A stretch of 64,000 bases of DNA. Source: Nemertoderma westbladi. Lineage: Eukaryota; Animalia; Xenacoelomorpha. The stretch spans positions 1 to 64,000 of the forward strand of contig JAUCBJ010007043.1 in assembly GCA_032718475.1 (NCBI GenBank). The letters are read 5' to 3'. Under the pieces are notes generated by a model. It was not told the DNA's origin and ran no database searches. It saw only the letters and a program-made list of their open reading frames with translations. Shown here piece by piece: positions 1 through 64,000 of this stretch (position 1 is its first letter; each line of letters opens with the position of its first letter). The position numbers and the translations under genes are program-made.

Positions 1-1221
1 CACACCCACCCCATCCCCATACTCCAGCCTACATCCACACCCACCCCACCCCCATACTCCAGCCTACATCCACACACACCCACCCCACCCCCATACTCCA
101 GCCTACATCCACACACTCCCACCCCACCCCCATACTCCAGCCTACATCCACCACACCCACCCCACCCCCATACTCCAGCCTACATCCACCCACACCCACC
201 CCACCCCCATACTCCAGCCTACATCCACACCCACCACCCACCCCACCCCCATACTCCAGCCTACATCCACACACTCCCACCCCACACCCATACTCCAGCC
301 TACATCCACACCACCCACCCACCCCACCCCCATACTCCAGCCTACATCCACACCCACCCACCCCACACCCATACTCCAGCCTACATCCACACACACCCAC
401 CCGACCCCCATACTCCAGCCTACATTCACACCCACCCACCCCACACCCATACTCCAGCCTACATCCACACACACCCACCCCACCCCCATACTCCAGCCTA
501 CATCCACACACACCCACCCGACCCCCATACTCCAGCCTACATCCACACACACCCACCACACCCCCATACTCCAGCCTACATCCACACACACCCACCCCAC
601 CCCCATACTCCAGCCTACATCCCCACACACCCACCCCACCCCCATACTCCAACCTACATCCACACACACCCACCCCACCCCCATACTCCAGCCTACATCC
701 ACACACACCCACCCCACCCCCATACTCCAGCCTACATCCACACACTCCCACCCCACACCCATACTCCAGCCTACATCCTCCCACACCCACCCCACCCCCA
801 TACTCCAGCCTACATCCACACCCACCCACCCCACCCCCATACTCCAGCCTACATCCACACCCACCCACCCCACCCCCATACTCCAGCCTACATCCACACA
901 CTCCCACCCCACACCCATACTCCAGCCTACATCCACACACACCCACCCCACCCCCATACTCCAGCCTACATCCACACACACCCACCCCACCCCCATACTC
1001 CAGCCGACATCCACACACACACCCACCCGACCCCCATACTCCAGCCTACATCCACACACACCCACCCCACCCCCATACTCCAGCCTACATCCCCACACAC
1101 CCACCCCACCCCCATACTCCAACCTACATCCACACACACCCACCCCACCCCCATACTCCAGCCTACATCCACACACACCCACCCCACCCCCATACTCCAG
1201 CCTACATCCACACACTCCCAC
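1..1221. repeat. C/A-rich 39-bp minisatellite (CCCCATACTCCAGCCTACATCCACACACACCCACCCCAC-like), probably inside a Delta intron; runs off the window start
   Basis: AGCCTACATC recurs at 61 and 100 (period 39). The minus-strand ORFs are 13-aa repeats (GGGVGVCGCRLEY), consistent with that period. Confidence 0.95.
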
Positions 1222-1581
1222 CTTTATGAATTCACTGCGGACTGTAAAATGTACTGTTACACAGCTGTAAAATAATATAAAAAATGTCACAATGATATAG
1301 AGCCGTAGGTATTGATCCATTTATATCTACATGAAATTGTACTTATGTACCTTAATCACGACCATTTGACAACCTAACAATCGAATTATTTTGAGAGCCA
1401 TTAGAATATTGACTCATAATAAAATAAATATTGCATATTGCCAATAAAGTACAAACAACTTGGTGTTGGAACGTACATACTTGACATGGTCGGAAAGGGT
1501 GAATGAATGTTATTACGAGACCAACTATCGTGAAATCAACCCTCGACCCTAAATCACACATAATTGTTTATTGCTTTGCAG

Positions 1582-1757
1582 ACCTCACCTTCTGCAGCCA
1601 TTATACACCTTGTCTCAATGGTGGAACATGTACCAATTCTGGTCGCGGAAGTTACACGTGCAAATGTCCAATTGGTTGGAATGGAACCAACTGTGAAACG
1701 CAAGTAAATGACTGTCGCGACACTCCAACACCATGTAAAAACGGAGGAACATGTCAG
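1582..1757 (+). CDS. Delta: Delta (DSL Notch ligand) internal exon: EGF3 and start of EGF4
   Basis: tttgcAG acceptor at 1580-1581 and CAG|GT donor at 1758. Encodes (D)LTFCSHYTPCLNGGTCTNSGRGSYTCKCPIGWNGTNCETQVNDC..., which resembles the DLNYCTHHKPC EGF3 of Delta/DLL1. Confidence 0.9.
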
Positions 1758-2080
1758 GTTTGTACTCCAGTACAGCTTTGATTGGCTCATTATGAATTAG
1801 TATTTTTTAGGTCCGCGTAGCGAGACCTCTAGTATTCCCTCCGTTGTTGTTTTTGTTGTTGGTGTTGTTAATTTCTTGTGAATTTATATTCCGGTAAATG
1901 TTTTTCTTTTTGTTGTAAGATTGGTAGTAAGCCATTCAAGGAGAGAGTTCATGCGTTAGTAGACGCAGAGCTTTATGCGATTTCGCGCTTGTTTTAATTA
2001 AATGTACGTTGGCCCGTGTAAGGTGTCTAGAGTTTATGATAGTATGTTTTCATTAATAATAATGATATTTTGACTTTTAG

Positions 2081-2303
2081 GATTCTCACAACAGCTACTA
2101 TTGTGCTTGTCTGCCTGGCTACTCCGGTATCAGCTGCGAGTTTTACGGCTCATCTTGCGAGCAACAACCATGTCGCAACGGGGCCTTTTGCGTTGACAAC
2201 GGTGATTCATTCAAGGGTTACAGTTGTAGTTGTTTACCCGGTTACCAGGGTGATAACTGCGAGGTCCCAATCCCGCAATGCAGTTCAGATCCCTGCTTAA
2301 ATG
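2081..2303 (+). CDS. Delta: Delta internal exon: end of EGF4, EGF5, start of EGF6 (not in the supplied ORF track)
   Basis: ttttAG acceptor at 2079-2080 and G|GTGAG donor at 2304. Translates DSHNSYYCACLPGYSGISCEFYGSSCEQQPCRNGAFCVDNGDSFKGYSCSCLPGYQGDNCEVPIPQCSSDPCLNG. Phases match both neighbouring exons. Confidence 0.9.
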
Positions 2304-2691
2304 GTGAGGCAATTAATTATTAGTTATATTGTTGTAATAAGTTGAACAAGAATCGCAAAAACCCAATATAAACTACTACTACTACGATCGGCATGCTGCA
2401 TTGCAGCTGCATTATATATATTACATATATATTAAGAATGGTGTGCAGGCTTGTCGACAATATTGCGCGGCCACAACTCCCTATCACCCATGACAGTTGC
2501 TAGATCATCCGCATCTTCAAGGCCAGTGTCCTTTAAGATGCGTCCCATCTCAAGAAAGTTGTCTTACTTGCCATGCATATTCACTCCAAAGCACAAGATT
2601 ATGCACTGGCTGGTTCTCACGGCGAGAGCAATGTCCATGTCTACGGCATGTGCGACACAGCCCCACTCTATCTATTTATTTTACGTTACAG

Positions 2692-3830
2692 GCGGGCAAT
2701 GCGTTGAGAAAGATGGATCTTTCCATTGCGTCTGTCAAGCGGGATATGGAGGCGATCGCTGCGAAGAGAACGTGGACAACTGCGAGGATTCCCCATGTCT
2801 GAACGGGGGGATTTGCTACGACGGAGATAACTCGTTCACGTGTCAGTGCACGGAACACTTCTCAGGCTCTGTGTGTGAACACGGCGTAGACAAGTGCATA
2901 TTCAATCCGTGTACGAATGGGGGAACATGCGTCGACGAACCAACAGACTTTAAATGCATATGCCCACCGATATTCGCGGGTAAAACATGCGGTGAACTCG
3001 CCACGAGCAGTTGTTTAAACAACCCTTGCCGCAACGGGGGCACCTGTCGCGACTCTTTCATCGGGTTTGAGTGCATCTGCACGGCGGGTTTCACGGGGGA
3101 GGTCTGCAACACTGCGGTCGTGTCTCCCGGAACGCAAGACGCCCAGGACGCTCTGACACCTCCGGAACCGTGGTCACACTACGGCGTTCTGTCCCGCGAC
3201 CAACAGATCGCTATATACTCGGCGCTGGGAGCGCTAATTCTTATTCTCGTACTCTGCGTTCTGTTTCTGCTGTACAGACGGACTAAGTCGAACCGTCGGA
3301 AACGGGATGAACTAAACATTTCCACGACGTCATCTATTGACTCGTCAACCCCGGTTACAATCATGAACAATACTACTAATAGTCTGTATACAGAGAAACT
3401 TTCCAATATTAGAAAGAGTAAGGATATTAATAGCAAACTCGATAATTCGTATTACTCGCGGGCGGACAAAAGCGTAAGCGATAAGTTGGGTCTAAACGCG
3501 GGTGATTATTCGTCGCAAAAACAAATGAGTCCGTTGCCTAACAGAACTCCGGAAGGCATATCGTACACGGGCCCTCCGTGCAACAAAGCCAAAGAGTTAA
3601 ACTATTCGCTTAATATATCGAGCAACTTGGATTCCAGTACAATAAACTCGAACCGTTTACTAGACGAGATTGTCGTTAAGACGTCCAATAATAGTGCGAG
3701 TAACTCGTCGAACCAGAGATTCATCTGCAGCGTGACTGCAACTGAGTCCTCCTTAGCTATGAATTCCTCGCCAACTTCTCAGGAAACCGGTGTGTCTAGA
3801 AGCGAAACCGAGCAGAAGTTTACCACTGAG
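2692..3830 (+). CDS. Delta: Delta large exon: EGF6-9, transmembrane helix and intracellular domain
   Basis: ttacAG acceptor, phase 1 (G|GC GGG CAA TGC). Contains EGF repeats, then TM IAIYSALGALILILVLCVLFLLY, basic stop-transfer RRTKSNRRKR and an MNN motif. Ends ...FTTE at a GAG|GTTAGT donor. No von Willebrand C domain before the TM, so Delta rather than Serrate/Jagged. Confidence 0.92.
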
Positions 3831-5655
3831 GTTAGTGTTTGTGCTTTTATTGTATGTGAAAGGGTAATTCGAAAGTGCAAGTGGCTGAGCTGGTTAGCGC
3901 TACTGATGAGTCCTGTTAGGCCGAAACGTACGTATAGCGCAAGTTCAACCCCCGGTGACGCGCTTTCTCATTTTGTCCACTTCTGAACAAAACCATTTAC
4001 ATTACATAATTAATTCAAATGCGTAGTTTGCCAACGTTTACTAGTGTTCGGACCCCAGTCAACCATGAAAAACATTCGAGAATATTATTTTAAATGTATC
4101 AATTAATTGTTTTAAATTTAATATTAAATCATGATTTCCACAATAAAATATGCATCTATTGAGAGGGGCAGACGAAGTAATCGCATCGATTATTAATGGC
4201 ATAGCGATGAGTGACGGCGTGGTTGTTGCTTCAATTAATTTACGGCATCTGGATCTTCCCAGGAAAATTATTGATTTAAATGCGGATTTCATGGAAATTT
4301 CTTCCTAATGCCATTATTGCCTGGTTTTAGTATATTAGCCGGGTTGGTTGGACTAGGTTGATTTTTTGTTTACCTCTCGTATCTTTCCCTCTCATACTTA
4401 CGGCCTCCGGTTGCGTGTTCGTGAAGACAGAGTACTTTTTAAGATCTTAAGCAACATAACGTGGTGGTAAGGATTACTAAGTACTTAAGATATATAACGG
4501 AAACGTCAATAATTGTTCTAGAAACACATACGTTATTAGAATTATAATGTATTGTAATAGTTATTCTTAATAAAAGTCTACAGTTCCAATACAAGCCTCA
4601 GTTGTTGTTAGAATCTGTGAGACCGACCGTATAGTTCGAACTAAAACTAAAACACAATGCAATTTCAACATATTTGTTCCTGGTAAACTGTAGTCAAGCA
4701 TCATTGATCACTACTGACCAGCTATTTATTGACAATTTTTGGAAATTTTATTGCACACATTAATTATTCAGTTGTAAGTATGTTGCCATTGTGATAGAAA
4801 GCACAATATTATATACATGCTCTGAATCAATGCCGACAGACACAGAAAAAAGGCTCCCCCCCCCCCTCCCCCACCCCATTCATTCAATCAAGGATTGTAG
4901 GGATAGAGCTGGGTTTTGGCAATGAGATGGTAGGCCTACCCTAATTAATTGTAGAAAACTCAATTAATTATATATGGCATATCCAACATTAGTTGGATTC
5001 AGGGATGTGGTGTCCTCACCAATGATAGCCCACCAAGGACTAGCAGCTCAGGCTCGACTGCTTCACGGAAAGTCCGACCTTTACCTTTAGCTACTCAATT
5101 AGGATGTTTTATGGAACCTAAATTCAAAAGCTGCCTAATTAATGACCGACAATGTATTCCATTCCATTTGTGGATGTGGAGGTCTTCTTTTCTTTCGAAC
5201 TCTTCATTTGTGGCCCCAGATGGCAGAGAAGTAGTATAACCCACATCCACCCAGAGTTGCTCAGAACCAAGTTTGGTTTCTTTTTCTCATATGTGTAAAA
5301 AGTTCCGCTCTCCCTCCAATATGCAATTGAATCAACAAAGTTGGTGTTTCGCTCATGATACACGAGACTTTATCAGATTGAGGGAAGAATATCTCCCCCC
5401 AAGAAAGAGACCCGTCCGATATTTAATCTTAACTGCAGCTAATTTAATGATGTGCTAGAATGTTTATGGGAGAATCTTTAAGGTTAATTAAGAAAAGGAA
5501 TGCCTGTTCATCACCCCATTGGGTGATCTTCTACAGTAAACCCCCCCCCCCCCCCCCCCCCCCCGCTCTATCTAGTATGTTGTAATGATTATATAAATGA
5601 GTAGCTATTTCAATGAGGTAATTGTTATCAGTTATTTTATATTTGTTTATTTCAG

Positions 5656-5661
5656 GTTTGA
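5656..5661 (+). CDS. Delta: Delta terminal coding exon (Val + stop), giving the C-terminal PDZ-binding motif TTEV*
   Basis: ttgtttatttcAG|GTT TGA. Splicing from 3830 gives ...FTTEV*, matching the ATEV* tail of vertebrate DLL1/DLL4. Confidence 0.8.
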   Translation, partial: V

Positions 5662-8092
5662 CGTCATCTATATGATGCATCCCGAACACAGATGCTCCAG
5701 TGAGAAAGAAAAAGATACTCTTTCGATATATTCCCGAATAACATTAGGTCGGAAAACGACTATTTTGATCAATAATGAGAATATAATTAATATTCAAAAT
5801 GATTACTCATTCACGGGTGTGTTACTGCGGCGTGCGGTGTAGCCGCTCGGGCAAAGTGCAATTCGGTACGGGGGAAGATATCTCGATGACAGAGGCGTCA
5901 AACTAATCGTTAAATTAGTTAATAATAATAATAATGAAAACCAACCTATATTGACCACAAACGTAAATTGAGTACATAATGCAGGAATCATTCCGGTAAA
6001 GGTTTGGTGAATGAAATTCATCCTGGGATCAAAAATAACATTGTTTGTTTGTGTCACTAGTGTTAATTTTATATTTGTTTCTGAAGTCGTGACCAGATGC
6101 GACGATATATTAATTTTTGTACTTTTAACCTTTGAAGGAACCACCAGTCTGCAGTTTAATTAGGCCTTCAGGCATGTGCTTTAAATTCTTTCATTAGATA
6201 TAATTGTAATGGATATTATTACTATTAATATTCACAAAGTGATTTTTATCGAACAGATTGATTGACTTCTAGAATAATATTGTTTTATATTACTAGGAAC
6301 TACTTTATTTTTTGGGTGTAATTTAAACCCGACAAACGCCCAGTTCCACTCGTACCAGTAGGCCTACGTAGTCTAACAGTAATCAGTATAATTATGGTTA
6401 TAATTACGTATCACGAGTATTAATTTATATGAAGTATGGTAAAAATATTGACTAATTTTATTTTTTAATAGTAATTTCCATTAATTAGTTAGTTACACAC
6501 TGCCTGATTTCTTAGAAATTTTACAAACGTTGGCTATGAATCTTAATAGATAATGTGCTAATTCTTGAAATTAATACATTTATCAAGTTGTTTTGGTAAG
6601 CTGAATTTACCACAAGCAAAATTTTGTATATATCATTGATTTTTTTAATACAAACTTAATTATGAAGGATTGTCTTGCCTTAACCTGCATTAACCTGCCT
6701 TTTCTAAAGAGACATACAGACTTCGTGACTCTCTGTGAACGGAAACAAAAAGACATGGGTTTCTCGGAATAGTGATTCATGTGAACGGTGTGACCCTCAG
6801 ACCTCATCCATTTTTATTTTCTAAACAAAACAACAAACTCACAGCTACAGATCGTTGATATGTCATGTTATTCTTGTCTGTATTTAAACCCGTGTCAGAA
6901 GATATGGCGCCAAACCTTCCATCTATGTGAAACACAAACATAGCAGAGTCTCATCTGATTCTGATGGATATGTAAGAGAGGCAAGTTCCAAACGGTTTCC
7001 GAATCCCCTCTGACTACCAATCAGTCTACCCATGTCTTTCACTAATCCTAATCTCAAGACCAACTCATACTGTCATGTCATACACTATCTTCTTTCTGAC
7101 ATAGGACTCCTCACGCCCTACTTTTTTATTGCTTCTTGCTTGATATTCTTTATGCACAGAGATGCGAAGGTCGACCGACCATCACAATACTTTCTATTAT
7201 TTATTTGGCTTCTGAATATCCATAGTGATGGCTCTTCATAATCTAAGTGGACAATAAAGGCCGGCCGGCTTCACTGGCGTTTTGTCATCGAAATTTCCCC
7301 CGTGCTCCTCTCTAACTAAGAATATAAGACAACGTATAGTGAGTTCCTCCAGTTCTTAACATTTTCCGACGGACGCCTATTATATTTTGAGGAAGTCTGT
7401 TCCATAGAAAAGGCCCTAAACCCTTGATGCATGGAGGCCTTTCGACCTATGTCCCGGTAGTATTGTATGTGCCCAATAACTGATGGAGTGTAGTTTACCC
7501 GCGGTTGCGCTAATACAACCATCTGTCGGCATTTATAGGCATTATCGCTGCTACTGTAAGCGTAGATTTGCTTAATGTTGCGGCTGCCTGGCTAACGTTG
7601 GTCATTGACTCCACTGTACATGGCCGTATTCCCGTATCCACCATTTGTGAGTAATTCCTCGTTTTGATGCTAGGTGGCTCTTGTTAGAGCTGTATAGTAT
7701 AAGGTCTTGCGGTTGCTCTTTCCACTGGTCGTACAGAATGTATATTGTTTCATGCGTATTGGGAATTACAGAGCTCATATAAAGTTCGTAGTTTTCCATG
7801 GGTGAATTAGTAGGTGAGCATGTAACATGTGGTAGTTTGAATATAATTATAAATGTATAAGACCCTTGAGACAAAGTGTGCAGTCATAGGAGTCAACTAA
7901 CATACTGTAAAATGCATCAGCCATCCAACCAGCTGTCTACAGCCTCTGTTCTCTCCCGTACGATGACGCATCAGCATTCATTCCTCAGTATACGCTGTGT
8001 GGCGGAAACTTACAATAAAACAATAAAAATATGCCATTAATATGTGGATTAAAGGTTAAACGATCGTACGACGCGTAAATTGATATTGATAC

Positions 8093-8175
8093 AGACAACT
8101 TGTGTCCGTACAACTCGTGTCCGTACAATCGTGTCCGTACAACTCGTGTCCGAACAATCGTGTCCGTATAACTCA
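8093..8175. repeat. Short 14-15-bp tandem repeat (ACAACTCGTGTCCGT), about 5 copies
   Basis: Directly visible; could be the subterminal repeat of a DNA transposon. Confidence 0.7.
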
Positions 8176-9580
8176 TCTCCAGAATCGAGTCTGTAAATCT
8201 AACCAGTGTATTTGAGTTATAGTTTATGATCTATTGATACTAAATTTTACAAAATATTATTATTGTAAAACACATTGGGCTTTCTAAAGAACACACAGAA
8301 AGAACACTTAAAATTGAAGGTTAAATTCAGCTTTATACTTTTACTATACATATATTCGGTAAATGTGCAGCAACTGTTAGCTACGATCTTATTTGAGTTT
8401 GATGACGTTTTCTAATTTCTAATGTAATATAAGGTATTTAATTAAACATATATGACTATAGAATACTTTACATACATGTGCTGTGCCTATTTTTAATGAA
8501 TATTAAATTAACTATTTTGGTGTAATAAATACAGTAAGTTGGTACCGGTATGTAGCTAGTCCTTCAAGTGTACCTTCAAACTGAAACTTGTCATGGAATA
8601 CCAGATGGAGAACTAGTGGAGATTTAAATCTGCAAACCGCGTAAATGACTTGCCCCATATTTCCAATTGTCACTTAAATTCATAGGTTAGGTCTACTGTT
8701 TTGATCTTATTGGGGAATCCATCACTCAGCCGCGGAAAATAAAATTTGATATATTATTTCTAGTTTTGGGTTATTTTTTTAAGCGTTTTTAAACTTTGAT
8801 AATCAAATAGAACATTAGTTCTATTCAAACGATGTTTTTATTGTTTATTCTTATATATTTTTACATGTACGGCTATGTCTAGTATTCCATGACCCTCATC
8901 ATTTTGTTGCCTATTTCAATACTGCCCGAAGATCTCCAGAAATATGGATACTGCCTAGGAAATAAATAGTTTATTATGATTTTTGTTGTACATAAATATT
9001 AATTGACTTTTATGAGTTTTTGATCGTATTTACGCGAATCTAATATTATTATAAAACATAAAACCCACCCGCAATTTAACTTTCTTTTAAATTATATTCG
9101 TGTCAATAGAATATCCCATGGCGAATAAGTTAGATGTTAGATTGGATTTATCTATATCATCGCGGTTACGTTTACCTAACTAAGCCCTCAAAAAAATAGC
9201 TTATTTTTTGCTTTCAAAATTAAAAAAAAATAAAAGATAATCTTTGAACTCTTGACACTGGGACGTCACATCAGTCAGTCTGAATACGAATAATACCGTC
9301 TGTAATAAGATATAATAATGTCTGTTTTAATAACAGAAGAGGATAATACTTCAAACATATTATTATTGAATGGGTTTAATCTGACATTTATGTATTAACC
9401 TCAATTACGTGGAAATGACTTTACTGTTTGTTGTGACACTTTTAGTCGAGACGGGGGTGTAGGGCGTGACTTGGCGCAAATCCCTTATAATAATGCGCGA
9501 ATTAACCTTGACAATTATTATGAATTGAGGGAAAGGAGCAGGTTGTAGTGACACGTTATTCTAACAAAAACAATAAACTA

Positions 9581-10770
9581 AGCCAATAGAATGGGTTACA
9601 GGTTTATTTTTGGGACACCAATAGAACGGATAACAGGTTTATTTTTGGGAAGCCAATAGAACGGATAACAGGTTTATTTTTGGGAAGCCAATAGAACGGA
9701 TAACAGGTTTATTTTTGGGAAGCCAATAGAACGGATAACAGGTTTATTTTTGGGAAGCCAATAGAACGGATAACAGGTTTATTTTTGGGAAGCCAATAGA
9801 ACGGATAACAGGTTTATTTTTGGGAAGCCAATAGAACGGATAACAGGTTTATCTTTGGGAAGCCAATAGAACCGATAACATGTTTATTTTTGGGTAGCCA
9901 ATGGAACGGATAACAGGTTTATTTTTGGGAAGCCAATAGAACGGATAACTGGTTTATTTTTGGGAAGCCAATATAACGGATAACTGGATTATTTTTGGGA
10001 AGCCAATAGAACGGATAACAGGTTTATTTTTGGGAAGCCAATAGAACGGATAACAGGTTTATCTTTGGGAAGCCAATAGAACGGATAACAGGTTTATTTT
10101 TGGGAAGCCAATAGAACGGATAACAGGTTTATTTTTGGGAAGCCAATAGAACGGATAACTGGTTTATTTTTGGGAAGCCAATAGAACGGATAACTGGTTT
10201 ATTTTTGGGAAGCCAATAGAACGGATAACAGGTTTATTTTTGGGAAGCCAATAGAACGGATAACTGGTTTATTTTTGGGAAGCCAATAGAACGGATAACT
10301 GGTTTATTTTTGGGAAGCCAATAGAACGGATAACAGGTTTATTTTTGGGAAGCCAATAGAACGGATAACAGGTTTATTTTTGGGAAGCCAATAGAACGGA
10401 TAACAGGTTTATTTTTGGGAAGCCAATAGAACGGATAACAGGTTTATTTTTGGGAAGCCAATAGAACGGATAACAGGTTTATTTTTGGGAAGCCAATAGA
10501 ACGGATAACAGGTTTATTTTTGGGAAGCCAATAGAACGGATAACTGGTTTATTTTTGGGAAGCCAATAGAACGGATAACAGGTTTATTTTTGGGAAGCCA
10601 ATAGAACGGATAACATGTTTATTTTTGGGAAGCCAATAGAACGGATAACAGGTTTATTTTTGGGAAGCCAATAGAACGGATAACAGGTTTATTTTTGGGA
10701 AGCCAATAGAACGGATAACAGGTTTATTTTTGGGAAGCCAATAGAACGGATAACAGGTTTATTTTTGGGA
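9581..10770. repeat. 35-bp minisatellite (AGCCAATAGAACGGATAACAGGTTTATTTTTGGGA), about 34 copies
   Basis: Period 35 (9651 to 9686), near-identical units. Confidence 0.97.
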
Positions 10771-11802
10771 GTAATCAGCTGTCATTTGCATCGATTTTCC
10801 ATATTTGCATCAGTCCGAGCCGGGCTATATATACACTGGGTTCTGGGGGCCCAGTGCTATTGATTAATAATTTGTATCGGATTTATAGATTTGCGGTTCC
10901 TTCGGGTGGTGTTTTCCAATAAATTGTATGGATTTTGTGGTTCAGTCCAAGTATATTCGCAAGGCATTATATATCCGCTCGCTGTAAGTTCCGGTTCAAT
11001 TGTCTTCATAGCAGCTTGTAACACATGTTGGTGTGACTAGTCGTTTATTGTTTTGGCCGTTATTGTCACTGTTGCTTTACTAAGCAATGGAAACATGCCG
11101 TGTACGTAAAGGTAAGACTTGTCGTGCATTAAATAAATTGTCAAGTGGATGGAAATCTCCTAGTCGGAATATCCGCAGCACCAATAGTCAATAGAGCATC
11201 CAATAATATTTTGCACAACATCGTTAATATCACATTGCCAGCGTTAAACCGACGCGCGTGACCCCATGCTTGTTCTACAAGAGGGAACATGGAGATCAGG
11301 AATGCCATTCCAGAAACAAATGGTATTCCTGAGACGTTAGTCGATGGATAGAGTTCAAATAAAACCGTGTTAGTGCAGTAATTTAACGCATCTGCATAAC
11401 ATAACAATCCAATGACGTTTGGCGCATTTGTTTGCGCCCACGCTGTTACGGTGACATTTAAAAACATTATTATAACGGCTCTCGGATGCGTAGCTTTTTG
11501 ATGTCACGCCGAGTTGTAATATTAATAAAGTTGGTAATCCGTAGCCCTATAGCTTTGGGTAATCTGTGTTCCTGCTCAGCATCCCTTGAACCATTATTGC
11601 GAAGGGAAAACCTTTATTTAAATCAATAATAATAACCGGTATTGCTTCTTGTAGTAGCGAAACTCATATTTTTGTTTGACATGCGGCTTTCCTCCATAGG
11701 TAACTATCGATCGCTGCGCCGACAATATGGATATAACCTAACCCTTAGTTAACGCTGGTATTATTATTATATTTATTATTTATCTGACTTGGTTTAATAA
11801 AA

Positions 11803-11818
11803 CGCCGCTAGAGGGCAG
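11803..11818 (+). promoter_or_regulatory. CTCF-like motif (CCGCTAGAGGGCAG)
   Basis: Close match to the CTCF core consensus. Motif evidence only. Confidence 0.4.
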
Positions 11819-12269
11819 ATGTTCTGTATCACGGCACCTTTTTCGAACATTTTCACCATAGAAACGTATTTAAATCAATCCTCTGTCTGCTAATATTTTA
11901 AATTCTCTTAGAAGCGACTACATTAGGATTTCCTACATTTTAAAGCAAACAATTATTTTTAATATTACTTGTGCTTATCTGACGTCGGTAGGCCAACATT
12001 GTTGCTATTGCAATACTCGCTCTATACAGCAGGTCTATGGTACATGTTACGAAAGTTGAAATATTATTTTTGTGAAACTTTAACCAACACAAATAAACTG
12101 TGTTAACTCCTCTACTCTTTATTGTCTTTTTCCATTTAGTTTTACCTAGAAAGATTAAATATTCGGCCCTAACAAAATTAGTTACGTCACACGTCACATA
12201 AATAGAACGCACGCGACTTTGTGTTTCAATAGCCGAGGCCTTTGAAGTCATTTTCTCAAAATAGTATTG

Positions 12270-12672
12270 TCGCTAGCTGGCTCGTGCCCAAACTTATTGG
12301 CCCAGATACAAACCAGCCGATATGTGAGCCAAAGCAGGGCCCATAACTCCCCCGTTATTCTTATAGTTTATTGATTTATAAGCGGCGTATGAGTCACAGC
12401 GCTGGCCTTTAAACTATGTTAGGTGCGCACGGGACTGGGTATTAGCCCCGTCTAAGGGCCCCATCGTCTATTGTTCTGTCCACGTGCTGCACCTGTAGTT
12501 CTAACTATCGCGTGATCCTTAATCTTACACACAACCATTTTAAGGGGGGCCAAACCGGTTTGCTAATTTAAGGCACGCGACACCAACAGCTAGCTAATAA
12601 ATTAGTCATTGGGAAGCCCCACACGTGGGCAGTATACTGTCGCTAGCTATTGTTTCTGAAGACATGGGGCCC
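12270..12672. promoter_or_regulatory. Candidate Delta 3' cis-regulatory module (cluster of bHLH sites)
   Basis: Relatively GC-rich unique island with two CACGTG (about 12481 and 12622), CACCTG (about 12490), GGCACGCGAC (12572-12581), TGAGTCA and TGGGAA. Confidence 0.35.
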
Positions 12673-12769
12673 AAAATTATTTTAAATGTCTCATAAAACT
12701 TATCGTATTGAAGGTTAATTGGTATCGCAACCAAAGGTTAGGTCGCGAAGTAAACTACCGTATCAACGG

Positions 12770-15700
12770 TTTGATTAAAATACATTTATTGTATCAAAGG
12801 TTAGATTAAAATACATTTATTGTATCAAAGTTAGATTAAAATACATTTATTGTATCAAAGTTAGATTAAAATACATTTATTGTATCAAATGTTAGATTAA
12901 AATACATTTATTGTATCAAATGTTAGATTAAAATACATTTATTGTATCAAAGTTAGATTAAAATACATTTATTGTATCAAAGGTTAGATTAAAATACATT
13001 TATTGTATCAAAGATAGATTAAAATACATTTATTGTATCAAAGTTAGATTAAAATACATTTATTGTATCAAAGGTTAGATTAAAATACATTTATTGTATC
13101 AAAGGTTAGATTAAAATACATTTATTGTATCGAAGTTAGATTAAAATACATTTATTGTATCAAAGGTTAGATTAAAATACATTTATTGTATCAAAGGTCA
13201 GATTAAAATACATTTATTGTATCAAAGTTAGATTAAAATACATTTATTGTATCAAAGGTATAGATTAAAATACATTTATTGTATCAAAGGTATAGATTAA
13301 AATACATTTATTGTATCAAAGTTAGATTAAAATACATTTATTGTATCAAAGTTAGATTAAAATACATTTATTGTATCAAATGTTAGATTAAAATACATTT
13401 ATTGTATCAAAGGTTAGATTAAAATACATTTATTGTATCAAAGTTAGATTAAAATACATTTATTGTATCAAAGTTAGATTAAAATACATTTATTGTATCA
13501 AAGTTAGATTAAAATACATTTATTGTATCAAAGTTAGATTAAAATACATTTATTGTATCAAAGGTTAATACATTTATTGTATCAAAGTTAGATTAAAATA
13601 CATTTATTGTATCAAAGGTTAGATTAAAATACATTTATTGTATCAACGGTTAGATTAAAATAAATTTATTGTATCAAAGTTAGATTAAAATACATTTATT
13701 GTATCAAGGGTTAGATTAAAATACATTTATTGTATCAAAGTTAGATTAAAATACATTTATTGTATCAAAGGTTAGATTAAAATACATTTATTGTATCAAA
13801 GGTCAGATTAAAATACATTTATTGTATCAAAGGTATAGATTAAAATACATTTATTGTATCAAAGTTAGATTAAAATACATTTATTGTATCAAAGTTAGAT
13901 TAAAATACATTTATTGTATCAAATGTTAGATTAAAATACATTTATTGTATCAAAGTTAGATTAAAATACATTTATTGTATCAAAGGTTAGATTAAAATAG
14001 ATTTATTGTATCAAAGGTTAGATTAAAATACATTTATTGTATCAAAGGTTAGATTAAAATACATTTATTGTATCAAAGTTAGATTAAAATACATTTATTG
14101 TATCAAAGGTTAGATTAAAATACATTTATTGTATCAAAGTTAGATTAAAATACATTTATTGTATCAAAGTTAGATTAAAATACATTTATTGTATCAAATG
14201 TTAGATTAAAATACATTTATTGTATCAAAGTTAGATTAAAATACATTTATTGTATCAAAGGTTAGATTAAAATAGATTTATTGTATCAAAGGTTAGATTA
14301 AAATACATTTATTGTATCAAAGGTTAGATTAAAATACATTTATTGTATCAAAGTTAGATTAAAATACATTTATTGTATCAAAGTTAGATTAAAATACATT
14401 TATTGTATCAAATGTTAGATTAAAATACATTTATTGTTTCAAAGTTAGATTAAAATACATTTATTGTATCAAAGGTTAGATTAAAATAGATTTATTGTAT
14501 CAAAGGTATAGATTAAAATACATTTATTGTATCAAAGTTAGATTAAAATACATTTATTGTATCAAATGTTAGATTAAAATACATTTATTGTATCAAAGTT
14601 AGATTAAAATACATTTATTGTATCAAAGGTATAGATTAAAATACATTTATTGTATCAAAGTTAGATTAAAATACATTTATTGTATCAAATGTTAGATTAA
14701 AATACATTTATTGTATCAAAGTTAGATTAAAATACATTTATTGTATCAAAGGTATAGATTAAAATACATTTATTGTATCAAAGTTAGATTAAAATACATT
14801 TATTGTATCAAATGTTAGATTAAAATACATTTATTGTATCAAATGTTAGATTAAAATACATTTATTGTATCAAAGGTTAGATTAAAATACATTTATTGTA
14901 TCAAAGTTAGATTAAAATACATTTATTGTATCAAAGTTAGATTAAAATACATTTATTGTATCAAAGGTTAGATTAAAATACATTTATTGTATCAAAGTTA
15001 GATTAAAATACATGTGTTGTATTAAATGTAGATTAAAATACATTTATTGTATCAAAGTTAAATTAAAATACATTTATTGTATCAAAGGTTAGATTAAAAT
15101 ACATTTATTGTATCAAAGTTAGATTAAAATACATTGATTGTATCAAAGTTAGATTAAAATACATTTATTGTATCAAAGGTTAATACATTTATTGTATCAA
15201 AGTTAGATTAAAATACATTTATTGTATCAAAGGTTAGATTAAAATACATTTATTGTATCAAAGGTTAGATTAAAATACATTTATTGTATCAAAGGTTAGA
15301 TTAAAATACATTTATTGTATCAAAGGTTAGATTAAAATACATTTATTGTATCAAAGTTAGATTAAAATACATGTGTTGTATTAAATGTAGATTAAAATAC
15401 ATTTATTGTATCAAAGTTAAATTAAAATACATTTATTGTATCAAAGGTTAGATTAAAATACATTTATTGTATCAAAGTTAGATTAAAATACATGTGTTGT
15501 ATTAAATGTAGATTAAAATACATTTATTGTATCAAAGTTAAATTAAAATACATTTATTGTATCAAAGGTTAGATTAAAATACATTTATTGTATCAAAGTT
15601 AGATTAAAATACATTGATTGTATCAAAGTTAGATTAAAATACATTTATTGTATCAAAGGTTAATACATTTATTGTATCAAAGTTAGATTAAAATACATTT

Positions 15701-17335
15701 ATTGTATCAAAGGTTAGATTAAAATACATTTATTGTATCAAAGGTTAGATTAAAATACATTTATTGTATCAAAGGTTAGATTAAAATACATTTATTGTAT
15801 CAAAGGTTAGATTAAAATACATTTATTGTATCAAAGGTTAGATTAAAATACATTTATTGTATCAAAGTTAGATTAAAATACATTTATTGTATCAAAGGTT
15901 AGATTAAAATACATTTATTGTATCAAAGGTTAGATTAAAATACATTTATTGTATCAAAGGTTAGATTAAAATACATTTATTGTATCAAAGTTAGATTAAA
16001 ATACATGTGTTGTATTAAATGTAGATTAAAATACATTTATTGTATCAAAGTTAAATTAAAATACATTTATTGTATCAAAGGTTAGATTAAAATACATTTA
16101 TTGTATCAAAGTTAGATTAAAATACATTGATTGTATCAAAGTTAGATTAAAATACATTTATTGTATCAAAGGTTAATACATTTATTGTATCAAAGTTAGA
16201 TTAAAATACATTTATTGTATCAAAGGTTAGATTAAAATACATTTATTGTATCAAAGTTAGATTAAAATACATTTATTGTATCAAAGGTTAGATTAAAATA
16301 CATTTATTGTATCAAAGTTAGATTAAAATACATTTATTGTATCAAAGGTTAGATTAAAATACATTTATTGTATCAAAGTTAGATTAAAATACATTTATTG
16401 TATCAAAGTTAGATTAAAATACATTTATTGTATCAAATATTAGATTAAAATACATTTATTGTATCAAAGTTAGATTAAAATACATTTATTGTATCAAAGG
16501 TTAGATTAAAATAGATTTATTGTATCAAAGGTATAGATTAAAATACATTTATTGTATCAAAGTTAGATTAAAATACATTTATTGTATCAAAGTTAGATTA
16601 AAATACATTTATTGTATCAAAGGTTAGATTAAAATACATTTATTGTATCAAAGGTTAGATTAAAATACATTTATTGTATCAAAGGTTAGATTAAAATACA
16701 TTTATTGTATCAAAGTTAGATTAAAATACAATTATTGTATCAAAGGTTAGATTAAAATACATTTATTGTATCAAAGGTTAGATTAAAATACATTTATTGT
16801 ATCAAAGTTAGATTAAATATACATTTATTGTATCAAAGGTTAGATTAAAATACATTTATTGAATCAAAGGTTAGATTAAAATACATTTATTGTATCAAAG
16901 GTTAGATTAAAATACATTTATTGAATCAAAGGTTAGATTAAAATACATTTATTGTATCAAAGTTAGATTAAAATACATTTATTGTATCAAAGTTAGATTA
17001 AAATACATTTATTGTATCAAAGTTAGATTAAATATACATTTATTGTATCAAAGGTTAGATTAAAATACATTTATTGTATCAAAGTTAGATTAAAATACAT
17101 TTATTGTATCAAAGGATAGATTAAAATACTTTTATTGTATCAAAGGTCAGATTAAAATACATTTATTGTATCAAAGGTTAGATTAAAATACATTTATTGT
17201 ATCAAAGTTAGATTAAAATACATTTATTGTATCAAAGGTTAGATTAAAATACATTTATTGTATCAAAGTTAGATTAAAATACATTTATTGTATCAAAGGT
17301 TAGATTAAAATACATTTATTGTATCAAAGTTCGAT
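12770..17335. repeat. AT-rich 30-31-bp satellite (TTAGATTAAAATACATTTATTGTATCAAAG[G]), about 150 copies
   Basis: Directly visible. Variant units such as CATGTGTTGTATTAAATG recur in blocks at 15011, 15370, 15491 and 16004. Confidence 0.98.
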
Positions 17336-17942
17336 GAAAATAAATAAACGTGTCGTAATTCAAGTAAAACCCAAAAACTAAAATGTTACGAACTTCAAAA
17401 AAATCGGCAATGAAGTCACCCCAAAAATAACTTGCTTGCTTTTGCTTACGAGCGAGCGCAGCGAGGGAAGTTTACTTAAATATAGGACCATACAAGAGTC
17501 ATAAACTCTGTAGTGCCGTTTTTATAATAATTGTAATTTTGTTACTATGTCAACTAGTTGGCGTTCTGTACTTATATATTTATGAATATTGATGATATTC
17601 ATCCATTTTATGCAATTAAATGCAGTTGATGTAGTTTAGTTACTGTGTACTGTAGATCATCTTCACTTACTGTACTTAGTATACAATATAGTCCAGTCAA
17701 AATAGGACTCAACATCATCGGACAAATTACAATATAATTTAATTTAATGTTTTCTAGGTCCCATTTTCTGCTCATCAACATACAACATATATCCAATATC
17801 GGCCCAAATCTGGTTGTTGGAACGAATTCAAAAGACCATGTCACCATGGCAACTGGAATGGAAGTCATATATATCACCCTTTTCCTATAATCCTACGTAA
17901 TTCTAACCTTGACGCTCGACCTACCCCACCCCAGTAACTACA

Positions 17943-20785
17943 ATGAAAACCGGAGCGGGTTCCCCGACTACGACGAGAACCGGAGCGTTTTCTCCGACTA
18001 CGACGAGAACCGTAACGGGTTCCCTGATTACGGCGAGTACTGGAACGGGTTCCCCGACTACGACGAGAACTGGAGTGGGTTCCCCGACTACGGCGAGTAC
18101 TGGGACGGGTTCCCCGACTACGACGAGACCCGGAACGGGTAACGCGGCGATGGACAAAACCAGAGCCACCAGCAGCTGTGACTCCACAAGGACAATGGGG
18201 CATGCGAGGTTTGATACTGGTTTTAGTATTAATGATAATTATTATAACTGTGTTTTGAACACTGATATAACTTGTCCTTCCGTAGCTATTGTAGAACCCA
18301 ATCACATTGAAACTAACTCTCCACTTACTGAGACACCACATGCACATGAAACCACACTACCGGTACTGCCACCCACAAAGATCAACCATCCCGAGTCCCC
18401 ACTAATCAGTGTACCAATCCATTCAAAACAACCTTTCTTACCACACCCCGTCGCCATCACTGTGACTGCCAATGACATCACTGACACAATTTACCCCATA
18501 GTTAACGTGACAGATGTAGCATTATCCAACAACATAAATACCAGTCACAACCAGGGACAAGATACGAACTGCCCTAACCAAGGGGAATTTGTACCAGTGT
18601 TCCACGACGAAATAAAGGGTTTTAATGAAGAAGCAACGGCCCAACCTGGAACACGCGGGTTAGTCTTACTTAAGCCCAGCGATCCCGACTGGGACTACTT
18701 CGACGACGAAAGTAATCTATCAACTCTGATCATCGACTCGTTTCTCTCGATCCTGGGACGACAGATCAACACCATTGGTTGTATAGACTCGGCACTTTGT
18801 CAAAAATTTCGCCAAACATCGTTTGACACTGCAAGTGCTATAACATACATCACAAATACATGCAACCCAACCACTACGCCCTTGATGTTTTTTCCAGACT
18901 GCCGAAGAAAACACTTCATATTGCATGTTGCTAATTTAGCTGAGAAAAAGGTATACTCTCTAAGTAGCCTAGGGAGGGTGAGATCCGATCACATAATCAC
19001 ACAATCTATCTGCAATTTACTAAACATCATAAACATGGTGCGCGGCACTCCTGAAGACTGGAAGGTAGATAAAAACCATAAACGACCATTCCCAGGTCAA
19101 AACAATGGACATGACTGGGGTGGTTTTGTATGCATTTACTCATTAGCTCTTGCTACTGGGAGCAGAGTCATACGTCCAGAATACTCTAACTCTACCCAAC
19201 TGCGTAAGTGGTTAGAGAAATGCATCTCCCAAGTTAAAATTGATACACTCCCAGTGAACCCAGTTTCACAAACAACACTGATAGCACCACCGACCACGTC
19301 TTCTCGATTCGACAATGCACACAAAAACATAGACGAGGTATGGGATTATGGCCTCCTGCAAGAGCCGCGAAAAGTCGCCATCCATAAAATATCACTTAAA
19401 CCACAAGACACAAACATCTCAACTCGCAAAAAGCTAATGGACGAGGTAATGAAATTAATGTCCCCAGTTCAGAGCTTAACATGGCAATTGAGACCACGCC
19501 TATCAGAACACGAACTAGCTGTCGATATTCTAAAACTGCTTCGATGCAAAAGTGAGAAAACATTCACAGAGTCGTGCAAAAAGAGACTACGTAGAGCAGA
19601 GCAGGCACCAGAAAGTGAAATAACTATCACAGGCCTACGGAACGACCTTGTATCTAGCCTATCTGTCATACAAACACGGATATGCATCCTTGAAAACGAT
19701 GTCGCTACCCTAAAGCAGCAGAACCGTAATCTCCAGGAGGAGCTAAACCTACAGCGAGACATTAGAACTGTCCTGCAACATCGAGTGGAGACAACTCCCC
19801 CCACAATGGAAAAATGCAGCCATCGAAATACAATCAAGAATCAAGTACCTAACAAACCCAAAACAACCTCCTCCCTCAGTAACATCTCATCTCAAGCTAT
19901 CGAGCCAACCCAGGAGAAACAAACCAACATATGTGCCACCAACAATAGATGGCGGGAAGCCAAAACCCCAGAGCCACTTCTATTACCGACGGTAACTGAC
20001 TCTGAAGGAGAATTTGTAACACTGGATGAGTGTTCGCCAGCCTCTTCTGACAGCATCAACTCCTCCCAAACCACAACTTGGACTAATCCAAGATCAAAAC
20101 CGAGAAAACCACTCAACAGGCCGTATAATGATTACAACAAAAACCATACTATAAAGACATCTAACATGTACATACCTCTCCTGGATGCACCAGAGAGACC
20201 GGGATATAGCGAGCCAGCACCCTGCCACCCAAAACCCAAAGAGCACATAGCTGATACCACATCACTGCACTCCCACCACACTCCATTAAATCAATTTCAA
20301 AAAAATACTACAACAAGCCAATAAGGAACACACTTAGAGGAGCTATGTCAACCAAACGGGAACGCCAACCCATGCCACACAATCCAAATACGACACAAAG
20401 GTACACCAAGTACACCACCAACGCAAAACACCCAAATAACTCATACTCTGTACTTTATATCGACGGTGTGAACATCGCCAATTCAGAGGAGGAAGTCATC
20501 GACTATCTGCAATCCAAGCAAATCACAATCCACCGTATCACCACCCGAATCAATAGACACAGAAACTCAAAAAACATGAAAATTTCCTTGGATTCTAATG
20601 CCGCGGACTTCGTGACTGGGACTAACTTCTGGCCAGAAGGAATTACATGTCGGTACTGGGTGTACAAAGAAGGACACAGATATAACAAGCAGCTAAGCTA
20701 CAACCAGCCGGTGACCTCAGTGATCAGGCCAACTGACCACCACACCCACCCACGACAGAGGCCCACCAGCAGACAGTATGTTTAA
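17943..20785 (+). pseudogene. LINE ORF1 in two frames: 30-bp repeats, Ulp1/SENP-like (C48) protease domain, coiled coil, RRM-like C-terminus
   Basis: 17943-20324 and 20345-20785 are in different frames. Ulp1-like motifs IIDSFL / FFPDCRRKHFIL / YSLSSL / PGQNNGHDWGGFVC lie at about 18690-19230. Confidence 0.7.
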
Positions 20786-23700
20786 CCCCAACATACCCAC
20801 GGAGAGCCAACAGGAATTGCCCCAACCAATGCACAATAAACCACCAGAATCTTCTATTAAACTGCAAACCAGTAGCAAATTGTCAAACTCAAACTCTATT
20901 AGGATGGCCACATTAAACACCAGGGGATTTTCTTCAAACACTTACTACATACAGCAACTTCTCAACTCTTGTGATATTGTCTGTCGCCATACAGGAACAC
21001 TGGCTTGATGATATCGAGTGCAGGACTACTCTACGACCATTGGACGGTCGCTTCCACTGCGTAAGTATAACTAATGAACTTATGAGCAACCCCATCAGAT
21101 GTAGAGGAGCCAGTGGATCCGCTTTATACATTAAAAAGAGAATCCTGAAATCCGAGCCAGTAAAAATTACTTCAGGAGATGAAACTGTTGGAGTACTGGC
21201 TCAGCTGGTAGGTAGCAACTCATACTACCTCATACTGTCTTCCTACGCCCCAGATTCCGGTAAAGAGATATACTTATATCATGAGTTCCTTGGACGCCTC
21301 CGAGCCCTTATTAACTTGTATCCTATGGCAACCCCAATCACCCTCGCTGACTTCAATGCAGATCTAGGCGATCTACAAGGACCCAGAACAAGTCAACATG
21401 GATGCTCCGAAAGGGGCCACCTCCTCAATAACTTTTTACGTACAAACAGCTTAGTGGCAGCTGACACTCATGCACCCTTCCAAGGACCATGTGTAACATT
21501 TAAAGGGGCACACGGCGAATCTTACCTCGATCACATAGTCACCTCCAGTAACTGTCTAAACTCTTCCACCAATGGCCGGGTATACGAGCACCACCCTTCC
21601 AACAACCTATCCGATCACACACCTATCACTGCCCATTTCAAGATATGCCAACCTATAACCAACCCAACAGAAAACCCACACAAGAAGGTACGGCAACATA
21701 AATTTGCTTGGAACAGAGCAACAACCGCGCAACGGGACTTATACAAATCAGCTGTGGGTGAAGGATTATCAGTACTTCAAAAAGATCTTAATCACCTTCT
21801 AGAGTGTAGCTCCCCCAAGTCAGAACTCGATAATATTTGCGATACCATTCAATCCGTTATCATGGCTGCAGCTATACTCCACATACCCACGATTAAGGTG
21901 AACAAGAAGACAAAGAACATCAGAATACGCTCACAGTTACTTGACCAACGTAGTAAAACAACTAAGGACCTTTACAAAATTTGGGTATCACATGGGAAGG
22001 ATGACAATCACCCGTCCGGTGAATCTTTTAAAGAATCTAAGCGGTCCACTAGACGCCTCAGAAACTTCCTCCACTCAAACCTTGTTGCGAACACCGCCCG
22101 CCGCTGGTGCTCTAAACGAACATTGAACCCACAGTATTTCTGGAGCAACATTAATCGAAAAGACAATCAGCCCCTCACCCCGGAAATGCAATCAATTATT
22201 CGCAAACACAATGAGGAAAAGTTTAGTTCAACCACAACGAAAGATGCAGCCAAACTCCAAAACATCCATGATATTCTAGAACAGCAGTGCAGATCATCTA
22301 TTCCACCAACCATAACCCCCCTTGCAGTTAAACGGGCGATATCTTCACTCTCCAGGGGCAAGGCCCCTGACTATGTATCTATGACAGTTGAACACCTCCT
22401 ATCCCTTAATCCTGATCTAATTTCTGACACACTTGCTCGACTCATCAACTGCTGTCTCACTCTCAAACAGGTCCCCTCTACATTTGGTCATACAGTGATA
22501 TCAAGTATCTACAAAGGAAAGGGTCGCTCTACCCTAGAACCTACATCATACAGGCCCGTCTAATCCATCAGCCTACTTGCCAAGGTGCTCAAACATATCC
22601 TTCTATCTGACTATCTAAACAACTTGACCTCACATGGGAACCAAACTGCCTACAAGAAAAAACACAGCACTGACATAGTAGTCGCTACAATACTGGAAAC
22701 GGTGGAACAAAACACATCGAAAGGATCGCCAGTATACGTTTGCCAACTTGACATTGAGGCTGCTTTCGATAACGTTGACCACACTATCTTAGTAGAAAAG
22801 ATGCTGAACAACAATGTTAATCCTTACATTATTTGCCTTATCTTAGCTTACTTTGGATCGAGCAAAATCTTCCTCAAATTCGGCGATCTAGTCAACCCAA
22901 CTCCAATAAAAGTCTCGCGGGGATTGAAACAGGGATCACTCATTTCACCTATCCTCTACAATCTTTACACCTCCAACATCTTAAGCAGAATAGAACATAG
23001 TAACCTCGGATGCCGAATTGACACATCCTGGCTTGGTACAGTGGCCTATGCTGACGATTACCTACTCCTGGGAACCTCGCTTAAATCCGTCGAGAAGATG
23101 TGCGACATACTCATACAGGAAGCTGCACAGGTATCCCTCCAAATCGACATGAAGAAAACAAAATGGACAATCCTAAACCGTAACTATATGACCCACAAGG
23201 AATGTTTCATTACAGTCAACGGATCACTAATCCAAATGTCGGACCATCTGAAATTCCTCGGACACAAACTGGGAAATTCTAACCCCGCTAGCAACCTCCA
23301 CGATGTTATCCAGACAATAGCCATGATGTCGCAAGTTTTCCATACCAAAGGATGGACAGCAAGGTGGCTCAACCTAGAAACCATCTTTAAGATGTGGAAC
23401 ACACTCGCCGTCCCTGTCATAATCTACAGATTAACTCTGACTATTGGATCCCTACGCCGAAAGGATATCGACAAACTCGACGCCTACCACCGCAAGGTGC
23501 AACGTGGCCTCTTACTTCTTGGGAACTATTTGGAGAATAATACACTCTATCTACTCTCAGGGACCCCACCATTATCGATCATTGCCTATCGGAGTTGCTA
23601 TAGAACCTTAGTTAGAACACTTGATTGCCCCAGTCTCGAGCTACAGTTACCTTTCCGCATTGCCTCACAACTCAACATGGGTAACTCCCACTTACGTAAG

Positions 23701-23931
23701 GGAATTTCAAGTGGATATCACAGAGCACTGGCCACATACCCCCTGCCACAGCTACGTTCAATTATAAACTTCAAATACAGAACTACATCCATCACTGAAC
23801 GTATCTGCACTGCCAGCCCCTCACAAAATGATTTCCATAATGCAAACTTCATACAGAACTGCTTCCGACTACAAAACACTAACATCAAACAAAAACGCGC
23901 CCGTATCATGGAATTCTATAATGTCAAATGA
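20778..23931 (+). pseudogene. LINE ORF2 (APE endonuclease + reverse transcriptase) with one frameshift and one in-frame stop
   Basis: CDIV and IQEHWL are split across frames near 20983. TAA at 22561-22563 lies between YRPV and SISLLAKV. Confidence 0.9.
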
Positions 23932-24177
23932 AAATGACATGTCACACATCACCACCCACCTACTACCATGGCTCGCCCCACCAACTTTCGTGTACTCAGA
24001 TTCTAACAGCTACCCTAGTCCATATATATTGCTATGTTATTAACTGATATCTGTGCTTTGTTTCCTTTTTATTAGAAGCCTACTTACCCTTGTACAATTG
24101 TGCAATTTTACTATATCAAGTTAATTGATTAAAACAAATGAAATGAAATGAAACTATCGGAGAATCCGATGGCTTGA

Positions 24178-24862
24178 CATACTATAGATACGAACCGCCA
24201 AACCGCTATAAAGCTTTCTAAATTCAGTGGGCCAGTTATTTCTCTTAGATAGAATCCCTGAAACAATATGTCAAGCACGTCGAAAGAACTCACCCCGAAC
24301 TAAATTTATGTCCTCTTTCAGATGAGGCAAATAAAAATTAAATAGCTCCAGTAGTTTTCGAGATATGAGGAGTTTCTGCCACCCATTTGAACATCTTACT
24401 CGAAATACACCACCCTTCAAAGACTTTAGGATAACCAAACCATATTATTATTTTTTTCGGTGTGTTTGAATTCATTATTGACAATCGATAACGTGAGATT
24501 AAGTCAAAACATAGTTTTTTAATAGACACAAAATTATTAGTAATAATGAATTCAACACACCGAAAAAATAATAATATGGTTTAGTTAGGCCTATACCAAC
24601 GTCTTTTAAGGGTGGTGTATTTCGGGTAATCTTTTTTTTAATTCCGATAGGTGCTGAAATAGGTGCCAGGAACTTATCATATCTCGAAAACTAGAGCTAT
24701 TAAAATTTTATTTGCCTCATCTGAAAGAAGACACCATTTTAGTTAGGGCCAAGTACATTCGACGCGCTAGACATATTGTTTCATGGGTTCTATCTAAGAG
24801 AAATAACTGGCCCACTAAATTTTGGGGCTTTGCAGCAGCTTGGAGGGTCGTATCTATAGTAG
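24178..24862. mobile_element. Foldback/MITE-like long imperfect palindrome (arms about 330 bp)
   Basis: Left arm TACTATAGATACGA...GTGGGCCAGTTATTTCTCTTAGATAGAA...TTCGGTGTGTTTGAATTCATTATT is the reverse complement of right arm AATAATGAATTCAACACACCGAA...TTCTATCTAAGAGAAATAACTGGCCCAC...TCGTATCTATAGTA. Confidence 0.85.
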
Positions 24863-25419
24863 GTAATGCCGATGGGCATGGGCCACTTTCTGAATCCCGG
24901 TTACCATGGAAACTATGAGAAATACTTCGTCAAATTTAGCTGCACTGTCAATTTCAGTTAATATTCGAAACCTATCCGAATAACGTGTTCCCCAGGTTGC
25001 AAAATAATGAAACACATTGGAAATATATTGTCAATTTTATAAACTTAATTATTTTTTAGTAGTCGAACGATTGAAATGGAATAATTCACTCACATGTAAC
25101 CTACTTAATAAGAAAATAAAATGGTATGCCTGGTACCCTAGTCATTTTGATGTCCACCCTCCACCGTGCCTCATATACGGCGGCTGAATCAGTAAAACTA
25201 GAAATGTCAGCCTTAATAATGACCAAGATTAGCGTATCATTTTGATCAGAAAAATATAAATTTCCCAGGCTATATAATTTGGACACCAGAACAACAGGAC
25301 GAGCACAACAACGGCTTTTAAATGATACGAGTACTGAAAGGGACAAAGTTATATCAAGTGAAAATTAAGCAACTAATGATATCGTTTATATCTATTATAT
25401 ATTTTATTATGAAACTATA

Positions 25420-28400
25420 AATGTGGCTACATCTGATTCAACAACACCCTCCAACAACATACTTAAACTTACAAGGCTATCATCGGGGACCAACATTTTC
25501 TTCTTCGAATTGGAAGAAACCCAAACAGTCGAACAGGCATATTGTTACAAGAACAGCTGCTCACGGTTTCCAAGAAACCCAAACAGTCGAACAGGCATAT
25601 TGTTACAAGAACAACTGCTCACGGTTTCCAAGAAACCCAAACAGTCGAACAGGCATATTGTTACAAGAACAACTGCTCACGGTTTCCAAGAAACCCAAAC
25701 AGTCGAACAGGCATATTGTTACAAGAACAACTGCTCACGGTTTCCAAGAAACCCAAACAGTCGAACAGGCATATTGTTACAAGAACAACTGCTCACGGTT
25801 TCCAAGAAACCCAAACAGTCGAACAGGCATATTGTTACAATAACAACTGCTCACGGTTTCCAAGAAACCCAAACAGTCGAACAGGCATATTGTTACAAGA
25901 ACAACTGCTCACGGTTTCCAAGAAACCCAAACAGTCGAACAGGCATATTGTTACAATAACAACTGCTCACGGTTTCCAAGAAACCCAAACAGTCGAACAG
26001 GCATATTGTTACAAGAACAACTGCTCACGGTTTCCAAGAAACCCAAACAGTCGAACAGGCATATTGTTACAAGAACAACTGCTCACGGTTTCCAAGAAAC
26101 CCAAACAGTCGAACAGGCATATTGTTACAAGAACAACTGCTCACGGTTTCCAAGAAACCCAAACAGTCGAACAGGCATATTGTTACAAGAACAACTGCTC
26201 ACGGTTTCCAAGAAACCCAAACAGTCGAACAGGCATATTGTTACAATAACAACTGCTCACGGTTTCCAAGAAACCCAAACAGTCGAACAGGCATATTGTT
26301 ACAAGAACAACTGCTCACGGTTTCCAAGAAACCCAAACAGTCGAACAGGCATATTGTTACAATAACAACTGCTCACGGTTTCCAAGAAACCCAAACAGTC
26401 GAACAGGCATATTGTTACAATAACAACTGCTCACGGTTTCCAAGAAACCCAAACAGTCGAACAGGCATATTGTTACAAGAACAACTGCTCACGGTTTCCA
26501 AGAAACCCAAACAGTCGAACAGGCATATTGTTACAAGAACAACTGCTCACGGTTTCCAAGAAACCCAAACAGTCGAACAGGCATATTGTTACAAGAACAA
26601 CTGCTCACGGTTTCCAAGAAACCCAAACAGTCGAACAGGCATATTGTTACAAGAACAACTGCTCACGGTTTCCAAGAAACCCAAACAGTCGAACAGGCAT
26701 ATTGTTACAAGAACAACTGCTCACGGTTTCCAAGAAACCCAAACAGTCGAACAGGCATATTGTTACAATAACAACTGCTCACGGTTTCCAAGAAACCCAA
26801 ACAGTCGAACAGGCATATTGTTACAATAACAACTGCTCACGGTTTCCAAGAAACCCAAACAGTCGAACAGGCATATTGTTACAAGAACAACTGCTCACGG
26901 TTTCCAAGAAACCCAAACAGTCGAACAGGCATATTGTTACAATAACAACTGCTCACGGTTTCCAAGAAACCCAAACAGTCGAACAGGCATATTGTTACAA
27001 GAACAACTGCTCACGGTTTCCAAGAAACCCAAACAGTCGAACAGGCATATTGATACAATAACAACTGCTCACGGTTTCCAAGAAACCCAAACAGTCGAAC
27101 AGGCATATTGTTACAAGAACAACTGCTCACGGTTTCCAAGAAACCCAAACAGTCGAACAGGCATATTGTTACAAGAACAACTGCTCACGGTTTCCAAGAA
27201 ACCCAAACAGTCGAACAGGCATATTGTTACAATAACAACTGCTCACGGTTTCCAAGAAACCCAAACAGTCGAACAGGCATATTGTTACAATAACAACTGC
27301 TCACGGTTTCCAAGAAACCCAAACAGTCGAACAGGCATATTGTTACAAGAACAACTGCTCACGGTTTCCAAGAAACCCAAACAGTCGAACAGGCATATTG
27401 TTACAAGAACAACTGCTCACGGTTTCCAAGAAACCCAAACAGTCGAACAGGCATATTGTTACAATAACAACTGCTCACGGTTTCCAAGAAACCCAAACAG
27501 TCGAACAGGCATATTGTTACAATAACAACTGCTCACGGTTTCCAAGAAACCCAAACAGTCGAACAGGCATATTGTTACAAGAACAACTGCTCACGGTTTC
27601 CAAGAAACCCAAACAGTCGAACAGGCATATTGTTACAATAACAACTGCTCACGGTTTCCAAGAAACCCAAACAGTCGAACAGGCATATTGTTACAAGAAC
27701 AACTGCTCACGGTTTCCAAGAAACCCAAACAGTCGAACAGGCATATTGTTACAATAACAACTGCTCACGGTTTCCAAGAAACCCAAACAGTCGAACAGGC
27801 ATATTGTTACAAGAACAACTGCTCACGGTTTCCAAGAAACCCAAACAGTCGAACAGGCATATTGTTACAAGAACAACTGCTCACGGTTTCCAAGAAACCC
27901 AAACAGTCGAACAGGCATATTGTTACAAGAACAACTGCTCACGGTTTCCAAGAAACCCAAACAGTCGAACAGGCATATTGTTACAATAACAACTGCTCAC
28001 GGTTTCCAAGAAACCCAAACAGTCGAACAGGCATATTGTTACAATAACAACTGCTCACGGTTTCCAAGAAACCCAAACAGTCGAACAGGCATATTGTTAC
28101 AAGAACAACTGCTCACGGTTTCCAAGAAACCCAAACAGTCGAACAGGCATATTGTTACAATAACAACTGCTCACGGTTTCCAAGAAACCCAAACAGTCGA
28201 ACAGGCATATTGTTACAAGAACAACTGCTCACGGTTTCCAAGAAACCCAAACAGTCGAACAGGCATATTGTTACAATAACAACTGCTCACGGTTTCCAAG
28301 AAACCCAAACAGTCGAACAGGCATATTGTTACAAGAACAACTGCTCACGGTTTCCAAGAAACCCAAACAGTCGAACAGGCATATTGTTACAAGAACAACT

Positions 28401-28800
28401 GCTCACGGTTTCCAAGAAACCCAAACAGTCGAACAGGCATATTGTTACAAGAACAACTGCTCACGGTTTCCAAGAAACCCAAACAGTCGAACAGGCATAT
28501 TGTTACAATAACAACTGCTCACGGTTTCCAAGAAACCCAAACAGTCGAACAGGCATATTGTTACAATAACAACTGCTCACGGTTTCCACCACATTATTTG
28601 CAGCAATAAAACTCCGTTCCATGAGCGCTCTGGTTGTTGTAAATGCTCCTACTGTAACCGATCATGCAAGGACCTGTACCATGTTCTCAACTGTTCGAGC
28701 TGTCCTCCACTTGCTGCTGGCTTCCAAGAAATAATTAAACCGACTATCAAAAATATATTTTCGCTTATGTACACTAATATAAATATTTTAATTATTATTT
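25420..28800 (+). mobile_element. 5'-truncated LINE 3' fragment (Cys/His-rich ORF2 C-terminus) hosting the 58-bp satellite
   Basis: Collapsing the array gives GYHRGPTFSSSNWKKPKQSNRHIVTRTAAHGFHHIICSNKTPFHERSGCCKCSYCNRSCKDLYHVLNC. This is homologous to 31209-31400. AATAAA and an A-run follow at about 28803. Confidence 0.75.
25513..28587. repeat. 58-bp satellite, about 53 near-identical copies
   Basis: Unit CCAAGAAACCCAAACAGTCGAACAGGCATATTGTTACAA[G/T]AACAACTGCTCACGGTTT. Confidence 0.98.
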
Positions 28801-28851
28801 TAAATAAAAAAAAATCTATTTGCCCCGCGTGGGGGCGTATATATTAAAAAA

Positions 28852-28992
28852 AATATTATATTATATTATATCTATTATATTATATTATATCTATTATATT
28901 ATATTATATCTATTATATTATATTATATATATTATATTATATTATATCTATTATATTATATTATATCTATTATATTATATTATATATATTAT
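28852..28992. repeat. AT-rich low-complexity (TATAT/TATTA)n microsatellite
   Basis: Directly visible. Confidence 0.9.
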
Positions 28993-29345
28993 AACTAATG
29001 ATATCCTTAATTTTATCTAGGGAGACTGAGAATCTGCTAACGGATTTTGTCACTTCGTCCCCTTCTGACCTTAGACAAATCCGCAGAGGGTTAAACACGG
29101 CCCTAGGCTGATCCAGGCTAAGTCCACTTGGATGGTTTAATTATGGCCTGCAAATACAGGATTATACCACATTATCTAAACAAACCAGCAACCCCTGGGG
29201 TTCACAACCAGTCTTTTATTCATCAGATTTTTTTGTGTTTTCCGATGTAAAATTTTATAGTGATTCCGAATCTGAAATCAGTTTTTCGATAAGTCGTTTC
29301 GTTCTCGAGTTGAGGCCACTTTTGTAATTTACACCCAAAATTTTA

Positions 29346-30180
29346 AGCCTCGCACTGGGATGTGGTAGAAGGGGACTCCGCAGCCCTCGCACTGGGATGT
29401 GGAGAAGGGGACTCCGCAGCCCTCGTACTGGGATGGGGAGAAGGGGACTCCGGAGCCCTCGCACTGGGATGTGGAGAAGGGGACTCCGCAGCCCTCGCAC
29501 TGGGATGGGGGAGAAGGGAACTCTGCAGCCCTCGCACTGGGATGGGGGAGAAGGGGACTCCGCAGCCCTCGCACTGGGATGGGGGAGAAGGGGACTCCGC
29601 AGCCCTCGCACTGGGATGTGGAGAAGGGAACTCTGCAGCCCTCGCACTGGGATGGGGGAGAAGGGGACTCCGCAGCCCTCGCACTGGGATCGGGGAGAAG
29701 GGGATTCCGCAGCCCTCGCACTGGGATGTGGGGAAGGGGACTCCGCAGCCCTCGTACTGGGATGGGGAGAAGGGGACTCCGGAGCCCTCGCACTGGGATG
29801 TGGAGAAGGGGACTCCGCAGCCCTCGCACTGGGATGGGGGAGAAGGGAACTCTGCAGCCCTCGCACTGGGATGTGGAGAAGGGGACTCCGCAGCCCTCGC
29901 ACTGGGATGGGGGAGAAGGGAACTCTGCAGCCCTCGCACTGGGATGTGGGGAAGGGGACTCCGCAGCCCTCGTACTGGGATGGGGAGAAGGGGACTCCGG
30001 AGCCCTCGCACTGGGATGTGGAGAAGGGGACTCCACAGCCCTCGCACTGGGATGGGGGAGAAGGGGACTCCGCAGCCCTCGCACTGGGATGGGGAGAATG
30101 GGACTCCGCAGCCCTCGCACTGGGATGTGGAGAGGGGGACTCCACAGCCCTCGCACTGGGGTGGGGGAGAAGGGGACTCG
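29346..30180. repeat. G-rich 36-37-bp minisatellite (GGGGACTCCGCAGCCCTCGCACTGGGATG[T/G]GGAGAA), about 23 copies
   Basis: Period 36 (29371 to 29407). Confidence 0.95.
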
Positions 30181-30269
30181 GCATTTCTAAAGAAAATGAC
30201 TTCAATCATCAACAATCAATCGTGTTCGGACGTCGATTGCAGCGGAACTCCCCCCAGAACAGTACGGTT

Positions 30270-31445
30270 TCTCACCAGGCAAGTCAACGACTGATGCAAT
30301 CAATATACTTCTCAAGGAAATTGAAAATGCACTTAAGTCACCTCGGCGATCCGACCGAAAAATGTATGCACTATTTGTCGACTTCCAAAAGGCGTTCGAC
30401 TGCGTGAACAGAACAGTTCTTCTGCCCAAGCCCAAGATATACAAGTTCGGTATAAAGGGAAAATTATTCAATCTTGTACGAGACCTGCTACATAACTACA
30501 TCCGAGTTTCTGAGACTGGGAGACTGTTTCTCTCCAACCTGTTTCATGATTTGCATTGCGGACCTGGCGATAGTTCTACGACATCATACGATATCAATTT
30601 TCTAAAATTCTTATTTTACGCTGACGACCTGGTTATTTTCTCCCCGGACAAAGAAGGGATTCAACAAGCTTTGAATATTTTACATAGGTGTACGGAAAAT
30701 GCTGTGGAAGTAAACCTGATTAAAACAAAAATAATAAAATTTCGAAAAGCGGGACGATTAACTCAATCCGACAAATTTACATATGGTGAAAATAATATTA
30801 CAATCTGTAACAGCTACGAATATTTAAGAGTAACATTACAACCTTCTCTCTGCTTTACCCAACACGTCAAAAACAAAAAGAAGAAAGCATATTGCGTTAT
30901 CGGGTCTCTAATTAATCTTCCCCAAGTCTCAATCGAAACTGGAATTAAAATATTCAATATGAAAATACACCCTATGGTTACATACTTTCCCACCTACTAA
31001 CTCTCTCTCACCTCAAAGAACTGGATAGAATTAAATCAATGTTTATAAAACGTATGCTCTGTTTACATAAATCCGCCTCCGCAACTTTAGCACTACACTT
31101 GGTTAACGAAGACTTTCATTGAAGATATAATCGAAAAATTCCCAAACTCTTTCCGAAATTCTAGAACAATACAAAGAATTCAGACGACTGCGTGAACTGA
31201 ACTTTGAAGTGCAGAAGTATCGTAACGGTCCAGCGTTCGAATCTCTATCTTGGAAATTAGCCAAACAGAATAACCGTCATGTAGTAACCAGGGCAACAGC
31301 ACATGGATTCCAACAAAAACCCCACCCCTTTCATGATCTAGACTCGACCTGTATCTGTCGATTCTGTATCAACCCTGCTCTTATCGGTATCACTGTCTAG
31401 AATGTCCGACGGCTCCAAAATTGTCGCAGCTTGCATCTAGTTAAA
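30270..31445 (+). mobile_element. Degraded LINE RT and 3' fragment with an internal deletion
   Basis: YALFVDFQKAFDCVNR ... FLFYADDLVIFS ... YEYL, then WKLAKQNNRHVVTRATAHGF...CICRFC. The QG..LSP motif is not recognisable. Confidence 0.85.
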
Positions 31446-32409
31446 CCTCCCACCATATTAATTAATAGTCGATACCCTCACCTACCGAGCTCCTATTCTA
31501 ATTCTTTTTGTGCTATTTACATGTTGTTAATGTTAATTGTTAACTAATAATTATTATTAATATAGATTTACCTCGACCGGTGTACAGAAAAAAAAATTAC
31601 GACTAATGAGTCGTGATAAATTTTTATATCATCTTATATATCTTACATTGCAAGGAGTAAACAGCTCATATGCGTTCAAATATTGAAAGAATTATCTATC
31701 TGCAAAATTCAGACATTGATTGTTACATAATTGGAATCCTTGCTAAGGCGAAGTGTGTGATGCGCAAAATTAATTTTCCTTATATGATACAAAACCCCAA
31801 AATTGATTTGACCAGAAGTTAATCGATAAAAAATGGCATGTTGACTAAGACTATTTCTGCTAATCTTGGGTCCTTGGTACTGAGTTCGACAGAATACCAT
31901 AGCTTAGTCTAATATAAACCCTCTGAGAATTTTCCCTGCAGCTGAGGAAGAGGAGCCCGTGATGCTCTACGGCATTCCTCGATAGGCTCTTCTGCTACTG
32001 AGATCATCAGATCCATGATATACCATAATAGTTTATAAGAGTGTATGACTGACTGATTGACTCGAACGCCGGGCACCCTTCCTTCCCTAAACTGTGCAAA
32101 TTCAAAATGTTCAACATTTTCCGTTTCTGTGATCTCTCGATTCATATAATTAAAATCGACCGATTTCCTCGTTTCGCTCGTGCACTAACTAAACGCGCCC
32201 ACGTCCCAAGCATAATGAAACCCTGTAAAGTTATAACTGCAAACTACTGTGTCGTGGATGTAAATGGTTAAATTATTTGTTAAGCGGTAAGTCAAGACAC
32301 ATGTAGTTCCGTATGGGCTTCTGTGTTAACTTATCAGATTAAAAAGTATTATTTGTATTTCAAATTGTTAATATATTTAATTCGATATAAAATAATAAAT
32401 AAAATAAAA

Positions 32410-33441
32410 TTAGCTCAATTTAGAAGGTTTCCTTTCCTCGATGGGAATAACCGACCAATTGGGTGATCGTTTATCTTTCGACAGCCAATCAAAGTCGTCC
32501 AAATTATCCCAATTATTGACTGCGCGGTTGAGACCGGCCAACATGTAGTATCCATCCAAACCGGGATGCTCCCAGTCGCTAGGGGCAACACGGATCCCAT
32601 GACAACCCTCTATGATACAGCGTGACGTCACGTGTATGTACAGATCGGTATCTAGGGAGGAATGGACCCGAATCTGTTGGGCTGCGAGATCGAGTCTGGA
32701 TGCGAGAACGTTGTCAACGAGAACCGAGCCGCTGGTGGGCCCGCAGACAATCCGACAGTCTCTCGCGTTCGCTATATGCACGCTGGATGGCGCTCCCAAC
32801 ACGATGACGTCACAATCGACGAGGTTCTCCAACCGGATGTCCCGCTGATTAACCTCCTTCTCCGATAAGGTCAACGACCTCGCGGTCAAATCGAACAAAC
32901 CGAAACCAGAGGAACTTATTAAACGCGATTTACTTTCAGTTTCGCGGAATTTGCTTTCAGTTTCGAGACTTACATCCTGTGTTTTCGGTGCTGCTTTTTT
33001 CTCTCTTCCTCCTTTGAAGGCGAACTTTTTCTTCGGGATTAGTCGTCCCCGGAGTTCCCCTGTCGAGTTTCGTAGCTCGTCTAGGTCGGTCTGCGCGCGC
33101 TTAACATCGTAGGAGGGGAGGTAGAGACCGGCGTCTGTGAGTCGCTTCTGCAACGCGTCCAGTCGGCAGTAGATCGCGTCGAAGTGGTCCGATAGCCCGG
33201 GTTTATCCACCACGGAACTCCTCGCTAATAAACCGTCGATCTCATCCCGATCCCGCGAGAAACTACAGAAGAATAAATCGCGATCCTCGTCGAGGGTTTT
33301 ATTCAACGTCGCGTTCGTTTTACGAACTTCGCTGTTGGTTTTTATTTGCTCTCGACGTTTTTGTATTTTATCGATGACGTCTTTCTCTTTTTTAAGTTTC
33401 TCGTTACGGTCAACCCCGTTACGCGGTATAACTTCCTCCAT
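32410..33441 (-). CDS. TBCC: Tubulin-specific chaperone C (tubulin-folding cofactor C), single-exon ORF
   Basis: N-terminal helical region with LPSYD and LIPKKKFAFK. C-CAP domain with GPTSGSV, AQQIRVH, HVTSRCIIEGC and NNWDNLDDFDWL...SPNW. Confidence 0.96.
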   Translation of the reverse strand: MEEVIPRNGVDRNEKLKKEKDVIDKIQKRREQIKTNSEVRKTNATLNKTLDEDRDLFFCSFSRDRDEIDGLLARSSVVDKPGLSDHFDAIYCRLDALQKRLTDAGLYLPSYDVKRAQTDLDELRNSTGELRGRLIPKKKFAFKGGREKKAAPKTQDVSLETESKFRETESKSRLISSSGFGLFDLTARSLTLSEKEVNQRDIRLENLVDCDVIVLGAPSSVHIANARDCRIVCGPTSGSVLVDNVLASRLDLAAQQIRVHSSLDTDLYIHVTSRCIIEGCHGIRVAPSDWEHPGLDGYYMLAGLNRAVNNWDNLDDFDWLSKDKRSPNWSVIPIEERKPSKLS

Positions 33442-33707
33442 CGCTACTTAAGATTCTTGAGGCAATTTATATTTCACGGCGTAAATTAGATTAAAATATG
33501 ACGGCGGCCAAATTAGGTTATATTATATATCACCTGATCTTTTGTTACTTTGGTTACATTATTATTATTATTCAATACAGCAGGTTTCGTTTTAGACTCT
33601 ATTAACCTAAACAAAAGTAAACTTAATGAACCAGATTATGACTAATTTAGCCTATGCATTGATACATTGCATACCGTTGCCACTAGGTCTACTTCTACCG
33701 TTACCAA

Positions 33708-33724
33708 GTCGCCCTCTAGCGGGG
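33708..33724 (-). promoter_or_regulatory. CTCF-like motif about 270 bp upstream of the TBCC start codon
   Basis: The minus strand reads CCGCTAGAGGGCGAC. Confidence 0.4.
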
Positions 33725-34684
33725 GAGCCTGTTGAACTGCCGATTCCTACCAGACATAATTTTTTCAGACTTTTGACAGACTAGACTACATACTAGATGT
33801 GTAGGCCTGGTAGGTTTAATTTCATCAAAGATGGTCGTAGGCCATCTTCTAGCGACCGAGCAGCAGACAATAATGGTTGAAACAGCAGCGCTGTACTAAC
33901 CCTACCGTATGTTAACGCTAAATTTGCTTATTTTCTCCAAGAAGTCCCTTACCCCGCCACCCCACCCCATTTATACATAGCCTCTGTTGGTATTTGGGTA
34001 CATTAGGGTCGAATGTAAACGAACAACGCTATCACATCTGCTAGAAAAGCAACAGTTTATCAGGTCTTTCACTTACTATCCAGAAAGGATAGTGGCTATC
34101 GACGCAATCAAAATTCATCCCTCTCCAGGGTAATCGACGCAAATAACAGCTGATAACTCTAAAAAATAATACTGAACATGTTCCATTGGCTCTCGTTTAT
34201 TGTTTTGATTAAAATAACGTGCCACATTAACCTACTTATTTTCCTTAATCAATAATTTCACATTAAGATGATAAATTAATTCAGGGATTTGCGTCCATCC
34301 ATTTGCGCTAAACGATTATTTAATTTAGATTTAGATCACCAGGGAGCAACCCGCCCTTTGCAGTTAGTAGACAGCCTTTCAGTTTTATTACTTCTGTATG
34401 TAACAGCCTACTTGTCGTAACATTTATTTAGTATTATCGTTTTGTCATTTATTTAATATGACTTTGCAAAAATTTATTGAAAAATAGTTAAACTTTATAT
34501 TATTAAAGTTATCAATAATATTATTGATGAAAATGAATTTTGGCTGCATGTATTTTTGTCTATAGATTGTTAATAGATTTATAGATACAGTATATACATG
34601 TAGGCCTACAGTAGTTAGATATTATGTACTAGAAAGGCCAGCAAACCCGTAAACGAAGCTGCCTAAATTTTAAATCGAAATTAA

Positions 34685-35293
34685 CCCTTTGCGTACCAAT
34701 ATATGAAAAAGGCGCCACAATGAGGTCATTAACATTCTAAATAATTCAGGACTATGTTCATTAAAGCGGCAGTGTGCCGCCTTTATATAGTTATAACTTA
34801 ACCCCCAGGGCGGCAGAGAGCCGTATTTACCTATTTTATCCTGACCCTCGGTGCCGCCTCTACAGTATATAAAACTTATTATTATAACTATTGGGACGGA
34901 AAAATGGAGTTCATATTCGTGTTGGGCAGGAAAAACTGGTATAGAAAAGGTATGTCGCTTACGTATATTGCTTGACGGGATTCCAATTGGTTTGAGGGTA
35001 TTTTAAATGACATAATTTCTAAAATTTAATTTCAATTTTGCCTATAAGTATGTTACAAATGGTGAAGGCGACAGTGTGCCGCCCATGGGGTTCAAATATG
35101 AAAGATTTAAAAAACTTCGAAAATGGTTAAAGGCGGCCCTGTGCCGCCTTTAAGGGTAGGTTAAGTAGTATTTTATTTATCCTCCTTATATAAAAATCTC
35201 TGGTAAAGAAAAAAAACCTTGGTCCGATCAATTATAATTTTCTTGGTCCTTGGGAGGAAAAATTTATGTAATTTATCTTTGGAACGCAAAGGG
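34685..35293. mobile_element. piggyBac-like non-autonomous element (MITE)
   Basis: TTAA|CCCTTTGCGTACCAA ... TTGGAACGCAAAGGG|TGAA: 15-bp TIR with 1 mismatch and TTAA-type target. Internal GGCGGCA..TGCCGCC palindromes are repeated. Confidence 0.8.
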
Positions 35294-35799
35294 TGAAGGA
35301 TTACCTGTTCCAGGATTGAACCCAGTAATTTCACATGTATGTCTGACACTTTACCGAGGGATCGAACCTTCTTTCCTACACCTACTGTAACTTTGGCACC
35401 TCATAGGGTTATAAGATTTATTTTACAGTCACTGTGTGTTAAGTAAATTTTAACTGAACTCACTGTCATTGCCACTTTAATTTATGAATATACAGCAAAA
35501 ATGCTAAAACTGTAGAAAAGTGAGCATAAACTTTTACATATCGCAACTTCGGGCGTTCTTCTCCAGTTACCGGTTCTACTTCGGAGAGTGTGAGGGGAGG
35601 ATACTTTTGACTTTTGAGGCAATATTGAACCATCTCCAGGGGAAAATAGACCAAAAAAACAGCCGATTACGAGCAAAATTAAACGGTAAAATGTGCTATT
35701 GACTTACATTTACTGTTTTGGTTACAATAACATGTTATTGTAACCTGCTCCGCCCCTTTTAATTAGTCCCCCAATCTCGCATTTCCACCGTCATGCTCA

Positions 35800-38700
35800 A
35801 ACCTGATATCAAACCTCATTTAAAAACTTAAATCACAGTAATCTGATATCTCTCACCTACCATAAATTGATATCACGCATGACACTGATATCTCAAAACT
35901 GAAATCACACACTAAAACTGATACCACACACTAAACTGATATCACAAACTAAATTTATATAACGCAGTAAGCTGATATCACTAGAATGATATGTATATCA
36001 TCCCATGCTTAACTGATATCACACATTAAATTGATATCACGCAGTGATCTGATATATCACATACCAAACTGATATTACAAAAGTGATATCACTCATTAAA
36101 CTGATAAATATCACACACAAAATTGATATATCCAACAAACTGATACTACAAAATTGATGTCACGCAAGAAACTGATATTACGCAGTAATCTGATATCACT
36201 CACTAATCTGATATCAAGAACAAAAGTAATATCGCTAACTCAACTAATATATCACACACTAAAGGTATATTACTAAAGTGATACCACTCACTACTGATAT
36301 CACACACTGATGTCACTCACCTAACTGATATCACTCACTACTGATATCACACACTAAAGGGATATTACTAAACTGATACCACTCACTACTGATATCACAC
36401 ACTGATGTCACTCACCTAACTGATATCACTCACTACTGATATCACACACTAAAGGGATATTACTAAACTGATACCACTCACTACTGATATCACACACTGA
36501 TGTCACTCACCTAACTCATATCACTCACTACTGATATCACACACTGATGTCACTCACCTAACTCATATCACTCACTACTGATATCACACACTGATGTCAC
36601 TCACCTAACTGATATCACTCACTACTGATATCACACACTGATGTCACTCACCTAACTGATATCACTCACTACTGATATCACACACTGATGTCACTCACCT
36701 AACTGATATCACTCACTACTGATATCACACACTGATGTCACTCACCTAACTGATATCACGCACTACTGATATCACACACTGATGTCACTCACCTAACTCA
36801 TATCACTCACTACTGATATCACACACTGATGTCACTCACCTAACTCATATCACTCACTACTGATATCACACACTAAAGGTATATTACTAAACTGATACCA
36901 CTCACTACTGATATCACACACTGATGTCACTCACCTAACTGATATCACGCACTACTGATATCACACACTGATGTCACTCACCTAACTCATATCACTCACT
37001 ACTGATATCACACACTGATGTCACTCACCTAACTCATATCACTCACTACTGATATCACACACTAAAGGGATATTACTAAACTGATACCACTCACTACTGA
37101 TATCACACACTGATGTCACTCACCTATCTCATATCACTCACTACTGATATCACACACTGATGTCACTCACCTAACTCATATCACTCACTACTGATATCAC
37201 ACACTGATGTCACTCACCTAACTCATATCACTCACTACTGATATCACACACTAAAGGGATATTACTAAACTGATACCACTCACTACTGATATCACACACT
37301 GATGTCACTCACCTAACTCATATCACTCACTACTGATATCACACACTGATGTCACTCACCTAACTCATATCACTCACTACTGATATCACACACTGATGTC
37401 ACTCACCTAACTCATATCACTCACTACTGATATCACACACTAAAGGGATATTACTAAACTGATACCACTCACTACTGATATCACACACTGATGTCACTCA
37501 CCTAACTGATACCACTCACTACTGATATCACACACTGATGTCACTCACCTAACTGATACCACTCACTACTGATATCACACACTGATGTCACTCACCTAAC
37601 TGATATCACTCACTACTGATATCACACACTGATGTCACTCACCTAACTGATACCACTCACTACTGATATCACACACTGATGTCACTCACCTAACTCATAT
37701 CACTCACTACTGATATCACACACTGATGTCACTCACCTAACTCATACCACTCACTACTGATATCACACACTGATGTCACTCACCTAACTCATATCACTCA
37801 CTACTGATATCACACACTAAAGGGATATTACTAAACTGATACCACTCACTACTGATATCACACACTGATGTCACTCACCTAACTCATATCACTCACTACT
37901 GATATCACACACTGATGTCACTCACCTAACTCATATCACTCACTACTGATATCACACACTGATGTCACTCACCTAACTCATATCACTCACTACTGATATC
38001 ACACACTGATGTCACTCACCTAACTCATATCACTCACTACTGATATCACACACTGATGTCACTCACCTAACTCATACCACTCACTACTGATATCACACAC
38101 TGATGTCACTCACCTAACTCATATCACTCACTACTGATATCACACACTGATGTCACTCACCTAACTCATATCACTCACTACTGATATCACACACTGATGT
38201 CACTCACCTAACTCATATCACTCACTACTGATATCACACACTGATGTCACTCACCTAACTCATACCACTCACTACTGATATCACACACTGATGTCACTCA
38301 CCTAACTCATATCACTCACTACTGATATCACACACTGATGTCACTCACCTAACTCATATCACTCACTACTGATATCACACACTGATGTCACTCACCTAAC
38401 TCATACCACTCACTACTGATATCACACACTGATGTCACTCACCTAACTCATATCACTCACTACTGATATCACACACTGATGTCACTCACCTAACTGATAT
38501 CACTCACTACTGATATCACACACTGATGTCACTCACCTAACTGATATCACTCACTACTGATATCACACACTGATGTCACTCACCTAACTCATATCACTCA
38601 CTACTGATATCACACACTGATGTCACTCACCTAACTCATACCACTCACTACTGATATCACACACTGATGTCACTCACCTAACTCATATCACTCACTACTG

Positions 38701-41700
38701 ATATCACACACTGATGTCACTCACCTAACTCATATCACTCACTACTGATATCACACACTGATGTCACTCACCTAACTCATACCACTCACTACTGATATCA
38801 CACACTGATGTCACTCACCTAACTGATATCACTCACTACTGATATCACACACTGATGTCACTCACCTAACTGATATCACTCACTACTGATATCACACACT
38901 GATGTCACTCACCTAACTGATATCACTCACTACTGATATCACACACTGATGTCACTCACCTAACTGATATCACTCACTACTGATATCACACACTGATGTC
39001 ACTCACCTAACTCATATCACTCACTACTGATATCACACACTGATGTCACTCACCTAACTCATACCACTCACTACTGATATCACACACTGATGTCACTCAC
39101 CTAACTCATATCACTCACTACTGATATCACACACTAAAGGGATATTACTAAACTGATACCACTCACTACTGATATCACACACTGATGTCACTCACCTAAC
39201 TCATATCACTCACTACTGATATCACACACTGATGTCACTCACCTAACTCATATCACTCACTACTGATATCACACACTGATGTCACTCACCTAACTCATAT
39301 CACTCACTACTGATATCACACACTGATGTCACTCACCTAACTCATATCACTCACTACTGATATCACACACTAAAGGGATATTACTAAACTGATACCACTC
39401 ACTACTGATATCACACACTGATGTCACTCACCTAACTCATATCACTCACTACTGATATCACACACTGATGTCACTCACCTAACTCATATCACTCACTACT
39501 GATATCACACACTGATGTCACTCACCTAACTCATATCACTCACTACTGATATCACACACTAAAGGGATATTACTAAACTGATACCACTCACTACTGATAT
39601 CACACACTGATGTCACTCACCTAACTCATATCACTCACTACTGATATCACACACTGATGTCACTCACCTAACTCATATCACTCACTACTGATATCACACA
39701 CTAAAGGGATATTACTAAACTGATACCACTCACTACTGATATCACACACTGATGTCACTCACCTAACTCATATCACTCACTACTGATATCACACACTGAT
39801 GTCACTCACCTAACTCATATCACTCACTACTGATATCACACACTGATGTCACTCACCTAACTCATATCACTCACTACTGATATCACACACTAAAGGGATA
39901 TTACTAAACTGATACCACTCACTACTGATATCACACACTGATGTCACTCACCTAACTCATATCACTCACTACTGATATCACACACTGATGTCACTCACCT
40001 AACTCATATCACTCACTACTGATATCACACACTGATGTCACTCACCTAACTGATATCACTCACTACTGATATCACACACTGATGTCACTCACCTAACTCA
40101 TACCACTCACTACTGATATCACACACTGATGTCACTCACCTAACTCATATCACTCACTACTGATATCACACACTAAAGGGATATTACTAAACTGATACCA
40201 CTCACTACTGATATCACACACTGATGTCACTCACCTAACTCATATCACTCACTACTGATATCACACACTGATGTCACTCACCTAACTCATATCACTCACT
40301 ACTGATATCACACACTGATGTCACTCACCTAACTCATATCACTCACTACTGATATCACACACTGATGTCACTCACCTAACTCATATCACTCACTACTGAT
40401 ATCACACACTAAAGGGATATTACTAAACTGATACCACTCACTACTGATATCACACACTGATGTCACTCACCTAACTCATATCACTCACTACTGATATCAC
40501 ACACTGATGTCACTCACCTAACTCATATCACTCACTACTGATATCACACACTGATGTCACTCACCTAACTCATATCACTCACTACTGATATCACACACTG
40601 ATGTCACTCACCTAACTCATATCACTCACTACTGATATCACACACTAAAGGGATATTACTAAACTGATACCACTCACTACTGATATCACACACTGATGTC
40701 ACTCACCTAACTCATATCACTCACTACTGATATCACACACTAAAGGGATATTACTAAACTGATACCACTCACTACTGATATCACACACTGATGTCACTCA
40801 CCTAACTCATATCACTCACTACTGATATCACACACTGATGTCACTCACCTAACTGATATCACTCACTACTGATATCACACACTAAAGGGATATTACTAAA
40901 CTGATACCACTCACTACTGATATCACACACTGATGTCACTCACCTAACTCATATCACTCACTACTGATATCACACACTGATGTCACTCACCTAACTCATA
41001 TCACTCACTACTGATATCACACACTAAAGGGATATTACTAAACTGATACCACTCACTACTGATATCACACACTGATGTCACTCACCTAACTCATATCACT
41101 CACTACTGATATCACACACTAAAGTGATATTCACCTAAACTGATACCACTCACTACTGATATCACACACTGATGTCACTCACCTAACTCATATCACTCAC
41201 TACTGATATCACACACTGATGTCACTCACCTAACTCATATCACTCACTACTGATATCACACACTGATGTCACTCACCTAACTCATATCACTCACTACTGA
41301 TATCACACACTGATGTCACTCACCTAACTCATATCACTCACTACTGATATCACACACTGATGTCACTCACCTAACTGATACCACTCACTACTGATATCAC
41401 ACACTGATGTCACTCACCTAACTCATATCTCTCACTACTGATATCACACACTGATGTCACTCACCTAACTCATATCACTCACTACTGATATCACACACTG
41501 ATGTCACTCACCTAACTCATATCACTCACTACTGATATCACACACTAAAGGGATATTACTAAACTGATACCACTCACTACTGATATCACACACTGATGTC
41601 ACTCACCTAACTCATATCACTCACTACTGATATCACACACTAAAGGGATATTACTAAACTGATACCACTCACTACTGATATCACACACTGATGTCACTCA

Positions 41701-42645
41701 CCTAACTCATATCACTCACTACTGATATCACACACTGATGTCACTCACCTAACTCATATCACTCACTACTGATATCACACACTGATGTCACTCACCTAAC
41801 TCATATCACTCACTACTGATATCACACACTGATGTCACTCACCTAACTCATATCACTCACTACTGATATCACACACTAAAGGGATATTACTAAACTGATA
41901 CCACTCACTACTGATATCACACACTGATGTCACTCACCTAACTCATATCACTCACTACTGATATCACACACTGATGTCACTCACCTAACTCATATCACTC
42001 ACTACTGATATCACACACTAAAGGGATATTACTAAACTGATACCACTCACTACTGATATCACACACTGATGTCACTCACCTAACTCATATCACTCACTAC
42101 TGATATCACACACTGATGTCACTCACCTAACTCATATCACTCACTACTGATATCACACACTGATGTCACTCACCTAACTCATATCACTCACTACTGATAT
42201 CACACACTAAAGGGATATTACTAAACTGATACCACTCACTACTGATATCACACACTGATGTCACTCACCTAACTGATACCACTCACTACTGATATCACAC
42301 ACTGATGTCACTCACCTAACTGATATCACTCACTACTGATATCACACACTGATGTCACTCACCTAACTGATATCACTCACTACTGATATCACACACTGAT
42401 GTCACTCACCTAACTGTTATCACACACAAACTCAGTAAAATAATATCACGCACTCAACTGATATCACACACAAACTGATATCACATACTAAACTTACTAA
42501 TATCACAAATACACTAATACCACTCACTAATCTGATATCACACACGAAAGTGATATCGCACGATAAACTGATATCACATACTAAACTAATAGCACTAAAC
42601 TGATATTACACACAAACTGATATCATATACTAAATGTGATACAAC
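35800..42645. repeat. 47/48-bp satellite (about 130 units, about 36280-42420) with flanks of degenerate 18-bp-like monomers
   Basis: Unit A is ACTGATATCACACACTGATGTCACTCACCTAACTCATATCACTCACT (47 bp). Unit B is ACTGATATCACACACTAAAGGGATATTACTAAACTGATACCACTCACT (48 bp). Confidence 0.97.
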
Positions 42646-45065
42646 ACACTAAACTGATACCACGCACTAAACTGATACCACGCACTAAACTGATACCACG
42701 CACTAAACTGATACCTCGCACTAAACTGATACCACGCACTAAACTGATACCACGCACTAAACTGATACCACGCACTAAACTGATACCACGCACTAAACTG
42801 ATACCCCGCACTAAACTGATACCACGCACTAAACTGATACCACACACTAAACCGATACCACGCACTAAACTGATACCACGCACTAAACTGATACCACGCA
42901 CTAAACTGATACCACGCACTAAACTGATACCTCGCACTAAACTGATACCACGCACTAAACTGATACCACGCACTAAACTGATACCTCGCACTAAACTGAT
43001 AACACGCACTAAACTGATACCACGCACTAAACTGATACCACGCACTAAACTGATACCACGCACTAAACTGATACCCCGCACTAAACTGATACCACGCACT
43101 AAACTGATACCACACACTAAACCGATACCACGCACTAAACTGATACCACGCACTAAACTGATACCACGCACTAAACTGATACCACTCACTCAACTGATAC
43201 CACGCACTAAACTGATACCACACACTAAACCGATACCACGCACTAAACTGATACCACGCACTAAACTGATACCACGCACTAAACTGATACCACTCACTCA
43301 ACTGATACCACGCACTAAACTGATACCACGCACTAAACTGATACCACGCACTAAACTGATACCACGCACTAAACTGATACCACGCACTAAACTGATACCA
43401 CGCACTAAACTGATACCACGCACTAAACTGATACCCCGCACTAAACTGATACCACGCACTAAACTGATACCACACACTAAACCGATACCACGCACTAAAC
43501 TGATACCACGCACTAAACTGATACCACTCACTCAACTGATACCACGCACTAAACTGATACCACGCACTAAACTGATACCACGCACTAAACTGATACCACG
43601 CACTAAACTGATACCACGCACCAAACTGATACCACGCACTAAACTGATACCACGCACTAAACTGATACCACTCACTCAACTGATACCACGCACTAAACTG
43701 ATACCACGCACTAAACTGATACCACGCACTAAACTGATACCACGCACTAAACTGATACCACGCACTAAACTGATACCACGCACTAAACTGATACCACGCA
43801 CTAAACTGATACCACGCACTAAACTGATACCACGCACTAAACTGATACCACGCACTAAACTGATACCACGCACTAAACTGATACCACGCACTAAACTGAT
43901 ACCACGCACTAAACTGATACCACGCACTAAACTGATACCACGCACTAAACTGATACCACGCACTAAACTGATACCACGCACTAAACTGATACCACGCACT
44001 AAACTGATACCACGCACTAAACTGATACCACGCACTAAACTGATACCACGCACTAATCTGATACCACGCACTAAACTGATACCACGCACTAAACTGATAC
44101 CACGCACTAAACTGATACCACGCACTAAACTGATACCACGCACTAAACTGATACCACGCACTAAACTGATACCACGCACTAAACTGATACCACGCACTAA
44201 ACTGATACCACGCACTAAACTGATACCACGCACTAAACTGATACCACTCACTCAACTGATACCACGCACTAAAGTGATATCGCACAATAAACTGATATCA
44301 CATACTAAACTAATATGCTACTAATCTAAAACTAAACTGATACCATGCACTAAACTGATACCACGCACTAAACTGATACCACGCACTAAACTGATACCAC
44401 GCACTAAACTGATACCACGCACTAAAGTGATATCACGCACTAAAGTGATATCACGCACTAAACTGATACCACGCACTAAACTGATACCACGCACTAAACT
44501 GATACCACGCACTCAACTGATACCACGCACTAAACTGATACCACGCACTCAACTGATACCACGCACTAAACTGATACCACGCACTAAACTGATACCACGC
44601 ATTAAACTGATACCACGCATTAAACTGATACCACGCACTAAACTGATACCACGCACTAAACTGATACCACGCACTAAACTGATACCACGCACTAAACTGA
44701 TACCACGCACTAAACTGATACCACGCACTAAACTGATACCACGCACTAAACTGATACCACGCACTAAACTGATACCACGCACTAATCTGATACCACGCAC
44801 TAAACTGATACCACGCACTAAACTGATACCACGCACTAAACTGATACCACGCACTAAACTGATACCACGCACTAAACTGATACCACGCACTAAACTGATA
44901 CCACGCACTAAACTGATACCACGCACTAAACTGATACCACGCACTAAACTGATACCACGCACTAAACTGATACCACGCACTAAACTGATACCACGCACTA
45001 AACTGATACCACGCACTAAACTGATACCACGCACTAAACTGATACCACGCACTCAACTGATATCA
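42646..45065. repeat. 18-bp satellite (ACTAAACTGATACCACGC)n in two blocks with a short degenerate interruption at about 44270-44335
   Basis: Directly visible; produces the TKLIPR / AWYQFS / RGISLV repeat ORFs. Confidence 0.98.
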
Positions 45066-48000
45066 CTCTTCAACGAATTCAGCAGAGATCGACGAATCGA
45101 ATACGTTGTTTCTAAAAGGTGATGCTCGGTTTAATGGATTTGGTGAAAGTGAGATATGGACTCATATCTACTGCAGGTAGTAGCTATTGGTGGATAGGGG
45201 TGGGTTGGTAATGAGATTTATATTATTAGACCAAACTTTAAATAAACTTTATTTATGACATCTCTGAACTTTATTAAATAAGTTTAGAACAACTTTATTA
45301 AATAAGTTTAGAATAACTATATTAAATAATTTTAGAACAACTTTATTAAATAAGTTTAGAATAACTTTACAACAAATAGTTTCAATATAATACCTTTATT
45401 TATAAGGATAGGTTCAATAGACATTCATATTCTTATTTTTAGAAAAAAAAAATGTATATAATGCGCTGTAGCTCTTCTCCGTAAACATATTAGAATTTGT
45501 ACCCTGGCCTTAAGCATTTTCCCAAGTGTAGTAAATGGTAAAAAGTTATTTATATCTCCTTAGCAACTGAGTATGTTCCACATCATGGGCGCTACCCCAC
45601 CCCACCCCCCCCCCCCCCCCCCCAAACCCTGTACACAATCCCTTTTATTTTTCAGATCGTACACTTATAGAGATCATCTGATCGTAAGAAGTTAACTTAT
45701 CAATATCTCAGAATTCCTTCTGAAATAAAATAAAATATGTTTATCTATTTCCTCTGTAATCCTTACATGTTAAGGGATTCAATTAGTTAGTTGATAAGGA
45801 GATATAGAATCAATCCTGGAAAAAGCACAATTCGAATTGATTCAAAGCAAATTGCGGTTTATTAGATTTATACTCTTAACAAAAATAGCCAATAGAAGCA
45901 AGGGAACTAATTACATGTCGGCGATACAATCGTAGAAATTCGAACTAAAGCGCCAATAAACAAACTAATAACTCAATAAAGTTTACAGTGTAGTAAGGGG
46001 GGGGGGGGGGGGGGGGGGATGGTCACAAAAATTATGAGCTTTGTGTATCTTATCTCGTGGAATATAAGATATTAGTTCTAAGATAATATAAATTATTATT
46101 TTTGTCTACATATCACAATGAGAACACTTGAAAGCTGATTGAGTAGAATTCGTTTTCAATATGATAGTCTTTGAAATAGGTGTGAAATATTATTCGTCTG
46201 GAACACTAAGTTATGAATATTAGACAAATTGTACTAGAATGTTTTACAATTAAATTGTCGCTTGTAGGTGATAAAACATACGCTCATATTTCAGCTACAC
46301 TTTAAACACTTTACATGACACTTTTAAAGATTTGGAATTCTAGTAGACTAACTTTCTGGGAATTATTACTTTGGTGCACAGCAGGGACCATCAGGGAATG
46401 TTTATACAGTTTATAGAGAAAGGAGCAGGTTACAGAGGCGGGATTTTCTAACCAAAACAATAAACAGTCACTTTACCAAATCAGGGAAAGGAGCAGGTTA
46501 CAGAGACGGGATTTTCTAACCAAAACAATAAACGATCATTTAAAAACCAAAGCAAGAAAACGCACAGTCAGAGGATAGGCAAGTCTGTAGACCGGTAATA
46601 CTGTAATACTAGGTACCGGCATGCTGTGTACGAAAGTAATAAGAGGGAGCTTTTCAAAACCTTGTTGCTCGTAGGTAAAGTAAATATTGAAAGCGAAAAT
46701 AAAATATGAATTACGGCTCTAAGGAGGACAGAGGTGAAACTATCTCTGTTTCAAATATCATATCCAGTTCTCAATGCGATCTGTATAAAAATTTGGTGGG
46801 GAGGGAAGAGGGGGGGGGGGGGGGGGGGGCTGGTCTGAAATAAGACTATATTCCAGGCAGGAGATGCTACAGAAAACCGACGCGAGTGAAAATGTTGACG
46901 TGAAAGCAACCTACCTCGATAATTTTTTTACGAGTGGGAATTTGGAAGAAAATAAGCAAGAAAGTAAATACGAACTGAGCGAATCAGGAAACCATGTCAG
47001 ACGGAGTTCATGAAAATAATCAGATTCTTAAACAAAAATTTAAATTACAGCAATAAAATAACTGTATATGAAATGTGTAGTAATAGGTCCAACATTTATT
47101 AAATAGACAATAAAAAAACCTGGGAGATGATTTAATGTTTAACTCGCTCCAATTAATTTTAAACAAAATATTTCATATTTTATCCACGTCTAATAAATGT
47201 TACATAAGTACATCGAAAAACATTACTGCAAAGAAAATCTTACTAAATAAATAGTAATTTATATTTTGTTTGAAATTTTTTACATTCTTTTTCTTGGATG
47301 CAATAATAACATTTTCCCACTATAATAATGCATTCAATTGACATAATTTTAAACTAATCTTATTCTGTATGCAATGTGTATGTATATATGTATAATACAT
47401 AATTACACATATACTTTATAGACATTACATATTACATACATAGATAAACAACAACAACCAGTTGCATAACGTTTACGTAACGATAAGTGATAAGAACAGA
47501 TACCTAAGCTGCCTCTAAAAAATTTTCGATTTTGTGCTTTATAATTATAAACAAATGTTATGTTTCAACAAGATTTTACTATTTGTTTATCATATATATG
47601 ACCAGAAACTTCATTTTAATTTAATGCAGACAGCCTGAAAGTAATACATATATATATATTGACATAAATTTCGGTTATTATTCTCAAATGTGTAGATAAT
47701 TATAAACACCACTGCAATTGCACTACGGGGTGAAATACAAACAACCGACAGCCATTAGACCCCATCAATTTGTCTGTCCCTGATTTATTTGAAAAAAAAA
47801 CGCGACACAAACGTACAGGCAAAATTTTAAGTTATAAAATATAACAAACGAAAAAATGTCAATATAATATAATATTAGTAATAAATTCCTTTTCTGAAAT
47901 ATTTTGTACACATAGGGCCTATTACAGATATACAAACTTTAAAACGTTGAATTTGTATTTTGTATATTCTCAGTAATTTAGTCAGTTCTTTCGACCCGAT

Positions 48001-48132
48001 AAGGAGAAAGTTTATACATCAAACTTTGATAGACTATTAACAGGATCAGTTGAGTTTACCTGTATTATTTACGAAACTTTTTAGTTCCTCCTATGAAATT
48101 TGTTTCATCGACTTTCCAGCGAATTTATTCTC

Positions 48133-49164
48133 TTAAAACCCGCCTCTCCCACGCCCCCCTCCGCGCTGGCCATAAGGGTGAGGTCTCATTGCACCGCGGC
48201 CCCCACCAGCCGGTGCCTTACCTCCTGGCCCACCCCTTCCTCGGGGCCCCCCACGCCCGCCCCCACGGCCCCCCGGAAAGCCCCCACCCCCCCTGAACCC
48301 CCGAGCACCGCCACCGAACCCACGCCCACCCCCAAACCCACCACCGCGGCCTCTCGGTGCGAAACCCTGATCCCCATAGCTTTGCTGCGCCTGAGAGAAA
48401 GAGTCGTACTCGCCTCCACCCATAACCTCATCACCTCCATCACCCATATAGTAACCTCCCCCTCCACCACCTCCATTATATTGCCCAGGCCCCATGATAC
48501 CTCCAAAGCCTCCCCCTCTCCCCCTACCTCGACCAACCCCACCTCGTCCACCCCGACCCCGGAACCCACCTCCCCTACCCCTATCCCCCCCACCTCGAGA
48601 ATACCCCCCTCCTGGCAGTTCATCCGGAACCAACAACTCGGTTAGATCTTTCAATGCGGCCGCCATGTTGGTGTATGCTTCGTGGGCTGACGCTTTGGTC
48701 TCTACCATCACGTGTTGATCGTAATTAAGGTGATGGTACTGGGGGTCGCCGGATTGCCGACGCCGTTCCTCCTCACCTTTCTCCCGGATCGTCCCACGGC
48801 CCAGCAAATAAATACGACATTTTGTACTCTTTATCAAATTCTTCAAGGTGGTGCCCTGAGGTCCCAATATTTTACCCAAGAAATTATAGCCAGGGTAGGT
48901 ATTAAATGGCATTAAAACTCTTTTTCGCAGGGTTATTTCGGGGTGAGGTTCATCGACACTCACCCAATCGTCGGGTTGGATTTCGTTCACCTCATCTGGG
49001 AGGCGGAATACTTTCGGGCCGCCTCCAGGCTGCGGCGCCTGATGGCCTCCAGCCTCATACTCAGTGTCAACACCAACCGATGTGTCAAAATGATTCGGTT
49101 GATCTAACTCTGGTTCCAAAGCCCCGGTTGTCAGAGGGTCGTCTGATGCAAAATCTGGTTCCAT
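48133..49164 (-). CDS. KHDRBS: KHDRBS/Sam68-like STAR-family KH RNA-binding protein with RGG-rich C-terminus, single-exon ORF
   Basis: YNFLGKILGPQGTTLK...LGRGTIREKGEEE...GDPQYHHLNYDQHV...AY..MAAAL...LVPD matches the Sam68/SLM KH domain. RPHPYG resembles the Sam68 REHPYG PY-NLS. Confidence 0.9.
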   Translation of the reverse strand: MEPDFASDDPLTTGALEPELDQPNHFDTSVGVDTEYEAGGHQAPQPGGGPKVFRLPDEVNEIQPDDWVSVDEPHPEITLRKRVLMPFNTYPGYNFLGKILGPQGTTLKNLIKSTKCRIYLLGRGTIREKGEEERRRQSGDPQYHHLNYDQHVMVETKASAHEAYTNMAAALKDLTELLVPDELPGGGYSRGGGDRGRGGGFRGRGGRGGVGRGRGRGGGFGGIMGPGQYNGGGGGGGYYMGDGGDEVMGGGEYDSFSQAQQSYGDQGFAPRGRGGGFGGGRGFGGGARGFRGGGGFPGGRGGGRGGPRGRGGPGGKAPAGGGRGAMRPHPYGQRGGGRGRGGF

Positions 49165-50794
49165 TTTATGTGTTATGAACTCTTTTTAATATATTTGCAA
49201 ATTTTTCAAAACTTATATGTTGTTATTCTGCTTAGGCTACGCAAAGTCCAACTCCAAACACTTGAAGCCAAAAAAGATAACAAGGAATTTCAATTTGTAT
49301 TTGAAGCTTAGACTGAAAGAAAGAATACTATTAACGATTTCAACTTTTAGGTATAATTTACTAATAGGCCTACAATATTCACAAGTTACCTACCGGTAAC
49401 TGTATTATATATACAAGCCCAAAACCTACCGGTAAATTATGGATTATTAAAACTGTAAAATGTACCGTACCCTATATGTAACCTAAAATGTAACCTATAA
49501 ATCTGTAAATAAAATATTTACAAGCTACAATGCGGAATCAGGGCCCTCCACCTATTCTGTTGTACTGTGCAGCGGTATTGCATACTGGTACCGGTAATTA
49601 CAATTATACTGTAACATACTAGCAGCTAGCAGGTACCCTGGTACCGGTATGCTACTCTATCTATATTATAATAAATATAGGCCCTACCTAATTTATATTC
49701 ATAATAAATTTATTGTCACAATAATTTTCAGATTAATTGAATTTTTGAAAACTTATACATCGGTATACTGGTACCGGTATATAAAATGTAATATAGGCCA
49801 GGCCTATGATATTATATTCAAAACGGCGCTTTGGATCTATAAAATAATCTAAGAAATTAGAGGAACTACCGGTACCGGTATAGGGCTTATTCCTATATAT
49901 GTATTCCTATAAATTAGTTTTTCTTATTTTTTATTTGTTTATTAGGCTATTATTTCAGTATTTATTACTGTATTAATTACTAACTACATTTTCTGTAATT
50001 AGTCCCTTGCACATTGGTAGGTAGGCTATACAGCTATATGCTATATAGATATGAGATTGGGTACGGTAGTATTAAAAGACAGTATTAATAAAAACATGTT
50101 ACCTGTTACCATGGTAAGTTACCGTACTAGCTGGGAGCTACCAGCATAATTTAAGCAGTGTAAAAGCAAAAAAGCTGTACTGTAGTACTGTAGTACATAT
50201 TTTTAACATGTGTTTAAATTACATATTTGAGATTGCTTTGTTGTTATAGAATATTTTATTAAAAATATTATTTTTTGGACATTACAGCATTATTATTCAT
50301 TACACATTATTCAATAACACTAACAGAAACGAATGCGAACAATAGGACTACATAATACAGCAATATATAGCTACGGAAATTCCAACGGACTGACGGAGTT
50401 GAAGTTTAATTTTTTTTTAATTCAACTTTTAAGTTGTAAATTCAACTCTAAAATCTGAAAATGGCAGGCGGCCCAGACTGCCAGAAGGGCCCCAAGACGT
50501 TACAGAAGGGGTGTTTGTATAGTTTTTATGGGTGTAACTCGAAAAATCAACCCTCATAAAAACTTTCACTGTCGGGATTACATTTTTTAAAAACATTATA
50601 AGTGATTACTGGATTACATTTGCAAATTAGCTGAAATACTATAGGAATTTATTAGATGTATTAAAATACCGCTCTATGTCAGTACCGGTATGTCATAATT
50701 ATTAGGCCTATCTGCCTATACAATGGAATACCAGTCAGCCAGTAATGGATTCCAATTCCATATTTCAGTATTTCCAAACCTACCGTACTCCAAA

Positions 50795-50922
50795 TGTTGA
50801 ATTTTAAAAAAAGTTGAATTTTAAACCCTTCTCCAAAAGTTTAATTTTAATAAAAAGTTGAATTTTAATAAAAAGTTGAATTTTAATAAAAAGTTGAATT
50901 TTAATAAAAAGTTGAATTTTAA
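50795..50922. repeat. 18-bp AT-rich tandem repeat (TAAAAAGTTGAATTTTAA)
   Basis: Directly visible, about 6 copies. Confidence 0.75.
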
Positions 50923-51079
50923 ACACGGGAACTGGTAAAATGACATTAAAAAAATTTTAAATGGCAGAAAATCTCTGCGTAAAACAACAATGAAAGTTGA
51001 AAAGTACAATAGGCTACACAGATACAGCAGTATGCCTACCCGCTACCGGTACTGCTGTAGTCCAGTAGTCAGGTAGGCC

Positions 51080-52280
51080 GGGTGTTTGAAAAAGGTGGAC
51101 TGGACACAGAAAACATGGACAACGGACAGACCAATCACGGGCGATTTGCGTCACACAGCTTGTCCACCTTTTTCAGCTTTGTTGTCCACCTTTTTCAAAT
51201 TTGAATAAGGTGGACTGGGTTGAGAAAGAACAGGCAATGAATTGACCAATCAGATTGATTTGCACATTAGAGCAGCTCTGTCCACGTTTTTCAAAAAATT
51301 TCGGAAGGTTTTTATGTATTCTGGGATTATTATTGTTATTATTATCCCATACTTACTGTGACCAACCGAAGTTGTCGAAATAGGCCTAGTTAAATAATAT
51401 GGGGCGAGCCACGAAGTCTGAGTGCTGAGCTTTACAGCCTTAGCATCAATATTGGAACGTCAATATTCTAACTCATTCATTACAGTATAAAGTTAATCAT
51501 ACTGTAATAACTACCTATTGTACTGTGAGGGAAATATAATATGCTTTATTTACCGTTCATCCCGAGATCTGTTATTAAACGACCGAGCGCACCGAGCGCC
51601 GAGGGAGGTAAATAAGTCTCCATATTTTGGGAGTGGAGGTCCGAAACCCTAATTCAAAGTGGAAATGGAGGCCCAAAGCCTTAATTATAAAACAGTCATG
51701 TAACCCCAACCTTAAATATTTTGGATCCTAAATTCCACAAAATTTCTTAGATTAGAACATCGGGACTTTAGAGCTACTAATGACAGTTTTAATTAGGGTT
51801 TGGACCTGACCAACAAACCCAACCACAAAAATAAACCAATAAATACAAGTTAAAGTGCTGTACGGTACGCTAGACCTACTATTAATATACTGTAAGTCTA
51901 TAGGAGGGCAATCCGCAGGGGGGGGGGGGGGGGGGGTAGATACGCCTAGGACACCGGCAGCATTCTTAATGCAACTGCTTCCAGCATGCCCATTATAGAT
52001 AGATAATTGAAACCTGAAAAAGGTGGACAGTCCAATCACTAATAAATAGCATTGCTTTAATACGTTTCTGATTGGTCAGACTATTATATATGTTTTTTGT
52101 GCATGTGTCCTGTCCACCTTTTTCAAACACACATCTTATTCCCAATTATGTAACTAAGAAAGCGGAAACTTGAAAAAGGTGGACAGACCAATTGCTACAA
52201 ACTGCTTTGCTTAATACGTTTCTGATTGGTCTGTCCGTTGTCCATGTTTTCTGTGTCCAGTCCACCTTTTTCAAACACCC
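51080..52280. mobile_element. Mutator-like (MULE) non-autonomous DNA transposon, 1201 bp
   Basis: Perfect TIR of about 58 bp (GGGTGTTTGAAAAAGGTGGACTGGACACAGAAAACATGGACAACGGACAGACCAATCA). 9-bp TSD AGGTAGGCC at 51071-51079 and 52281-52289. Confidence 0.92.
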
Positions 52281-53257
52281 AGGTAGGCCTAGTATGTACC
52301 GGTAGTACAAGTACAGTAGTACCTACTGTTACTGTACTGTAGTAGAGTAATATCTGGCCTGAATACCGTACCTAATAGGCCTACAGCACCAGGCTAGCTA
52401 GGCTAGGCAGTACCGCTGTAGCCAATACACTGATACAGCTACCTGGCTACAGTCTGACAGTAGTACGAGTACCACAGTACAGCAGTACCAGAGTACAGTA
52501 CTGGAGTAGGCCTACATCAGTCTAGCAGAAGCAGAGTAGTACAGTAGTAGGCAGCCAGTACAGATTAGGCAGGCAGTGTTCGCGCTTTTGTAGACCTTTA
52601 GCAGTTTAACCTGCCAAAATTTATATGTCTTTTAGTTAATTAAAACACCTTTAGCATAGGCCTACGACAATATTTTATGCTAATACGCCAAACATTAGCC
52701 GAAGGCAGCCCATGCGCGATCATTCACCCGATGGATCTACACCCGGGAGGCTGAATTCGGATGCTTAAATTGTATTATTGCAGTGTAAGGTTGCAGTGTA
52801 TACCTACTGTATTATTCGATAGATCGTTAATAATTAATCTCTGACAGATATTATTGGCTTTCGGGAAATATTAACAGTTCCTTTAGGACGTGGCGCTTTA
52901 TCTATTTAAACAGAACTAAGACTTATACTAAAACGCAACGATACCGCTTATGATTAAAGTATAAAGCGTATTCTTTAGGAAATACTTTGTTACCAATCAC
53001 AATCATACACACTATTCTGCCGACAGTCAGTATATTTGATCACACATAAAGAGAGCAGTAATTGACTCATGTAGGGTCTGCTAAATAACATTAGATTTAA
53101 TACACACCACATTAATATAAATCGCAATTGTTATGTATAGCCGGTCTCTCTAACCTGTAGTGTATCAAGAAAATTGGGAATTTTGGGTGATTTATCCGTA
53201 TTATCCAAAGAGCAATATTTCCATCAACAAATAGGTACAATTAATAACTGACGGTAA

Positions 53258-56200
53258 AATAACAGTTTTAAGAAAAAAGGTCTGCATTTTTTGCACTTAA
53301 ACGCACGATCTCTGCTTCCAAAACCTTCCGAAATTCGTATTTTAATCAATAAATCCAACCCAGCAGTTTTAACAATCTCTGAAACTTGGCTCGATGATAG
53401 TGTTTCTGATGGAGAAATTTATATTGATAATTACGTAGTTTTACGTAAGGATAGGGACAGACACGGTGGTGGTGTCTGTACTTACATTCGATGTGATTTA
53501 GCTTTTAATCGTAGGGAAGATTTAGAGACTTGTGACGAAGTTTTACTGGTGGAACTTTTACTTCCTAAAACTAAACCTATTTTAATCGGTACTTTATATC
53601 GGCCCCCTAAACAATCAGATTTTTTGCAAAATTTTGAAAATACAATTTTATGTAATCTTAGGTCAGACTGTGAAATATATTTCTTAGGTGATTTTAATAT
53701 CTGTTACCATCACAAAGCATCCCCCATCTGTAAACAGTACCAAAGTATTTTAAATTTGTTTGGTTTAAAACAAATTATTCGAGATTCTACCAGAATTACC
53801 AGTAAAACTTCTACTTTACTAGATCACATCCTTTGTAATAATACCGATATTATTTCTCAATCTGGGGTTTTACCTATAGGTCTAAGCGATCATTTTATAG
53901 TTTTTTGCACAAGAAAGACACAAAAATCTTTTTTCGGGGATCATAAAACAGTAACAGTTAGGTCTATGAAAAATTACAGCAAGGAACGCTTTTTAAGTTT
54001 GTTAGTTAATTCTGACTGGGAACCCTGTTTTAAGGCCGCTGACATTAACCTTGCGTACACTGTTTTTAAAGATATATTTTTAAAGGCACTTAATACTGTA
54101 GCACCAATTAAAGAAATTAGTCTTAAACAACGCACTGAGCCCTGGATGACCTCGGGTATTCTTAGTAATATCAGAGAAAGAGATAACTATTTGTATAAAT
54201 TTAGGAAATACCGTGTTTTAGCTGATTATAATAATTACTGCAAATATAGAAACCTTGTCCAACGGGAAATAAAAAAAGCTAAATCTGAATATTTGTACAA
54301 CAAAATAAGTGAGAATAAAGATAATCCAAAAAGTCTATGGTCTACCCTAAAATCTTTAGGTTATAAAAACCTTAAATCTAAATCGAATATTGTTCTGCAA
54401 GATAACGGTGAGCTGATTCATGATCATACTCTAGTTAGTAATTTATTTAATAATTATTTTACTAATGTTGCCTCTAATTTAGTTAAGAAATTACCGTTAT
54501 CAAGTAATAAATATAGTATAGGGTCCGAAACTCTAAATAATTTTTATTTAGAAAAGTTACAAAATTCAGAAAAGTTATTTTTAAAACCCGTTTCTGAGGA
54601 TTTCGTTTTTAAAAATCTACTTAGCCTATCAGCCTCAAAAAGTACCGGTCTAGATCTAATACCTGCCCGTTTTCTTAAGGATGGTGCTGAAGTACTTAAA
54701 GTGCCTATTACTTTTATTATTAATTACTCTATCGTAGATAATGTAGTACCAGACGAACTGAAATTAGCTAAGGTTGTTCCTCTGTATAAAAAGAATAGTA
54801 AAGTAGAACCCTGTAATTACAGACCTGTTAGTATCTTAAGTATTGTATCTAAAATTCTAGAACGTTCTGTTTTTCTACAGCTGGAAGCACATCTTAGTAG
54901 GCTAAATCTGATCTATGAACTTCAGTCCGGTTTTCGTAAATCATATTCTACAGACACCTGCCTTATTAACTTAACTGATACAATTAGATGTAATAACGCA
55001 AAGGGTTTATATACTGGTATGGTAATGTTGGACCTACAAAAGGCTTTCGATACTGTAGATCACGAAATTCTGCTTGGTAAGTTAGGCCTGATGGGTGTAG
55101 GTTCTATAGACTGGTTCAAGTCCTACCTGTCAGACAGAGGTCAAACTGTAGTCATTAGCAAATCGCTGTCTACTGTACAAGAGATTACCTGTGGTGTACC
55201 GCAAGGTAGTATATTAGGTCCTCTGCTTTTTGTATGCTATGTAAATGATATGATAAGTAGTATAGATCCCGATTTTAAACTCATTTTATATGCCGACGAC
55301 AGTGCTCTTATTTTCTCTCATAAAGATCCTATCCATATTTCCCAAAAGTTAAGTGCAGTTCTAGAATCCTGTAATGAGTGGTTGGTTGATAATAAGCTAT
55401 CCATTCACTACGGTAAGACTGAAAGTATTTTGTTTGGTTCCAAAAGAAAGTTAAAGAAGGTAACTAAGTTTGAAGTCACTAGTAATGGACATAAGATTGA
55501 AAATAAAAAGGAAGTTAAATATTTAGGCGCCACATTGGATAACTGCTTATCAGGAGAAAGTACAGTGAAAAATATTTTCTCGAAAGTTAACAGTAGGCTT
55601 AGGTTTCTATACAGAAATAAAAATAGTTTGAACACCGACTCCCGCAAGTTACTTTGCTCTTCTTTAATACAGTGTCACATGGACTATGCGTGCTCTTCTT
55701 GGTATGAAGGCTTAACCAAACAGCTTAAATGTAAATTACAAGTAGCTCAGAATAAAGTAGTACGATTTATTAAAGACTACAAACCTAGGCACCACCTAAC
55801 TCCAGATGACTTTTCTGAATCTGGACTACTTAACTTAGATAGTAGAGTTAAGCAGCTACGCCTTAACCATGTGCATAAAGTGTATAATGGTAAATGTCCC
55901 AATTACCTAAAACAAAAATTCAACAGAGTACGCGATACACACTCTTACAGTACCAGAGCTAGTGCTTCAAACTTCTACCTCCCGAATTGTAAATCCTTTG
56001 AATCTGATACTTTCTTTTTTAACGGCATAAAAAATTGGAACGCTCTGCCTAATGAAATTAAAAACCTAAATAATCAACATTCTTTTAAATCTGCAGTTAA
56101 ATCTCACCTCCGTGTGCAATGTAAAAATAGGTACAATAGTCCTACAGTAAGTTATTAGTTTATTAATTATTTACTATTTATACTGTAATTACGTTTTATA

Positions 56201-56494
56201 ATAAATTGTTCTGTACATTACATTACATCTTTATCGTTGAGTCGGGCATTGTCACGCTCTCGGTAAAGTTGTACATGTACATAGTGTAATTACGTTTTAT
56301 ATTGGTTTTAGGTTAGCGTAGTGTAATTTGTATTTGTAACCAAGTAACATAAAGGACCCCCTTGGAAATAAGCTGCAAAGATTTAGGGGTAATCCTATAT
56401 GTTATGTTGGACAATACCTTTATACCGGTACATTGTTTGGTGTATTTGTTATTGTTTTTACATAATGTATAAATAAATCTATCTATCTATCTAT
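53258..56494 (+). mobile_element. 5'-truncated CR1/L2-group LINE with intact ORF2, 3' UTR and (TCTA)n tail
   Basis: ORF2 is followed by AATAAA and TCTATCTATCTATCTAT at about 56472-56494. No ORF1 is visible upstream. Confidence 0.93.
53291..56158 (+). CDS. LINE ORF2 APE endonuclease + reverse transcriptase, uninterrupted (955 aa, no ATG start)
   Basis: HLNARSL, SETWL, YRPP, GDFN, LDHI, SDH; [44 protein letters not shown]. Confidence 0.95.
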
Positions 56495-57469
56495 ATAGGT
56501 TGTTTTAAAAAATAATTTCTTTATAATGCGGTCTATGCAAAACTGGCATATAGGTGGTTTTGAAACGATAAATATCTCAGTTATACGTGGGAGTATGGCC
56601 TTCTAAGTGTGATAATCGGATTCAGAATACATTTTAACATAAAGAAATGCAGCAATCTCCATTTCGGCAAAAATGGCATATAGGTGGTTTTAAAATGAAA
56701 GGGACGATATAGATATTTTCAAAATAAAACCCATAGGGAACAACGAATGATATATTGTAATGCTATAAAAAAGAAACGTGGCAACAACAACGTGTAAAAA
56801 CCTACAGCATAGAACTAATTTGCATAATGCATAGATATGATATAACGTGGCCAAATCAACTACAGTACGATGGATGTAACGACAACAACACAACACGTAG
56901 CAGTATAAGATTATACTGTAGTTTTAGGGTAGCAATGAAGAATTCAATGGCACCAGTATAACTCGAATATTTGACGTATTTTCCTCACGGGGCTGGATGG
57001 AAGAGTGAAACGCAAGGGCACCGAGTTCGATCCCTGGTTGAATATTTTGTTATCTGAAAAATTGCGGAATTTAGTCACTGGTGAAAAATTACAGGATTAC
57101 ACCTGAAATAAAAGATATGAAAGTACTGGTTAATGAAAAATAGCGATATGAAAAATAGTAGAAGTTACCTGCTGCTAAGTGTAGACACCCGAGCACCTGT
57201 AAAATAAAGACTCGCGATTGGTTATAGTGAGTAGAGAAGGAGTTTGCTGGGTGAGTAATAACGCCTCTAGCGGAAAATGCGGGAACTTGGGAAGTTACCA
57301 TGGTAACGGTAGAAATGCTGGCTTCTGATTGGTTGAAATAATAACGACCACTGGTAAGTGTTAAATAATGGCTTCTGATTGGATATAGTGAGTAGAAAAA
57401 TGGGTAATGCTGGGCTATGGGTGACTTTTGTGTAGTGCAGCATCTTCATATACTACTGATGGGTCTTTA

Positions 57470-57700
57470 ACATACTTTTAAATACGTTAATCGAGTTAGT
57501 AGACCGTGTGGCAAGATCTATAGAATTCCAAATTGTTGGAGCGGCTGCTCTAAATGAACGTTTGCCGTAGTTATCGAGATTGTACCGAGGTATACTGAGG
57601 AGTTATTGTTCACAAGACCTTAGAGAACGATGAGGTGTATATGGTTGAAGTAGGTTACAAAGGTAATCTAGGCCAAGATTATTTAAACATTTTTGTATGT
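57470..57700 (-). mobile_element. Degraded L2-type LINE 3' fragment
   Basis: The minus strand translates CLNNLGLDYLCNLLQPYTPHRSLRSCEQ*LLSIPRYNLDNYGKRSFRAAAPTIWNSI, a typical L2 ORF2 C-terminus. Confidence 0.8.
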
Positions 57701-57953
57701 TTGGAGAGCAATCTTTAATACGTAGGTCCTATATTAATTGTCGTACCTCAGGCTGTACATTTGTTAGTCTACCTATTTGCGTTTTCGTTTCTTCTCCTTA
57801 TTAACTTGGGCAATAGGTTTGTGATGTGCTCTAGTTCATTTTGTGCTATATTTTTATGTCCCAGAAACCTTTTAGTCAATAAACATATAATCTAATCAAT
57901 CTAGGAATCTAGCATGTTAAAGGTAGGTACGTTTTAGCGTAAAATTTACTCAC

Positions 57954-58277
57954 CCTGAACAGCAATTTCCAGTGATTTTTTGTAAAAATCAGAAATTTTG
58001 GGGCTCATCAAACCAACTTGGATAATATCGCAAGACGTTTCTCCACTTAAGTTAGCAGCATATTTTTTTATGATGGAGCAGTAATAGTACTGTTCTGATT
58101 TTTGGTCTTCAGAATGCTTCTGATCTTGTAAATCGTAATCCGCAATAAGACTTGCGGGTCCTCTGAACTCAATCTTTGATTGAATCCATCGAATGTTAGT
58201 TAGTAGTTGGTTCCTTTCCACCCAGAGATTTGCTTTCGCCATATGATCATCAAGGAAGTCAAGCATATATTTACCTA
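57954..58277 (-). CDS. Apaf-1-like helical domain 2 (HD2) exon of the caspase-NB-ARC gene
   Basis: KYMLDFLDDHMAKANLW...LLTNIRWIQSKIEFRGPASLIADY...DIIQVGLMSPKISDFYKKS aligns by eye with Apaf-1 YWYNFLAYHMASAKM...LDWIKAKTELVGPAHLIHEF...NIVQLGLCEPETSEVYQQA. Ends at a CAG G|GTGAGT donor. The 5' boundary is uncertain. Confidence 0.85.
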
Positions 58278-58977
58278 GTGTCTGCGGTTCCATATTATAA
58301 TAAAGTTTGAAATAGTTTAGCCAAATAAGTCCAGTAGACAATAATTAAAATTTATACCCCCGCACACAGCACAGGATAGAATAAACATGTAAAACCATGA
58401 TCCGGGAAGATTCATCAGAAACCCCAAACTGATCGCATCTCATCTCTATTAATAATGTCCGCAAAACCATCAGTAATAAACCTCAGAGAATCGGTCATCC
58501 TAAACCTGGGATAACGGACCTGCCACTACATATTCAGGGAATATACCCAATGCCACCCGACTCACACCGAACTCCTCAGCTGCGAATTGGTTCTCATTAC
58601 TCTCAGTCTGTTGACCTCTCCAGCCGATTTATTTAAAGAATCACAAGTTTAATTCAATATTCGAAAGACAAGATTTATTACACAGATTAAATAAAGATTA
58701 TATAATAATTTATAAAATTGGTCTAAATTGAAATATAGGAAAAAAACGTTTCGAAATAATATATAATAACTATTTAAAAAATATTTGTTATTTAATCAAA
58801 AAATGGTAAAATTACATGAATCAGATAAAAACAAAGTAAAAAAAACCCACTAAATATGCGGAGAGGCCGGGAGTTCTGCGCCGTCTTCAAAGCCTAGACA
58901 GCATCGTAACTTAATTGTGTAGCTTAATGCAGTGGGAGGCCCACCCACGGCAGACCCACTCCATTACCAGTCTATTA

Positions 58978-59266
58978 CTAAAAAAAAGCTTGAAAAAAAG
59001 CTCAAAAAATGCTTGAAAAAAAGCTTGAAAAAAAGCTCAAATATAGCTTGAAAAAAAGCTGAAAAAAACTTGAAAAAAAGCTCAAAAGAGCTTGAAAAAA
59101 AGCTCAAAAAAGCTTGAAAAAAGCTAAAAAAAAGCTGGGTCGAATATCATAATTATCTAATTCTATAACATTCATATTATATCTTCATTTTAACTGAACG
59201 TTCGAAAAGGCATAACAAGCCTGAAAAAAAGCTAGAAATAAAGCTCAAAAAAGCTACGGGCCTTAA
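58978..59266. repeat. (AAAAAAGCTTG/AAAAAAGCTC)n repeat ending GCTACGGGCC|TTAA, probable DNA-transposon end
   Basis: Directly visible. The partner terminus was not found. Confidence 0.65.
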
Positions 59267-59864
59267 GCGACGGATTCTTTGTGTCTAACAATATTTACCA
59301 TCGACTATTTTGTGAACATCAGTGCTGCGCATATTCCTTAATCACATCAGCAACGCAAATACTGTACGTCCCCTGTCGCCTGAGTTACCACCACATCATT
59401 GGTTATCTCAATCGATGTATTCCAGAACCGGCGATAATATATACTATTTCCAATGGTGAACCGATTCAAACTTCGTATGGGATAAAACTTTCGTTTCCCG
59501 AAGTTGAACTCGCTGATTTTGATGTAATACTCTTGCTAGTAATCCATCGTATCTGTCAGACAGATCCACAACTGACTGGGTTTTCCTGGGTGGAATGATA
59601 TATTTATACCACGTTTCGTGCATTTTATCTATAATCGGAACTTTCGAAAAACATTTACAAAGATCCATTGACGTGCTTCTGCCATAGCCAACTCAAGGTT
59701 AATCTCCCAAATCCAGCTATTTCCGCTATAGAATGTTAATCTTACTCCTAACACAAAATCGCGGTAATATTTGCCATTATTAATATTTTCAAAACTCAAA
59801 AACCAATATATTATATTTAAGGAAAAAATCATACAGTAAAAGGTTAGATTTATAGTGGGTAAAC

Positions 59865-60296
59865 GCTACGCCTTCGCCTACACACCTACTGTGCACATAA
59901 TAAACTACGCCTATGCGCCTACACGCCTACGCCTACGCCTACGCCTACGCCATCGCCATCGCCATCGCCATCGCCATCGCCATCGCCATCGCCATCGCCA
60001 TCGCCATCGCCATCGCCATCGCCATCGCCATCGCCATCGCCATCGCCATCGCCATCGCCATCGCCATCGCCATCGCCATCGCCATCGCCATCGCCATCGC
60101 CATCGCCATCGCCATCGCCATCGCCATCGCCATCGCCATCGCCATCGCCATCGCCATCGCCATCGCCATCGCCATCGCCATCGCCATCGCCATCGCCATC
60201 GCCATCGCCATCGCCATCGCCATCGCCATCGCCATCGCCATCGCCATCGCCATCGCCATCGCCATCGCCATCGCCATCGCCATCGCCATCGCCATG
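59865..60296. repeat. (TACGCC)n-(GCCATC)n compound microsatellite, about 58 perfect GCCATC units
   Basis: Directly visible. Lies about 20 bp inside the junction that ends the NB-ARC homology. Confidence 0.97.
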
Positions 60297-60318
60297 TTTG
60301 CATTGTCTGCGGAATAGG

Positions 60319-61883
60319 TTTATTGAATTATTATATTTCAACTTAGATATTTTTCTCGCATTTAATTGACATAGACGATCTTCAATATTGCTCCATGTTA
60401 CTTGAGGGTTGTATTTCTTTACGGCCCCTACAATATTGACTGCCAAAGGTGAGCCATGGCATTTAGATATTAAATGTTTAATTTCTGCCATCTTTGAAAT
60501 TTCTCTATCTCCAAGCCATTTTGAAAGTAACTCAGAACATTGAGGTTTATTTAATCCTACCGTAACATTAATTTCAGATACGTTATTTGAACAATCAGAA
60601 GAAATACAGTTCTTATCACGCGTTGTCAGCATAATTTGACAATTTATATCAAAAGCTTCTACTACAAATTCATCCCAAACATCATCCAATATTATCAAAA
60701 ACCGTTTTTTGGGATGGTTGTGAATAATTTTGTTCAATTCATTTCTACAGCTCTTAATACTAAACAACTGGCTGACTAAATGAGAACTTGTTTCATCTAA
60801 CATTAAACAGATTTCTTTCATTTTCTCCAGGAGACTATTTTCACCACCAAGACCAACTCCCAAAGGTCCAACATGCTGCCAAATGATCCCATCAGGAAAT
60901 GAGTTTATAATAACTTCATTATTTATTGCATCGAGAGCCAAAGTTGATTTTCCTATGGCGGGCATACCTGATATAACAACCCAACCTGGTTGATCTTTCA
61001 AATCAATCAAACATTTTCTAATGTTTTCTACCCATTCTGGACGAGGAATGTGAGGGTTAGGAACTTTTGGAACTCCCCAACGTTGAAGAAAAAATGTTGG
61101 AATTTCTGGAATGTATGATGAATGGAATGCTAAAAGGTGAACTGAGAACGACAAGTTGTCAAATACTTGTGGTCGCGAAACAATTGAACTCTCTTGAGTA
61201 CCGCGATGTACTATGTCATAATTCCTCAACAACGGTAGTAAATCAACTTTAACATCATCCCCAGCTGTGTCTTTATTTAATATATTATCAACTACTTTAC
61301 AAATAAGATGAATAAAATGCGTCCCTTGGTCTTGATAATTTGGTAGCTCCTCTCCTGGACTGCAACCGATTGCTACAGCTATATGCTCAAATTTACGATC
61401 ATTAAAATGTAAATTGAACTCCGGATAAGGGTTGGATTGACAGGCTTCTACAAAGAATATGCGAGGTTTTGATGGCGGACCACTTAGTGCCAAACATTCT
61501 GTTGAGAATAATTCCACAATATTTTTTATAAGAACATGTTGACCATTAGAACAAACAAGCTCACCTTCAATTCCGTGACTCATTAGGAACACAAATAAAC
61601 AATCAATCTCATCTAATTCTTTGCGATTACTAAAGTTTGTTAGGAATTGTATCAACTCATCATCTGTTATGTTCTTCTTCACTTCACCTTTCTCATCTAT
61701 ATATTCCTCTATTTCACAACCCAACTTACTCTTGCCTCCAAATATTTCCTTAATGCATTGTACATCATGTGATGACCCTTCTCCTCTGTTAGAGTATTTA
61801 GTACCACCATAATCTGTAATATTTATTATCAGACACAATTTTTTAACATCTCCTGTAATTTTATATGAGTTCGATTCTGCCAT
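60319..61883 (-). CDS. Caspase catalytic domain (p20+p10) fused to an Apaf-1-like NB-ARC (NBD + HD1); possibly a disrupted allele or copy
   Basis: Caspase motifs: LCLIIN, R.EGS..D, DCLFVFLMSHG, KPRIFFVEACQS, GTHFI, RPQVFDNL. NB-ARC motifs: GVP...R, PGWVVISGMPAIGKSTLA (Walker A), FPDGIIW, LIILDDVW (Walker B), CQIMLTTRDK, CHGSPLAV. About 520 codons with no stop. Confidence 0.93.
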
Positions 61884-62974
61884 AACATAGAATAAACTGT
61901 GTAGTTTATTGAGCCGTTGAGTTATGTTGCACGCAGGTAATTTATCAAGATATTACTACTATTGTCATTGTCAATAAAGTACAAAGTTGTTAAAGAGTTT
62001 ACAACTACTGTTAATTATAATTATAATGATGTACGCAAATATATAACAAAGCCTTCCTCAAGTGAGGAATTTAATCAACTTACTGCAGTGCCGGATTAAG
62101 CCTCTGGTGGCCCTAAGGCGCATTTTAGTAATATCCAAAAATGGCCCAAAAATTGATATTTTCCGCAAACCCTTTCAAAAGAAAAAGCTGCTAAAAACAA
62201 CTGAAATAATTGTGGAAATGTTGCGAAGGAAATATAAAGTATTTTCGTTGGATGACTGCGTGCAAATAAGTGCTGAGTACTTTAATAATAAGTACTTTGC
62301 AAAAATAGTTTTAATCAGTCGGTAAGAACTCCAAAATTGGACTTCAAGTCCAATTTTAGACTTCAAGTCTTTTTCAAGTTTTTTTTTTAGACTCCAAAGT
62401 CCAATTTTGGACTTTAGTACAACTCCAAGTGTACTGGTACCCATATGAGCATATGACTGTATGAATAGATCATAGAGATAGTACATCATGGCCCCAAACA
62501 GTCAAACACCCAGCCCAGACCCAATACTGAATACTGGAATAGCATACATAGCTGCATAACTTGCATAATGCATTAGTGTAGTGTAGTGTATATCGGTATT
62601 AAATCAATACTGCACTGTAATGGACTAGTACAGTGGTACTGGCAGACTGGTACATACATATTACAATATATTACAATTGCAATGCAACATTCTTTTAACG
62701 ATCAAATTAATTAATATAAGTAGATAAGCAGGGATGATCCACGTACAGTAGTTACTTTTTGCGGTAGTGGTATGGCTTTGCGGTAACCATAGCGATGTTT
62801 ACCGCAGTAGCGGTAGTTGAATTATACCTTAAATTGAAATTGAAATTGTTTAATTGACATCAAAAAAGTAAAGTAAATCTGCATAATCAAACATTACCGG
62901 TAAGAACAAGATATCAAGATAATCCATTATACAGGTCAGGTCAGGTATTCTAGGTCATTGATCAAGAAAACTTG

Positions 62975-64000
62975 CCACCTCCATGCAGCATAAAGGAGGT
63001 GCCACCTGTAGCTGCATAGACCCTCTTACTAGGGCAAATCTGGTCCTGTAACTAGGACCCCTTCGTTCTGGGATAAGGACGCCCCTGGTCCTGGATTAAA
63101 AACCCATATACTTGGCTGCAGGGGTATATGGCCTGACCAGGCAGATGGTGATCTACCAATGGCTGGTCAGGAGTAGAGTGTTCTCATGTCCACTCTGAGA
63201 GCACTTCACTGCGACCTGCACCTGGCAGCAAGGGTACAGAGCATGACCCAGCAGATGAGCTGCAACAGCCAATGGTGGGTCATGTGCGCCAGAGTAGATA
63301 TGGGTGATGGGCCTCATATCTGACTCCATTGCGACACCCACCCTGTGGAATGGCAAACCAGGGTGTGGTATTTGCCCCGAGAGCTGACTCGGCAAAAAAG
63401 CACCCCCCAACCCCCACTATGGATTACATTAGCAATGCGGAGGTCCGGCCACTAGAGGCCAGTGGAATTACCGGACACAATCGGTCTCACAGGCGTCAGT
63501 TAACTCCTGACCGGCTGCCTGTCTCACCCACTACTGGAGAGAGAGCAGCCAACAATTCTTTGAGTCCCTCTCCTGATGACCTTTCTGGCCCAAACCATGG
63601 GTCACCAGGAAGGCCCGATTGTGATGGGGAGAGGGATTCTGGAGTTGGAGGCTACTCTCATGTTCCACCCCGTCCAACAAGACCATTGGTGAATCTGAGG
63701 CAAGTCACAAGACTAGCCTCAGTAAACACCCTAACACTCGGGTCCCCAATGCGACAAGGTGAGCTGACTGCCTTGGCAGATAAGCTTTCTCTTAGCGCAG
63801 TGGGTGTTCAAGAGCACCGAATGCAGACTGGACAGACTGATGAGGTTCTGATTAAGGACATGGGGTGCGGTTGGCGACTCGCCCTTGCGTCAGCAGATGA
63901 TAGTGGCAATGGTGGAATTGGTCTATTGATGAATCCAACTGCACATGCAGCATTGGACAAAATAGACTAAATCTCTAACCGCATCATCCGTTGCCACTTC
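62975..64000 (+). mobile_element. 5' part of an RTE-like LINE (APE endonuclease N-terminus), truncated by the window end
   Basis: RLASVNTLTL...AVGVQEHR...GNGGIGLLM...ISNRII, with an in-frame TAA at 63968-63970. The 5' boundary is approximate. Confidence 0.8.

Follow-up and report, generated by a model that had tools for sequence, protein, structure and literature searches.

The window, a 64-kb stretch of DNA from Nemertoderma westbladi, contains on its minus strand an uninterrupted reading frame in which a caspase domain is followed by a short linker and an Apaf-1-type NB-ARC domain, and further downstream a separate block encoding helical domain 2 (HD2) of Apaf-1 (Table 1). Because a Delta-like EGF gene, a TBCC gene, a KH-domain gene and LINE reverse transcriptases are present, the window is animal DNA. 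The EGF-repeat region resembles the 3' exon of a Notch ligand Delta, and the KH-domain gene, presumably Sam68/QKI-like, would be either intronless or a retrocopy. Besides the LINE ORF2 listed in Table 1, more LINE-like frames were recognized by eye at 17913-23931, 30200-31000 and 63308-63970. Large minisatellite arrays (1-1222, 9580-10770, 12760-17342, 25514-28588, 29348-30183 and 36281-45066), with periods of 39, 35, 31, 58, 36, 47 and 18-36 nt, occupy about one third of the window. Directly upstream of the fusion gene lies a high-copy repeat (62069-62453), which contains short inverted repeats (62326-62414) and reaches a summed depth of thousands, compared with about 20-100 in unique DNA.

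Table 1. Features of the 64-kb Nemertoderma westbladi window, with strand and basis of assignment
Feature	Position	Strand	Basis
EGF repeats, transmembrane-like segment, intracellular tail ending near TTEV	2436-3986	+	Pfam/sequence
Tubulin-specific chaperone C gene, one frame, TBCC_N + TBCC	32410-33447	-	Pfam
KH-domain RNA-binding gene, RGG-rich tail, single open frame	48133-49164	-	Pfam KH-I_KHDC4-BBP, E 4e-9
LINE ORF2, 966 aa, nearly intact, endonuclease + reverse transcriptase	53258-56158	+	Pfam
HD2 block of Apaf-1	57946-58292	-	APAF1_C (PF17908), E 6.3e-17; own frame 58344-57949
Non-coding stretch at the expected winged-helix place	58293-59918	.	Pfam, profile, repeat and contig analysis
Hexamer microsatellite, 58 copies (59948-60295) + 4.8 variant copies, in-frame (GD)n(GV)n, then stop	59919-60296	-	Repeat and frame analysis
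Caspase-linker-NB-ARC frame, uninterrupted, 529 codons	60297-61883	-	Open reading frame + Pfam
Apaf-1-type NBD + HD1, aa 266-521, GVP present	60321-61088	-	Alignments, profile, tree
GSPLA motif	60455-60441	-	Motif search
TTRD motif (TTR at 60626-60618)	60626-60615	-	Motif search
Walker B, LDDVW	60689-60675	-	Motif search
Walker A, GMPAIGKST	60968-60942	-	Motif search
Linker, about 15 aa, at the position of the CARD-NBD linker	61089-61133	-	Alignment + junction contig
Caspase small subunit, aa 167-250, diverged	61134-61385	-	Pfam to aa 199; weak caspase-8 alignment
Caspase large subunit, aa 1-150	61434-61883	-	Alignment to caspases
Caspase Cys motif, FVEACQS	61454-61434	-	Motif search
Caspase His motif, MSHG	61583-61572	-	Motif search
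Arg33 (= Arg179); His103; Glu146 (= Gln283); Cys148 in EACQS	61787; 61577; 61448; 61442	-	Caspase alignment

The fused frame is free of stops between its ATG and the point where the microsatellite begins. Pfam assigned aa 14-199 to Peptidase_C14 (PF00656, E 5.8e-20) and aa 285-522 to NB-ARC (E 5.1e-28). When compared with the PDB, aa 4-155 gave animal caspases 3/6/7, 8 and 2 as best matches, the 60 matches listed for the protease part being caspases in all cases, and the top match to aa 266-499 was Apaf-1 (E 3e-35). These results agree with the original prediction, which had described a single continuous frame coding for a caspase and then an NB-ARC with likeness to Apaf-1; the catalytic His (in SHG) and Cys (in FVEACQS), the Walker A, Walker B, TTR and GSPLA motifs and the linker of about 15 residues that it had named were all located. 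Continuous coding through both domains therefore stands, but the exon end that had been placed at 60319 was not confirmed, since no good donor is found there. The combination of a caspase and an Apaf-1-type NB-ARC in one intronless animal frame is a genuine fusion. It possesses the NB-ARC with Walker A and B, sensor 1 and GxP of canonical Apaf-1, and it also corresponds to the Apaf-1-like proteins, described in the accessible part of PMC10959488 as having an unconventional N-terminal domain and a CARD-less NB-ARC derived from Apaf-1. Judged from its sequence, the fused protein is Apaf-1-like, and neither a canonical Apaf-1 nor a canonical caspase. Two single-sequence AlphaFold models had mean pLDDT values of 35 and 31.

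In the protease part, His103 and Cys148 align with the catalytic dyad of caspase-3 and caspase-8, and the short intersubunit linker contains Asp162. The end of the small subunit was placed by the usual C-terminal pattern of caspases and is probable. The S1 pocket of caspases is formed by Arg179, Gln283 and Arg341, whereas in para- and metacaspases the sites of Gln283 (Asp) and Arg341 (Asp/Glu) are acidic and Leu replaces Arg179, according to the accessible part of PMC2064784. In the fusion, Arg33 is kept at the first of these positions, the QACxG pentapeptide is replaced by EACQS so that Glu146 occupies the Gln283 position, and aa 173-190, which correspond to the Arg341-bearing loop, contain no Arg or Lys under either alignment register; this loop aligns weakly with SYRN of caspase-8, and its Arg341 site is occupied by Asn or Gln. 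Two of the three residues of the basic pocket are therefore changed. Because Gln283 is replaced by Glu and the Arg341 loop is devoid of Arg and Lys, ordinary caspase specificity for aspartate is unlikely, and the protease does not appear to be the ordinary caspase that had been supposed. With Glu replacing Gln283 only and Arg179 kept, the pocket would also fall short of a full paracaspase pocket. An altered pocket could signal a dead enzyme. In a rival reading, an Apaf-1-type ring would display a non-cutting caspase fold that binds and tunes real caspases or baits caspase inhibitors of pathogens. The change of QACxG to EACQS including Glu for Gln283, the loss of Arg341, the fast divergence of the family and the fact that the small subunit alone found no caspase in the PDB all favor such a decoy, but we consider it unlikely, as His103 and Cys148 are found in native motifs and Arg33 is kept, whereas known decoys such as cFLIP have lost the catalytic Cys. 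In addition, the Glu that replaces Gln283 is similar to the acidic residue found there in active para- and metacaspases, as far as the accessible text of PMC2064784 goes.

Support for the caspase/NB-ARC junction was sought among the contigs of those three of the six sequencing runs listed that contain the stretch, which represent two samples from two studies, one of the two samples possibly being the source of the window itself. In all three runs a 371-nt contig (60797-61167) crosses the junction with no differences, and a misassembly at this point was rejected on these grounds. Paralogues that share the junction are represented by two more, diverged contigs, which in each of the three runs match on either side of it. 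The first has joints at 60826/61060 and 61111/61220 and in run X1 is 1081 nt long at a depth of 31.9, its 233-nt piece at 61220-61452 showing 33 differences; the second has a joint at 60862/61147 and a depth of 26.3 in run X1. Both hold caspase and NB-ARC sequence, the bases between the matched pieces not being given, and copies that are about 15% diverged in DNA thus retain the junction. Similarity to other copies stops by about 61914. Several further diverged copies were seen for HD2 in the run contigs, and on their upstream side all five distinct loose ends listed (30 nt each, translated by hand) are free of stops in the HD2 frame, two of the five reading V-[ED]-P in register with M-E-P of the window. 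These open ends suggest coding capacity to a modest degree, as 30 stop-free bases are common by chance. At a depth of 30.5 in run X1, which is common to a 1884-nt HD2 contig and to joints in the caspase part, a single contig would by our estimate be about 180 nt too short, and the shared depth was therefore given no weight. As far as short pieces and joints with unread bases between them allow us to infer, other copies may be intact. Third codon positions account for 14 of 30 paralogue differences in HD2, 5 of 14 in the caspase small subunit and 5 of 9 in the large subunit, when the best-supported rows only are counted, a mild excess which hints weakly at selection.

The gene family is multi-copy and fast-changing, and decayed members may exist in it, since one paralogue contig in run X2 has several 1-nt indels at 61536-61548. 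One might go further and propose that the whole family consists of duplicated, decaying chimeric copies that are now functionless, as the window's allele is broken (see below), the surroundings are full of repeats and LINEs, and no two-domain relatives occurred among the database matches examined. We find this improbable, because the 529-codon frame is open and keeps its NB-ARC motifs and catalytic dyad intact despite a likeness of about 30-37% to its nearest relatives, because the diverged copies keep the junction, and because the hand-read loose ends are in frame.

Downstream of the NB-ARC, the copy in the window does not appear to be the intact scaffold that had been envisaged, as it lacks a winged-helix domain (WHD) and a usable donor. 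No GT is present between 60341 and 59949, and the nearest ones (60342, 60370, 60376 and 60401) are weak sites located where similarity to Apaf-1 still continues. Reading on through the (GD)n repeat, the frame meets a stop codon at 59921-59919, which predicts a product of 654 aa. As the 348-nt microsatellite is spanned by no read, it is the assembly that sets the order of the two coding blocks. A downstream HD2 exon had been predicted, and an HD2 block is indeed present, with full-length matches to animal Apaf-1 and the PF17908 domain of canonical Apaf-1, but a spliceable next exon was not confirmed, there being no good donor. In the stretch between the two blocks, which includes an A-rich array with a unit of 11-12 nt (58981-59136), Pfam gave no meaningful match. 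Apaf-1 from gar aligns via its residues 114-360 and 464-580 and not via 361-463, which correspond to the winged-helix domain. When the WHD was used as query against the intervening DNA, 92 of 200 shuffles scored as high, compared with none of 200 for the HD1 and HD2 controls, and a profile built from 17 Apaf-1 sequences found HD1 and HD2 in the window and no WHD, CARD or WD40. By these three analyses the winged-helix domain (about 110 aa or 340 nt) is absent from the whole window. A decayed winged-helix remnant proposed by eye at 58345-58640 was rejected in view of its shuffle-level score and the blank profile. At 58312-58955 there is essentially one contig per run, which gives no support to an interruption by a high-copy transposon in that part.

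The HD2 match to other copies starts abruptly near 58292. In run X1, one 1684-nt contig holds 57880-58955 including the joint 58292/58293, which shows that the break exists in one sample or more. Each of the two runs of sample S2 has a contig that agrees fully with the window over 57880-58292 and then continues with 230 unlike letters, and another that begins to match at 58296 after 231-233 unlike letters. If both S2 contigs belong to one haplotype, about 430 or more extra bases would be present where the WHD is missing. From this extra DNA we infer that the window's allele carries a deletion, the alternative being an extra insertion in S2. With the WHD gone, no good donor and a frame that stops at 654 aa, the window's copy is likely broken. 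It would be functional, or its model incomplete, if there were an upstream death-fold exon, if the WHD had been lost in assembly near the microsatellite, or if the 654-aa product were used as such. The window contains just 2.1 kb of upstream DNA, CAG at 61897 is a possible acceptor, and both the unspanned microsatellite and the extra S2 DNA at 58292/58296 leave room for missing sequence; we nevertheless hold this to be quite unlikely, as the upstream part within the window is blank for the CARD profile and Pfam, the ATG at 61883 lies just ahead of the conserved caspase start, similarity to the other copies ends soon upstream of it, and the X1 contig contains the break.

Replacement of the CARD by a caspase, as originally proposed, is consistent with the CARD profile, which detected nothing anywhere in the 64-kb window, and with the upstream part, which has no Pfam match up to 64000, where the window ends. 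WD40 repeats were detected neither by tblastn nor by profile in the whole window, although short diverged exons might escape such searches, and Pfam found none in 45.1-58.0 kb and 30.4-35.9 kb. The HD2 block terminates in GE-stop (TAA at 57948-57946), overlapping a possible GTGAGT donor, and the hand-read HD2 loose end of one paralogue has a stop eight codons beyond that of the window. In view of these two stops and the lack of a downstream WD40 exon, the family probably ends after HD2, without WD40. The intact architecture is probably caspase-NBD-HD1-WHD-HD2, with about 760 aa.

In order to trace the origin of the two parts, the fused protein was compared by HMMER with 1.84 billion representatives, which gave 2136 matches at E ≤ 0.001. 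In all of the best 150 of these, the best-matching stretch was in the NB-ARC part, and the caspase part was unmatched both in them and in 10 earlier matches (best E 0.88). A check for Peptidase_C14 plus NB-ARC, suggested with the original prediction, accordingly found no second carrier among the best 150 of the 2136 matches. Pfam, applied to 28 of those proteins, mostly ones with long N-termini, revealed trypsin, TIR, SIR2, EAD4 or CARD as N-terminal families and no Peptidase_C14 among the families listed, at most 25 per protein. The named top matches are animal Apaf-1 proteins with 30-37% identity, from a hemichordate, amphioxus, lamprey, fish, jellyfish, urchin, sponge, nemertean and horseshoe crab. 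Among the probably bacterial matches, P0065, P0070, P0073, P0102, P0129, P0134 and P0151 combine a trypsin-like protease with an Apaf-1-like NB-ARC, some of them with WHD, HD2 or WD40. The match P0015, named from the nemertean Tubulanus polymorphus, is a full-length Apaf-1-like protein and is of note because Apaf-1 is reported as lost from molluscs, from annelids and from brachiopods in the accessible part of PMC11463336. Word-based protein searches, which are insensitive, returned one match in one case and nine, including one fish Apaf-1, in another, and none for the caspase part. No relative turned up when metagenome and viral contigs were scanned by pattern, an exact look-up of three window proteins found none present, and no Atlas cluster scored at least 0.9, the best (0.88) being a bacterial CHAT-STAND.

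In a tree of the NB-ARC only (51 rows), the query is on a long branch (1.84) and has no well-supported place. In a tree of NB-ARC plus HD2 (28 rows), the query and 18 Apaf-1 rows are separated with 100/100 support from nine bacterial-type rows, so labelled after one named member and by their domain make-up, the query again being on a long branch. A bacterial origin was rejected on the basis of the caspase matches in the PDB, the Apaf-1 proteins among the top matches, the HD2 matches and the NB-ARC plus HD2 tree, with the long branch as a caveat. With the protease nearest to animal caspases and the ATPase and HD2 nearest to animal Apaf-1, an independent fusion of animal parts is likely.

No animal caspase-NB-ARC protein was found in the literature searched, which covered few subscription papers or supplementary domain tables and gave no match for the phrase 'caspase-NB-ARC', and such an animal fusion does not appear in the accessible parts of PMC11463336, PMC11747288, PMC3196919, PMC3879445, PMC6321704 and PMC8195603. 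The animal architecture is apparently undescribed so far and apparently works like known protease-STAND switches. The comparisons that follow concern the accessible parts of the sources cited. N-termini of Apaf-1 proteins are known to comprise CARD pairs, DD, DED and TIR (PMC2246300), and Apaf-1-like proteins are defined as CARD-less (PMC10959488). Such N-terminally swapped proteins share with the fusion an Apaf-1-type NBD, HD1 and HD2 and a lineage-specific expansion, but have interaction domains where the fusion has a protease; moreover, WD40 was not detected in the fusion and the window's allele lacks the WHD. Bacterial metacaspase-NACHT-WD40 proteins and two metacaspase-NB-ARC proteins of Chloroflexus (PMC3501461) likewise unite a caspase-fold protease and a STAND ATPase in a single polypeptide, whereas the fusion in the window is closest to animal caspases in its protease and to animal Apaf-1 in its ATPase and HD2. 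A cyanobacterial Peptidase_C14 plus nSTAND1 cluster (Atlas rank 6, score 0.84) is a lead only. In fungi, NLRs that carry a CHAT or S8 protease at the N-terminus control gasdermins (PMC12881547); those with CHAT resemble the fusion in that a clan CD cysteine protease serves as N-terminal output of a eukaryotic NLR-type switch, but CHAT is a family other than Peptidase_C14 and the fungal proteins have repeat sensors. The parts of the window that were scanned revealed no gasdermin gene. Amphioxus possesses TNFR-caspase, LRR-caspase and TIR-NB-ARC-WD40 proteins (PMC2575513). Its shortcut caspases, in which an animal caspase is joined directly to an upstream signalling module and adaptors are bypassed, offer a precedent for proximity activation through fusion, although they have a receptor domain and not NB-ARC as partner and have kept QACXG (PMC2575513).

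At a probability of roughly 0.55, we favor the reading that the sequences represent a multi-copy family whose intact members are likely one-piece apoptosomes with an active switch, the window's copy likely being broken. In Apaf-1, nucleotide exchange lets NBD-HD1-WHD modules build a ring. In an intact fusion protein, nucleotide exchange would open the switch and subunits would assemble into a ring in the manner of Apaf-1, with the short linker placing the caspase domains at the positions that CARDs have there. The tethered caspases, gathered by the ring, would dimerize and become active without CARD-CARD recruitment or adaptors, activation by proximity being plausible by analogy. The protease is predicted to have lost the preference for aspartate at P1, so that it would cut a dedicated target or itself and would not start the usual caspase cascade. 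Lacking a WD40 sensor, the fusion would be triggered via HD2 or via a partner, as in CED-4. The 654-aa product of the window's allele, devoid of WHD and HD2, is predicted to be unable to form a normal ring. The likeliest use of such proteins would be a fast-evolving immune or cell-death role.

The apoptosome scaffold of the animals studied so far is a protein distinct from the initiator caspase, to which it is joined via CARDs, and it is debated, and difficult to single out, whether the ring activates the caspase by dimerization or by allostery. A natural fusion with a linker of 15 residues, in which the ratio of the two is fixed at 1:1 and the CARD disk is gone, would make the proximity model directly testable; the value of the system hinges on an intact and expressed copy, which the window's copy probably is not. 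It would also provide a natural caspase whose specificity pocket is remodelled, and it would bring true animal caspases into the range of the protease-STAND fusions known from bacteria and fungi. Tentatively, Nemertoderma westbladi may belong to an animal lineage with an expanded family of single-chain apoptosomes, which have neither CARD nor WD40 and whose pocket would have shifted from aspartate toward an acidic, paracaspase-like one, in which the protease-STAND immune switch of bacteria and fungi would have been reinvented from the animal's own apoptosis parts and in which intact and broken alleles would be segregating.
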